64,000 nucleotides of DNA from Centroscyllium fabricii. Its lineage: Eukaryota. The translations under genes and the position numbers were made by a program. Positions 1 through 64,000 of the stretch are shown here, in pieces. How positions within the stretch are numbered: the first letter of the stretch is position 1; each line of letters begins with the position of its first letter. The notes under the pieces are model-generated. The model saw only the letters and a program-made list of their open reading frames with translations. It searched no databases and was not told the origin of the DNA. The stretch covers positions 236,964,001-237,028,000 of the forward strand of contig JBNRSN020000008.1 in the NCBI GenBank assembly GCA_051313645.2, in the 5' to 3' direction.

Positions 1-9
1 TGCTGTAAG

Positions 10-396
10 ATTCACAGATTCACAGAAGATAGAAGCAGGAGTAGGCCATTCGGCCCTTCGAGCCTGCTCCGCCATTCAATGAGATCATGGCTGATCATCC
101 CAACCCAGTACCCCGCCCCTGCCCTCTCCCCATATCCCTCGATCCCTATCGAGCCTGCACCGACACATATCCCACCCTATCCCCGTAACCCCAAATATTC
201 AATCCCCCAAACACTAAGGGTCAATTTATCATGGCCAATCGACCTAACCCGCACATCTTTGGACTGTGGGAGGAAACCCATGCAGACACGGGGAGAATGT
301 GCAAACTCCACACAGACAGTCACCCGAGGCCGGATTTGAACCCGGGTCTCTAGTGCTGTAAGGCAACAGTGCTAACCACTATGTCACCATGCCGTC
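10..396 (-). mobile_element. HE1-type tRNA-derived V-SINE with CR1 3' tail
   Basis: tRNA-like head on minus strand (A box TAGTGG, B box GGTTCAAATCC), conserved middle, CR1-type tail GAATGGCCTACTCCTGCT plus short tandem tail; homologous to other copies in the window. Confidence 0.85.
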
Positions 397-914
397 AATG
401 GTTTCTTACCATTTTCAGTTTTCCAATGCGTTTTGCTGACGGGAGTGCTGGGAAGGACAGAAGCATGCAGCAGGCTTTTGTGATATAATTGCATAATTTG
501 GCTGACAGTCACTGGGATTTAACGACTGACAATGGACAACACTGTAGGCAATTTACTAGTGTATATTACAGATAGATTTAATGCTAAATTTTAAATATCC
601 TTAATGCTTAACAAATTTTAAATGTCCTTAATGTTTAACGAAGATGTTTTGGGCACAGACCCTTCATCGAACTCTTATACAGGATTCGTCCAAGGGTCGG
701 TCCACAACCAAAATGCTAAATATCCTTTCTTTTTTCACGTGCTAGTAAACCTGTTGTATATTTCTAATATCTTCTGCTCTTATTTCAGATTTGCAGTTTT
801 CTTTTTGGATCTATTATAACTATCTATTAAAATTGTTATATAGAAAACAGCTGGGGTAACTGGGTTTACAAGATTCTGTTCACAATGGTTGATCTGACTG
901 TATATAACACACTT

Positions 915-1224
915 ACCACCTTACCATTTGTGGGGAAGAGCAAAACTAGAGGCCATCAATATAAGATAGGCACTAAGAGATCAAATAAGGAATTCAGAAG
1001 AAACTTCTCTACCCAGAGAGTGGAGAGAATGTGGAACTTGCTACCACAGGGAGTGGTTGAGACGAATGGTATCGATGCATTTAAGGGGAGGTTGAGAAGC
1101 ATATGAAGGAGAAGGGAATAGGGGGTTATGCTGATAGAGTTAGCTGAGGAAAGACAGGAGGAGGCTCGAGTGGAGCATAAACGCCAGCATGGACTGGTTG
1201 GGAATAATGGCCTGTTTCTGTGCA
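915..1224 (+). mobile_element. CR1 LINE 3' fragment
   Basis: ORF 885-1106 has the CR1 ORF2 C-terminal motif TRGH...RRNFSTQRVERMWNLLP...FK, followed by a CR1-type 3'UTR. Confidence 0.8.
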
Positions 1225-1261
1225 GGCGACAGTGCTAACCACTATGCCACCGTGCCGCCCC

Positions 1262-1618
1262 CATCTTCCGATTAGGCACTTTACAGCCCTCCAGACTCAA
1301 TATCCAGTTCAACAATTTCAGATCATAACTCCGGCCCCATTATATTTTTACCTCTTTTTTTCACACCTAATCAACTACTGTCTCCTGTCCACAGAATCTC
1401 GCCTCAGTCTTTTCTCTGTGTTGTCTCTTTTTGTTCCTTTCCCCGCCTCCCCCCCACCCCCTGCCTTCCTGCTTGTGTTTCATTCTCCAGTTTTGATGTA
1501 GGGTCTGAACCCGAAACGTCGACTCTATTTCTCTCCACCGATGTTGCCTGGCCTGCTGAGTTTTTCCAGCATTTTCTGTTGTTATTTCAGATTTCCAGCA
1601 TCTCCAGTAATTTGCTAT
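1262..1618 (+). mobile_element. Penelope-like element 3' end with degenerate hammerhead motif
   Basis: Similar to 28650-29152 (TTCCGATTAGGCACTTTACAGCC...CCCGAAACGTCGACTC...GCCTGGCCTGCTGAG). Confidence 0.7.
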
Positions 1619-1990
1619 AATCCAGGAAAGTGTCTGCCCAAATATGGCTGACTAATTAAATTAGGTGAACTTGACGGGAGTGACCTACACATTTGCCATC
1701 ATCTCAATGGCATCCACCAATGCCAGTATACAACAGGTGGTTGGCCGATCTCAGGGATACACATTGCCTCAAAATGTCAGCACTCTATGCAGGAGCACCA
1801 ACTGATATAGGACCTATTGACTGACAGTTCCACAACGCTGCATTATTCAATCACTTTCCAGAGGCCACAGCTTCAATTTCCTCCTCCATTCTACCTGGTT
1901 CTGCAGGTGACCGAGTGCAGCCACAGCTGCACTGACCTGTCCCCATTCCCAGTGGCAAACTCCCATGTGATAACCGGAATACAATAAAAA

Positions 1991-4905
1991 ATGGCGGCGC
2001 GCACGATCGCAGCGGCTTTGTCTCTCCCGAAACAATTTCTTCAGTTCTTCTTCTTCATCCTAATCATCCTAGGTCTGGTCTCTAGGAAAACGAGCGCAGA
2101 CCTCCGCTACAGCAGGCAAGCCCTTCTCGACATCGGGGCTGGCTGTGGAGCACTTTCACTGGGAGATCGCGAATTCGATCTCCCAGCTGAAATTAAGGCA
2201 GCAGCGGCAGCGTGGAGCCCAGCGGGGGGCCGTCGGAGGCACAGAAGGGAACACAGGCAGGAGAGGTAAGAGAGCAGGGACCCTCAGCAGGCTGAAGAGG
2301 GCCCCTCTCAAACCCTCTCTGCCCAGCATCTACATGGCCAATGTCAGGTCCCTAGGGAGTAAAATTGGTGAAATTAAACTTGGCCTCTCCACACAGACCA
2401 GGATCAAGGAATGCTGCGCCATGATCTTTACAGAGACCTGGCTGAACGATGGCATTCATGACTCCGCCATCCAGCTGGCGGGTGTCACGGTCTTCCGCGC
2501 CGACAGAACCGCCAACTTGAAGGGAAGCGGCCTGTGCATCTACATGAACAACGCCTGGGGCACGAACGCGGAACTGATCGAAAGTTCCTGCTCCGCCAAT
2601 CTGGAATTCCTCACTGTAAAGTGCAGACCCTTCTACCTGCCTCGGGAATTTACGGCCGTCATCTTCACTGCGGTCTACATCCCTCAACACGCAAATGCCA
2701 AACTGGCACTCAAGGATCTCCATAGGGCCATCAGCGAGCAGCAGACCGCGCATCCGGAAGGAGCCTTTATCGTGGCGGGGGACTTCAACCACGCTAACCT
2801 CAAATCCGTACTACCGAAATTTCACAAGAATATCTCCTGCCCCACGAGGGGCGAGAACACACTGGACCAGGTCTACACCAACATCGCAGAGGCTTACAAA
2901 GCCATCCCGTGCCCCCACCTTGGGAATTCCGACCACCTTTCACTGTTCCTCGCCCCAGCATACAAACCACTCATCAAAAGGGTGAAGGCTTCCGCCAAAA
3001 CAGTCAGGGTATGGCCAGAAGGGGCAGTCTCAGAGCTACAAGACTGCTTTGAATGCACTGAATGGAGCATGTTCGCTCACACGGACATCGAGGATTACGC
3101 ATCCGCAGTGCTTTTTTACATCAACAGCTGTGTCGAGGTGGTCACTACCCAAAAAAACATCAAGACATTCCCCAACCAGAAACCCTGGATGAACGGGGAG
3201 GTCCGCTCGCTGCTGAAGGCGCGTGACATAGCTTTCAAATCTGGGGATGTGGCGGCTTACAGCACAGCCAGGGCCAACCTAAAGAGGGGTATCAGGTCTG
3301 CCAAACAAAATCAGACACTGAAGATAGAGGAACACTTTCACAACAACTCGGACCCTCGACGTATGTGGCAAGGCATACAGTCCACCACGGACTATAAGTG
3401 CAAAAACACCAGCCCCCCGACCAGCGATGCCTCCCTACCAGAGGAACTCAACAACTTCTACGCTCGCTTCGACAGGGACAACAGGGAACCAGCCACCAAA
3501 GTCCTGCAATCCCCGGAAGACCAGCCATTAACACTGTCCTGCTCCGACGTAAGAGGTGCTCTACGTGGAGTGAACGCACGGAAGGCCGCGGGTCCTGATG
3601 GCATCCCCGGCCGGGCATTCAAAGACTGTGCCGACCAACTGGCTGAAGTCTTCACTGACATCTTCAACCTGTCACTGGCGAAGGCAGCTGTCCCTACCTG
3701 CTTCAAGACCACCACCATCATCCCTGTGCCCAAGAAAACGGCCGTGACGTGCCTGAACGACTACCGCCCTGTCGCACTTACACCCATTATCATGAAGTGT
3801 TTCGAGCGGCTGGTCCTGGCCCACATCAAAGCCAGCATCCCCGCCGCCCTGGACCAATACCAGTTAGCCTACTGTGGGAAGATGCTATCACTACGGCGCT
3901 TCACTCTGCACTAAACCACCTGGATAGCAAAGACACGTATATCAGAATGCTGTTTATTGACTACAGCTCAGCATTCAACACCATCGTCCCCAGCAAATTG
4001 TCTAACAAACCCCTCACCCTCGGCCTGTACACCTCTCTCTGCAACTGGACCCTGGACGACTTAACCAACAGACCACAGTCTGTGAAGTTAGGCAAACTCA
4101 CCTCCCCCCCCTCTTCCCCCCTTACCCTGAACACGGGGGCCCCACAAGGCTGTGTGCTGAGCCCCCTCCTCTACTCCCTCTTCACTCACAACTGTGCGGC
4201 TGTCCATGGCTCCAACACGATCATAAAGTTTGCGGATGACACCACGGTGGTTGGCCAGATCACCAACGACGAGTTAGCCAACAGGGATGAGATCCAGCGC
4301 CTTGTGGAATGGTGTGCCGACAACAACCTGGCACTGAACACCAAGAAAACTAAGGAGATCATAGTAGACTTCAGGAGGACTGAAAGCAGAAGACACACAC
4401 CCATCTTCATCCAAGGGGTTGAGGTGGAAAGGGTGTCCAGCTTCAAGTTCCTCGGGGTCCACATCTCGGAAGACCTCTCCTGGTCACTAAACACCTCCTC
4501 TCTGGTTAAGGCGGCCCAACAGCGCCTGTACTTCCTACGGAAGCTGAAGGCCGCCAGGCTGTCATCCGGCATCCTCTCCAACTTCTACCGCTGCACAATC
4601 GAAAGCATACTGACAAGCTGCATCACTGTCTGGTATGGAAATTGCACCATCTCAGACCGGAAGACCCTGCAGCGGGTAGTCAAAACTGCCCACCGAATCA
4701 CCGGTACCCAGCTACCGTCAATAGAAAGCATCTACCTCAAACGCTGCCTACGGAGGTCTCTGAACATTATTAAAGACCCCCACACACCCCAGCCACAGTC
4801 TGTTCGCCCCCCTGCCCTCCGGGAGACGCTACAGATCAATTCGCACCCGCACGACTAGATTTAAGAACAGCTTCTTCCCCAGGGCTCTCAGCCTCCTGAA
4901 CTGTA
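1991..4905 (+). pseudogene. Rex1/Babar EN-RT polyprotein, frameshifted near 2260, 3875 and 4780
   Basis: Consecutive ORFs 1991-2269 (YSRQALLDIG), 2145-3914 and 3749-4858 join into one EN-RT protein. Confidence 0.85.
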
Positions 4906-4921
4906 AAAATAAACTCCGGTA

Positions 4922-5451
4922 CAGGTTGTGCACCATTAATCCGTGTCCCGAATAGCCGGCAGCTTCAGTCTGCCGGCACAAATTGCCCCGACTGCACCGC
5001 GCATGCGCAAGATGGCAGCCGTCATCGTGGCTTCAGCAAATGATCTGCGCATGCGCCGAGCGCATGCGCAGATCATTCAAAACGCTGCCGGGTGTTTTGA
5101 TTGATCTGCGCATGCGTCTCCGGACGGTTAGCGCATGCGCAGATAATTCAATACGGCCGCCGGTTATTTTCTCCACAGCTGAGCCCCGTGACTGAGGCGG
5201 ACAGTCACTAGGCAACAGCTGTCAGCCTGAGTCCAGCTCGGCGGCAGCAGCAACCCGAAAGGAGATGGAGAGGGACAGCGGACCCGGGCCCGATATGCGC
5301 ATGCGTGCGCCAGCCAACTCAATGCTGCGCGCATGCGCGCGGCCACTTTGCCTGGTGCGCATGCGCAGTGTCCAACCTCGTTCTCCCGGTTTTTTCCATT
5401 TCCCGGCACGGGCCTGGTCCCGCCCGTGGCGGATTAATGGTGCACAACCTG
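4922..5451. mobile_element. MITE family 1 (Tc1/mariner-pogo/Tigger-like, CAGGTTG TIRs, TA TSD)
   Basis: TA|CAGGTTGTGCACCATTAATCCG ... CGGATTAATGGTGCACAACCTG|TA; inverted homolog at 22663-23193. Confidence 0.9.
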
Positions 5452-6204
5452 TACCTGCACACCTGAAAATGTACTTTACTGTATGCATTTGCATGTAATT
5501 TATTTGCACTACTCTCGGGAGCGTCGAGTCTTCGTCTCGTTGTATTGTACTAGTACTCTGCAATGACAATAAAACTTGAATTGAATTGAATTACCACCAG
5601 GTGCTCACCCAAAGAATTGAAATTAGGCTAGCACCATGAAATTAGCCAGGGTCACTGGTAGGTCAGTAGCAGGTCAGTAATGTACCTGGTCAGCTCAACT
5701 TCGATCTCGTGGACTAAGTGCTATTGAGTATAATAACTTGAGAGACAGGATAACATCCAGCTCACCACAAGTAAACCAACAGGATATCTAGGAGTACAAC
5801 ATATAGATACAGGCATATATTTCAGTAACAGAAACTTCCACTGTGAAATACTTCCCCCATCTCCACGCATAAACAAGACGTTTGCACTCATACAAGACAT
5901 TTATTTTCCTCTCCAAGACCCATCATTTTGGACAACATCCTGAACTGCTTAGCTGACGACAACTACAGACCTCATCGGCAATCAGTATCCAAGGCAAGAA
6001 AAGAGCGATCAGGCATACCAGCCAGAGACTCCAGTACTGCCAGCGTGCTTAATTGCCCTTTTATACTACAATTTAATTTTACAAAGCGGTTATCTTTTAA
6101 TTCTCCCTCTACTATTAACACCATTCTACAAAAAAGACAGCCTTAATAGTAGCCAGTGCAGAAGAGATATTAATGCCTTGCACTTCAGGGTGTCGAGCAC
6201 AATT

Positions 6205-6650
6205 TCAAAATGTGCAGATGAGACAAGACTTGGAAGTGTTTGTAAACAGTGAGGAAGATAGTACAGGAAACTCTCGTTTAAAAGAATGAGGAGAGACAAC
6301 ACAAGCTAAATGGTACAATTTTGAGGTGTGCAAGAACAGAGACCCCTGGGGGTGCTTGTGCACAAATCTTTGAAGGTGGCAGGACAGGTTAACAAAGCAT
6401 CTGGGATCCTGGGCTTTATAAATCGAAGCAGAGAGTACAAAAGCCAGAATGAAACACGAGTTCAGCCCCAGCTGGAGTATTGCGTCCAATTCTGGGCACC
6501 ACACTTTAGGAAGGATGGGAAGACTTGACAGGGGATAAAGAGAATTGTTCCAGGGATGAGGGATTACAGTTTCGTGCAAATGCATTGCAAAAATGTTTTT
6601 TTCCTTTAGGAACTGCCCCAATGACTGGAGATTGCAGATGATGCATTCTC
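6205..6650 (+). mobile_element. Degenerate CR1 RT fragment
   Basis: LGVLVHKSLKV...LGFINRS...PQLEYCVQFWAPHFRKD. Confidence 0.7.
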
Positions 6651-6651
6651 A

Positions 6652-7342
6652 ACATAGAAACATAGAAGATAGGAGCAGGAGTCGGCCATTCAGCCCTTCG
6701 AGCCTGCTCCGCCATTCAATGAGATTATGACTGGTCATCCAAACCCAGCACCCCGCCCCTGCCTTCTCCCCATATCCCTCGATCCATATCGAGCCTGCAT
6801 CGACACATATCCCACCCTATCCCCGTAACCCCACATATTTAATCCCCCTAACACTAAGGGTCAATTTAATATAATAATAATAATTCAAACTTTATTGTCA
6901 TTATACAATGTACAAGTACATGGACAACAAAATGTGATCTTGCAAGCTCCCAAGAGTCCAGCAAAGCCGCTGCGTCTGTGCGCATCTTTCCATCATTCCG
7001 ACAATCTTCAGCCAACCGCCCCTCCCCGGGGCTCCTTTCGTGACCTTCTGCACCTGGTATTCCCTGGTGGTCACCCATCCAAGTACTAACCAGGCCTGGC
7101 TCTGCTTAGCTTCCAAGCTTTGCCAGTGACCCTGTCCCTAGTCCCAGGAACAGGGCTCATTTATCCTGGCCAATCAACCTAACCCGCACATCTTTGGACT
7201 GTGGGAGGAAACCGGAGCACCCGGAGGAAGCCCGCGCAGACACGGGGAGAATGTGCAAACTCCACACAGTTAGTACCCGAGGCTGGATTTGAACCCGGGT
7301 CTCTAGTGCTGTGAGACAACAGTGCTAACCACTATGCCGCCC
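6652..7342 (-). mobile_element. HE1-type SINE, interrupted at 6869-7158
   Basis: Same sequence as other HE1 copies; split at GGGTCAATTTA|TCCTGGCC. Confidence 0.85.
6869..7158 (-). mobile_element. 5S rRNA-derived SINE (SINE3-like) with Rex1-type tail
   Basis: 7044-7117 minus matches the 3' half of 5S rRNA (GGAAGCTAAGCAG...GCCTGGTTAGTACTTGGATGG...GGGAATACC.GGTGC); tail AATGACAATAAAGTTTGAA(TTA)n; ATTTA duplicated at both junctions. Confidence 0.75.
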
Positions 7343-7670
7343 TGAGTACCAAACAACTGAGTGGTTTCATACTCGGAAACCAGGAACCTCTTCTCAACCT
7401 AGCTGTCCTGCTACAGAATGAGTCCAGTTTAAAATTGCTTTTTATGTTTTGCATGGTCAAAAAATCTGTTGAATACATCCACAGGTTTTGCAAAGAAAGT
7501 TCCCAAGAGCTAGGGAACACAGCCTAGTTATGGCATTAATAGACCATAGGCGTATCCATTATAGATGGCACCAAATTACACTACAAATGCTGTAATGTTG
7601 TGTTTCAGTCACTCAACCTGGGGAGCTGTATGTTTGTCACCTCTACCTTGTGGCACCAGTGTGACTTCTA

Positions 7671-10150
7671 TTTAGATGACGAGAAATGAGTAATTACCGA
7701 TCTTGTGGTATGGGGCCCCTTGGGTGAGTGATCATAACATGATAGAATTCAATTCCTCATTAGGATGGAGAGTGAGGTAGTGGAATCAGAGACTCGGGTC
7801 CTGAATCTAAATAAGGGAAACTATGATGGTATGAGGTGCGAATTAGGTAGGATTGACTGGGGAATGTCACTCAAAGGGTTGACAGTAAATAGGCAATGGC
7901 AAATATTCAAAGGCTGCATGGATAAACTACAGAAGTGTTCATCCCAGTGTGGCACAAGAATAAAACAAAAAGGGTATCGCAACGCTGACGAGAGAAATTA
8001 GGGATAGCATAAGATCAAAGGAAAGGGCATATAAACTGGCCAAAAAAAGCAGTAACCCTGAGGATTGGGAACAGTTTAGGATTCAACAAAGGAGGACAAA
8101 GGGATTAATTAAGAAGGGGGAAATAGAATATGAAAGTAAGCTTGCAGGGAATATAAAAACTGACTAAGAGCTTTTATAGATAGTGAAGAGAAAAAGATTA
8201 GTGAAATCAAGTGTAGGTCCCTTACAGTCAGAAGCAGGGGAAGTGATAATGGGGAACAAAGAAATGGCTGACCAATTAAATGCATATTTTGGTTCTGTCT
8301 TCACAAAGGAGGACACTAGTAATCTCCCAGAGATAACATAAGGTTTGATGAAAGGGAGGAACTGAAAGAAATCCGTATTTGCAGGGAAATGGTGTTGGGG
8401 AAATTGATGGGATTAAAGGCTGTTAAATCCCCAGGGCCTGATAATCTACATCCTAGGGTACTTAAGGAAGTGGCCCTAGAAATAAATAGTGGCTGCATTA
8501 CTGATCATCTTCCAGCAATCGATGGAATCTGGAATTGTACCCATGGATTGGAGGGTGGCTAATGTTACCCCACTATTCAAAAAGGGTGGGAGAGAGAAAG
8601 CGGGGAATTACAGACCAGTAAGCCTGACATCAGTAGTGGGGAAGATGCTGGAGTCCATAATAAAGGATTTAATAGCTGAGCACTTGAAAATCAGTGGCAG
8701 GATCGGACAAAGTCAATATGAATTTATAAAAGGTAAATCATGCTTGACTAATCTACTGGAATTTTTTGAGGATGTAACTGGGAAAATTGATCAGGGAGAA
8801 TTAGTAGATGTGGTGTACTTAGAATTTCAGAAGGCGTTCGACAAGGTACCACACAAGAGATTAGCATGTAAAGTTAGGGCACATGGGATTGGGGGCAAGG
8901 TATTGACTTGGATTGAGAATTGGTTGGCAGACAGAAAGCAGAGAGTAGGAGTAAATGGGTCTTTTTCCGAGTGGCAGGCAGTGACTAGTGGGGTAACGCA
9001 GGGATCGGTCCTGGGACCCCAGCTATTCATAATATACATTAATGATTTAGAAAAGGGAACTAAATGTAATGTCTCCAAGTTTGCAGATGACACAAAGCTG
9101 GGAGGTCGTGTGTGCTGCGAGGAGGATACCAGGAAGCTCCAGGATGATTTGGACAGGTTGGGCGAGTGGGCTGAGACGTGGCAGATGCAGTATAATGTGG
9201 ATAAATGCGAGGTTATCCACTTTGGGGGCAAAAACAAATGCCGACTATTATCTGAATGGCAATAGATTGGGAGAAGGGGAAGTACAACGAGACCTGGGTG
9301 TCCTTGTGCACCAGTAACTGAAGGTGAGCATGCAGGTGCAGCAGGTGGTTAAGAAGCAAATGGCATGTTGTCCGTCATAGCGAAAGGGTTCGAGTACAGG
9401 AACAGGGAGGTCTTACTGCAGTTGTACAGTTGTAAGAAGTCACACAACACCAGGTTATAGTCCAACAATTTTATTTGAAATCATTTCATTTGAACCTGGT
9501 AACCTGGTGTTGTGTGACTTCTTACAATTGTCCACCCCAGTCCAACACCAGCACCTCCACATCATGGCTGCAGTTGTACAGGGCCTTGGTGAGACCACAC
9601 CTTGGTACTGTGCGCAATTTTGGTCTCCTTATCTAAGGAAGGACGTTCTTGCCATGGAGGGAGTGCAGAGAAGATTCACCAGGCTGATACCTGGGATGGC
9701 AGGAATGACGTATGGAGAGACTGGGTAGACTGGGTTTGTACTCTCTGGAGTTTAGAAGATTGAGAGGGGATCTCATCGAAACGTATAAAATTCTAACTGG
9801 TCTGGACAAACTTGATGCAGGAAGAATTTTCCCGATGATCGGAGAGTCCAGAACCAGGGGTCATAGTCTAAGGATAAGGGGTAACTCATTTAGGACAGAG
9901 ATGAGGAGGAATTTCTTCACCCAGAGAGTGGTGAACCTATGGAATTCTCTGCCACAGAGGCCGGTGGAGGCTAGTTCATTGAATATATTCAAGAATGAGC
10001 TGGATGTATTTCTTAAGGCTAGAGGGATCAAGGGATATGAGGAGAAGGTAGGGACAGGGTACTGAGTTTGGATGATCAGCCATGATCTCATTGAATGGCA
10101 GAGCAGGCTCGAGGGGCCGAATGGCCTACTCCTATCTTCTATGTTTCTAC
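7671..10150 (+). mobile_element. CR1 (HER1-like) LINE, 5'-truncated and decayed
   Basis: ORF 8489-9265 (NYRPVSLTS, KAFDKVPH, GSVLGP, KFADDTK) and 9712-10065 C-terminus; CR1 3'UTR and TTCTATG tail. Confidence 0.92.
9430..9567. mobile_element. Short Penelope-type terminal fragment with an inverted segment, inserted in CR1
   Basis: 28-bp inverted repeat TTGTAAGAAGTCACACAACACCAGGTTA; 14-bp TSD CTGCAGTTGTACAG (9416-9429 and 9568-9581); same family at 21217, 54871 and 62915. Confidence 0.7.
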
Positions 10151-10867
10151 TACATTGAGCAGAGGACTTCTGAGTTTGCAGTTGTGAACGTGAATGAAAA
10201 ATGCAGTTACTGCTTCTCTACATCCCTACGCAATCCCCTCCCAAAGGAAACATCTGCTCCGTTAATGATTAAATAAACTCCATGTTGATTCAGTTGAGCA
10301 AAACACCATCACTGAGCTGTGTGTCACCAGCCGTTCCTAAATCCTCTCATTTTCCCCCTCTATTCAGTGAAGAACAGCATTATTGTTCCCTGCATTAACT
10401 GCCTTAATGGCTATTAAATCTACTATTTTTGGTTGTGGTTAGTATAGGTATTCTATTTAGTCTGTAATATTTCTCCAAGCCTTGTTAATCCTTATTCACT
10501 TTTTCTAATTAAAATAAGATGCACATACCCAAATGTCATTCTTATGACAGCACTAATCTCACAAGCAATGGAGGGGTTTTTATAGCATTGGCCACATGGT
10601 TAGACAAAAAATGTTTTTTTTGGGGTTTTTTTTTTAAACAGGCTCCTGCCTTTTTACATACTGCAGCTTACTAATAATAGTGACGAAACTGCCTGAATAC
10701 TGCTGATGTGGAAATGATACAATTTTGCTCGAAATACACTCTGGTGTGGGAAAGTCAGTGCTCTAGCCCACTGGTTTTCCGTGCAGATCGCCTATAAATT
10801 CTGGCATGCTCCAGCAGAACTGAAATATTATGCTAGTAAGTCAACAAATGCAGAAATCTGATGAAAG

Positions 10868-11970
10868 ACAGACTTGCATTTATATAGCGCCGGTCACGCC
10901 CACCAGACTTCCCAAAGTGATTGACAGCACAATGAAGTACTTTTTGAAGTGCAATCACTGTTGTAATGTAGGAAACATGGCAAACTCCCACAAACAGCAA
11001 TGTGATAATGGTCAGATAATCGGTTTTAGCAATGTTGTTTGAGGGATAAATATTGGCTAGGACACCAGAAATAGTGCCATGGGTTCTTTGATGCCCCGCT
11101 TTCACTGGAGGCTAAGAATATCAAGAATATCAAGAATCGTCACGCATCGAAATTCGTGGCGATTCGGCAAAAAAATGTGAAAATTCGTGGTGGATTCGGG
11201 AGGAGCTACGAATCCACTACGAATTGATTACGAATTATTCGTGCCGAATGTCAAGAATGGTTTAAGAAACAAGTACGAATTCAAAGAATCAGGTAAGAAT
11301 TTAACGAACTCACTTACGAATGTGCCGAATTACTGTACGAATCCACTACGACCGATTCGTACCTGATTCGTGGACATTCGTGCCTGTTTCGTGATGTATT
11401 CGGCGTGGGTCCACGAATTTGAGGGAGTCAAGAATGCCCAAGAATAGACAAGAATGCAGAAGAAGCGATTAAGAAACGGTTAAGAAGGATAAGAAAGGGT
11501 TAAGAACGATAAGAAAGGGTCACGAATTGTTTAGGAATCTATCACGAATTGGACATTCGTTAACCCTCCCACGAAATTTTTTGACAAACAAAAACTTTCT
11601 TGAAAAATCAAAGAAATCACGCGAACTTACGCGAACTCTACGAATCCTCTACGAATCCTCTACGAATCAACCACGAATCAACCACGAATCAACCACGAAT
11701 CAACCACGAATCGTTTACGAATTGCAAGAATTACCCACGAATCGGACAAATTTCAGAATCGGGACGATTCGGCAATTCGTAGCCTCCAGTGAAAGCGGGG
11801 CATTACGTCCACCTGACACAGTAGACGGGGCCTCGGTTTAACAGCACACCCGACAGTGCAGCACTGGAGTTTCAGCCTAGATTGTTGAGCTCAAGTCCGT
11901 GGTGTGGGACTTGAACACACAACCTTCTGACTCAGATGAGGGAGGGTACTGCAAACTGAGCCACTGGCTG
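10868..11970 (-). mobile_element. SacSINE1-like DeuSINE with L2-type tail, interrupted by a MITE
   Basis: CTTGCATTTATATAGCGC tail, GAGGGATAAATATTGGC.AGGACACC and GACAGTGCAGCACT Deu-like body, tRNA-like head near 11900-11970. Confidence 0.7.
11092..11802. mobile_element. PIF/Harbinger-like MITE rich in ACGAAT/AAGAAT repeats
   Basis: 22-bp TIR TGCCCCGCTTTCACTGGAGGCT / AGCCTCCAGTGAAAGCGGGGCA; flanks TGA/TTA. Confidence 0.8.
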
Positions 11971-13469
11971 CCACTAGATGGGATCGAAAGGATTGTGATG
12001 ATCTCAAAAGATCCTGGGCATCCTCTCAATTCCCAGCAGTTCAGGGACCCTGTTTTGAAAACATATGTTCTACAGACAGAATCCAGTGACTCCAGCCACT
12101 TTAAGCACCAATATCCTTCTTGTATCCCAACTCTCTGCTTCATCCACTCATCACAAACTTTCAATTCCTTACTTGAACAAAAATGCATTTGTAATGGTAG
12201 GGATTTATGGTCTCCTACATTAAAATAAGGCTTGAATCTTACTTAAAAGTGTTCTAAGTAAAACTTAACTCCTTGACCCTGGCAAGAAATCTCTCTCACC
12301 AATACTAAAATCAGTGTTAGTCTAGGTTTGCAAAACTTTCCATTACTTTAACCACATTTTCACTAAAAGCCAGGTTTGCTTTGTATGCCAAGGTTAACAG
12401 CCTCATTTTACTCGTGTTATTAAAGCACACGCATCATTAATCTTATTGCTTGAGGCCAAGTGGGTTTCTGCCAACTAGGCTCATACTATAATTGAAGTAG
12501 AGATTGTGACTGACGTTTGCAGGAAAGCTCTGGTAATACTATGGGCTGTATGTTCAATCATACTTTCTTGCATGGGAATTAAAAAGTACTGGCAAGATTT
12601 GCCCACAGCTGGATCCTTCAGTGCAGGCACCAATTGTGTGAAGTACAACTGACCTACGAATTTGCTCAGTCTGCCTTTATCCGGGACCACTTATGAGCTC
12701 AGAGCAGAAGTATGAACAGCAATGGGTGCTGTATTATTGCGTAAAGAATATACACTGAATTTGATTTTCTGCAACAAGGTTGCTGACCAGTCTGATGTCT
12801 TATCAATGGGCTGACCAAATACAAGATTTCTAAAATATTATTTGCTGGTTGGATAATACAAAAAAATGGACATGAGTGGTCAATCAATTTTGTTCTAGTT
12901 AACACACACAAAAGACTCAACACAACTAATCCTCACCAAAAGCTGCCTCTTAAATACATGCAAGTTACACAAGAGCAAGTAATGCAAAATTCAAGCAAAT
13001 AATAAATTCTAGATCACGATGTAGATGAGGATGGCCATTTGGTCCACCCTAGCTCGTCCTTGCCGTCCACCCAGTCGGTTCTCAAATAATTCTAGGCTTT
13101 TGCCTCCACTGCTGTGCCTAGAAGCCTATTCCACAATTTGAAGTAGTGTTTTGTATTTACTTTAAATACTGTTTACAATACACCTCTATGAAGTCCCCTC
13201 TCATGCAACTCTTTTGAAGGCTTTTCAGTGCTCTGCTGCCAGGAATCAGTCTCACGACTGGAGCATCTCCTCTCTTCTGCATGACATATACATCTAATCT
13301 GAATAGCAAGAATTCCACTGATAAGTACTTCAGAATACCAGAATTATCTAATAAAGTTATGACATTTCAGACATACATTTTCTACAAAAATGACTCATTT
13401 TATCGTGCTGTGATCAAACACTAAAGTGCACTCTCCATTTACAGTATGTCTTTAATGAATTTCAAAGCA

Positions 13470-13819
13470 CAGTTTGAGCACCGTTAATCCAGCACGGTCG
13501 GGACCAGACCCGTGCTGGATTACTGAAAAAGCCGAACGAGTGAAGCTTTCGCGAGCGCATGCGCGGACCATTCAAAATGGCCGCTGCGAAGGCCGGCAGC
13601 CATTTTGAATAGTCTGCGCATGCGCTCGCCGAAGCATCAATCGCTCGGGGGGGCCCGGGGATGCGCAGCCAAGCGCGGCGGTCATTTCACGCATGCGCAG
13701 ACCAGTCTGTCAGTCGGGGAGAGGCCCGCAAGCGCGGCGGTCATTTCGCGCATGCGCAGACCAGTCAGCTGGAATCGTTCCGGACGACTGAAGCTAGCGG
13801 ATTACCGGTGCTCAACCTG
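13470..13819. mobile_element. MITE family 1, short variant
   Basis: CAGTTTGAGCACCGTTAATCC ... GGATTACCGGTGCTCAACCTG|TA. Confidence 0.85.
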
Positions 13820-14140
13820 TATTTCAATGAAGACTTCAAGTTCTTAAATAGTTCTGTAAACAGGCTAATTAGGCATTAATAGGTAATTACCTTGGGTGCT
13901 AAACTTAATTGGGCAAAAACAATTAAGGTATGTATATAAACAAACATTCAGAAGATGACAAAACATTGTACAAGGAAAGTTCTGCCATGTACAGAAACAA
14001 AGCAGGTAGAGTGTATCGCAGAAATGTTATTTTCAGCTAGTCCAAAAATAAATGGATACACTACACTGGGTTTCAGACAGGTACTACATATCGTATTGTT
14101 ATAGCACCAGATAGAAAATCAGTCTCGTGTCTTACATGTA

Positions 14141-15960
14141 CAGGAAACTCTTTGGTATCCGGCATCGACGGGACTGGCGTGCTGCCGGTTGATCAAAAAT
14201 TCCGGATGACAGAGGGTTATCTACCGAGGCTATTTTTAACAAAGAAAAATTAATAAATCAAGAACTGTGTATGGTGGTGGATGCTTGATTAATGACTGCC
14301 AGCAGCGCGGGAGACACTCAGTACGCCTGTAAAATGGCGGAGCAGAAGAGACGACCGGCAGCGCGGGAGAGCCAGACTCCTGTTACAGGGGGATTGAGGT
14401 GTTCAGACTCCAGACAGCGCCAAAAAGCCGAGTAGTGGCTGTTTGGAGAACTACCCCCACTGATTAACTCGGCCACCACAGGAGACTCGGACTCGGCAAC
14501 ATTGCCGGTTATTGAGGTGTTGGCTTCGTCAAAGGTAAGTCGTGCCTAACTAATCTCTTGGAATTCTTCGAAGAGGTAACAAAAAGGGTGGATGAAGGGA
14601 GTACGGTCGACGTGGTGTATATGGACTTCAGCAAGGCTTTTGATAAAGTCCCACATAGGAGACTGATAACAAAGGTAAAAGCACATGGGATACAGGGCAA
14701 CGTGGCACAGTGGATTCAAAATTGGCTGGGGGACAGGAGACAAAGGGTAATGGTAGAGGGCTGCTTCTGTGACTGGAAACCAGTAACCAGCGGTGTCCCC
14801 CAAGGATCGGTTTTGGGACCCTTACTGTTTCTAGTATACATTAACGATTTGGACACGGGAGTAGGGGGTACGATCAGCAAATTTGCTGATGATACGAAAA
14901 TTGGAAGGGTGGTAAATAACGATGAAGATAGTAAAAGGCTCCAGGAAGATATAAATGTAATGGTTAGTTGGGCAGAAAAATGGCAAATGGAGTTCAACCC
15001 AGAGAAATGCGAGGTCATACAATTCGGCAGACCAAATGGGGTAAGGGAATATACCATGAACAAAAAAACGTTAGGTAGGACCGAGGAACAGAGGGACCTT
15101 GGGGTACAGGTGCACAGCTCCCTGAAGGTTGCTGGACACGTAAACAAGGTGGTTAAGAAGGCATACGGAATTCTGGCCTTTATTAACCAGGGCATAGTGT
15201 ACAAAAGTAGGGAGGTAATGTTAAACTTGTATAACACGCTGGTGAGACCTCAGCTGGAGTACTGTGTGCAGTTCTGGTCACCGCACTTCAGGAAGGATGT
15301 GGTTGCCCTGGAGAGGGTGCAGAGAAGGTTTACCAGGATGATACCTGGTCTGGGGGACTTATGCTACGAGGAAAGGCTGGACAGGCTGGGGTTGTTTGCC
15401 TTGGAGAAGAGAAGATTGAGGGGCGACATGATCGAGGTATACAGGATCATGAGAGGACACGATAAGGTGGATAAAGGGGCATTGTTTCCCTTGGTGGGAG
15501 AGTCAAGTACCAGGGGACATAGATTCAAGATTAGGGGGGGGAGGTTTAGGGGGGAGGTAAGGAGAAATTTCTTTACTCAGAGGGTGGTGGAAGTGTGGAA
15601 CTCCCTGCCTGTAAGGGTGGTGGAGGCAGAAACCATCGCAACATTTAAAAAATATTTGGACCAGCACATGAAGGACCGTAACATACAGGGTTATGGGCCA
15701 GATGCGGGCAAATGGGGTTAGTATAGTGAGGAGTTTCCTGGGCCGGTGCGGACTGGATGGGCCGAATGGCCTTTACCCGCACTGTAAAGTTTCTATGATT
15801 CTATGATTCTATGAACTACCCCCACTGATTAACTCGGCCACCACAGGAGACTCGGACTCGGCAACATTGCTGGTTATTGAGGTGTTGTTTTCGGACGAGA
15901 ATTTTGCCGGTTAACAGAGAATTCCGGATATTTAGGTGCCGTTTAAACAAGAGTTTCCTG
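14141..15960. mobile_element. MITE family 2 (CAGGAAACTC TIRs, TA TSD) containing a CR1 insertion
   Basis: TA|CAGGAAACTCTT ... AAGAGTTTCCTG|TA; inverted homolog at 20858-21447. Confidence 0.85.
14523..15812 (+). mobile_element. Young 5'-truncated CR1 LINE with an uninterrupted RT C-terminal ORF
   Basis: ORF 14558-15721 (387 aa, no stops; DFSKAFDKVPH, GVPQGSVLGP, KFADD); (TTCTATGA)n tail; flanked by a 75-bp duplication. Confidence 0.95.
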
Positions 15961-16238
15961 TATGTTGATATAGGCTACCCAGTCGCAAATAATTTTCTAA
16001 AATGGATGAAAGATGATCAGTATTTAGCTCCTCTTCCGTCGCTCCCCCTCCACCCACAACAAATTATTCAATTGTTGTAACACATTTTGGTTCCAGAAAA
16101 AATTTGTTTATTTTCCAAATATTATTCTTGGGATGTGGGTGACACTGGCCAGGCACGACACAGATGCAATTATTGTTTATATCCAGCTACAGAGGTTTCC
16201 AGGGCAAAGTCACGGGTTAGAACTACAATCAAATAATA

Positions 16239-17056
16239 CAGGTTGAGCACCGTTAATCCGGTAACCCAAAAGCCAGCAACTTCAGTCTTCCGGGACAAAT
16301 CGCCCCGACTGCCCTGCGTATGCGCAAAATGGCCGCCGCGATCGAGGCTTCGGCGAATGACCTGCACATGCGCTCGCCGTTTGGCGGCGCATGCGCAGAT
16401 CATTCGCCGAAGCCTCGATCGCAGCGGCCATTTTGCGCATGCGCAGAGCAGTCAGGGCGAGGAGAGGACAGGCGAGAGCAGCAGAGCCCAGTCCGCCGGA
16501 AGTTTTGAATGATCGGCGCATGCGCAGATCATTCAAAACGGCCGCCGGACGAGCTGGGCCTTCCGTGACGTCAGGGCGCAGCGGCTCGCCTACCATCCCT
16601 GAAACCCAAAAACACACTTTTTTCACCTCAGCTCAATTTCTCCAATATTCTTCTCGCCAACCTTCCATGCTCCCCCCTACATAAATTTGTTGCTTGCGTC
16701 CTAATAGTTAAGGGGCAGAAGTGGGTGGTTGTGGGGTTGGTAGAGGTTACTGAGATAGGGAGGGGTGAGCCCGTGAAGAGATTTAAACACGGAGGTTAGA
16801 ATTTTAAGTGTGAGCATTGGGGAACTTGGTGCCAATGCAGGTCAGCGATGGACAAACAAGGATGCAAACAGCAGAGTTCTGGAAAAAATGATCTAATATG
16901 TTGAATGTTCGGCGGCCATTTCCAATGTTGTGCGCATGCGCGTGGCCATTTTGAATGGTGCGCGCATGCGCACTGGCAGGCTTCAGTCTGCCGGTTTTTT
17001 CGTTATACCGGCGCGGGCCTAGTCCCGCCCGTGCCGGTATAACGGTGCTCAACCTG
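16239..17056. mobile_element. MITE family 1 with a foreign internal segment (~16590-16904)
   Basis: TA|CAGGTTGAGCACCGTTAATCCGG ... CGGTATAACGGTGCTCAACCTG|TA; arms match 43315-43875 but the middle differs. Confidence 0.85.
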
Positions 17057-17584
17057 TAGTGCCATCGAGAGGTGCAAATTTAGTTGTAGGATTTCAGTTT
17101 TTGAACACCGTCTATGAAGAGTGTATCCCTCTCGTGCCATTAGAGAAATGGAATCCATCCCTGTTACTAACACTAGGGAAATATAAAAGTGGACTTAAAT
17201 CACCCATTTCACAATAAACTATGACTCCCCCAATTTTTGAAACATTAAAAAGGTGATGAAAAATACAAAGAGGTTACATGAAATAGCAATGGTAAAAAAC
17301 TGCAAGCACTGAAAATACCACACAGACCACAATAACCTTTTGCTCGAGACTCACCATAATACTGAAGTATATTACTACATCATCCAACGCCATTCAGGGT
17401 TTAGAATAAGCAGCATATTTAACATGGGATCCTGGGAGTGTACCACAACCTTCCTGCATCACTCTCCATTTACCTCTTTTCTGCTGCTGCACCAAACTGG
17501 AGGTTAATTTTTCAACACAGGCCTGCACTCACTTTGTACCATTCTTACAATTGCAGGTGAGAAATGGGAGACCCAAGCATCAGG

Positions 17585-19447
17585 TGAAAAATCAAAAACT
17601 GAATACTAGCGGGCAAAATAAAGGAAAATCCTAAGATGTTTTATAAATATATTAAGGGCAAGAGGATAACGAGGGAAAGGGTGGGGCCCATTAGGGACCA
17701 AAGTGGCAATCTCTGTAGAGCCAGAGGATGTAGGTGGGGTTTTGAATGAATTTTTTGCATCTGCGTTCACTGTGGAGAAGGGCGATGTGGACATTGAAAT
17801 AAGACAGGAGGAATGCGATACACTTGTGATCATATTAGTATTGACAGGGAGGAGGTACTAGCGGTTTTAGCAGGCTTAAAAGTGGATAAGTCTCCAGGCC
17901 CTGATGAGATGTATCCCAGGCTGCTGGGTGAGGCTAAGGAAGAGATTGCAGGGGCTCTGACACAAATTTTCAGAACCTCTCTGGCCACAGAGGATGTGCC
18001 GGAGGACTGGAAAATGGCCAATGTAGTGCCATTATTTAAGAAAGGTAGTAGGGAGAAACCAGGGAATTACAGGCCTGAAATCAGTGGTGGGGAAATTACT
18101 AGAAAGAATCCTGAGGGACAAAATTAGTCTCCACTTGGAGAGGCAAGGATTAATTAAGGATAGTCAGCATGGCTTCGTCAAGGGAAGATCATGTCTGACT
18201 AATTTGATTGAATTTTTTGAAGGGGTGACCAGGTGTGTGGATGAGGGTAGTGCAGTGGATGTGGTATACATGGATTTTAGTAAGGCTTTTGATAAGGTCC
18301 CGCATAGGAGACTGGTCAAGAAGGTAAGAGCCCATGGGATCCAGGGCACCTTGGCACAGTGGATCCAAAACTGGCTTAGTGACAGGAGGTAGAGGGTGAT
18401 GGTCGACGGTTGTTTTTGTGACTGGAAGCCTGTGTCCAGTGGGGTACCGCAGGGATCGGTGTTGGGTCCCTTGTAGTCTATATTAATGATTTAGATATTA
18501 ATGTAAAAGGCATGATCAGTAAGTTTGCAGATGATACAAAAGTTGGGGGTTGGTAAATACTGAGGAGGAAATCCGCAACATGCAGGATGACATAGATGAG
18601 ATGGTCAGATGGGCGGAACAGTGGCAAATGGAATTTAATCCTGAAAAGTGTGAGGTGATGCATTTCGGTAGGTCTAACATGGCAAGGGAATACACCATGA
18701 ATGGTAGGATGCTAGGGAAGACATTGGATCAGAGGGACCTTGGTGTGCAGGTACATAGGTCCCTGAAGGCAGCAGGACAGGTGGATAAGGTGGTTAAAAA
18801 GGCATATGGGATACTTGCCTTCATTAGCCGAGGCATGGAATATAAGAGCAGGGAGGTCATGATGGAGCTGTACAAAACGCTGGTAAGACCACAGCTGGAG
18901 TACTGTGTGCAGTTCTGATCGCCACACTATAGGAAGGATGTAATAGCTTTGAAGAGGGTGCAGAGGAGATTCACCAGGATGCTGCCTGGGCTGGGGAGCC
19001 TCAGCTATGAAGAGAGACTGGAGAGGCTGGGGTTGTTTGCCTTGGAGCAGAGGAGGCTGAGGGGGGACCTGATTGAGGTATACAAAATTATAAGGGGAAT
19101 AGATAAGGTGGATGGAGTGGAACTTTTTCCCTTGGTTGAGGGGTCAATAGCTAGGGGGCATAATTTTAGGGTAAGGGGCAGGAGGTATCGTGGGGATGAG
19201 GGAAAGCTTTTTCACCCAGAGGGTGGTTGGAGTCTGGAACTCACTGCCTGAGAGGGTGGTAGAGGCGGGAACCCTCACAACATTCAAAAAGCATTTGGAT
19301 GAGCACTTGAAATGGAATTTAATCCTGAAAAGTGTGAAGGCTACGGACCAAATGCGGGAAAATGGTAGTATAGACTGGGATTGATGGGTGGCACGGACAC
19401 GATGGGGCAAAGGGCCTCGTTCTGTGCTGTATTACTCTATGACTCGA
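17585..19447 (+). mobile_element. CR1 LINE, 5'-truncated and frameshifted
   Basis: ORFs 17813-18127, 18084-18392, 18550-18918, 18949-19251 and 19190-19384 give successive CR1 RT motifs. Confidence 0.92.
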
Positions 19448-19621
19448 TAGGAAATTAGATTGCGTAGAGGGAAGAAAACTGCAATTGGATAGAATTTACA
19501 AAGCTGTTTCGGTTCAAAGAGACTATGTTCTTTTATCTAATAAAAGGAGTCCAGCTGTGAAAATCTAGAATACACAATGTAATTACATTTTCACCATCAC
19601 ACACAGAATCCAGCTCCATTT

Positions 19622-19928
19622 GGCGGCACGGTGGCATAGTGGTTAGCACTGTTGCCTCACAGCGCCAGCGGCCCGGGTTCAAATCCAGCCTCGGGTACTA
19701 TCTGTGTGGAGTTTGCACATTCTCCCCGTGTCTGCGTGGGTTGCCTCCGGGTGCTCCGGTTTCCTCCCACAGTCCAATGATGTGCGGGTTCGGTTGATTG
19801 GCCAGGATAAATGGACCCTTAGTGTTAGGGGGATTAAATATGTGGGGTTACGGGGATGGGGTGGGATATGTGTCAGTGCAGGCTCGATGGGCCGAAATGG
19901 CCTCTATCTGCACTGTAGGGATTCTATG
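19622..19928 (+). mobile_element. HE1-type SINE
   Basis: GGCGGCACGGTGGCATAGTGGTTAGCACTG...GGTTCAAATCC head; CR1-type tail. Confidence 0.88.
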
Positions 19929-20002
19929 GTATATTTGCAGTCAAATGGAGACTCAACAGCACCTCGAAGGTTCCCTATGATCCCCTATTAACACTGCAAA
20001 TC

Positions 20003-20402
20003 GGGAATGGTGGCAAAGTGGTTGTGTTACTGGACTAGTAATCCAGAGGCCTGGTCTAATGATCCAGAGACGAGAGTTCAAATCCCACCACGGCAGCTGG
20101 GGAATTTAAGTTCAGTTAATTAAATAAATCTGGACTAAAAAGCTAGCATCGGTAATGGTGACCATGAAACTATCGGCTTGTCGTATAAACCCATCTGCTT
20201 CACGAATGCCCTTTGGGGAAGGAAATCTGCCGTCCTTACCTGGTCTGGCCAATATGTGACTCCAGACCCACAGCAATGTGGTCGATTCTTAACTGCCCTC
20301 TGAAATGATTTAGCAAGACACGCAGTTGTAAAAAAACGGCTATATTTAGGGATGGGCAATAAATGCCAGCGACGCCCACATCCCATGAACAAATTTTAAA
20401 AA
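20003..20402 (+). mobile_element. tRNA/CORE-type SINE with RTE-like tail
   Basis: tRNA head (GTGGTT...GAGTTCAAATCCC), GGAAGGAAATCTGCC body, GGGATGGGCAATAAATGC...GCCCACATCCC tail; homologous to 35888-36378. Confidence 0.7.
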
Positions 20403-20857
20403 ACTTAAAACTGTTATATGTAACAACTGACATATTTTCTTCTACAATAATTGCATCAGAGGCAATGGACAAGTTAAATTACACCGATTGCATACAAGTG
20501 TTGATTATATTTTAGGACTGTAGAGAAATGTATAGACTAGCACTGAAAAAGGTTTACTGTGTTCCTGTACAGAAAGGCTAAGGTCAGCCCGTGATGGCCA
20601 ACACAATCCAGCATTAGGGGTGGGTGGGGAGGAAGTGAGAGTTGATTTTGGTGAGACTTTGCTATCTCAAGATCAAGATGATTTTAGCTTCAAAAGCATG
20701 ATTTGCTGCTAATGGATTATGGGATTTCATTGATTCGATCAAATTGGATTATTTTTGAGTAGGAGAATGATGAAATCTTTTGTAGAATGTATTTCAATAA
20801 ACCATTTTTTTTAAACCAATGAAATGAATTGCTGTCCTCCCATCCCAGTATGATATA

Positions 20858-21447
20858 CAGGAAACTTGTTTAAACGGCACCTAAATATCCGGAATTCGCC
20901 ATTAAGTGGCAAAATTCTCATCCGAAAACAACACCTCAATAACCGGCAATGTCGCCGAGTCCGAGTGTCCTGTGGAGGCCGAGTTAATCAGTGGAGGTAG
21001 TTCTCCAAACTGCAACCACTCGGCTTTTTCGCGCTGTCTGTTGTCGGAACACCTCAATCCCCCTGTAACAGGAGTCTGACTCTCCCGCGCTGCCGGTATT
21101 CTCTTCTGATCCGCCATTTTACAGGGGTCTCCCACGCTGCTGGTAGTCATTGCATTGCATTACCCTCAACTGGCAGCACTGTACTTAATCAAGCATCTTC
21201 CACCATCCATTTAATGCAAGAAGTCACACAACACCAGATTATAGTCCAACAGTTTTATTTTAAATCACAAGCTTACGGAGCTTTTGCCCCTTCGTCAGGT
21301 GAAAGAGAGACTGACTTAAAGAACGCACATATGTGATGATGGGAGAAATCCGATATCTCCCACATCTCACCTCAGCTGAGATAGACACACAAAGGCTTAT
21401 TAACAATACGCCGGTCCCATCGGTGCCAGATACCAAAGAGTTTCCTG
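20858..21447. mobile_element. MITE family 2 containing a Penelope-type fragment (from ~21217)
   Basis: TA|CAGGAAACTTG ... AGAGTTTCCTG|TA; reverse complement of the 14141-15960 arms. Confidence 0.8.
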
Positions 21448-21729
21448 TAAAAGCAAGTTCTACTGGGAATAAAGGGGGAGAAACAACGCTAACTGGGGTG
21501 AAATTACACCGAGCAAGCTCCCGAGTACTTCACACTGAGGTAAAATCGCTCCTTCTTGGGTGCCATACAATTAGGAACCTTCTTGGGAGTCATTTGTTTT
21601 GTAATTTATAGAACATGAGCAGGATGAAAAGTATCCATGTGCATTTTTCTTGCATTTTCCAAATTAAAAAGTTGACTCTACTAATATTTTTGTGGCAATT
21701 GACTTTATAAAGCATGCCAAGTGTCACAA

Positions 21730-22210
21730 CAACAGATTGCATTTATATAGCACCTTTAACATAGTAAAATATCCCAAGGCATTTCACAGGGGTGCTATCA
21801 AATATAAATTTGACACCAAACCACAAAGATATATTAGAGCAGGTGATCAAAAGTTTGGTCAAAGAACAAACTTTTAAGGAGCGTTTTAAACGAGGAGAGG
21901 TGTAGAGAGCTTTAGGGAGGGTATTCCAGAACTGACAGTCTCGGCAGTACATCGGTCAATGGTGGGGTGATGGGAATTGGGGAGGCACAAGAGGTCAGAA
22001 TTGGAGGAGCGCAGATATCTCCGGTGGGGGGGGGGGGGGGGGGGGCCAGGCTGGAGGAGATGAGAGGGTGGGGGGGCCAGGCGGGTGGAAGTAGGGCTGG
22101 AGGGGATGAGAACAATTGGTAATGGCAAGGCCATGGGGAGATCGGAAAACCAGGAGAAGATTTTTTAAATTGAGGCGTTACAGGCCAGGAGCAAATGTAG
22201 GTCAGTAGTG
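21730..22210 (-). mobile_element. L2 LINE 3' fragment
   Basis: TTGCATTTATATAGCACCTTT tail; homologous to the plus-strand L2 piece at 32120-33778. Confidence 0.7.
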
Positions 22211-22662
22211 ATGGTCACATGAAATTTTTGTGCTTTCCTCGTGGAAAGAAAGTTTTTGTAATTAGTGAGAACATCAGTGAGCAGACTAGTATTACTAACA
22301 GTCGTGTTATTTAACAGAAGTTATTGATATTGTTAACTGTTGGAATATTGCAAATTTTAGGAACGAATAACCTTCAATGAGAGAGCCTGGAATTTTGTTA
22401 TGTTTGTACAGGCTGCACTGAAAAATTGTTCTAGTAGATTACATAGGAGTATGCTTTCATTTAAGACATTTAACACACTTTCAGCACCGCGTTTCCAGGA
22501 CCGAAGTGGTGACCGAAAGACATGGGACACTTGCAGCCATTTTCTGATTCTTGAGTTTTAAAGGGTTGGCCACACCTGGTCAATGTGAAAGGAATGTGCA
22601 TAATTTGCTATAAGCGACGTAGCGCGTGGATATCATTAAAGAAATAGTTTAGCAATGGACTA

Positions 22663-23193
22663 CAGGTTGAGCACCGTTAATCGGGCACGGGCGGGACCAG
22701 GCCCGTGCCGGGAAATGGAAAAAACCGGGAGAACGAGTTTGGGCACTGCGCATGCGCGCCAGTCAAAATGGCCGCGCGCATGCGCGCAGCATTGCGATTG
22801 GCTGGCGCGCGCATGCGCAGATCGGGCCCGGGTCCGCCGTCCCTCTCCATCGCCTTTCGGGTTGCTGCTGCCGCCGAGCCGGACTCAGGCTGACAGCTGT
22901 TGCCTAGTGACTGTCCGCCTCAGTCACGGGGCTCAGCTGTCGAGAAAATAACGGGCGGCCGTATTGAATTATCTGCGCATGCGCTAACCGTCCGGTGACG
23001 CATGCGCAGATCATTCAAAACACCCGCAGCTGTTTTGAATGATCTGCGCATGCGCTCGGCGCATGCGCAGATCATTCGCTGAAGCCACGATGGGGGCTGC
23101 CATTTTGCGCATGCGCAGTGCAGTCGGGGCAATTTGTGCCGGCAGACTGAAGCTGCCGGCTATTCGGGACACGGATTAACGGTGCTCAACCTG
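22663..23193. mobile_element. MITE family 1
   Basis: TA|CAGGTTGAGCACCGTTAATC ... GATTAACGGTGCTCAACCTG|TA; near-identical inverted copy of 4922-5451. Confidence 0.9.
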
Positions 23194-24237
23194 TATTAAC
23201 TATTAAAAAATGTTTAGCCTGAAAGGATTACTAATAAAGCTAACTGTATATGCGCAACAGGCAAGGATGGAGGGAAGTGCGGAGCTGAATGGCTGGACCA
23301 GTATGTCCCTGGTTGATTTGAGGGGCGAGGGGCAAATGATCAGTATCTCTGGACTGAGCATACAGATACACAAATATCTGTTCAGCAGCGAGCTCAACAA
23401 ATTGGAAACATTGAGGAAGTAACAAACTCTCATGTCAGTTATTTCTTTATAGTGGCATCTAGAAAATGTTAACTTTTTTTTTACTGTAAAGCAGTAGGAG
23501 GAGCACTGGAGGCCATGAGGAACAAAATGAGCGAATCATAAAATAAATGGCTGGCAGATACACATGATTCTGGGCAACACTATCAACTGTAACAGCAAAG
23601 CCTTGGTTTTCACCATAGTCAGACCCCTCGCATCCAGCTTCTGCTTTCAGATCTTGCAATAAATTGCTTCCCAATATATATTGTGCAGTTTTTTTAACTA
23701 CTAAAGCTGCTTCAATCATTGGGGAATAAACACAACTTTGTAACAGAATAATAGCTGCAAGTTAATTGGATTAGTAGATATAAACTACTGTCAGGGCCAG
23801 TTTTAAAAGACTGAATATATCAAGTGTCATCGTTAGAATTCCAGAAGTTTTAATGATGTTTCGGGGGCCTCATTCTGTATTACCATCCAATGTAGCCCCC
23901 CCACCGTAACATTTATAGTTGCCAAAAATCAGTCACATTTTGCTTTTATTACTTGGGATTTACCTGCCATTTTGGGGATTAGATTCTGCTTTTCCTCTTA
24001 TTTTGCTGCAAAACCCACAAGTAAATTGACCATCTTATGATTGGTACTATAGCATATCCCCGTGGAGGCAAATAAGTGATATTATAAACAAGTTTGTGAT
24101 GCAGCCAAAGCTGCAGTATATGGAACCTCAAGGCACTCCCTACATCAATATGCTAGCAGATTTTTTAAACTGTGGCTAGGCAAGGTAAGATTTAAGAGAA
24201 AGTAATACAACAGCAAGGTTGGCACTCGCTGTCTCAC

Positions 24238-25385
24238 ATATAGAAACATAGAAGATAGGAGCAGGAGTCGGCCATTCAGCCCTTCGAGCCTGCTCTGCCA
24301 TTCAATGAGATCATGGCTGATCTTTGGCTGAGGTCATGGCTGATCTTTCAAGTTCAGCACCCCGTCCCCGCCTTCTCTCCGTAACCCTTAATCCCGTCGG
24401 GCTCGGTGAGCCGTGGGGCCGTCGGGCTCGGAGAGCTGAGGGGCCGGGAGCTGCAAGGCCGTCGTGGCTGGAGCGCCAGGGCCTGCGTGGCCGGCACCGG
24501 GCGCATCGTGGCTGCAGCGCCTGGTGGGATGGAATGGATCAGACTGGGACCAAGGACATTTAATAATTTGGGAGATTACATGTTTGCATTTCGTTGTTTT
24601 GTGTATGTTCACTTTACAATGACAATAAATTGAATCTTATCTTATCTTATGCCTGAAGAAATATATCCAATTCCCTCTTAAATATATTTAATGAACTGGC
24701 CTCCACTGCCCTCTGTGGCAAGGAATTCCACAGGCTCACCACTCTCTCAAGTGAGAATTATATCATATTATGATCGCTCCGACCCAAGGGGCCTCGTACA
24801 ACAAGATTGCCAATTAGTCCCTTCTCATTGCACAATACCCAGTCTAAGATGGCCTGATCCCGAGTTGGTTCCTCGACATATTGGTCCAGGTAACCGTCCC
24901 GTAAACATTCTAGGAATTCAACCTCCTCAGTATTTTTACTAATTTGGCTAGTCCAATCTATATGTAAATTAAAGTCACCTATGATGACAGCTGTGCCCTT
25001 ATTGCACGCTTCTCTAATTTCCCTTTTTATGCCTTCCCCCACCTCCATATCACTGTTTGGAGGCCTATACACCACTCCCACTAAAGTTTTCCGCCCCTTG
25101 CTATTTCTCAGTTCTACCCATATAGATTCTGTATCATCCGAGTTAATATCCTTCCTTTCAATTGCGTTAATCCCTTCTTTCACCAGCAATGCTACCCCAC
25201 CTCCCTTTCTTTTTTGCCGATCGTTCCTAAATATTGTATACCCCTGGATGTTAAGTTCCCAGCCTTGGCCCCCCCTGCAGCCATGTTTCTGTAATCCCAA
25301 TCAAATCATATTCGTTTACCTCTATTTCCACAGCTAATTCATCTACCTTGTTCCTAATGCTTTTTGCATTAAGATACAAAGATAT
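24238..25385 (-). mobile_element. Internally deleted CR1 (endonuclease region joined to the 3' tail)
   Basis: ORFs 25251-25451 (YLNAKSIRNK, ITETWL) and 24758-25300 (GGGVAL, YRPP, GDFN, SDHN) abut the CR1 C-terminus/3'UTR at ~24750. Confidence 0.8.
24396..24650 (+). mobile_element. Short non-autonomous element with a Rex1-like tail
   Basis: GC-rich body then CAATGACAATAAATTGAA(TCTTA)n; inserted into a CR1 tail. Confidence 0.55.
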
Positions 25386-26489
25386 AGGAAGGGGGGGGGG
25401 GGAAATCAAGAGTGCACTTAAGTAATTTGTGAAATACCTGCAATTTATCACATCAAATTGCTCCTACAAGTAAAGTCCTCCAAGAACGACTTCTTTACAC
25501 AATGTATAGTTCAGCTGTGCTATAAACATATTTATCATATCACTGGGTATTTTTCTCCAGTTTGTGTAAAATACACACGTGCTCCAAAGACACAATACCA
25601 TTACACCATCTATGGGATCATTTATACCTCATAACAACTAGGCTTCATTCCATGAGACAATTCAAAAGAAAATTACTTTCTCCACAAAACTTGGATAGCA
25701 GAGCATTAAGAGTAATTCAACCATCATTCTGACATTGATGGACACTAGCATCTCCAGCAGCAAGTCCTCCTACCTCTCATTAAATACAGCTTCATAAACA
25801 CTATTCTAGGGATCCATTATGGAAACTTTCCATATGTTGCATAAATCAGTAGTACAGGCCAAATGACCGAGTGTAAAAACAGATTGAATTGTCAATACAA
25901 TTTATAACAAAAACAGCTTTTGAATACTGTAATATTAAAACATATTCCTTATTAAACACAAATCACATTACCTAACGGTTCAGATGGCTGATAACTATTT
26001 TAACTTGTATTTTTATGTCAAGGGTGTGGACACCCCAAGGCATTAAGTGCAACTTTCACCCCAAAAATGCAGACGTGTTTACTGAAACATTTGTGATGAA
26101 ACCCAACTCGAGTTCTCTAAAAAAAAAAATGTGCAACTGAGCGTTGAGCACAATCCGACAAAAAACAGAAAATCCTGAATAATGCACCGATATTGTTGTG
26201 GAGCTTGTTATAGATTTGCAAATAAAATAAGAAGGAAAGGGGAAATTGTAGACTGTTGCCATCAAACCAACTAAAGTACGTTTCTTTGCGAATTTTACAA
26301 GGATGTGATTTTTGTTTTACACATAGACCGGAAAGAAATGGGCCAAGTTAGAGGCGGGGGGGGGGGGGGGGGGGGAGAGGAGCTGTGGGAGTCACTGGAG
26401 TTAGTCAGCTGGACTGTGGGTGGGTGCCCGGCCCGGCCCAGCCCATCCCCCCCAGCTCCTATTTACAATCTGCTGCTTGCAGCTTTTTT

Positions 26490-27090
26490 TTATTTGCGAG
26501 ATTGCGCACCGCGCATCCAACACACGTCGCCACCGCAATGAAAACAAAGGGAGGCTGAGGGGGAGGGGGAGGTGCGGCTGCTGCGGGTCGGGCCGGGCCG
26601 GCCGGGCCTGGGCGGATAAAGCCCCCGCCGTCATTAACAAAGAGCGGCGATGCTGCGAGCCGCCGCCCGCACACATTAATACAGCGGGAAAGAGGAGGCT
26701 TCATTGATTGGGGGCCGGGCCCGCTCACCTGGCAGAAGCGCTGGCAGTAATCCCCGGACGACTCCACGGACACCCCGAGCTCCCGCAACTGGTTGCCCAG
26801 CTCCCGCAGCTTGTCCGTCAGCTTTCTCACGTCTGCACCCACCTCCCCGGCCGCCATCTTGCTGCTGCGCTCATGGCCTGGAACGCGCCCCTCCCCCCCC
26901 CCGCCCCGATCTGACGTGACGTGACGTGACGTGACGCCGCGCCGCTGATTGGCCCGGCCGCGCCGCCGCAGGAGTGGGCGCCAGAGAAGCCAGACTGTCA
27001 TGGCGTTGCAATGTGTGTTAGCGCTCGGGACCCGGCACACTGACAGAGCAGAGCGACCCGACCCGACCCCGAAACAAGCGGCAGCAAACC
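26490..27090 (-). promoter_or_regulatory. CpG-island promoter with GC box, (TGACG)x5 CRE/ATF half-site array (26912-26936), CCAAT box (~26948) and a YY1 motif over the ATG
   Basis: High CpG density in non-repeat DNA around the first coding exon; motifs read directly. Confidence 0.8.
26729..26857 (-). CDS. Coding exon 1 of a ZNF292/RLF/ZNF654-family zinc-finger gene (MAAGEVGADVRKLTDKLRELGNQLRELGVSVESSGDYCQRFCQ)
   Basis: Strong Kozak AAGATGG; 129 bp, phase 0, donor CAG|GTGAG; ends in DYCQRFCQ like the N-terminal motifs of ZNF292 (DYCQQLCQ), RLF (NYCRSFCQ) and ZNF654 (DYCRRFCQ); paralogue not resolvable from this exon. Confidence 0.85.
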
Positions 27091-27130
27091 CTGCTGTGAG
27101 GCAACAGTGCTAACCACTATGCCACCGTGG

Positions 27131-27870
27131 GCGGCACTGTTGCCTCACAGCACTGGAGACCCGGGTTCAAATCCGACCTCGGGTGACTGTGTGGAGTTTG
27201 CACATTCTTCCCGTGTCTGCGTGGGTTTCCTCCGGGTGCTCCGTGTTAAGTCTATGTTAGTAGGAGGACGAATAACGACAGACTCAGGTTAAGGTTCTAA
27301 ACTGGGTGATGTTTACTGTGCATGGTAAAATCACAACGTAACCAGTAGCGCTCCTCGCGCTAACATATTTACATGTAGCTCACAGCAGAGTCTAGTAGAG
27401 AACTGAACAGAAACTACACACACACGCTTATATACACGACAGTGGCTGGTAAGGGTACTGCAGCCTGGTGGCATCACATGATACAGTGCCCAGCACCATC
27501 CTTAAAGGCACAGGCAATCGGATAGCACCGGGGTGATATAGAGAGGTGATGCCGAGGTAGAGTCTAGCATCAGCAGTACATAGGTGTATGTTGTCCATAC
27601 ACCGCACTCCGGTTTCCTCCCACAGTCCAAAGATGAGCGGGTTAGGTTGATTGGCCATGATAAATTGACCCTTAGTGTTAGGGGGATTGAATATGTGGGG
27701 TTACGGGGATAGGGTGAGATATGTGTCGGTGCAGGCTCGATAGGGATGAGGGTACAAGGCAGGGATAGGGTGCTGGGTTTGGATGATCAGCCATGATCTC
27801 ATTGAATTGCTGAGCAGGCTCGAGGGGCCGAATGGCCTACTCCTGCTCCTATCTTCTATGTTTCTATATC
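27131..27870 (+). mobile_element. HE1-type SINE interrupted by a solo LTR and preceded by an inverted head fragment (27092-27130)
   Basis: HE1 sequence resumes exactly after the insertion (CTCCG|GTTTCCTCCC). Confidence 0.8.
27244..27606. mobile_element. Solo LTR
   Basis: TG...CA ends, 5-bp TSD CTCCG (27239-27243 and 27607-27611). Confidence 0.8.
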
Positions 27871-28065
27871 CTGCGGCTCAGCAGCTGCGTCCCAGACAGG
27901 ATATTTTGCACCAGACATGCGCGGCATTGAACTTTGGGTCATGGTGGTCGCCCACACGGTCTCTCTCCCACACAGTGATGGGTGTGAGCCACGGCCCGGT
28001 GGGCACCAACTCTCACCCACTTCACTTCACAGACTGCAGCACACAAGTCCAGGCTGACACTGCCA

Positions 28066-29152
28066 TAGCAAAATCCTGCGGATGCTGGAAATCTGAAATA
28101 ACAGAAAACGCTGCAAAAACTCAGCAGGCCAGGCAGCATCGGTGGAGAGAGGAGCAGAGTTGACGTTTCCGCCACATCCAGCGTGATCCCATCACCAAAC
28201 GCATCTTCCCATCACCTCCCCTTTCCACATTCCGTAGGGACCGCTCCCTCCGCGACACCCTTGTCCACTCCTCTACCACCCCCAGCACCCCTTCCCCTTC
28301 GCCCGGCACCTTCCCATGCAAGCGCAGGAGGTGCAACACATGCCCTTATACCTCCTCCCTTCCCACGGTCCAGGGCTCCAAACACCCCTTCCAGGTGAAA
28401 CAGCGATTTACTTGTACTTCCTGCAATTTAGTATACTGTATTCACTGCTCATGATGTGGTCTCTTTTACATTGGGGAGACCAAACGCAGATTGGGTGACT
28501 GCTTTGTGAAACACCTCCGTTCAGTCCGTAAGGGGGACCCCGAGCTCCCGGTGGTCTGTCACTTTGATTCTCCACTTCACTCCCATTCAGACCTCACTGT
28601 CTGGCCTGTTGCATTGTTCCACGGAAGCTCAGCATAAACTCGAGGAACAGCAACTCATCTTTCGCTGAGGCACTCTACAGCCCTCTGGACTAAACATAGA
28701 GTTCAACAATTTTAGATCATAACCTCGGCCCCCACTACACTTTTTTACAGATATACATTTTCTCTCTTATTTCAATCCACACTTTCGTCTGGGATTTTTT
28801 CTTTACTCTGCTAAAGCTGTTCACACCTATTCTGAGCCATCCTGTGTTACTTCAATTTCTCCGCATATCTCTTATCTCCCCACCTTCTAGCCTGTCGCTG
28901 TTCTTTCGGCCCTTTCCCCAGCCCCCACTCCCCCCTTTTCCCCAGCCCCCACTCCCCCCTTTCCCCAGCCCCCACTGCCCCCCTTTCCCTTGCCCCCACT
29001 CCCCCCCCCCTTTCCCCAGCTTTAAAATCTATCCCCCCTCCCGGCTTCTCTAGTTTTGAAAAAAGGTCATCGACCTGAAACGTCAACTCTGCTCCTCTCT
29101 CCACCAATGCTGCCTGGCCTGCTGAGTTTCTCCAGCGTTTTCTGTTGTTATT
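28066..29152 (+). mobile_element. Penelope-like element 3' part (GIY-YIG endonuclease) with an inverted pseudo-LTR at its 5' end
   Basis: Translates FQVKQRFTCTSCNLVYCIHCS*CGLFYIGETKRRLGDCFVKHL; 28066-28169 is the reverse complement of ~29077-29152. Confidence 0.85.
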
Positions 29153-29490
29153 CCAGGCTGACAGTGCAGTGCTGAGGGAGTGCTGCACTGTCGGAGGAGA
29201 TGTTAAACCGAAGCCCTGTCTGCTCTCTTGGATGTAAATATCTCATGGCAATATTTTGAAGAAGACCGGGGAAGTTATCCTGGCCAATATATATCACTCA
29301 AATCAATATCATTAAAAAAACTTAACTGGTCATTATCACGTTGCTGTTTTTGGGAGCTTGCTGTGTGCAAATTGGCTGCCATGTTTCCCACATTACAACA
29401 GTGACTATAGTTCAAAAGTAATTAATTGGCTGTAAAGAGCTTTAGGATGTCTGGTAGTTGTGAAAAGTGCTATATAAATGCAAGTCTTAT
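29153..29490 (+). mobile_element. SacSINE1-like DeuSINE fragment
   Basis: AGTGCAGTGCTGAGGGAGTGCTGCACTGTCGGAGG ... GCTATATAAATGCAAGTCTT; homologous to 10868-11970. Confidence 0.7.
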
Positions 29491-29953
29491 TTCTCACATC
29501 TACAGATTTCTGATAGCAGTGTTGTAGTGGGGAGATGTATAAATACAGAGGTCAGGAAAGCAAGTAACAACGACACTGTGGTTCTGACAGGAAATTTTAA
29601 TTATCACGTGGACTGGGAGAAGCAGAACAGCTCAAATAGTCAAGGAAGCAAATTTCTAGATTGTATTTGAGATGGTTTTCTTCAATACATATTAAAACCA
29701 ATAACCTACTGGATTTAAATGATGAGTACGAAACCAAAATCAGTTAACAATCTGAAGGTAATAAGGCATCTTGCAAATAGTGACCATAATATATAATTTG
29801 ATACTAGGTTTTAGAGGGAAAAGGGAAGGTTTGCACACCAAAGTTTGGTTTAGAAGTGAATTGCCTGCAATAAACTTCGCTGAACTGTTAAAAGGATAAA
29901 CCTACAGATAAAATGTGGCAAGTATTCAAATAAATATTTGGTACAATACAAAA

Positions 29954-30358
29954 CGGCACGGTGGCATAGTGGTTATCACTGTTGCCTTACAGCACTAGAG
30001 ACCCGGGTTCAAATCCAGCCTCGGGTACTATCTGTGTGGAGTTTGCACATTCTCCCCGTGTCTGCGTGGGTTTCCTCCGGGTGCTCCAGTTTCCTCCCAC
30101 AGTCCAAAGATGTGCGGGTTAGGTTGATTGGCCAGGATAAATTGACCCTTAGTGTTAGGGAGATTAAATATGTGGGGTTACGGGGATAGGGTGGGATATG
30201 TGTCGGTGCAGGCTCGATGGGGATCGAGGGATATGGGGACACGGCAGGGACGGGGTGCTGGGTTTGGATGACCACCATGATCTCATTGAATGGCGGAGCG
30301 GGCTCGAAGGGCCGAATGGCCTACTCCTGCTCCTATCCTCTATGTTTCTATGTTTCTA
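29954..30358 (+). mobile_element. HE1-type SINE
   Basis: Full head, body and tail match to other copies. Confidence 0.9.
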
Positions 30359-30903
30359 AAACTAGTAAACTTAAAATTCAAGGGCACCACATTTTTTGTT
30401 GCGTAACCATGGTCACCAAATGAGGTAAGAGATGGTGCAGGGTACCAAGTTCAAAGGAAAGGCTCACAGAAATGCAAGGACAATGGAAATCCAGCAGATC
30501 GGGAGAACTATAAAAGCAACAATGGATTACAAAGAAAGTCATGAGATGCAAAAAGCAATATAAAATAAATCATGCAAAGGGTAGCACAGAGAGCAGCAAA
30601 TGTTTTTATGAATATATTAAGAGAAGGAGACTGCTATAAGCAAGTATTGGTCTGTTAAAGACAGATGCTGGTGAGACTATAATGGACAATAATTAAATGG
30701 CAGTCTTGTTAAATGAGTACTTTGTACCTTTTTTCACAGTGGAGGAAGAGGACAAAATACCAGCGTTACAATGGAACCTAAAAATAAATCAAAGGATAGA
30801 ATATAAAATCAAAGAGATAATGCTCAAACTTTATAAATCACCAGTTAGGACTCAGCTCGGGTACTGTGGACAATTCTGTGTGGACAATTCTGGTTACGCA
30901 ACA

Positions 30904-31150
30904 AAGTCCAAAGATGTGCGGGTTAGGTTGATTGGCCAGGATAAATTGACCCTTAGTGTTAGGTGGATTGAATATGTGGGGTTACGGGGATAGGGTGGGA
31001 TATGTGTCAGTGCAGGCTCGATAGGGATATGGGGACAAGGCAGGGACAGGGTGCTGGGTTTGGATGATCAGCCATGATCTCATTGAATGGCGGAGCAGGC
31101 TCGAAGGGCCGAATGGCCGACTCCTGCTCCTATCCTCGATGTTTCTATGT
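30904..31150 (+). mobile_element. HE1-type SINE, 5'-truncated
   Basis: Body and tail match to other copies. Confidence 0.8.
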
Positions 31151-32119
31151 AATTCTGGGCCCCACAGTTCAGAAAAGATGTAAAGGCCTTAGGAAGGGTG
31201 CAGAGGAGGTTTACCAGGATGTTACCAGGGATGGGGGACTTCAGTTCTGAGGAGAGGTTTATGAGGAGAGGTTGGAGATGTTCGGAGTGTTCACCTGGGA
31301 ACAGAGAAGGTGAAGAGGTGACCTAATAGAAGTTTTCAAGATGATGCAAGGTTTTGATAGAGGAGATAGAAAAATGATTCCCTCTGGTGAGTGGGTCAGT
31401 AACCAGAGAAAATAGATTCAAAATCACTGGCAAAAGATCCAGAGGGGAAAGACGGGGGAGATTTTTCACTGAGAGTGGTCGGGATCTGGAACGCTCGACT
31501 GGAAAAGGTGGTGGAAACTGATTCCATCAATAATTTTAAAAGGGCGGTGGACGGGTGCTTGAGGATGAGAAACTTACAGAGTTACGGACAAAAAGATGGG
31601 GTGTGGGACTGAGTACAATTGTTCGTTCTAAGAGTCAGCACAGGCCCGACGGGCTGAATGGCCTCCTCCTGTGCTGTCAGTTTATATGATTCTATGAACT
31701 TAGTGGATTTAATATAAGTTATAAATGGTAATGAAGCAACTAAAAGGACTTAAGATAAACAAATCTCAAGCACCTGATGATTTCCACCCCAGTGTATTAG
31801 AAGAAATAAGTGAAGAAATTGCAGATGCATGAGTCCGAATTTTCCAAACCTCTCTCGCTCTTTTGTGTTTAACATCTGTAGCTATACTAATTTTCAGTTC
31901 TCCATTCACCCTTATAATCACTTTCTTAACACAGTTCTGAAGTTGCCCTGTAACCGTCCCAGGGGACCCCCATCTCCCTCTCCCTGCAGGTCTTGTGAAG
32001 TTGATTTTTCTTTATTGTTCTTCTGATTGCCTTGTTGAGCAACTTAGGTTTACACTTGCTAATTTTAGGTGTTTATTTGTCCTTTATTATTATTAAGCAT
32101 GCCTTTGAAGGTGTGAGGC

Positions 32120-33778
32120 CGCCTATTTTCACCTCCATAACCTCGCCCGTCTCCACCCTTGCCTCAGCTCATCCGCTGCTGAAACCCTCATCCATGCCTT
32201 TGTTACCTCTAGACTTGACTATTCCAACTTGAGGTGATCCAAAACTCAGCTGCCCGTGTCCTAACTCGCACCAATCCCTTTCACCCATCACCCCTGTACT
32301 CGCAGACCTACATTGGCAGCGCCTCAATTTCAAAATTCTCATCCATGTTTTCAAATCCCTCCATGGCCTTGCCCCTCCCTATCTCTGTAATCTCCTCCAG
32401 CCCCACAAATCCCCCCGAGATATCTGCGCTCCTCTAATTATGCCTCTTGAGCATCCCTGATTATAATCGCTCCACGATTGGTGGCCGTGCCTTCTGTTGC
32501 CTCGGCCCTAAGCTCTGGAATTCCCTGCCTAAACCTCTCTGCCTCGCTCCCTATCTTTCCTCCTTTAAGACCTGCAAAAGGACATAGATAGGCTAAGTGA
32601 GTGGGCAGAGATTTGGCAGATGGAGTATAATACTGGAAAATGTGAAGTTATGCACTTTGGCAGGAAAAATAATAGAGCGAGTTATTATCTACATGGAAAG
32701 GAACTGGAAAGTACTTCAGTGCAAAGGGATCTGGGGGTCCTGGTGCAGGAAACACAAAAAGTTAATATGCAGGTGCAGCAGGTGGTAAGGAAGGCCAACG
32801 GAATGTTGGCTTTTATTGCGAAGGGGATTGAGTATAAAAGCAGGGAGGTCTTGCTGCAGTTGTACAGGGTATTGGTGAGACCACACCTGGAATACTGCGT
32901 GCAGTTCTGGTATCCATATTTAAGAAAGGACATACTTGCTCTCGAGGCAGTGCAGAGAAGGTTCACTAGGTTAATTCCGGGGATGAGGGGGCTAACATAT
33001 GACGAGAGGCTGAGTAGATTGGGCCTCTACTCATTGGAGTTCAGAAGAATGAGAGGCGATCTTATTGAAACATATAAGATTGTGAAAGGGCTTGATCGGG
33101 TGGATGCGGTGAGGATGTTCCCAATGGTGGGTGAAACTAGGACTAGGGGGCATAATTTTAAAATAAGGGGCTGCCATTTCAAAACTGAGATGAGGAGAAA
33201 CTTCTTCACTGGTGGGGCTGTGGAATTTGCTGCCCCAGAGAGCTGTGGAAGCTACTACGTTGAATAAATTTAAAACTGAGATAGGCAGTTTCCTGGAATT
33301 AAAGAGAATTAGGGGTTATGGTGAGCGGGCAGGTAAGTGGACGTGAGGCTAGGTTCAGATCGGCCATGTGATCTCCTGGACCAGTTTTCGATCGCCTAGA
33401 TGGGTCGGAGAGGAATTTTCCTGATTTCTTTTCTCCCAAATTGGCCACTGGGTTTTTTATCTGGTTTTTCGCCTCTCCCAGGTGATCACATGGGTCTGGG
33501 CGGGATGGAGAGTAAAAATAAAATTGAGGTTAGGATCAGATCAGCCATGATCTTGTTGAATGGCGGAGCAGGCTCGAGGGGCCGATTGGCCTACTCCTGC
33601 TCCTATTTCTTATGTTCTTATGTTAAAACCTCCCTCTTTGATCAAGATTTTGATCACCTGCCCTAATTTCTCCCTATGTTGCTCGGTGTCAAATGTTTTA
33701 TCTTTAATAATCCTGTGCAATGACTTTGGACATTTTACTACGTTAAAGGCGCTATATAAAAACAAGTTGTTGTTGTTC
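32120..33778 (+). mobile_element. L2 LINE 3' fragment interrupted by a CR1
   Basis: LIHAFVTSRLDY, IQNSAARVL and LWNSLP motifs; resumes at ~33624 with tail GCTATATAAA...GTTGTTG. Confidence 0.75.
32571..33621 (+). mobile_element. CR1 3' fragment with an extended, structured 3'UTR
   Basis: ORF 32620-33267 is a CR1 RT C-terminus; same 3'UTR as 39185-39500 (minus). Confidence 0.9.
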
Positions 33779-34601
33779 AACTTTTCCTTTGCAGAGATAT
33801 TAGTGAGTAATACATGTTTTGTTGTTCTCTTCTCTTGTTTGTCCTTTTCAAAATTGTTTATTTGGATGTTGAACCTGGGGAGTTTTGAATCGCAAACCAT
33901 GTCAGGTTTGATCATATTCTGCTCACTCGTATCCAGAGATACTGTGACTTTTCTTATTGCTGTCTCCTGAATGGTTTCCTCATATTTCATTTCGGATTGC
34001 AATGAAGTACATACAGTTCATAATAGATAGATTTTCTACCTCTGCTAGAGTAAACTCAGGCATTGCTATTTTCAAAGGTCTTTTTTATGTGAAAAATACA
34101 TTTAACAGAACTACTTTATCACTATATAATAATTTATACTCTGAAAATGCATGATGAAAATCTAGTGAAGACGAGACTTAGCCCTGGATTAATTTTTTGT
34201 TCCTCTCCCCATAAGCATGTCATATAGATACTCTGTGCAAGACAAATACAAAGACCAGAAAAATACATCAAAACACTCAAGTAGGAAACCATCATTCAAA
34301 GACTGACAACTGCCACACCAAAGGGGAATATTCTGCCTTTCTTGGTTGCGATCTGCATACCACAGATACCATTATCCACAGTAGGATTTCATAAAGAGAA
34401 AGAAGAGCCCATTGGTCTTGTTGGATCACAAAACACATGTCTATGAACCAAAGCTTGAATCCATCCAGTCTCTAAGTACATTAACCAAAGTTGTAGGGCT
34501 ACAACATTAGGAACAATGCTTACAGGATGAGTAGTTTCAGTCATCGAGACATATTATAAGGGTATATGTAACATTTTAAATGGCTGCTGGGATAACTTGG
34601 C

Positions 34602-36502
34602 TGTAGGATTTGCGAAATTTCCTGCTTTTCCCAGCCCTTGTAAAGAAAACTTGCAGTAAAATGGACACATTATAAATGGAGTCTGGGATCACATGACCAC
34701 AACTAAAAGCTAGTCATTTCTCCCCAGCAACAGAGCTAGACGCAGCTTGTTGTTTCAATCATGAATGTACTCACAGCTGCAGACAAGAGCATTGAATATG
34801 CATGCGAGGGCTGGCCAGCAGGCTCCCTAAAACAAAAGACACTTAATGGGATAATGATCAGCATTTATTTTGGGCAAAACATCAAAACAAGTCACTTCTA
34901 TTCAATCACAGACATACCAGTGTTCAGGTACAGAGCACACAAAGCCAGGCCATAAATAAGGCCATTAGTAGGAAATTGACCATTTTAACGACGTTTTACA
35001 TTAAGCACCAACTTTTGTTACACAGTAGCCCACCAAAAATTAAACAAAAGACTGACCTGATTTGGCGCCAAGATAAGGGCAATGCTCAAAGAATATAACA
35101 CAGGAATGAAGTCAAAAAGCAAGAATGAATGCCTGAGACGCAGGTGGGCAACCGAAGAAGGTTGGTGCTCCTATCCATGCGCAGGCACGACCCCTGGTCC
35201 GTACTGTAGTCTGCACTTTTCCCTGGCCATCGCCCGTGCCATACCATGAGGCCGGGACCCAACTGGGGCCAGGTACTAAGCAGGAACAGTGAAAACACCT
35301 CAGTACGGACCGGAGCAAGAGTAGGCCTTGCCTAAAAAACGGGAGTGACGGATTTGTCGCTCCAAACTGGTTTTGGACCACGAGAATTTTAAAGTCAATA
35401 AGCCGGCATCTGAAACGGGCCCCCAGCATTTATTCACCAGAAGAAGTTCCATCAGCTTGGAAGAAGAAGATCCATCACCTCAGCAGCCGTGAGACCACGA
35501 GGTGTCCATCCCTGAGGGACGAGAAGTTGCGTGGCACGTACGCGCTGCAGCCCTGCTGACCACATAAGGACGGAACACCTGAAAGACCAGAGCCAAAACT
35601 CAAAACCTTGTTTTTATTAATCCCAGGCTGGTGAGCATGAATTCTGACCCTTGGTAGTTGACCTATGATAGGTATAGGTATAGCGGGGGTGGGAGTTAAG
35701 TTTAAGTGATTGCTAAAACTCATTTATATCACTCGATGTGCCGTGCGCTTCCCAAACCTGTACCAATGTATAACGATTGAATTGTTTTTACCTGTAGTGT
35801 GCTATCAATAATTTTCTTCTTAATAAAACCTTTAAGTTTGTTTGACTCACTCAAGTCGTTTGTCTACCTGTGTTATTGCACCATTAGGGGAGGCGGTGGC
35901 GTAGTGGTTATGTCACTAGACTAGTAAGCCAGAGGCTCAGTCAAATGCTCTGAGGATATGGGTTCAAATCCCACCATGGCAGCTGGTGGAATTTAAATTC
36001 AGTTCAATTTAATTCTGGAATTAAATGTTAGTCTAGTAATGGCGACCATGATGCCATTGTCGATTGTTGCAAAAACCCATCTGGTTCACTAATGTCCTTT
36101 AGGGAAGGAAATCTGCCATCCTTACCTGGTCTGGCCTACATGTGACTCCAGACCCACAGCAATGTGGTTGACTCTTAATGTCCTCTGAAATGGCCTAGTA
36201 AGCCACTCAGTTGTAAACAACCGCTACGCAACATTGTGGGTGTACGTACACCATATGGACTGCAGCGGTTCAAGAAGGCAGCTCACCACCATCTTCTCAA
36301 GGGCAATTAGGGATGGGCACTAAATGCAGGCCTAGCCAGCCAGCGATGCCCACATCCCATCAACGAATAAAAAAAAAAATCAGTGGTCTGGCAATAAGCC
36401 CAGTGTCCAGAATCAGGAGGGGGAGTGGGAGCGCTTCGAAACCGCTCACGGGCAGGTACGAGCCAAATCGACCTCGCACACCACCCAGCCGAACCCCGTA
36501 CA
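34602..36502 (+). repeat. 5' LTR (~1.4 kb plus a SINE insertion)
   Basis: Direct repeat of 50167-52212; AATAAA at ~35822; TG...CA ends. Confidence 0.92.
35888..36378 (+). mobile_element. tRNA/CORE-type SINE inserted in the 5' LTR
   Basis: Absent from the 3' LTR; tRNA head, poly(A) tail, approximate TSD ATTAG/ATCAG. Confidence 0.85.
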
Positions 36503-36506
36503 GAAA

Positions 36507-36524
36507 TGACGACCACGGCAGGAC
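36507..36524 (+). other. Primer-binding site, tRNA-Arg(TCG)-like
   Basis: TGACGACCACGGCAGGAC just after the LTR, 2 mismatches from the recalled tRNA-Arg(TCG) 3' complement TGGCGACCGCGGCAGGAC. Confidence 0.7.
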
Positions 36525-36554
36525 ACTGGCCACAGGCCTCTGGTGTGGTAGACA

Positions 36555-38287
36555 ATGGCTCAGGGGTGTCAAATGTTATGGAAGAGAGGATTTCAGATTA
36601 TGTGTTCAGTAAGGTGAATCTGACTAAGAAGTGGATTACCGCTCTGTTAAAGGCTGGGCACCCAGTAGACGCTGCAGCTAAGTAGACAGAGGGGAAGGAG
36701 CATAAGAAATCTCTCGAAAAGGCCGTGTGGCTGTGTTGTTATAAGAAGCAGCTCCAGCTTCTAGATGGGCTCCAAGCAGCGAGGTTAAAGGAGCTAGACC
36801 TGGAGGTTCAGGAGAAAGCTCTAGCGGAAGAAAAGTTAGTGATGGCGCTACAGACCCTCAGTCAGGAGAGGGTACAGTTAATAGGGGAGCATAAGGCCCA
36901 ATTGGAGTACCTGCAGTGCCAAGTCACCGAGGCTAAAGGGCATGAGTTTAGGTTACGGGATAAAAGTGCCCGCCTGACAAGGGAAGTCAGGGAACACGAT
37001 GAGAAAGTAAGGGAAGTACAGGCCCGCGAGCAGGGGTTTGAGGATACAGATCACAGATCCTGTCTGGAAAAGATAGAGAAACTGAGCTGGGCCCTCCGGA
37101 AGGCAAAAGGCATGGTATGTCTCGTAAGCCCAAAGGCAGGTCAGGCAGATTTCTTGGGGAATGAGGGTAGGGCCCTTCCAGTGGCCCAAGTAGTGTTGAG
37201 GGACGACCCAGTAGTAAGGGAGGAAACCCTACATCCACCACCCACTATGCCAAGCTTCGGCAAAGTGTGGCACAAAGGGGAGGTGGAAGTGGAGGTGGTG
37301 CGAGCCCCGGAGAGGTCGGGAGCATGGCCCATGTGCCCGGCCCGGCTGCAGAGGCTGGGACCAGCCATTGGTGGTGACCTAGAGGGACCGCTCCAAAACC
37401 AGTTCATAGTGCCTTACAACACGCAGCAGCTGAGGAGTATGGTCAGCCATATCCTGAAGCTATCCCAAAAGGGAGACCCCTCGGTCCATTTCAGGGAGAT
37501 AGAGCAGGCAGCCAGCGTCAATGACTGCGATGACGCTGAACAGGCCAAAATGCTGCTATTCTCCCTGGAGAGCAGCCTCCGCCAGGCCCTCTCTGATGGG
37601 AATAAAAGAGGGCAGAGTGGGTACGAGGAGCTGATAAAGCCATGGTAGAAGCCCTGGGGATGGATGAGGGAAGTCCCTTCTCCCGCGTGGAGAAGACGGT
37701 CCAGCTAACAGGGGAAACTCCGCAGGCATTTGCGGACTGGCCGTGGCCGGTGTACCGGAGAGCTTTTCCAGGGATGCCCAACTGGGCACTCCTGCACGGG
37801 GACATCCTGGCTCACTGGCTCCGTTGCTTGGTGGCGAACAGCCTACCACAAGACCGAGCGAAAGCGGAGGCATGGTTCGACCGCAAGGACCCCAGCAACA
37901 CCGAAGCCGCGGTGATCAGGCAGCTAACTCTGGCCTATAAGAACGGTCGGGGAGCCGAGGCAACCCAGCCAAAGGGAAGGTGCATGAGGCAAGGCCCGGA
38001 CCGGGTAGGAAAGAGTGGCGCCAGGAAGGGACTAATTCTCCCCACCCAAATTGAACTGCTATGGGTGTGGGAAGGATGGCCACTGGCAGAAAGAGTGCAG
38101 GAATCCGTGGAAGGATTCAAGGGGAAAGACTCCCACAGCCCCAGCCCAGCCGGAGGGGGCAGGAGTCCGGTCCACCCAGGTCGAGATACTTTTGGACACC
38201 ATGAGGTCCATATTGTCTGGCCAGGGAAAGGTAGCAATGGCTACCGGCACTCTAATGCCGTCAGCCCCCACCAACCCCCAGCCCTGA
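36555..38287 (+). pseudogene. gag: gag (coiled coil, capsid-like region, CCHC zinc knuckle), disrupted
   Basis: ORFs 36425-36685, 36725-37648, 37642-~37980 and 38051-38287 (CYGCGKDGHWQKEC); ends TGA-CTAG. Confidence 0.8.
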
Positions 38288-39184
38288 CTAGAACAGGCTG
38301 ACTTGCTTGCCATGGAGGGTGCCCGCGCCGGCACTTTTTGGGACCCATTCAGGTCCAGACCTGTGGCAGCGGTCAGAGGTAGGGATGGGACCCAAGTTAG
38401 CGTAGGGGTAGCTTTAACCCCAGACCTTAAGTCCATCCAGGCACAGGACCCGGTCCTGAAAGCTGTTCTCAGCACAGGATAGTAGAGGAACCATATGGTA
38501 CAGCGACCCTCTCTGTAAAAGAGGGCATGCTGTTCAGTGGGGTGGGGGGGGGGGGGGGGCAGTGGGTTGTGCTGCAACCGCACTGGAGGGAATTCCTTCA
38601 GCTGGCCCATGAGGGTCCAGGAGCGGGACACCCCGGGCCTGAGACCACCTGGCAGTGGGTAGAACAGGCGGGATGGTGGCCGGGACTCAGGGAGGACATC
38701 CGCGAGTTCTGTGCAGGCTGTCTCATGTGTGCTGCAAATAACCCTGACCCCCGTAAAAGGAAGGTACCAATGGGACATGTCAGGAGGGTAGAGAGACCAT
38801 GGCAGTCGATCCAGGTCGACTACATTGGGCCCCTACCCACCGCCCAGGGAGGCTTTAAGTCCTGATGGACGTGTTCTCGAAATGGGTAGAAGCCTTCCCC
38901 TGCAAAACTGCCACAGCTCCGGGACTGCGAGGATCCTAGTCCAGGAGGTGCTCTCACGGTGGGGACTGCCACAATATGTGGAGTCGGACCAGGGGAGTCA
39001 CTTTACCGGGCAGGTAATGCAGACTGCCCTTATGCTGCTGGGCATTGAGGGGAAGTGGCATGCAGCTCACAACCCACAGTCATTGGGGATTGTGGAGCGC
39101 ATGAACCGTACCCTAAAGGAATGGTTGAGGAAGGAGACGGTGGACTCACCCCGTAAATGGGCCGAGATCCTACCGTTAGTGTTA
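38288..39184 (+). pseudogene. RNase H C-terminal remnant plus integrase N-terminal and core region
   Basis: EQADLLAMEGA; HHCC finger AHEGPGAGHPG...WWPGL...CLMC; PWQSIQVDYIGPLP; SDQGSHF; GIVERMNRTLK. Confidence 0.85.
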
Positions 39185-42100
39185 CATAAGAAGATAAGAA
39201 CATAAGAAATAGGAACAGGAGCAGGAGTAGGCCAATCGGCCCCTCGAGCCTGCAACGCAATTCAACAAGATCATGGCTGATCTGATCCTAACCTCAAATC
39301 TACTTTCACTCTCCATCCCGCCCGAACCCATGTGATCACCCGGGAGAGGCGAAAAACCAGACAAAAACCCATTGGCCAATTTGGGAGAAATAATCTGGGA
39401 AATTCCTCTCCGACCCATCTGGGCGATCGAAACTTGTCCAGGAGATCACATGGCCGATCTGAACCTAGCCTCATGTCCACTTACCTGCCCGCTCACCGCA
39501 ACCCCTAAATCCCTTTACTTCCAAGAAACTGTCAATCTCGGTTTTAAATTTATTCAAAGTAGTAGCTTCCACAGCTCTCTGGGGCAGCAAATTCCACAGA
39601 CCTACCACCCTCTAAGTGAAGAAGTTTCTTCTCATCTCAGTTTTGAAAGGGCAGCCCCTTATTCTCAGATTATGCCCCCTAGTTCTAGACTCACCCATCA
39701 GTGGAAACAACCTCACCGCATCCACCCTATCAAGCCCCTTCACAATCTTACATGTTTTGATAAGATCACCTCTCACTCTTCTGAACTCCAATGAGTAGAG
39801 GCCCAATCTACTCAACCTTTCCTCATCTCCGGAATCAACCGAGTGAATCTTCTCTGAGCTGCCTCGAGAGCAAGTGTATCCTTTCTCAAATATGGAAACC
39901 AAAACTGTACGCAGTATTCTAGATGTGGCCTCACCAATACCCTGTATAACTGCAGCAGGACTTCCCTGTTTTTATACTTCATCCCCCTTGCAATAAAGTC
40001 CAAGATTCTATTGGCCTTCCGGATTACCTGCTGTACCTGTATACCAACCTTCTGTGTTTCATGCACCATGACTCCTGTAACGAAATCTGTTGTCTGTATA
40101 TATTCGTTTTGCACTCATGTATATTGTCCTCCCCCACTGTGTATAGTTTCACTTCCTATTTCCTGACTAAACCTGGGAGATTCCAGGAATTGGCTTTGGC
40201 TCTGCCCCTGGCTCCGCTTACATAAAGAACCCAGTTCCTGTGTGACTCATTCCTGTGAGGCAGCCGACCCATCGAGATGTGAGCTCTAATTCTTAGTGAT
40301 TAAAAGCCTATCTGTTTAAGTCTATAACTTCTAGTTTTGCAGTTATTGAAGGCACATCAATTTTAATCACTATGAATACTAGGATGGATTGACTCCTAAA
40401 ACCAGAACATCTTAACTTGGATCCACATTCTGGTGAAGCATCAAATCAATTTGGACACTGGCTCAGATGCTTCAAACTCTTCACGGAGGCCGCATCCGCT
40501 AGCGAGACAGAGAAACTGAGTCTACTGACTACTCGCATAAGTCATCGGACTTATTCGCTCATCCGGGACGCTGCCTCTTACACGGAGGCCATTGCTAGCC
40601 TGAAGGCCCAATACCAGAGGCCGGTAAACGAAGTGTATGCCAGACATCTGCTGGCTACACGCAGGCAGCGACCAGAGGAATCAACGGATGACTTTCTACA
40701 GGTCCTAAAGGACCTGGTCCGGGACTGTAACTGCAAGGACGTGATGGCCAACGTGTACTCTGACGAATTGGTCCGCGATTCCTTCATCGCAGGCCTCAAA
40801 TCAAATTATATCCGGCAGAGACTGCTGGAGCAGGAGGCCCTGGATTTAAAAGGGGCAGTGGCCACTGCACGATCGCTGGACGTGGCCCAGAAAATCTCTG
40901 ACTCCTATTCTTCCGGCCATGCGGCCCTCACCGCCTCGTGCACGCCGAGGGGGCCGCCTTCTTGGAATCAGCCACCTTCCCCACCCAGGTCTCAGGCTAG
41001 CTCTACGTCGCCGGAGTCCCCACACAGAAATCTACCCAGGAGTCCTACTACAGCATTAACATCTCGAGGCCCGAAATGCTACTTCTGCGGCCAGGGCAAG
41101 CATCCCAGACAATGTTGCCCAGCGAAGGACGCTACATGCTTCAAATGTAAGGAAAAGGGGCATTTTAGCAAAGTCTGCAGGGGGAATCCGATTTCCAACT
41201 CCGTCACTGCCTTGTGCGTGCCGTGCGTGCCACCATTTTGGGATTGGCTAGCTTGCCTCGACTCAACGGTCGCCCAGGGCCCAACAGTGGCTTCGATCAC
41301 GGTGGATCAATCCAGGCCACACCCGTTGACAAAATCCATGATGGACATACAGGTAAACGGGAACTTAACGAAATGTTTATTTGACTGTGGGAGTACTGAG
41401 AGCTTTATCCACCCTAGCCTGGTATGTCACCACTCATTAACGGTAACCCCCACACGGACCAAAATTGCTATGGCTCCTAAGCCCCACACTTCGGACATTT
41501 CGGGCTACTGTGTGGTAACTCTGACTGTAAGAGGCACGGACTACAAGGATTTTAAACTCCTCGTGATGCCAGAACTCTGTGTTAATGTAATCTTGGGCCT
41601 GGACTTCCAGTGCCACCACGAAAGTGTCACACTAGCATATGGCGGGTCCCAGCCACCACTCACAGTCTGTGGCCTATCAACCTTAAAAATCAGCCTGCCC
41701 TCTTTATTTGCAAATCTCGCCCCAAACTGTAGGCCCATAGTGACCAAAAGTAGACAGTACAGCCTGGAAGACAGACACTTCATCAAGGCAGAAGTGGACA
41801 GACTCCTGCGGGAAGGCCTTATTGAATGCAGTACCAGCCCGTGGCGGGCCCAAGTAGTCATAGTTAAAAATAGCGAAAAGAAAAGGATGGTAATCGACTA
41901 CAGCCAGACTGTTAATATTTATACCCAGCTGGACGCCTACCTTTTACCCCGCATATCAGAAATGGTCAACCAGATTGCACAATACCGAGTCTTCTCGACT
42001 ATTGACCTCAAATCCGCGTATCACCAGCTCCCCATTAGAACGGAGGACTGCCCATACACTGCCTTTGAGGCGAACGGGCAGCTCTACCATTTTCTCAGAG

Positions 42101-42786
42101 TGCCCGTCGGGGTAACAAACGGGGTCTCGGTTTTCCAATGCGAGATGGCCCGCATGGTTGACAAGAATAAACTGCAAGCTACCTACCCCTATCTGGACAA
42201 TGTCACTATCTGCAGGCACAACCAGCGAGACCACGATCTAAATCTAGCGAGATTTTAAAAAACTGCCCAAAGGTAAATCTAACCTACAACGAGGACAAAT
42301 GTGTCTACAACACAACCAGTCTCTGTATCCTCAGCTGCGTGGTGGAAAGTGGGGTAATTGGGCCAGACCCTGACCGATTACGCCCCCTAAAGGAACTGCC
42401 CCTGCCACACAATCACAGAGCCTTAAAAAGGTGCCTGGGATTTTTTTCGTATTATGCTCAATGGTGCCCAATTTCTCCGACAAGGCCCGACCCCTCATTA
42501 AATCGACGTCCTTCCCACTATCAGCTGAAGCTTGGGCAGCCTTCACCAGTATTAATCAGGATATTGAAAAGGCTGCAATGTGTGCAGTGGATGAAAGCAT
42601 TCCCTTCCAAGTCGAAAGCGATGCGTCAGACTTCGCCTTAGCCGCGACCCTCAATCAGGCTGGAAGACCTGTGGCCTTCTTCTCCCGAACCCTTCAAGGA
42701 CCTGAAATCAGGCACTCTTCTGTAGGGAAGGAGGCACAGTCTATAGTGGAGGCAGTGCGGCACTTGAGACACTACCTCGCCTGGTA

Positions 42787-43183
42787 GTAGGAAGACATGG
42801 TAGCGCAGTGGTTAGCACTGCTGCCTCGCAATAAGGAGCTCCTGGGTTCGAATCCTGCTTGGCCCAGGACCTCTCTGCGTGGAGTTTACATGTTCTCCCC
42901 GTGTTCATGTGGGTTTCCTCCGGGTACTCCGGTTTCCTCCCACCACCCAAAGACGTGCAGGTTAGGTGAATTGGAGATACTAAAAAAATTGCCCATGAGT
43001 ATGTGTGTGAGATATAGTTCTTAGAGTTGGGGGTGTCAGGGGGGATATAGTTCTTAGAGTGGGGGGTGTCAGGAGGATATGGGGGGTGCTGGGTTGGGAT
43101 GATCAGCTATGATCTCATCAAAATGGCGGAGCAGGCTCAAAGGGCCGAATGGCCTACTTCTGCTCCTACCTTCTGTGTTTCTG
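42787..43183 (+). mobile_element. tRNA-derived V-SINE variant inserted in Gypsy A RNase H
   Basis: GCGCAGTGGTTAGCACTG...GGTTCGAATCC head, CR1 tail, TSD TGGTA. Confidence 0.85.
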
Positions 43184-43314
43184 TGGTAAACGTTTCACCC
43201 TGCTCACCGACCAGCGGTCGGTGGCTTTCATGTTTAATAACAAACAAAGGGGGAAAATCAAGAACGACAAAATACTCAGGTGGAGAATCGAACTATCCAC
43301 GTTCGACTATGATA

Positions 43315-43875
43315 CAGGTTGAGCACCAGTAATCCAGCACGAGCGGGACCAGGCCCGTGCCGGGAAAGTGAAAAAAACGGCAGAATGAATTCGGTCAGTG
43401 CGCATGCGCGCACCATTCAAAATGGCCGCACGCATGCGCACAACTTTGGAAATGGCCGCCGAACGTCCGTGCTGAGTATCAGCTGCGGTTTGTGCCTCCT
43501 GATGACGGCCTGCAGGCTGCTTCGGGAAACCGCACGCTTCACCATGGCGGGCGCTCGGGACTCGCACATTCAAAACGCGGCGCGAGCCGTCGCGCCCTGA
43601 CGCCACAAAAGGCCCGGCTCGTCCGGCGGCCGTTTTTAATGATCTGCGCATGCGCTCGCCGTCCGGCGGCGCATGCGCAGATCATTCAAAACATCCGGCA
43701 GCCATTCTGAATGATCTGCGCATGCGCTCGCCGTTCGATGGCGCATGCGCAGATCAGTCGCCGAAGCCTCGATCGCGGCTGCCATTTTGCGCATGCGCAG
43801 GGCAGTCGGGGCAATTTATACTGGACCACTGAAGTTGTCGGCATTTCGGGGAACGGATTACTGGTGCTCAACCTG
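43315..43875. mobile_element. MITE family 1 inserted in Gypsy A
   Basis: TA|CAGGTTGAGCACCAGTAATCC ... GGATTACTGGTGCTCAACCTG|TA; removal restores FDYDIMYRPG. Confidence 0.92.
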
Positions 43876-46184
43876 TATTATGTACAGGCCGGGAGCCCTT
43901 AATGAACCCCCAGACACCCTATTGCGGGGAATGTGTGCCAGCATTCACACGGACAAATTACAGGGACTCCACGATGACCTCTGTCACCCAGGGGTCACCC
44001 GATTATTCCATTTTATAAAGTCCCGCAATCTGCCCCACTCCATCGAGGATGTCAGAGCAATGACCAGAGCCTGTCGCATCTGTGCAGAATGCAAGCCTTG
44101 TTTCTACAGGCCTGACCATGCACACCTTATCAAAGCCACATGGCCATTCGAGTGCCTAAGTTTGGACTTCAAGGGGCCCCTTCCCTCTGCTGACCGTAAC
44201 GTATACTTCCTCAATATCATTGATGAATATTCTCGCTTCCCCTTCGCCATTCCATGCCCAGACATGACCAGTGCCATGGTCATCACGTGTCTCGGTAATC
44301 TATTCTGCATGTTTGGTATGCCGAACTACATACACAGCAATAGGGGGACGTCCTTCATGAGTGACAAGCTGCACCAGTTCTTGCTCTCGAAAGGAATAGC
44401 CACTAGCAGAACCAGTAGCTGCAATCCTCGGGGGAATGGGCAAATGGAAAGAGAGAATGCAACTGTCTGGAAGGCTGTCACGTTAGCCTTAAAGTCAAAA
44501 GGTCTTTCGACCTCCTGCTGGCAGGAAGTCCTCCCAGACGTGCTCCACTCCATAAGGTTGCTGTTATGTACTGCCACCAACGCTACCCCCCACGAAAAGA
44601 TTTTTGTTTTCCCCAGGAAATCCACCTCGGCATATCTCTGCCCGTGTGGCTGATGTCTCCGGGGACAGTACTATTGCGGAAGCACGTGAGAGGCCATAAA
44701 ATGAACCCCTTGTGGAAAAGGTACAGCTCCTCCATGCAAACCCTCAGTACGCCTACATTGAGTACTCTGATGGGCGAGAGGACACTGTTTCCATAAAGGA
44801 CCTCGCTCCCTCGGGGAGCGGAGAGAACGATGGGAGACTACCCGATGAAGGCCAACATTACAAAGAGACAAGTCTACCCGACGAAGGCCTACATTACAAA
44901 GAGACAGGATACCTGGAGGTGTCAATACCCAACTTTAACCTGGGGGGCATTGTAGATGACCTGGAAGACACTGCGGAGGCCCGGACAGCGGAGGAACCAG
45001 AATCCACTCACCTAGAGCCACCCCAACCGGCTTTGTGCCGATCACTGAGAACTGCAAAACCTCCTGACAGACTCACTTATAACAACTTTTACTAAACACC
45101 AACCCGATGGACTAAATCTATAGAAGGGGTGAATGTAATGAAATCTGTTGTCTGTATATATTTGTTTTGCACTCATGTATATTGTCCTCCCCCACTGTGT
45201 ATAGTTTCACTTCCTATTTCCTGACTAAACCTGGGAGATTCCAGGAATTGGCTTTGGCTCCGCCCCTGGCTCCGCTTACATAAACAACCCAGTTTCTGTA
45301 TGACTCATTCCTGTGAGGCAGCCGGCCCATCGAGATGTGAGCTCTAATTCTTAGTGATTAAAAGCCTATCTGTTTAAGTCTATAACTTCTAGCTTTGTAG
45401 TTATTGAAGGCACATCAACCCCCAGATCACTTTGCACTTTAGAACTTTGAAGTTTCTCTCCATTCAGATAATAATCTGCTCCCTGATTTTTTTTGCCAAA
45501 GTGCATAACCTCACACTTTCCAACATTATATTCCATCTGCCAAATCTTTGCCCACTCACCGAACCTGTCTCTGTCCCTTTGCAGGTTTTTTATGTCCTCC
45601 TCACTCACTGCTTTCCCTCCCATCTTAGTATTGTCGGCAAACTTGGATACGTTGCACTCGGTCCCTTCTTCCAAATCGTTATTATAGATTGTAAAGAGTT
45701 GGGGTCCCAGCACTGCCCCCTGCGGAACACCACTAGTCACTGATTGCCAATCCGAGAATGAACCATTTATCCCAACACTCTGTTTTCTGTTAGATAGCCA
45801 ATCTTCCACCCATGCCAGTATATTACCCCCAATCCTGTGATTTGTTATCTTGTGCAGCAATCTTTTGTGTGGCACCTTGTCAAATGCCTTTTGGAAGTCC
45901 AAATACACCACATCCACTGGTTTCCCTTTATCCACCCTGTTTGTTACGTCCTCAAAGAATTCAAGCAAATTTGTCAAACATGACTTCCCCTTCGTAAAAC
46001 CATGCTGACTCTGTCCGATTAAATTATGCTTATCCAAATGTCCTGTTACTGCTTCCTTAATAATGGACTCCAACATTTTACCAACCACAGATGTTAGGCT
46101 AGCCGGTCTATAGTTTCCAGCCTTTTGTCTGTCTCCCTTTTTAAATAAGGGCGTTACTTTAGCAGTTTTCCAATCCGCTGGGGA

Positions 46185-47293
46185 TTGTTAATGGGGATCC
46201 GGGCCAGCCAGTCCAAGAGTACGGGGTATTCCCCGTATGAGTTAATGACTGGTAGGGTTATGCGGACCCCCACCCATGTGCTAGCGCTGCTGCTTACGGA
46301 GGGGCAACTCTGGGAGGTCAACCGGGACAGGTTCGCCCGAAACCTTTATGAGCACCTAAAGCAGGTCTATGGGTAGGCAGCTGGGAACATGGGGAGGCAG
46401 CATCGGAGAAACCGATTGCTGCTGGAGCCAAAAGGGCACCAAGAATGGGAGGTGGGAGACCAGGTCATGGTTAGAAACTATGCCCGAGTAGGGAGTTTGG
46501 AACCCTTGTACATGGGGCCCTACAGCATTGTAGATAAGGCCAGCCCCATGGTGTCCGCCGTGAAAATGACCCAGCGTACAAAGTGGTTCTATGTCAACCA
46601 GTGCAAGCTGTTCAAGCCAGGCAAGGCTAAACAGCTCACTGGTCAGGGGAGTGAGGGTAGAGATCCTCAGCCCGACGCTACGGTTCCTGTGATGTGCTTG
46701 AAGGGAGGGGCCACCCCACTGGTAAAGTGGGACACTCCTCCAACTTGGTGGGAGCTAGATAGTGGGGAGGAATCAGAGAGCATATTTCCGCCCTTGGCTC
46801 TGTCACAGTGGAGGGGCAAACCGAGGGCAGTAGCTCCACCCTCAGCTCAGATGCAGAAGGGGAGGGACCCGAGGATAGGAACCCTGCCCCTAGCTCTAGT
46901 GAGGAGAAGGAGGGACCTGAGGTCAAAGAGCCCGCCCCGGACCCTGTTGTGGGACCAGGGGGCGGAGACTCTCAGGTCACAGCCACAAGCTGCAGCGGGT
47001 CACGTGTCACAAACCTGAAGGTAGGGGGAGCAGGACTGAAGGGAGCAGCGGCCCAGGTTAAGAGGTCGCTGGCCAAGAAAGCCCAACCCGTCCTCAGGAG
47101 ATCCTCTCACACGCCCAAGCCCAAGAAGGTATGGTCACCCGTCAGGTATGTGACCAGGACAGTTCCCCGCATAAGGGGAATGGTAAAAGGCAGAGGCCCC
47201 CAGCCAGCAGCCACGGGCAGCGAAGTGGCCACAGGCAAGGACAGTGTGGCCGCGCCAGAGGCAGTGGCGAGCCGCAGTCCAACCAGGGATTAG
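46185..47293 (+). pseudogene. Integrase C-terminus (GPY/F motif) with a long low-complexity extension
   Basis: STGYSPYELMTGR; VGDQVMVR...LEPLYMGPYSIV; Ser/Glu/Pro-rich extension ending in an LRRS-type basic motif. Confidence 0.8.
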
Positions 47294-47522
47294 CCTGGCC
47301 ACTCGGAGACAGGCGGCGAATTGTATATAGTTTAGGTTTTTAAGTTTAGTGTTAAGGTTTGTGTTAAAGTTAAGTAAGGTAGTTTAAGTTAAGAAATAAG
47401 TTGTTCCAAGGGACAAGTTTTGGGTTCGAGGTCGAGGGACCCAACCACACTTCACCCAAGCCAGAGAATCTCTGGGAGACCTGGCTGCATGCATGTTCTT
47501 CTTTGGTCTGTTACAGGAAGGA

Positions 47523-49817
47523 ATGGGGATGAGAAGATTCGTGATCCTGCTCACCCTAGTCGGGATCAGCGCCGGGAAGCGGGGTGATGTGGAGGATTCA
47601 CATGTTTTCGGGTGCTCGGGAGAGAGAGCTCCCGTGGTGATTGGCGGAAGCAAGGAGCGAGGCCCAGAGGGACCTGCCATCTACGCCCACGAGGGGAGAT
47701 GGCCTGGGTGGGTGGGATCGAACTCCACCCGGTACTCCAGTCAGCCCGGATTCACTTACGGGGAGGCTTCCCTCCTCTGCCCCACAGTAAAGGTTGTGGC
47801 TTCACGCATCGGAGTCGTAGTGGGAAAGCATGTGTGCCCACTAACAGATGGTGGTGGATTCGGAAACTGAGGGCGGACATCCAACATCAACATGAGTAGA
47901 GATGGATAACGACACCCACAGGACGGTCACGACGACCATGAACAGTACTAGTGTGTGTTGGGACAAATGGTGGGAATCCGAGCAAGGGATTTATGTATGT
48001 ATGTGGGGGTCAAAGAAGGTCTGCCCTACAGGTTTTTCCGTTGTTTTCTCTGCCGCCTGGCAGGACCAGGGAAAAGGGATTAATTGGGACGCCCACCTCC
48101 ACACATGTGTAGAACTCGACAAAGTAGCCCCAGTTAGAGCAACTGAACTTGTGGCGCATACCCACAAGCCCCTGCCTACGACTCAGCCCACTGGGAGGCC
48201 CCGGGAATGGTGCCCCGCCACCACCAGGGGACCTGGGCATGGATTGGTACTAGTACCCACGGATCAGGTACTGTACCAGGGTGTACACTACGCGGTGGCC
48301 TCGGTGATCCTGAATTTAACCGAGGTGCATTTGCCAAAGTGGTGCCCCAGGGAGTCAGAGCAGTTATACCAGGCCCTCTTAAAGGACATGTTTAGGCACT
48401 TTTACAAGTTCAATTTATCCAGCGGGAATCGGACTGCACTTTACACCACACCACGCGAAGTTTTGGGTGGGACAGGGAGACAAAGAAGGGGCATTTTGGG
48501 TGGTGCATTCACCGCGTTTAATACTGGGACCTCTGTCGTCAACACGCTGGATGATATAGAGCTGCAGACCCTGATTAACAGTTTAAAAATGCAGTTAAAG
48601 GCGATTCTCATGGATGAGAACAAAGTAGTAAGTTCGGAGTTGCATGTGGACCAGGCAATGACGGTCCATTTAGAAGAGATAATAGCGCAGTTGGAGAAGC
48701 ATGCCAAAACGGTAAATGCTCTCATATGGGAGGACAGAAACGCGCCTGACCAGGCGGTGCAGAATGAGGCGTGTGTACTGTACGGGGCATGGTTACTGGG
48801 CAAGGGCTGCAGTAATCCGGAGGACCTGAAACAGGGTTTGGTCCGCTCCTGGATCAGTAACAAACACCTCGCCGCCCTCCTCCCATATGAGAACGCATTG
48901 AGCCCGTGCCAGCTCCAACTAGCCTCCGAAGCTTATCCAGTTCCCGTGGACTGTGGTCGGTCAAACCACGCAGTCAAGGGGGTGGTTGTTCGGATGCGGG
49001 TTATGGGAAGGGCAGCCCGATCCGCACTGGTGTACAGGATGGAGAACATTAGAGTGATCCAAGGGGGTGCGCACATTCGTTTCGCAGCGGTCCCACCTTA
49101 CGTCATCAAGTGGGAGCACGAAATGACAGGCACGGACCTTGCAGGGTGCCGGAGCTGGGGAGCACACATAATCCTGTGTCCCCAGCACTTGAATGCCTTT
49201 TTAAGACCGCAGTGTGGGTTCAGAGCTGCTGGAGCAAAGCCTATAAATTGCACCATGGAGGCGATGGCACACAGCCACTTTCCGCCTCAGGTGGCATATA
49301 TAGGTTATGGGACCTACTGTGTCACCACCTGGTGTGCGGTGAGTCACAGCAGCTTCTGTTTTAAACCCGAGTCTGAAGTTCAAGTGGCCAGGAGTGAATT
49401 GTCCCCATCCCGGAGCCCTCCACTGTCCACCTCACTGTTCAAGAGAATGTAACCAGTTTGTTGCAGTTTGTAGCCCATTTCAGCTACAAGATTCCCCCTC
49501 TCCCTGAACACCTCACAAAACTCCTCAAAGCCGTTGTTGTTTTGCAGAAACACTTCTATACCTTGGAACAAAAGACGATAGAAATAGGGTCTAAAATCTT
49601 AGACATAGTAGTTCCACCATGGTGGGACCTCTTCGATAGCATTGAAGTCCCATCATGGATCCGGCTGGCTTCCCACATCCTGGTGGTATGCCAGCTCAGC
49701 ATCGTGCTGTACTTAGTCTGTGTACAGTGTAGGGGGAAGGGTCGGTTCTCAGAGTTCCGAAACTACACAACCTGGCAGGGGCACTATGAGGAAGCAGAAG
49801 GATATACACCCGTGTAA
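47523..49817 (+). pseudogene. env: env-like class I fusion glycoprotein, frameshifted
   Basis: Splice acceptor TTCTTCTTTGGTCTGTTACAG (ends 47516); signal peptide MRRFVILLTLVGISA; furin site RQRR (48478-48489) then fusion peptide GILGGAFTAFNTG; heptad repeat; Cys-rich domain; TM LASHILVVCQLSIVLYLVCV. Confidence 0.85.
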
Positions 49818-50166
49818 ACCCTCCCCGTTTTGGAATGTTTTTTGTAATATAGTTTTGCTTATGTGTTTGTTGTTTTTAATAAAGAATTTGTGCACGGTTT
49901 TAATAAAGATTTTATATGTACCAAGTGGTGCAGGGGTGTTGGACCCCCTCCATGCTTGGATGTATGTGTATTGAATTTCTTTTAAGTATCCTTGTGTGCA
50001 CTATGCTCTCGCGGATTGGGAAGTACGTGTTTCGCAGCATATTTTTAGGATAGATTAATCACAGGGGATGGTTGACTGGGAGGGGCCAAAAATTATTGCT
50101 CACCAGAAACAACAATAATGATACTTAATTATCATCTGAAAAATTATTAATTATCACAGGGGGGAC

Positions 50167-52212
50167 TGTAGGATTCACAAAGTTTCCTGCTTTTCCCAGC
50201 CCTTGTAAAGAAAACTTGCAGTAAAATGGACACATTTTTAAATGGACAAAATGGAGTCTGGGATCACATGACCACAGCTAATAACTAGTCATTTCTCCCC
50301 AGCAACAGAGCTAGGTGCAGCTTGTTTTTTCAATCGTGAATGTACTCACAGCTGCAGACAAGAGCATTGAATATGCATGGGAGGCCGGCTAAAACAAAAG
50401 ACACTTAATGGGATAACGATCAGCATTTATTTTGGGCAAAACATCAAAACAAGTCACTTCTATTCAACCACAGACATACCAGTGTTCAGGTACAGAGCAC
50501 ACAAAGCCAGGCCATAGATAAGGCCATTAGTAGGAAATCGACCATTTTAAAGTCGTTTTACATTAAGCACCAACTTTTGTTACACAGTAGCCCACCAAAA
50601 ATTAAACAAAAGACAGACGTGATTTGGCGCCAAGATAAGGGCACTGCTCAAAGAATATAACACAGGAATGAAGTCAAAAAGCAAGAATGAACGCCTGAGA
50701 CGCAGGTGGGCAACCGAAGAAGGTTGATGCTCCGGTCCGTGCGCAGGCACGAACCCCGGTCCATGCTGTAGTCCGCACTTTTCCCTGGCCATCGCTCATG
50801 CCATACCACGAGGGCGGGACCCAACTGGGGCCAGGTACTAAGCGGGAACAGTGAAAACACCTCAGTATGGACCGGAGCAAGAGTAGGCCTTGCCTAAGAA
50901 ACGGGAGTGACGGATTTGTCGCTCCAAACTGGTTTCGGACCACGAGAATTTTAAAGTCAATAAGCCGGCTTCTGGGTTGACCTTCGAATAAACGGGCCCT
51001 CAGCATTCATTCACCAGAAGAAGTTCCATCAGTTTGGAAGAAGAAGAAGGTCCATCACCTCAGCAGCTGTGAGACCACGAGGCGTCCAGCCCTGATGGGG
51101 CTGTCACACCTTGACGTTTTAGCCAGCGTATGCAAATTTGGCGAAAACGCTGGTACACGTCGAATACGTTATGGGTAAGTTTTGTATACGTTAAGAGCAC
51201 GCTGGCATACGCTGGCATACGCTGGCATACGTCGTTGTACTTCGAGTAAGTCGAGAAATTTTGAGCATGCACAAAATTTCTCGACGTACCCAGCGTATGA
51301 CTCACACGTCCTCATACGCTGGCCATAAGTTGTAGGCATGTTAGGCACGTTAGGCGATCGTTGACACACGTCGACACACGTTACTTGTAAGTTAGTCATA
51401 AGTCAAAATACGTCGAGATAATGTCTAGCCACGTGATCGTCGGCGAAACGCTGCCGCGCGCTATGCATAAGTTAGACTATCGTTGGGCATAACTTGTGAA
51501 CGCCGACAACACGCTAAGCATTCGTTGGTATAAGTTATCTGTAACTTATCGAAACGTTCTGTGTACGTTACTAATACGTATGCATACGTCCAACTCGTTA
51601 TGAATACGCTATTATACGCCCAAAAACTGAAAAAAAACACAGCGAACGCCAGCGTTTTAGATAAATTTGCATACGTCGGCATGCGCTAGCTAATTCGTCA
51701 AGGTGTGACAGGGCCTTGAGGGACGAGAAGTTGCGTGGCACGTACGCACTGCAGCCCTGCTGACCACGTGAGGACAGAACGCCTGAAAGACCAGAGCCAA
51801 GACTCAAAACCTTGTTTATATTAATCCCAGGTTGGTGAGCATGAATTCTGACCCTTGGTAGTTGACCTAAGATAGGTATAGGTATAGCGGGGGTGGGAGT
51901 TAAGGTTAAGGGATTGCTAAAACTGTTATTTATATCCCTCGATGTGTCGTGCACTTCCCAAACATGTACCAATGTATAACAATTGAATTGTTTTTACCTT
52001 TGGTGTGCTATTACTAATTTTCATCTCAATAAAACCTTTAAGTTTGTTTGACTCACTCAAGTCGTTTGTCTACCTGTGTTCTTGCACCATCAGTGGTCTG
52101 GCAATAAGCCCAGTGTCCAGAATCAGGAGGGGGAGTGGGAGCGCTTCAAAACCGCTTACGGGCAGGTACGGGCCAAACCGACCTCTCACACCACCCACCC
52201 AAATCCCCTACA
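50167..52212 (+). repeat. 3' LTR (with a MITE insertion), preceded by PPT CAGGGGGGAC
   Basis: Direct repeat of 34602-36502. Confidence 0.92.
51096..51716. mobile_element. PIF/Harbinger-like MITE in the 3' LTR
   Basis: TIR core CTGTCACACCTTGACG / CGTCAAGGTGTGACAG; 3-bp TSD TGA; empty site CCCTGAGGG in the 5' LTR. Confidence 0.9.
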
Positions 52213-53129
52213 TGGCCATGGTTAACTCTAGGTTACCCAGTATTCTCATAGCAACCCTGCTAGATTTTCAGTCTCCAGCTCCACTGATACCAAAACATCT
52301 CGGAATGTAGTGGACAAAAACAGCTTCAGTGCAGCTGGATTTCAGAGAAGATAAGGTTGATAAACAGGCCATCACTACCTTGGTTTCAAACCCTTTATCT
52401 CTCTTTGGAATGTTCACTCAACCTTAGAAGCTAGCATTGTTTATCACAGTAAGCTTTTCCCGAGAAAGTAATGAAAAGTCTGGTAGGAATCACAGTACGA
52501 GGGAGGGAACAGATAAGCCTACAGCCTTTTGCACAGACATGGAGTCTGAGATGATCTTATTCACAAGATAAGATGGACCCAGTGTCTGAAAACATAGATG
52601 TTATGTTAAATGTCCACGAACACCTCAAGGTGGTTCCCAATATTGAGTGACTAACCATGCCAACCAATAAGGTGGCAATGGTAGTGACGCTGTTTGTACG
52701 GGCCCACCCACCTTTGTAACCCAAGGGGGTGCCTATCGAAAGGTATATCTATGTTTGTATGCTGTATTTTCTTTGAGAGGATAGGTCCAAGTCTGATGAG
52801 GCTGACCTCTCTTTCCCTTGCGCACAGATCTTTCAGGATATTTGTAATAAACTTTTACTTTATATTCAATTCCGTCTCCATCTAGAGTTTCTCTTAAATT
52901 CGAATCTAACAGTCTGCTTTAGGAACGGGCACTAATGTTTTATGAAGGCATGCGGATTTCTTTCAGTGGCTAACTACTTTATTTCCGCAGTAGTCTACTA
53001 ATAGCCAGATTGAGAGGCTGGCTGCGGGCAGGTAGGCTTGCAGCCACATGGAGGGTTTGTGTGAGGGCTGGGCCATTAAATGGATCGGGGACGGTGGGGG
53101 GGCGGCGGGAGGGAGTGGCGAGGACCAAG

Positions 53130-54240
53130 GGTTGGGGACCGGAGAAAGGATTAGGGAGAAGTGGGGGCAGGAGGACCGGGGGTTCGGAGGGAAGGATCGG
53201 GAGAGGTGGGAGAATGATGACGGGAGCCAGGGGAAGGATCGGGGGCAAGTGGGGGCAGGAGGACCGGGGGCCAGGGCAAGGATCGAGGGAGGTGGGGGAA
53301 CGAGGACCAGGGGAAGGATCGAGGGAGGTGGGGGAATGAGGACAGGGGGTCAGGGGAAGGATCGGGGGAGGTGGGGGAACTAGGACCAGGGGAAGGATCG
53401 GGGGAGGTGGGGGAACGAGGACCAGGGGAACGATCGAGGGAGGTGGGGGAACGAGGACTGGGGGTCAGGGGCAGGATCGGGGGCAAGTGGGGGAATGAGG
53501 ACCAGTGGAAGGATCGAGGGAGGTGGGGGAACGAGGACCAGGGGAAGGATCGAGGGAGGTGGGGGAATGAGGACCAGGGGAAGGATCGAGGGAGGTGGGG
53601 GATCGAGGACCAGGAGCCAGGGGAAGGATCGGCGGGGAAGTGGGGGAATGAGGACTGGGGGCCATGGGAAGGATCGGGGGGAAGGGGGGAATGAGGACCG
53701 GGGGCCAGGGGAAGGATTGGGGGCAAGTGGGGGCAGGAGGACCGGGGCCAGGGCAAGGATCGGGGGAGGTGGGGGAACGAGGACCAGGGGAAGGATCAAG
53801 GGAGGTGGGGGAACGAGGACAGGGGGTCAGGGGAAGGATCGGGGGAGGTGGAGGAACTAGGACCAGGGGAAGGATCGGGGGAGGTGGGGGAATGAGGACC
53901 GGCGGCCAGGGGAAGGATCGGGGGGAATGAGGACCGGGGGCCAGGGGAAGGATTGGGGGGAAGGGGTGTAATGAAGACCGGGGGCCAGGGGAAGGATCGG
54001 GGGAAGTGGGGGAATGAGGTCCGGGGGCCAGGGGAAGGATTGGGGGGAAGGGGAGGGATCAGGAGGAAGTGGGAGAATGAGGACCAGGGGAAGGATTGGG
54101 GACCAGGGGAATGTTCGGGGGCCAGGGGAAGGATTGGGGGGAGTGGGGATCAGGAACCGGGGGAAGGATCATTGGGAGATGGGGTATTGGGGGCCAGGAG
54201 AAGGATTGGGGATCTATGCCAGGGGAAGGATCGGGGTGGG
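53130..54240 (+). repeat. G-rich minisatellite, ~35-bp unit like GGGGAAGGATCGGGGGAGGTGGGGGAACGAGGACCA
   Basis: Degenerate tandem units read directly. Confidence 0.9.
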
Positions 54241-54254
54241 GTTGGACAGAGATC

Positions 54255-54630
54255 GGCTTGCCTTTTCTGCAGCCTGGCAGAGTCCGTTTTCCATGTGTAC
54301 ATAGTGTGAGAGGTTGCAGCCCCAATTGCATTATTTGAAGGGGCTGCTCCTCAACTTTTGGCTGCACTTCAGTCCCACGCTCCTGATCTTCCGTGACCCG
54401 GTGGGTAGGGTACGGGCAAGTCGGGGGACCTCCTCGTAGGACTGCTCCTGGACCTGACCAAAGTGACCATTAACTAGTCCAGGCAGCGGGCAGACAAGGG
54501 GGTCGTTCGGCCCGACTACCTGCCTCTCTTCCATGGCCACGTTCGTGCCCGGGTGGCCCTGGAGATGGAGCACGCGGTGTCCACCGGCACACTCGAGGCC
54601 TTCCATGACCAGTGGGCATCGGCGGGACCA
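54255..54630 (+). mobile_element. L1/Tx1-clade LINE C-terminal fragment
   Basis: Remnant CAFC...ESVFHVY..C.RL zinc finger and LPLFHGHVRARVALEMEHAVSTGTLEAF..QWA. Confidence 0.6.
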
Positions 54631-54870
54631 TGATCAGATCACCCCTTAACCTTCTAAATTCTAGGCAATACAACCCTAATTAGTGTAATCTCTCCTCGTA
54701 ACTTAACCTTTGAAGTCCGGGTATCATTCTGGTAAACCTATGCTGCATTCCCTCCAAGGCCAATATCTCCTTCCGAAGCTGTGGTGCCCAGAACTGCTCC
54801 CAGTGCTCCAGGTGTGGTCTAACCAGGGCTTTGTACAGCTGTTGCATAACTTCTACCCCCTTGTATTCTA

Positions 54871-54990
54871 TAATGCGGAGGTGCCGGTGTTGGACTGGGG
54901 TGGACAAATGCAAAAAGTCACACAACACCAGGTTTAAAGTCCAACGTTTTATTTTAAATCACAAGCTTTCGGAGCTTTTGCCCCTTCGTC
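54871..54990 (-). mobile_element. Penelope-type 3' terminal fragment truncated inside the hammerhead
   Basis: TSD ATTCTA; same family as 9430, 21217 and 62915. Confidence 0.7.
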
Positions 54991-55951
54991 ATTCTAGTCC
55001 TCTAAATAGAAAGGCCAGTGTTCCATTAGCCTTTTTGATTATTTTCTGTACCTGTTCATGACATTTTAAGTGGAGGACCTCAAATTTGCTTACATTGAAA
55101 TCCATTTGCCACAGTTTTGCCCATTCACTTAATCTATCAATATCCCTTTGTAATTTTATACAGTCATCTACTCTGCCTGCAATGTTGCCTATCTTTGTCT
55201 TATCGGCAAATTTGGATATTTGAGTTTTTATGCCATTAATGTTAAGTCGTTTATAAATATTGTGAATAGTTGAGGCCCCAACACAGATCCCTGCGGGACA
55301 ACAACAGTCACATCCTGCCAATTAGAGCACCTGCCCATTATCCCAACTGCCCGTCTCCTGCCGCTCAGCAAATTTCCTCACCGGGACAATAATTTTCCCT
55401 CAACTCCATGGGCTTCTAGTTTAGTTAATAGTCTCTTATGTTGGACTTTATCAAATGCCTTCTGGAAGTTCATATAAATAACATCCTGTCCACTACTTTA
55501 GTCACCTCTTCAACAAATTCAATCCGGTTTGTCAGGCATGACCGACCTTTCACAAATCCATGCTGGCTCTCTCTGATCAACTGAAAATTTTTGAGGTGTT
55601 CAGTCACCCTATCCTTAATTATAGATGATGCCTAATCAATAACTTCAAAAGACTAGAAGTTGAGGAGTGAACTATAGGCTTTTATTAACTAAGACATGAG
55701 CATGCCCATGCTAGTCGACTGATCCCAGAATGATTGGGGGAGGGAGACAGTCACCTTTATACCTGGGTCCGAGGAGGAGGAGCCGCAGGCGGGGTCAGCA
55801 CAGGCATGCCCGGACAAGCTACACATGAAAGGCTATGTACATTACAGCAGGTCACACACAATGCATATGGTTACATACATATATATACAGTGGTTTACCA
55901 CATTCACCCCTTGCTTAAAACAAAGTCCGGCGGGGTAATTTAGGGCAACCA

Positions 55952-58900
55952 TCAGAGGTTCAGTCTCTCGGGCGGTTTGGTCTGCCTTGTAGATCGACGT
56001 ACAGTTGGCGGTGGAGTCGGCGGCGGTGCTTGTTCCGACGCGGGGTCCCTTACGATTACGGTCACTGGTGCGCTCTCCCATTCGTCGTCCGGCCGGCGGG
56101 TGCATAGCGACAGAATTGGGGGCCATACCGTGCTGCTTGCAGGTGCTGGGTGGACGTACCGTGGTGCTGGTGCCTCGAGGGTGGCGGTGGGGGGGAGGGG
56201 TGCAGGCTGGCGGGTCATGGTGGTCTCGGGGGCACCCGAGGGTGCCAGGTCCTTGATGGACACCGTGTCCCAACGCCCGTCAGGGTACGCCACGTAGGCG
56301 TACTGGGGGTTGGCGTGGAGGAGACGGACCCGTTCGACCAGGGGGCCCCTCACGTGCTTCCGGAGCAGGACGGGTCCTGGGGACGATAGCCATGACGGCA
56401 GCGAGGTCCCTGAAGCCGACTTCCTGGGGAAGGCAAAAAGTCGTTCGTGAGAGGTGGCATTAGTGGCCGTACAGAGAAGTGACCTAATGGAGTGGAGCGC
56501 TTCGGGGAGGACGTCCTGCCAGCGGGAGACTGGGAGGCCCTTAGACCGCAGGGCTAAGGAGGTCATGTCCGGGCAGGGGATAGCGAAGGGGAAACGTGAG
56601 TACTCATCAATAACATTGAGGAAGTACACGTTGCGGTTAGAGGAGGGGAGGGGCCCTTTAAAGTCGATGCTGAGTCGCTCAAAGGGGTGGGTGGCCTTTA
56701 TCAGGTGTGCCCGGTCCGGCCGAAAGAAGTGCGGCTTGCACTCTGCACAGACCCGGCAGTTCTTGGTCATGGTCCTGACCTCCTCGATGGAGTAAGGGAG
56801 GTTGCGGGACTTAATGACGTGAACAAATCTGGTGACCCCCAGGTGACAGAGGACGTTGTGCAGGGTCTGGAGGCGGTCTACTTGTGCGCTGGCACATGTA
56901 CCATGGGATAGGGCATCTGAGGGCTCATTGAGTTTCCCGGGTCGGTACAAGATATCATAATTGAAGGCGGAGAGTTCGATTCTCCACCTCAATATCTTGT
57001 CATTCTTGATTTTGCCCCGCTGCTTGTTGTTGAACATAAACGCGACTGAGCGTTGGTCAGTCAGCAGGGTAAATCGTTTACCGGCCAGGTAGTGCCTCCA
57101 GTGTCGCACTGCTTCCACAATGGCCTGGGCCTCCTTCTCAACGGAAGAGTGTTGGGTTTCGGGGCCCTGGAGGTTGCGCGAGAAGAAGGCCACGGGTCTG
57201 CCCGCCTGGTTAAGGGTGGCGGCCAGGGCGAAGTCGGACGCATCGCTCTCCACCTGGAACGGGATGGATTCGTCCACTGCGTGCATCGCGGCCTTTGCGA
57301 TGTCCTGTTTGATGCCGCTGAAGGCCATGCAGGCCTCTGCCGACAGGGGAAAAGAGGTCGATTTAATGAGTGGGCGGGCCTTGTCCGCGTAGTTGGGGAC
57401 CCATTGGGCATAATAGGAAAAGAAGCCCAGGCACCTTTTCAGGGCCTTGAGGCAGTGGGGGAAGGGAAGCTCCAGGAGGGGCGCATGCGGTCCGGGTCGG
57501 GACCGATGACCCCATTCTCCACAACACAGCCGAGGATGGCGAGGCCGGATGTCCTGAATACACATTTGTCTGTGTTATAGGTCAGGTTCAGGGTTTTGGC
57601 AGTGTGGAGAAATTTCTGGAGGTTGGTGTTGTGGTCCTGCTGATCGTGGCCGCAGATGGTGACATTAGCCAGATACGGGAAAGTGGCCCGCAGTCCGTAC
57701 TGATCCACCATTCAGTCCATCTCCCGTTGGAAGACCGAGACCCCGTTATTGACACCAAATGGAACCCGAAGGAAGTGATAGAGGCGGCCGTCTGCCTCGA
57801 AGGCAATATAGTGGCGGTCCTCTGGGCGGATGGGGAGCTGGTGATACGCAGATTTTAAATCGATGGTCGAAAAGACCCGATACTGCGCGATCTGGTTCAC
57901 CATGTCCGCTATGCGGGGGAGGGGATACGCGTCTAACTGCGTAAACCGATTAATGGTCTGACTGTAGTCGATGACCATTCGGTGCTTGGCTTTGGTCTTT
58001 ACAACCACTACCTGGGCTCTCCAGGGGCTATTACTAGCCTCGATGACCCCTTCCCTCAGAAGCTGTTTCACCTCCGACTTGATAAAGTCTCTGTCCTCGG
58101 TACTGTAGCGCCTACTCTTGGTGGCGACGGGCTTGCAGCCCAGGGTGAGGTTGGCGAAGAGTGAGGGAGGGGCGACCTTAAGGGGCGAGAGGCCACAGGT
58201 AGTGCGCTGTGGGCACTGTGTGGGGCGCTGGTTGCTGACCGTGAGCGGGGGAAGGGGCCCACCGTATCCCATTGTCACGCTCTGGAGATGGCATTGGAAA
58301 TCAAGGCCCAGCAGCAGAGGAGCGCAGAGCTGCGGCAGCACGAATAGCTTAAAATGTTCGAAGTTTACACCCCGCACTGTCAGGGTCACTACGCAGCGAC
58401 CGCAGACGTCCGCTGATTCGGACCTCGAAGCCATTGACATTTTTTGGCTTGCCGGTGTTACTGTTAGGGAGAAGCGCTTTACCGTGTCTGGATGCACAAA
58501 GCTCGCCGTACTCCCGCTGTCGAAAAGGCAGTCCGTAGTGCGGCCATTCACCTGCACCGACATCATCGATTTGTTGAGCGGCTGTCTCTTGTCTTGGTCG
58601 AGGGTAATTGAGGCCAGAGTCGGGTCCGTCGGGTCGGTGGAGGGGTCTGGGGCCTGGTCCCAAGATGGCGGCTCCCGCTGCCCCCACGCGGCGGGCTGTG
58701 TTGAAGATGGCTGCGTCCAAGATGGCGCGGGCTCCCACGCGGCGGGCTGTGTCCAAGATGGCACTGCCGGCTGTGTCCAAGATGGCGGCACACACGGGCC
58801 ACATGCGGCGTTGCCGGGTTTGGGGGTCGATTGCGCTGCCGCTCTGCATACCTTAGCGTCGTGGCCCTTCTTCCCGCACTTGAAGCAGGTCGCGTCCCTT

Positions 58901-59589
58901 GCCGGGCAATTCCGTCTGGGGTGCTGGGCCTGGCCGCAGAAATAGCATTTCGGGCCTTGCGAGGTTATCGCCGCGGTCAGCTCGTCCACGGGTTGCGATG
59001 CAGCTGGCTGTGTCCAAGATGGCGGCATCCGCGATGTGCCCGCATGGTCAGGGTTGTAGGCGGCCATATTATGGGACGCCAGGTCCAGCGAGCTCGCAAG
59101 CTGTACCGTCTCCTGCAGGTCCAGGCCATCCTTCTCCAACAGTCTCTGCCTGATATAGTCTGACCTGAGGCCGGCGACGTAGGTGTCTCTGATGAGGGTC
59201 TCAGCGTGCACGGCGGCCGACTGTGCTTTACAATCGCAGGCCCGGCAGAGGACTCTCAGCGCTCGCAGGAACTCCACGCTCGATTCCCCGGGTTGCTGCT
59301 TTTGGGTGGCCAGGAGGTGTCTGGCATAGACCACGTTAGGTGCCCGGGTATATTCGCTCTTCAGGGTTCTGACCGCCTCGTTGTAGGACGTAGCGTCCGC
59401 GATGATCGAGTACACCTGAGGGCCCACCCGGGCGTTGAGGAGGCGCAGTTTGTCCCTGTCCGTCCGGACGATCGCTGCGGAGGCTTCGAGGTACGCCTCA
59501 AAGCAAGAGAACCAGTGTGTAAAAGTGTTAGGGGCACCTGGCGCTTGGGGATCTAGTTCTAACGTCGCGGGTTTCAGCATTAGCTCCAT
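55952..59589 (-). pseudogene. Gypsy B gag-pol (stop at 57712, frameshift ~57480, integrase core deletion)
   Basis: ORFs 57712-59589, 57439-57711 and 55952-57565; CCHC knuckles, DSGS protease, RT, RNase H, integrase. Confidence 0.92.
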
Positions 59590-59607
59590 GATGAAAACTT
59601 AGTTATT

Positions 59608-60459
59608 GGGCCCTGTTTTCCTGTGGTCCGTTTGCCGTGGGTGCGCGCTCCTGTGCACCCGCGGCGCACGCGCACGTAATTTTTTTATTTTTTTTTACGT
59701 CAATTTCCTATTAAAAAAAACGTCTTCGGGTGCTGCGTAGGGGTTTGGCTTTTGTTGGTGCGTGACCAGCCACGCCCCCACAGATCCCTAATTTAAATAA
59801 GAAACGCCCCCCAGATCCCTAATTTAAATGACGAGATCCCGAGTCGGACCTTAGTGAGAGCAGGGAAGTGCGGAGCGGCAGCAACAGACTCGCGGGGAGC
59901 AGCGCGGGGGCACAGCAGCAGCTCAGAGGAAGAAACGGATGGTAAGTCAACCATTTTTTCCTCTTAGATTTTTTAATTTTTTTAATTAGCTAGAGAGTTA
60001 AAAATTGCAGAAATTTAACTTTAAAAATTAGCGATTTGAAACAGGTAAATTAACTTAAAATCGGATTTGTTAAATTTTTTTAAAAACTTTAACTTAAAAA
60101 TTTAACGCTACCGATCTGGCCACACTACTCCCCAAAACTGTAAAAAATTAAAATTAAAGTTAAAAAATTAACTTACCTGCTTCAAAAACTAAATATTCTC
60201 CCTCTTACTCCTGGTTTTTTCGTGGGCAGCTTGTGAGCCAGTTGCACACGGAATCACTCTCTAAAAATCACCCGTTCTGACAGGAAATCGTCAGTGCAAG
60301 GTCAGTGCAAGGTCTTCCTGCGTTGGGTGCTGAAGGGCCTTGCCCATCAGCACAGGAAATTCCCGTTCGTGGGAATCCCCCGTGTTGCACCCCCACGAGG
60401 CATTTCTGACCCCCCTTCGTGGGGGTGCAGCTCCTCTGGAGCACAAGAAAACAGGGCCC
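59608..60459. mobile_element. MITE (GGGCCCTGTTTTC TIRs, ATT/AAT flanks; PIF/Harbinger-superfamily-like) inserted in the Gypsy B PBS
   Basis: GGGCCCTGTTTTCCTGTG ... CACAAGAAAACAGGGCCC. Confidence 0.8.
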
Positions 60460-61108
60460 AATAAAATTGATGCCGAATCAATAACTTCAAAAGACTAGAA
60501 GTTGAGGAGTAAACTATAGGCTTTTATTAACTAAGACATGAGCATGCCCATGCTAGTCGACTGATCCCAGAATGATTGGGGGAGGGAGACAGTCACCTTT
60601 TATACCTGGGTCCGAGGAGGAGGAGTCGCAGGCGGGGTCAGCACGGGCATGCCTGGACAAGCTACACATGAAAGGCTATGTACATTACAGCAGGTCACAC
60701 ACAATGCATATGGTTACATACATATATATACAGTGGTTTACCACAATAGACTCGAGCAATTTCCTGACAACAGATGTTAGGCTAACTGATCTATAATTCC
60801 CTGGTTTCCCTCTCTCGCCATTCTTAAAAAGTGGAGTGACATGTGCAATTTTCCAATCTAAATGGATGTTTCCTGAATCTAGAGAACTTTGGAAGATTAT
60901 TGTTAGGGCATCTGCAATGTGCTCACCTACTTCCTTTAAAACCCTGGTATGGAAACCATCTGGCTCTGGGGATTTGTTACTCTTTAGTGCCATTATTTTC
61001 TTTATTCCTGTTATTTTACCTACGTTCATTTTATTCAATCTCTGTCCCTGATTCAGTATTAGTTTCTTTGGGGTTTTCAGCATGCTATCGTCTTCTTCTA
61101 CTGTAAAT

Positions 61109-61849
61109 CGGCCCCGGTTCCGGCCACATCGGCCGCCATGGAGGAAACCTCCTCCTCGAAGCAAAGTTAAATCAGCTGCCATCCGTCCATGAGGAACGCC
61201 GGGAGGAGCCCGGCGTGGACGGTAGGATGAGGGAAGCTAGTCGGGAGCGAGCAGGGGAATGGGGATCCCAGAGGACTCGGGGAGCCGGTAAGGCGCTGGG
61301 CCGAGGGCTAGGCCTCAGGCCTCCGGGCGCTGCTCCCAGAGCTCGGCGGACTTGGGTGTAGCCGCGAGGCAAGTGACCAGGGCCTTCGAACGCGCCCCCC
61401 GGAGCCCAGGTTCCGAGAGGTTTCGGGTGAGAGCCCGAGAGGCAGGTCACAGGCCTCCAGGCGCTTCGGAGCTCAGCGGACTCGGAGGGAGCCGGCATGG
61501 CGGACTAAGGGGCAGCCCAGGGTCTTCGAATGCTGCACCCGGAGCCCAGGTCTTTCGAGAGGATGCAGGGGAGTGAGTGAAACAACAGAAGAAGGTCGGT
61601 GAGTGAAAGAGCAGAAAGGACTTTAAGAACCTTAAGAACTTTAAGAACTTTGCGTGCAGAGAGGTCGGAGCGGTGCGAGAATGGGACTTGTGATTAATGG
61701 CGCTGGCGAGGTGGCTGCCGTCTCACGGGCTCCGGGCGTATCGGGCAGCTTAGTGTTCTTTATTGCACAGTGTGTTCGAACCATGAAAAAAAGCATTTCA
61801 CTGTCAAGATTACACTTGTTGTATGTGACAAATAAAATTGGAATTGGAA
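61109..61849 (+). mobile_element. Non-autonomous GC-rich element with a Rex1-like tail
   Basis: TSD TAAAT; 3' TGTATGTGACAAATAAAA(TTGGAA)n. Confidence 0.6.
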
Positions 61850-62219
61850 TAAATACTGACACAAAGTAATTATTAAACAAATCCGCCATTTCCCCATCAC
61901 CAATATCAGTTTTTAAGTGGCGAACATTGCTCCTGACCATGATCTTTTTCCTAATGTAGCTATAAAAATTCTTTGCATTGATTTTGATATCGCTTGCAAG
62001 TTTCTTTTCAAACTCCCTTTTTGTAGCTCTTATTATCTGTTTTGTGACCCTTTGCTGTTCTTTGTATCTTTCCCATTTGCCAGGATCTGTGCTAATTATT
62101 GCATTTTTGAATGCCCTTTCCTTTAGTTTTATGGTGTCCCTTATCTCTTTAGTCGTCCATGGCTGGTTTTTTTGGCAAGTAGAGCTCCTGCCCCTCAGGG
62201 GTATAAATTGGTTCTGTAT

Positions 62220-62436
62220 TGATGTAATAAATGAGTCTTATACATCAATAACTCTAAAGTAAAGTTTTAATCCACTATATTGTCACTATTTACAAAGGTG
62301 GGTTTTACCATGCTTCCAGATGAAGCATCCACCCAATACTGAGCAGTTCCAGTATTTATACTATCTGGGCACAGGAAGTGACATGTACAGAGTTCACCAT
62401 TCAACCTTCCCCGGAAGTTTGTTCAATATCACCACA
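62220..62436 (-). mobile_element. Solo LTR, Gypsy A/B type
   Basis: TGATG...ACCACA ends like the Gypsy B LTR; TSD TGTAT/TGAAT; interrupts CR1. Confidence 0.7.
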
Positions 62437-62914
62437 TGAATCACGTAAAATTCTTTTAAAAACATCTCCCACTGATCCTCTGTCATTTTACCCATTAACA
62501 GATTTGCCCACTTTACTGTGGACAGTTTCTGTCTCTCCCCGTTGAAGTCGGCCTTACCTAAATCTAGAATCTTAGTCGCTGTTTTGCGTTTCTCACTTTC
62601 AAACGCTACTTTGAACTCGGTCATGTTATGATCGCTATTGGAGAAATGTTCATGCATGGTTAGGCTGTTAACTAAACCTGGCTCATGACTCATTACTAAA
62701 TCTAATATGGCTTGCCCCCTTGTTGCCACTAGGGCATATTGTTGTAGAAAACTATCCTGGACACACTCAAGAAATTCACTATCTTTCTGATAGGTGCTAG
62801 TCTGCTTATTCCAATCTATATGAAAGTTAAAATCCTCCACTACAACCACTTTGCCTCATACATTGAGCTCACACATTGAGCATATTTTTATGGCACAAAG
62901 TAATCTTTCAATGA

Positions 62915-63063
62915 AAGAAGTCACACAACACCAAGTTATAGTTACAATAGCTTTATTAGAAATCACAAGCTTTCGGAGCGCTGCTCCTTCGTCAGGTGAA
63001 GTCCACACTTGTGTGACTTCTTACATTTGTCCACCCCAGTCCAACACCGGCATCTCCTCATCA
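62915..63063. mobile_element. Penelope-type terminal fragment with an inverted segment
   Basis: AAGAAGTCACACAA / TTGTGTGACTTCTT inverted repeat; carries a hammerhead. Confidence 0.7.
62963..62999 (-). ncRNA. Minimal type I hammerhead ribozyme (Penelope-type)
   Basis: TCAC-CTGACGA-A-GGAGC(AGC)GCTCC-GAAA-GC-TT^-GTGA: intact core, helix I TCAC/GTGA, helix II, palindromic AGCT helix III. Confidence 0.7.
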
Positions 63064-63483
63064 TTTCAATTAATTGGGTTGCTTCACAAAACTTTAAAAA
63101 AATCCAAGCCTTCGTATTTTCCTGATACATCACTGCAGCTCACAAATGGAACACGCAATATAAAAATCGGGTTCCCAAACTGTGGTATGAGACATCTCTG
63201 AGGGGTACGCGGGAGAAATTGTCTAAATGTGGATTTTATTTATTAACTGTTAAATAAAGCAGTAAATTTACTTCAAGACATACCAATGAGAACACAGATA
63301 CACAGACGATGATGTACAGCGCCCTCATCTCCAATCACCGTACCCGACAGCGTGGTTTCAGTTGCGCAGCAATTGTAGTCTGACTGAGCTTAGAACGAAA
63401 CTGGTTTTTTTTTTGGTTGTATATGTTGCATTACATCTATATGTGCCAGGACATAACAGTGAAAAATGGACAGATGGCTAAAG

Positions 63484-63880
63484 ACATAGAAACATAGAAG
63501 ATAGGAGCAGGAGTAGGCCATTCGGCCCTTCGAGCCTGCTCCGCCATTCAATGAGATCATGGCTGATCATCTAAACCCAGCACCCCGCCCCTGCCCTCTC
63601 CCCATATCCCTATCGAGCCTGCATCGACACATATCCCACCCTATCCCCGTAACCCCACATATTCAATCCCCCTAACACTAAGGGTCAATTTATCATGGCC
63701 AATCAACCTAACCCGCACATCATTGGACTGTGGGAGGAAACCGGAGCACCCGGAGGAAACCCACGCAGACACGGGGAGAATGTGCAAACTCCACACAGAT
63801 AGTACCCGAGGCTGGATTTGAACCCGGGTCTCCAGTGCTGTGAGACAGCAGTGCTAACCACGATGCCACCGTGCCGCCCC
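63484..63880 (-). mobile_element. HE1-type SINE, full length
   Basis: Head, body and CR1 tail with (ACATAGAA)n on the plus strand. Confidence 0.9.
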
Positions 63881-64000
63881 TGTAGTGTTAAAAAGAATAC
63901 ACAAAGTATCAGTGATGAGAAGCGAAGTACTGAAATGTGTCTTGCCAGCACCAGTGCACTTGCTGAAATCACTGGGGAGACACTGGCTACTGACTCAACA

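Follow-up and report, generated by a model that had tools for sequence, protein, structure and literature searches.

A multicopy endogenous retrovirus of Centroscyllium fabricii with a shared deletion of RT and a predicted F-type envelope nearest to that of lokiretroviruses

The stretch of Centroscyllium fabricii DNA analysed here (the window; 64,000 nucleotides, contig JBNRSN020000008.1, positions 236,964,001 to 237,028,000 of the forward strand) contains, at 34602-52212, the degraded remains of one member of an endogenous retrovirus family with many copies in the genome. Very probably, we believe, this copy stems from an RT deletion shared within the family and was mobilised in trans by full-length relatives; the family's RT is canonical, and its Env has the predicted fold of the F proteins and, of the references compared, is nearest to lokiretrovirus Env. 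The missing RT is an internal deletion shared by at least 43 copies and does not characterise the lineage as such; the loss is ordinary non-autonomy.

The original prediction had described a provirus with LTRs, a TGGC duplication, a tRNA-Arg-like primer site, a gag with a CCHC knuckle, an integrase with a GPY motif and an env, and this anatomy was borne out by sequence checks. The features, in window positions, are as follows.

34598-34601, no strand: left target-site duplication TGGC (sequence)
34602-36502, plus strand: 5' LTR, TG...CA, about 1.4 kb without its insert (blastn against the 3' LTR, 90-93%)
35891-36385, plus strand: A-tailed SINE-like insert within the 5' LTR, missing from the 3' LTR
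36507-36524, plus strand: primer-binding site for tRNA-Arg(TCG), 4 nt past the LTR, 2 mismatches
36506-38287, plus strand: gag, frameshifted, with a coiled-coil-like N-part, a putative capsid-like middle and one CCHC knuckle
38288-38300, plus strand: deletion junction, pol start codons fused in frame to the last RNase H helix
38301-39190, plus strand: end of RNase H, followed by the zinc finger and core of a broken integrase (Pfam H2C2, rve)
39191-40075, minus strand: 3' fragment of a LINE (CR1/L2-like) in the integrase, part one, 86% to window 32734-33624
40076-45417, plus strand: nested Ty3/Gypsy element, 285-bp LTRs (97%), own PR, RT, RNase H and integrase
45418-46187, minus strand: LINE fragment, part two, RVT_1 (domain search)
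46188-47293, plus strand: integrase C-terminus with GPY, then a low-complexity pol tail
47497-47517, plus strand: putative env splice acceptor (pyrimidine tract, TACAG), its function presumed
47523-49817, plus strand: env, predicted F-type class I fusion protein with an RQRR site, broken
50157-50166, plus strand: polypurine tract (sequence)
50167-52212, plus strand: 3' LTR, TG...CA (blastn)
51099-51713, no strand: 615-bp MITE-like insert with terminal inverted repeats, in the 3' LTR
52213-52216, no strand: right target-site duplication TGGC (sequence)

The blastn alignment of the two LTRs comprised three blocks, 1,410 bases in all, at 90-93% identity, and their K2P divergence was about 6%. The SINE-like insert of the 5' LTR, which we take to resemble shark Deu-type SINEs, was 80% identical to window 20009-20338. 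The primer site reads as TGGCGACCGCGGCAGGAC with 2 mismatches; the intact version is present in other copies and is complementary to a host tRNA-Arg(TCG) gene at its 3' end, and ARAGORN found no tRNA gene inside the window. The gag terminates at TGA followed by CTAG, and its knuckle matched zf-CCHC (Pfam, E=3.7e-4). The integrase matched H2C2 (E=8e-16) and, with a score short of the Pfam cut-off, rve (E=2e-5); this segment was 75-86% identical to the integrase of a relative, and the C-terminus carries the GPY motif (MLVIN_C, E=0.014). About 7 kb of foreign DNA (39191-46187) splits the integrase, namely the LINE fragment enclosing the nested Gypsy element with its own RT, which itself contains SINE and inverted-repeat inserts. 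The pyrimidine tract and TACAG stand upstream of the env ATG at 47523, and the putative acceptor occurs in the sister family too. The env is broken by frameshifts near 47,850-47,900 and near 49,400 and by an 11-codon gap; gag, integrase and env are all disrupted in this copy. As a separate observation, the host Niban exons were 60-80% identical to those of the sawshark.

The element had been called RT-less, and this holds for the window copy but not for the family, where full-length relatives exist. When the PR-RT-RNase H of a relative was searched against the window (tblastn), the sole matches were to Gypsy sequence at 21-27%. A single junction, with a 3-nt microhomology that was observed among copies, marks the loss of about 2.4 kb comprising PR, RT, tether and RNase H. 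The junction was spanned end to end by all 40 scored DNA matches and was common to all 30 loci compared. The exact 21-mer of the deletion junction occurred 43 times in the genome and that of the intact RNase H terminus 89 times, with 0 for the controls, which indicates that candidate helper relatives are abundant. One undeleted gag-pol border of the window's own family was recovered, and relatives in the same genome encode PR-RT-tether-RNase H-integrase. In sister family B, PR-RT-RNase H was present throughout in nine of 10 fetched copies and RNase H in the remaining one, and a single 1,444-aa frame matched RVT_1, RT_RNaseH, RNase_H, H2C2 and rve. RT-deleted and undeleted copies intermingled in a star-like tree, built on a 235-bp alignment on which monophyly of the deleted copies is not resolvable. 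The integrase core was also absent from 17 of the 30 RT-deleted loci, so integrase is dispensable in cis too; one RNase H-bearing copy has the identical integrase deletion, which fits recombination.

We infer that the deletion arose through an RT template switch at the 3-nt microhomology, and that the deleted RNA, retaining LTRs, primer site and packaging signal, would have been co-packaged with helper RNA in the same burst. Priming would be by tRNA-Arg(TCG), and Pol would be made via readthrough of UGA-CUAG. The family may have spread, at least in part, by infection via the furin-cleaved F-type Env.

The claim of a non-gamma, F-type env was upheld by the predicted fold of the Env of an open-frame relative, which matched paramyxovirus and pneumovirus F in Foldseek. 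RQRR and the Cys-rich block are present in the window env, and its signal peptide and TM were assigned by eye alone. Regular expressions for the CKS-17 ISD and CX6CC gave zero matches in the window and relative Env, as had been predicted, and a gamma-type Env was rejected on this basis; gamma Envs matched near the membrane segment only. The model (pLDDT 73.7) matched hPIV3 F at E=1.6e-10, with TM-scores of only 0.41-0.45 and high rmsd. Against NDV F, the Z score was 11.7 (rmsd 17.3, 366 aligned), and against foamy Env it was 9.4 (rmsd 6.8, 293 aligned; foamy range 8.2-9.4). Because the foamy, WDSV and WEHV Env also match this model, an F fold does not by itself identify a lokiretrovirus. Baculovirus F proteins match the model too.

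In profile comparison, the shark Env was closer to lokiretrovirus Env than to any other reference tested, as the original prediction had supposed. The HHalign result was 98.3% (E=2.6e-14) for lokiretrovirus Env and 84.7% (E=6.6e-6) for SnRV Env, and a profile of the 14 closest rows scored 38-43 bits for lokiretroviruses, at most 9 for foamy viruses, 6 for WDSV and 4 for SnRV. The link is carried by profiles and frog relatives: single-sequence shark Env scored 9-11 bits against lokiretrovirus Env and the window's own frame below 0. The best PDB match of the profile was foamy Env (8rm0/8rm1, E=0.0027); among Pfam families there was none for this Env, including no direct PF00523 match, and an Env relative from shark matched Baculo_F weakly (E=0.0011). 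The nearest named relatives are from skate (83%) and sawshark (65-72%), and the Env type is common to sharks, skate and frogs; the terminal sequence of a Pol from frog, a member of the shark family's RT clade, matched the N-terminus of this Env type (E=1e-32). The Env may bear an Ig-like receptor-binding domain, which we treat only as a lead because the N-terminal model had a pLDDT of 34, the ESM Atlas gave Ig-like leads at 0.80-0.82, and no similarity emerged when the N-terminal part of SnRV Env was compared.

The env dN/dS between families was 0.08-0.11, a value biased low by the choice of family B copies with open env frames, and points to purifying selection between families. In family A, private variants were near neutral (0.88) and shared variants were constrained (0.16-0.27); where the copies are RT-deleted, the constraint on shared variants may be a legacy of full-length ancestors or may be distorted by CpG decay. 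The LTR divergence of sister family B was 1.2-1.8% in five copies, and its youth, together with the selection on env, suggests recent infectious activity in a cartilaginous fish.

The original prediction had placed the element as lokiretrovirus-like or as a Gypsy lineage, and neither placement survived. The RT tree held 42 rows, a subset of those available, with near-duplicates and most Gypsy rows omitted and without ERV-L, alpha, beta, lenti, Odin and fish/shark foamy-like (FLERV) rows; lokiretrovirus rows were recognised by their motifs, by close agreement with the supplement of Wang and Han (PMC7947760), and by PF00523 on the env of contig L128. Canonical retroviruses including the shark clade were supported at 100/99 with lokiretroviruses outside, and a mixture-model quick tree also put the RT outside lokiretroviruses (98). 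Grouping with the lokiretroviruses was rejected (p-AU 0.0013; 0.0036 in an earlier tree). Because the RT lies inside the canonical clade and the lokiretrovirus clade is rejected, the family is not a lokiretrovirus. Within canonical retroviruses the tree showed an open polytomy with foamy viruses not grouped, and the AU test was compatible with a grouping with SnRV (p-AU 0.44) as well as with one with foamy viruses (p-AU 0.22).

RT identity was 44% to SnRV, 34% to lokiretroviruses and 32-37% to foamy viruses, and the sole IMG/VR match was the snakehead retrovirus (SnRV, 44%), the nearest virus with a name. The motifs LPQGF, QYVDD and PTVA are as in SnRV, whereas lokiretroviruses have CPFGY and IYVDD; foamy RT motifs are absent. 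The exact lokiretrovirus RT pattern gave no match in the source genome; RT was missing from 12 of the 14 pattern matches in metagenomes and from one of the 40 viral matches. The integrase scored 205 bits against lokiretroviruses and 117 against SnRV, and its grouping with SnRV was rejected (p 0.018). The integrase tree, which included no CGIN1 row, gave a basal polytomy with lokiretroviruses that neither showed nor rejected such a grouping, and the high scores may reflect slow evolution. The tether scored 70 bits against lokiretroviruses and 30 against SnRV, and the top named Pol matches were annotated NYNRIN-like. The dual RNase H (tether and RNase H) of the full-length relative L069, deleted from the window copy, and the RT position rule out a Gypsy lineage. 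Judged from these comparisons, we regard the lineage as class-III-like and SnRV-grade, found in shark, frog and probably coelacanth, with a loki-like envelope, and as neither lokiretrovirus nor Gypsy. It may equal CmiERV lineage I (PMC4422223) or the shark-plus-frog FLERV clade (PMC5512871).

An old recombinant, in which a lokiretrovirus donated env, and possibly the integrase, to an SnRV-grade backbone, would show the same non-autonomy. The Env affinity, the integrase scores, the rejected SnRV grouping of the integrase and the discordant RT all fit it, and domain shuffling is the pattern stated in PMC7947760. We nevertheless consider it unlikely, since the loki-like traits are spread over gag stop, tether, integrase and env, and several swaps around the RT would be needed; the Envs of SnRV, WDSV, WEHV and foamy viruses are also F-related, and sharks, skate and frogs all have this Env type. 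The same loki-like traits and the NYNRIN-like Pol matches would suit a true lokiretrovirus, the first of cartilaginous fish, with an RT misplaced by long-branch effects, but the AU tests, the mixture-model tree, the RT motifs and identities, and the absence of the lokiretrovirus motif from the genome make this quite improbable.

That a Ty3/Gypsy element captured an F gene, as in errantiviruses, could be suspected from the GPY integrase tail, the Baculo_F match and the baculovirus F proteins that match the model; it is extremely improbable given the tether with a second RNase H and the position of both RT and integrase outside the Gypsy rows at a support of 100, and the preprint on errantiviruses reported none from vertebrates. 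Domestication of a gag/env locus by the host, or replication without RT, is hardly more credible: gag-only lokiretrovirus relatives are useful to zebrafish according to PMC12067270, and the deletion preserves the frame from gag into integrase, but all three genes of the window copy are broken and overlaid by insertions, private env variants are near neutral and helpers are abundant.

Trans-copying by full-length relatives remains our preferred reading, and the RT deletion is a clean record of non-autonomy arising stepwise. More tentatively, and with rather less conviction, we propose that a basal retrovirus lineage in sharks, skates, frogs and probably coelacanth retains, beside a canonical RT, ancestral features in common with lokiretroviruses, namely an F-type Env, a CGIN1-like integrase and readthrough of UGA-CUAG; its resemblance to lokiretroviruses in Env, integrase and stop context would then be an old inheritance and not a recent borrowing. 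If this is true, a single F-type envelope was gained before the split of lokiretroviruses and canonical retroviruses, and Envs of the gamma and beta types took its place later. This would conflict with the preferred two-origin model: Wang and Han reported no detectable similarity between lokiretrovirus and canonical Env and favoured independent envelope gains (PMC7947760, PMC9040795). The F fold of foamy Env had already hinted at such a link in 2024 (PMC11468914). The chief interest here is Env homology across this divide at the sequence level, which complements the structural foamy link; a lineage that combines a canonical RT with an Env whose sequence can be aligned to lokiretrovirus Env makes envelope origin testable by ordinary phylogenetics. 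The type had been predicted to be undescribed from chondrichthyans, and this agrees with Wang and Han, whose screen found lokiretroviruses in none of six chondrichthyan genomes (PMC7947760). Our literature search, with most subscription papers, Repbase and Dfam outside it, turned up neither a lokiretrovirus of sharks nor an ERV of SnRV grade whose Env is loki-like. The elephant shark is already on record as a host of SnRV-like ERVs (CmiERV lineage I, Han 2015, PMC4422223), and SnRV-related class III ERVs form clade Huo (Xu et al. 2018, PMC6001957).

Among known systems, lokiretroviruses share with the shark family gag-pol-env, dual RNase H and an F-related Env with a furin site (PMC7947760), a CGIN1/NYNRIN-like integrase by score, and the TGA-CTAG gag stop, seen in L128. 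The shark family differs in an RT outside their clade with other motifs, a CCHC knuckle in Gag (none was seen in L128 Gag) and an extra N-terminal Env domain of about 210 aa. Some lokiretroviruses also carry an smc accessory gene, and no ORF of that kind was noticed here. SnRV and clade Huo (PMC6001957) share the RT motifs, tRNA-Arg primer site, CCHC knuckle and in-frame gag-pol stop, and SnRV Env is homologous. In contrast, the stop in SnRV is TAG and its tRNA-Arg end is another one; SnRV also carries accessory ORFs, and its Env tail runs to 136 residues (PMC12193657) where the shark-family tail has about 30; its integrase does not group with that of the shark family, and RT sisterhood is unsupported. 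Foamy Env has an F-like fold (Fernandez et al. 2024, PMC11468914; PDB 8rm0/8rm1), but its sequence match is far weaker than that of lokiretroviruses. Crocodilian ERV4 is likewise a non-class-I/II ERV with env, but has 5-bp target-site duplications and neither zinc finger nor GPY/F (PMC4299795); membership was rejected by the 4-bp duplication, gag zinc finger and GPY/F of the shark family. Zebrafish BHIKHARI and chicken ENS-1 are non-autonomous ERVs and, like the shark family, multicopy LTR elements from retroviral families without pol functions; Bik-2 retains gag alone, whereas here gag and env are retained, with or without integrase, alongside a full-length form (PMC12067270).

The element at issue is real, and the features first claimed for it (LTRs, a TGGC target-site duplication, a tRNA-Arg primer site, a CCHC gag and a GPY integrase) were recovered by alignment, Pfam and a tRNA gene match. 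Its main parts, in window coordinates, are:

34602-52212: provirus-like element, flanked on both sides by TGGC
inside the 5' LTR: SINE-like insert
51099-51713, in the 3' LTR: 615-bp insert bounded by terminal inverted repeats, apparently flanked by a 3-bp duplication (TGA) and Harbinger-MITE-like

With the inserts excluded, the LTR pair showed 90-93% identity over 1,410 aligned bases. Pfam supported the CCHC knuckle and, in the integrase, both the zinc finger and the GPY-bearing tail, the match of the integrase core was below threshold, and a host tRNA-Arg(TCG) gene was complementary to the primer site. About 7 kb of foreign DNA in mid-element consists of a Gypsy element nested in a LINE fragment, itself inside the integrase, and gag, integrase and env are each broken in this copy. 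Elsewhere in the genome, 3' ends resembling that of tRNA-Arg(TCG) form long clusters on contigs C811 and C922, with spacings of about 1.9 kb between some of them. The Gypsy elements at 40076-45417 and 55952-59598 (minus strand) are related (72% DNA identity), and their family is inserted in many fetched proviral copies. LINE-type RT frames lie at 2073-4858, 8486-9265 and 14516-15721; the frame 3659-4858 also matched ALKBH8_N (E=5e-16), and a Pfam search with the 613-aa frame at 2073-3914 gave no match. A G+A-rich tandem array with 36- and 43-bp units occupies 53100-54200.

The genome search with the env core (7.2 Gb) gave 7,529 candidates, and the division into two families rests on the 112 that were scored. 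Among these scored matches, family A, which includes the window copy, was decayed (about 79-85% identity), and family B (75-76% identity) had many open env frames. LTR divergence was about 6-7% in family A (n=2 copies) and 1.2-1.8% in family B (n=5 copies). Family B, for example the loci L057-L070 and L101, is a young sister family with full-length copies, 1.65-kb LTRs, 4-bp target-site duplications and an env that is under purifying selection, and the RT search gave at least 150 family B matches at 97-100% among the scored matches. At the two rates applied in PMC4422223 and PMC7947760, the window copy would have inserted anywhere between about 15 and 145 million years ago. Several near-identical env or RT matches cluster on contigs C69, C856, C834 and C1011, which suggests that some copies were amplified in tandem or as part of larger segments.

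The description "RT-less" in the original prediction holds for the window copy and fails for the family, which has RT-bearing members. The gag-integrase interval is about 2.4 kb longer in family B, with the extra sequence coding for a protease, an RT, a tether and a second RNase H. Undeleted copies also exist in family A, where the undeleted end of RNase H matched exactly at 89 sites genome-wide. The deleted junction had 43 exact matches genome-wide (controls, 0), which is a floor because only 17 of the 30 junction loci carry the exact 21-mer. The absence of RT is a deletion. The junction is identical in 30/30 loci: a 3-nt microhomology marks the point where the first pol codons run in frame into the final helix of RNase H. 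A second common deletion, of the integrase core, was found in 17/30 junction loci and in one copy bearing RNase H, and deleted and undeleted copies were mixed in a star-like tree lacking internal resolution. RT was probably lost through a template-switch deletion, the deleted copies were then probably copied in trans, and co-packaged RNAs probably recombined. Judged by its sequence, the element would behave as an endogenous retrovirus that depends on a helper and has an envelope of the F type.

The envelope was predicted to be of a non-gamma type, and neither an ISD nor a CX6CC motif was found in it. For a natural env frame of family B, the ectodomain modeled with 37 relatives (pLDDT 73.7) matched paramyxovirus and pneumovirus F and foamy Env and, among predicted viral structures, lispivirus F, baculovirus F, WEHV-1 Env and WDSV Env, at modest TM-scores (0.41-0.45). 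The named relatives of this Env were from sawshark, smooth-hound, bamboo shark, horn shark, skate and two frogs. The Env N-terminal domain (L101:110-800; window 47523-48200; proteins P0056 and P0079) gave Ig-like hints (Ig_3 E=0.08-0.3, Atlas 0.81; V-set E=0.045 in a relative), and similar motifs were seen by eye in the Env of snakehead retrovirus (SnRV). Between the families, env had a dN/dS of 0.08-0.11, indicating purifying selection, which also acted on shared variants, and the private variants of family A were near neutral. Taken together, these patterns suggest spread with a working envelope, then decay. The shark gene models P0027, P0028 and P0077 (Niban-like, cadherin-related 5 and fbxo15 isoform) contain pieces of this env, either as chimeras of the annotation or as exonised proviral sequence.

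For placement, lokiretrovirus references were collected by motif scan and homologue search, and foamy, gamma, epsilon and delta viruses were included. The lineage had been thought lokiretrovirus-like or an env-captured Gypsy; on RT placement, the defining test, it is neither. The RT tree united the shark elements with Pol proteins of frogs and coelacanth (91/98) and set this group within the canonical retroviruses (100/99). Grouping with lokiretroviruses was rejected, and groupings with SnRV or foamy viruses were neither supported nor rejected. The sole viral-contig match of the RT was a 10,688-nt genome whose RT matches SnRV. The proposed likeness of Env to lokiretrovirus Env was supported: among the reference viruses compared, the Env profile scored lokiretrovirus Env highest, by a wide margin over the Envs of foamy viruses, WDSV and SnRV. 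This lead persisted when the profile was limited to close relatives, although single-sequence scores were weak. Integrase and tether also scored higher to lokiretroviruses than to SnRV, with no resolved grouping in the integrase tree. The gag stop is TGA-CTAG in the window, in 21/30 junction loci (27 parsable) and in a lokiretrovirus contig, and TAG in SnRV; UGA-CUAG favours readthrough. Near-complete lokiretrovirus contigs (L123, L128) occur in metagenome assemblies and are probably host DNA. The element is best called a variant among class-III-like retroviruses that bridges to lokiretroviruses in Env.

Class III predominates among shark ERV RTs. The elephant shark carries SnRV-like ERVs (PMC4422223) and clade Huo is represented across all vertebrates (PMC6001957). 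Wang and Han screened six chondrichthyan genomes and reported no lokiretroviruses (PMC7947760). They detected no similarity of lokiretrovirus Env to the canonical type and favoured independent origins for the two (PMC7947760, PMC9040795). No description of a canonical RT combined with a lokiretrovirus-like Env was found in the literature covered, which took in few subscription journals and neither Repbase nor Dfam. A frog Pol of the same RT clade terminates in a stretch of this type of Env, so this pairing is not confined to the Centroscyllium fabricii genome. The F fold of foamy Env has already been published (PMC11468914). The matches of WEHV-1 and WDSV (epsilonretrovirus) Env to the F-fold model (BFVD rows 17 and 36) suggest that F-type Env extends in retroviruses beyond lokiretroviruses and foamy viruses.

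Follow-up and report, generated by a model that had tools for sequence, protein, structure and literature searches.

An LTR/PBS duplex that covaries across a clade of non-chromovirus Gypsy elements points to tRNA-independent self-priming

Organization of Gypsy A and its sister element

Gypsy A, which lies at positions 40076–45417 of the 64-kb window (the whole stretch of Centroscyllium fabricii DNA that was analysed), is a decayed non-chromovirus Ty3/Gypsy element. It displays the features by which Ty3/Gypsy (Metaviridae) elements are recognized, with LTRs bounded by TG...CA, a target-site duplication, a polypurine tract and a protease, reverse transcriptase (RT), RNase H and integrase encoded in this order (Table 1). 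The two LTRs are 97% identical. As for the coding region, it is interrupted by a stop at 40390–40392, by more stops and frameshifts, and by two nested insertions. The insertions are found in pol, at ~42785–43185 and ~43320–43820. One is a SINE-like piece with a LINE-type tail that is common in the window, and the other is a GC-rich palindromic repeat composed of GCGCATGCGC units, also present at ~5090, 16350 and 22950.

A sister of this element, Gypsy B, occupies the opposite strand of the window. An insertion of ~0.86 kb bounded by terminal inverted repeats (59606–60461, minus strand) interrupts the primer-binding site (PBS) of Gypsy B, and the PBS is uninterrupted in other family B copies. 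Elsewhere in the window, a G-rich minisatellite with 36/43-bp units spans 52979–54200, and the long open frames at 36686–38301 and 46377–49452 have no Pfam match at E 0.001.

Table 1. Coordinates of Gypsy A, Gypsy B and their features in the window
Feature	Position	Strand	Remark
5' target-site duplication, ACTCC	40071–40075	+	Seen in the sequence; 3' copy ACCCC at 45418–45422, 4/5 the same
5' LTR of Gypsy A, 284 bp, TG...CA	40076–40359	+	
TATA-like box TACATAAAG, predicted promoter	40219–40227	+	30 nt upstream of the initiator A
TCATTC initiator-like motif	40247–40252	+	Fits TCAKTY; predicted start is A 40249
LTR arm, predicted 3' end of the self-primer	40289–40305	+	Complement of the PBS; ATTAAA inside at 40299–40304
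GCCT, 5' strand of the short second helix at the predicted cut	40306–40309	+	Partner AGGC at 40350–40353
Small U5 hairpin, ATAACT...AGTTAT	40324–40346	+	Arms 40324–40329 and 40341–40346
PBS position	40361–40377	+	1 nt past the LTR; without TGG; reverse complement of the arm, 16/17
gag-protease-RT-RNase H-integrase region, broken	40384–45082	+	
Polypurine tract ending GGGGTGAA	45122–45133	+	Gypsy B tract ends alike
3' LTR of Gypsy A	45134–45417	+	
Second arm copy, in the 3' LTR of Gypsy A	45347–45363	+	Without a PBS partner downstream
Gypsy B, sister family	55626–60745 (5' end approximate)	−	
Gypsy B arm	60535–60522	−	
Gypsy B LTR end; PBS	60468; from 60466	−	
Gypsy B gag ATG; 3' LTR	59589; 55902–55626	−	

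The PBS of Gypsy A pairs with its own LTR

The 5' LTR of Gypsy A is followed by a single A (40360) and then by TTTTAATCACTATGAAT. The initial TGG, complementary to a tRNA 3' end, by which a tRNA-primed element is recognized is missing, and no tRNA-type PBS is found at the site, as the initial annotation had claimed. Its central observation is also borne out: the 17-nt segment at the PBS position is the reverse complement, at 16 of 17 positions, of an ATTAAA-bearing stretch of the same LTR (hereafter the arm), the single mismatch opposing T at 40293 to T at 40373. When the LTR was shuffled 300 times with dinucleotide composition preserved, the best 17-mer match averaged 9.95 and never exceeded 13. 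Apart from the PBS itself and the arm in each LTR, the window contains no match of at least 14/17. Gypsy A therefore shows the published mark of a self-primed element, a complement of at least 10 nt to its own 5' LTR that starts 0–5 nt past the LTR.

The duplex is present in both the minimum free energy (MFE) and the centroid folds of Gypsy A, and its first 10 pairs have a mean pair probability of 0.99. Since shuffled sequences fold about as well as the whole 161-nt region (z −0.9), the evidence lies in the specific duplex and in its covariation, rather than in overall stability. The small U5 hairpin to which attention had been drawn is indeed present. It is not the feature found across families, however, which is a short helix at the 3' end of the arm.

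Predicted transcription start, poly(A) signal and second helix

The LTRs of families A and B are unalike apart from a common arrangement upstream of the arm. In family B, a TATAAAG is found at the same 30-nt distance from the A of the initiator (Inr) as the TATA-like box of family A, and this A lies 40 nt (family A) or 38 nt (family B) from the arm. Variability among copies is lowest in the Inr, with values of 0.010 and 0.004 in families A and B vs. 0.025 and 0.015 in U3. A start ~40 nt upstream of the arm, as predicted from this shared TATA-like/Inr arrangement, would probably place the arm inside R, so that the suggestion made to this effect for Gypsy A appears sound. Of the 14 family representatives, only 7 have the TCAKTY initiator (as defined in PMC3601003) before the arm, at distances varying from −52 to −131, and the start site is consequently not pinned across the clade.

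Of 13 families, eight have AATAAA or ATTAAA at the 3' end of the arm, and three others have GTTAAA there. The L074/L102 elements keep an exact 15-nt duplex without A(A/T)TAAA, while the arm of L132 is damaged. A search for poly(A)-tailed retro-copies that might map the 3' end gave one match, vs. one in the control.

Directly past the arm, most families have RCC, and a helix of 3–6 bp is possible. This second helix reaches 3–6 bp in all 13 anchored families, with a mean of 4.4 vs. 2.9 in shuffles (combined p 0.0017), and it is significant by itself (p < 0.05) in 3 of the 13, five of the anchors having been set by hand. It is compensated in L061 and L075, where GCC/GGC is replaced by ACC/GGT, and its pair probability in Gypsy A is 0.44. 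Together, these observations lend modest clade-wide support to a second helix starting at the predicted cut.

Arm and PBS covary within the host genome

The 7.2-Gb host genome contains thousands of candidates for each of the two families. We examined the best-scoring copies (110 loci of family A, or 105 once duplicates were removed, and 129 of family B), together with 63 pattern matches and 60 neighbours of two variant copies. Families A and B1 differ at two positions of the arm, both of which are mirrored in the PBS. Within A1, one site is polymorphic, and the 61 copies with a complete arm and PBS are distributed as A/T 37, T/A 13, T/T 11 and A/A 0 (arm/PBS), which corresponds to a strong association between the two sides (Fisher p 3.8e-7). 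No gag marker was linked to either A1 allele above an r2 of 0.08. The T/T mismatch of Gypsy A at 40293/40373 belongs to a recurrent class, seen in 11 of the 61 A1 copies, while the A/A mismatch is absent from all 61, where ~8 would be expected if the two sides were unlinked. Two copies, L004 and L016, have common gag variants yet different arms, which indicates that some A1 copies are recombinant.

In family B, the variable arm triplet is GTT, GTG, GCG or, rarely, GTC, and the PBS changes along with it, defining subfamilies with the arm/PBS combinations GTT/AAC, GTG/CAC and GCG/CGC. At the main variable site, the counts are T/A 106, G/C 9, G/A 8 and T/C 1. The GCG subfamily is matched in 5 of 5 copies, and the neighbours of the two GTG copies are all matched at the variable site (60 of 60), with 54 of the 60 perfect over 14 nt. 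In six copies (L186, L217, L236, L237, L251 and L312), the arms of the 5' and 3' LTRs carry different subfamily alleles. Such disagreement within one element points to intermolecular strand transfer or to later recombination.

Compensation is not seen everywhere. Rare PBS variants at three other positions are compensated in 0 of 31 cases genome-wide (33 loci, two of them without an arm), most of these uncompensated variants probably reflecting decay after insertion. At the known variable position, among the first 30 of 41 matches, compensation is found in 15 of 20 copies with G, in 2 of 6 with C (one without an arm) and in 0 of 4 with A, and the G cases fall mostly in older subfamilies. The two C/C copies have only three rare variants in common over ~1.1 kb, two of which are the paired bases; compensation in this pair is suggestive, yet it represents one lineage.

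The duplex is conserved across the clade

We assembled a metagenome sample of 80 loci found via their RT, 42 of which have a mappable gag start and 40 of these enough upstream DNA. The duplex was sought without choosing an LTR end, by comparing the 45 nt before gag with the preceding 130 nt. An exact complement of 11–19 nt was found in 27 of the 40 loci, representing 9 of 12 groups, while the longest complements averaged 5.8–7.4 in shuffles (maximum 12) and reached 5–8 inside gag. The letters of the arm are unrelated between groups. The exact-match test failed in three of the 12 groups, L070, L114 and L136. L136 nevertheless keeps a 15-bp helix that includes G-U pairs, and L114 is degenerate. 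As for L070, it resembles a deletion derivative of the L068 family.

The position of the duplex is as constant as its letters are variable. The automatic search detected the duplex in 9 of the 14 representatives, and in all 9 it begins 1 nt past the CA of the LTR, an LTR end that is backed by the 3' LTR in 6 of these 9 families. In most families, the gag ATG follows within 0–10 nt of the duplex. The first 10 pairs have probabilities of 0.92–0.99 in 9 of 13 families, with loops of 35–54 nt.

In a quick RT tree, these elements form one clade on a long branch (SH-aLRT 99). The clade comprises 11 locus representatives, Gypsy A and B of the window and 40 homologous proteins, four distant rows falling outside, in a tree that included no labelled chromovirus. 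Among named homologs, compared at the protein level, the nearest belong to sharks and rays, and others come from a sea cucumber, crustaceans, spiders, nematodes and cnidarians. Together, these findings show that the duplex is a real, covarying feature of the whole clade. The initial annotation had staked its reading on the complementarity being conserved across the family, and it is kept and covaries in family and clade alike.

Several leaders have further peculiarities. In L075, the arm/PBS region is tandemly duplicated downstream of the LTR (~130–260). The leaders of L103 and L104 contain, upstream of the arm, a GTGAGT...TTTCAG segment of ~37 nt that resembles a tiny intron, and a pyrimidine tract with CAG is found in the leaders of several metagenome families.

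Proposed priming mechanism and its alternatives

An LTR element needs a primer at its PBS position. Since the duplex lies in the register of a primer site, tRNA-independent self-priming is the best reading of our findings. Of the two alternatives that had been offered for Gypsy A, a priming mode without tRNA is thus the one that we favour, and a stem whose sole role is to hide the poly(A) signal is not. We consider it fairly probable, judging from sequence features, that the element primes itself with its own RNA, the primer being internal and cut in the leader just past the poly(A) hexamer. Transcripts would begin at A 40249 of the TCATTC initiator. Pairing of the PBS with the arm, which lies 40 nt further on, would close a 54-nt loop, and the short second helix would form at the 3' end of the arm. 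The RNase H of the element would then cut at 40305/40306, by analogy with Tf1, to give a predicted primer of ~57 nt, the last 14–17 nt of which would be paired. Minus-strand strong-stop DNA (~55 nt) would copy 40359 to 40306 only. A poly(A) site lies 15–30 nt past its hexamer, and in the 3' LTR the strand jump would rely on the ~20 nt that separate the two as a functional repeat. Masking of the 5' poly(A) signal would probably be a side role of the duplex.

In Tf1, a copied PBS is present in about half of the cDNA (PMC11042837). If the PBS is copied here as in Tf1, changes in the arm might be written into it. Such copying might be expected to give compensated rare variants at many sites, and the 0 of 31 seen at three other positions speaks against it. 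The 13:11 split among A1 copies with T in the arm fits such templating of the PBS, and stepwise change and recombination fit it equally. Mosaic copies have arm/PBS mismatches in both directions, and they do not place the strand-transfer point. More tentatively, it is quite possible that a pan-animal clade of non-chromovirus Gypsy elements evolved self-priming independently. The duplex would there combine a mid-R primer, a mask of the 5' poly(A) signal and a jump repeat of ~20 nt, and the primer would be copied into the next PBS, making changes in the arm self-compensating.

The main rival to an internal primer, which we regard as unlikely, is canonical self-priming of the Tf1 type from the RNA 5' end. 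Transcription would in this case start at the 5' end of the arm, and the primer would be the first 14–17 nt of the RNA. The duplex does fit the in silico criterion for a self-primer (PMC6317226), and the helix at the 3' end of the primer resembles one of the duplexes of the Tf1 pretzel. On inspection, however, neither A nor B has a TATA-like motif ~30 nt before the arm, whereas a TATA-like box and an Inr 30 nt apart are found ~40 nt further upstream in both of these unalike LTRs. We are more doubtful still of a primer provided in trans or from the other end of the RNA, i.e., a short LTR transcript (for example, from solo LTRs) or the arm in 3' R, trimmed at the arm. The arm precedes the poly(A) site and would thus be present at both RNA ends and in any short LTR transcript, which together with the shuffling of PBS and arm alleles on similar backgrounds is what makes such a source conceivable. 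However, the fold in cis is very favourable, its loops are always short (35–54 nt), and cutting 3' R would be expected to destroy the landing sequence of the first strand transfer.

A stem that mainly hides the 5' poly(A) signal, with priming left to an agent that the sequence does not reveal, is quite improbable. The poly(A) hairpin of HIV-1 is an example of a stem with such a role, which would also account for the hexamers that end the arm in most families, and for the presence of a partner only past the 5' LTR, where the 5' signal alone would be masked. Yet hiding the signal does not require the exact 1-nt start past the CA of the LTR in every family, and no alternative primer site is found between the LTR and the gag ATG. 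The fixed start in nine families, together with the 15-nt duplex of L074/L102 that has no hexamer, leads us to favour self-priming over this role. It is highly improbable that the primer is a host tRNA fragment or a small host RNA, the match to the LTR being secondary. There is precedent for half-tRNA priming in Copia lineages (PMC6317226), but the letters of the PBS are wholly different between families and track their own arm even among the subfamilies of a single genome, which makes a conserved host RNA unlikely because host RNAs would not follow. Moreover, a search of 40000–40500 against Rfam gave no tRNA or snRNA match, its two weak matches being to miRNA hairpins (E 0.36 and 0.76).

We also considered a primer built by splicing and, on inspection, rejected it for family B, where a candidate junction offers the PBS 11 nt of pairing, fewer than the 14 nt of the unspliced arm. 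In family A, the candidate introns are shorter than 45 nt.

Significance and comparison with known systems

Self-priming has been shown experimentally in Tf1 of fission yeast, and is otherwise tied, in the literature consulted, to chromoviruses and a few plant lineages. By comparison with these systems, the mechanism of Gypsy A is likely to be a variant of Tf1 self-priming, with a primer predicted to be cut from inside the leader. If true, self-priming would be a common priming route in animals, probably with a separate origin. A separate animal origin would bear on whether hairpin priming preceded tRNA priming, a question raised in PMC3601003. An internal primer would also mean that the cutting step is independent of the RNA 5' end. 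In addition, the self-priming signature offers an explanation for why PBS-based annotation misses such elements.

In Tf1, the PBS is paired to the first 11 nt of the RNA, which RNase H separates from the rest by cleaving between bases 11 and 12 (PMC7175516), the primer lying within a structure of three duplexes (bioRxiv 2022.12.06.519325). The group used for comparison consists of Tf1 and Tf2 (S. pombe), Tj1, Tosmo1-3 and Tcry1, together with the Tf1/sushi chromoviruses. Gypsy A has in common with Tf1/sushi elements the PR-RT-RH-IN order and a PBS that pairs with its own 5' LTR (PMC7175516, PMC4600332), and with Tf1 a possible extra helix beside the primer duplex (PMC7175516, PMC4600332, bioRxiv 2022.12.06.519325). 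In contrast to Tf1, the duplex is 14–19 nt long instead of 11 and ends on a poly(A) hexamer, and the arm is predicted to lie ~40 nt inside R instead of at the RNA 5' end. Furthermore, unlike in the Tf1/sushi group, the gag ATG follows the PBS almost directly.

Self-priming has been predicted from the same LTR/PBS complementarity in the plant elements Tcn1 (Gypsy) and TAR (Copia), the latter being a prediction outside Tf1/sushi (PMC6317226). Both differ from Gypsy A in superfamily or clade and in their hosts, and the accessible text of PMC6317226 gives no position of the arm with respect to the transcription start. In fungi, GalEa elements of the Copia type that carry a Conserved Hairpin Site likewise lack a tRNA PBS and have, where the PBS would lie, a hairpin that covaries (PMC5445492). 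In that case, however, the partner in the hairpin is downstream of the LTR, and the accessible text reports that its authors found no complementary LTR sequence (PMC5445492).

Compact metazoan Gypsy clades (CsRN1, Mag, Cigr-1, Tor2 and MolGy) were compared by their descriptions rather than by labelled sequence. The elements described as CsRN1 in fish are alike in being ~4.3–4.5 kb long, with LTRs of 150–300 bp and a gag missed by domain scans (PMC11117352). The accessible parts of PMC6238403, PMC8556966 and PMC11117352 contain no mention that we could find of how these clades are primed. A search by RT motif for a labelled member of our clade found none in the supplements and full-text literature covered, the ESM Atlas returned unnamed gag clusters, and a search of viral contigs found no relative. 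The full-text literature, taken mostly without subscription papers and with Repbase and GyDB entries outside its scope, yielded no account of such a signature in an animal Gypsy clade outside the chromoviruses.

As for classification, neither Chromo nor SH3_Tf2-1 was detected at E 0.05 in the integrase tail of Gypsy B or in the homologs P0017, P0033, P0042 and P0043, three of these four homologs possibly lacking part of the tail. Because neither a chromodomain nor a Tf2 SH3 was found, we do not class Gypsy A as a member of Tf1/sushi, despite the similar priming proposed for it. The RT-RNase H of Ty3 matches only at E 1e-14. Both Chromo and SH3_Tf2-1 were found in the distant P0077, and the only chromodomain-bearing match is distant (E 3e-9). 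P0077 itself is an LTR polyprotein with a chromodomain, in which a Dam-like adenine methyltransferase domain sits between RNase H and integrase.
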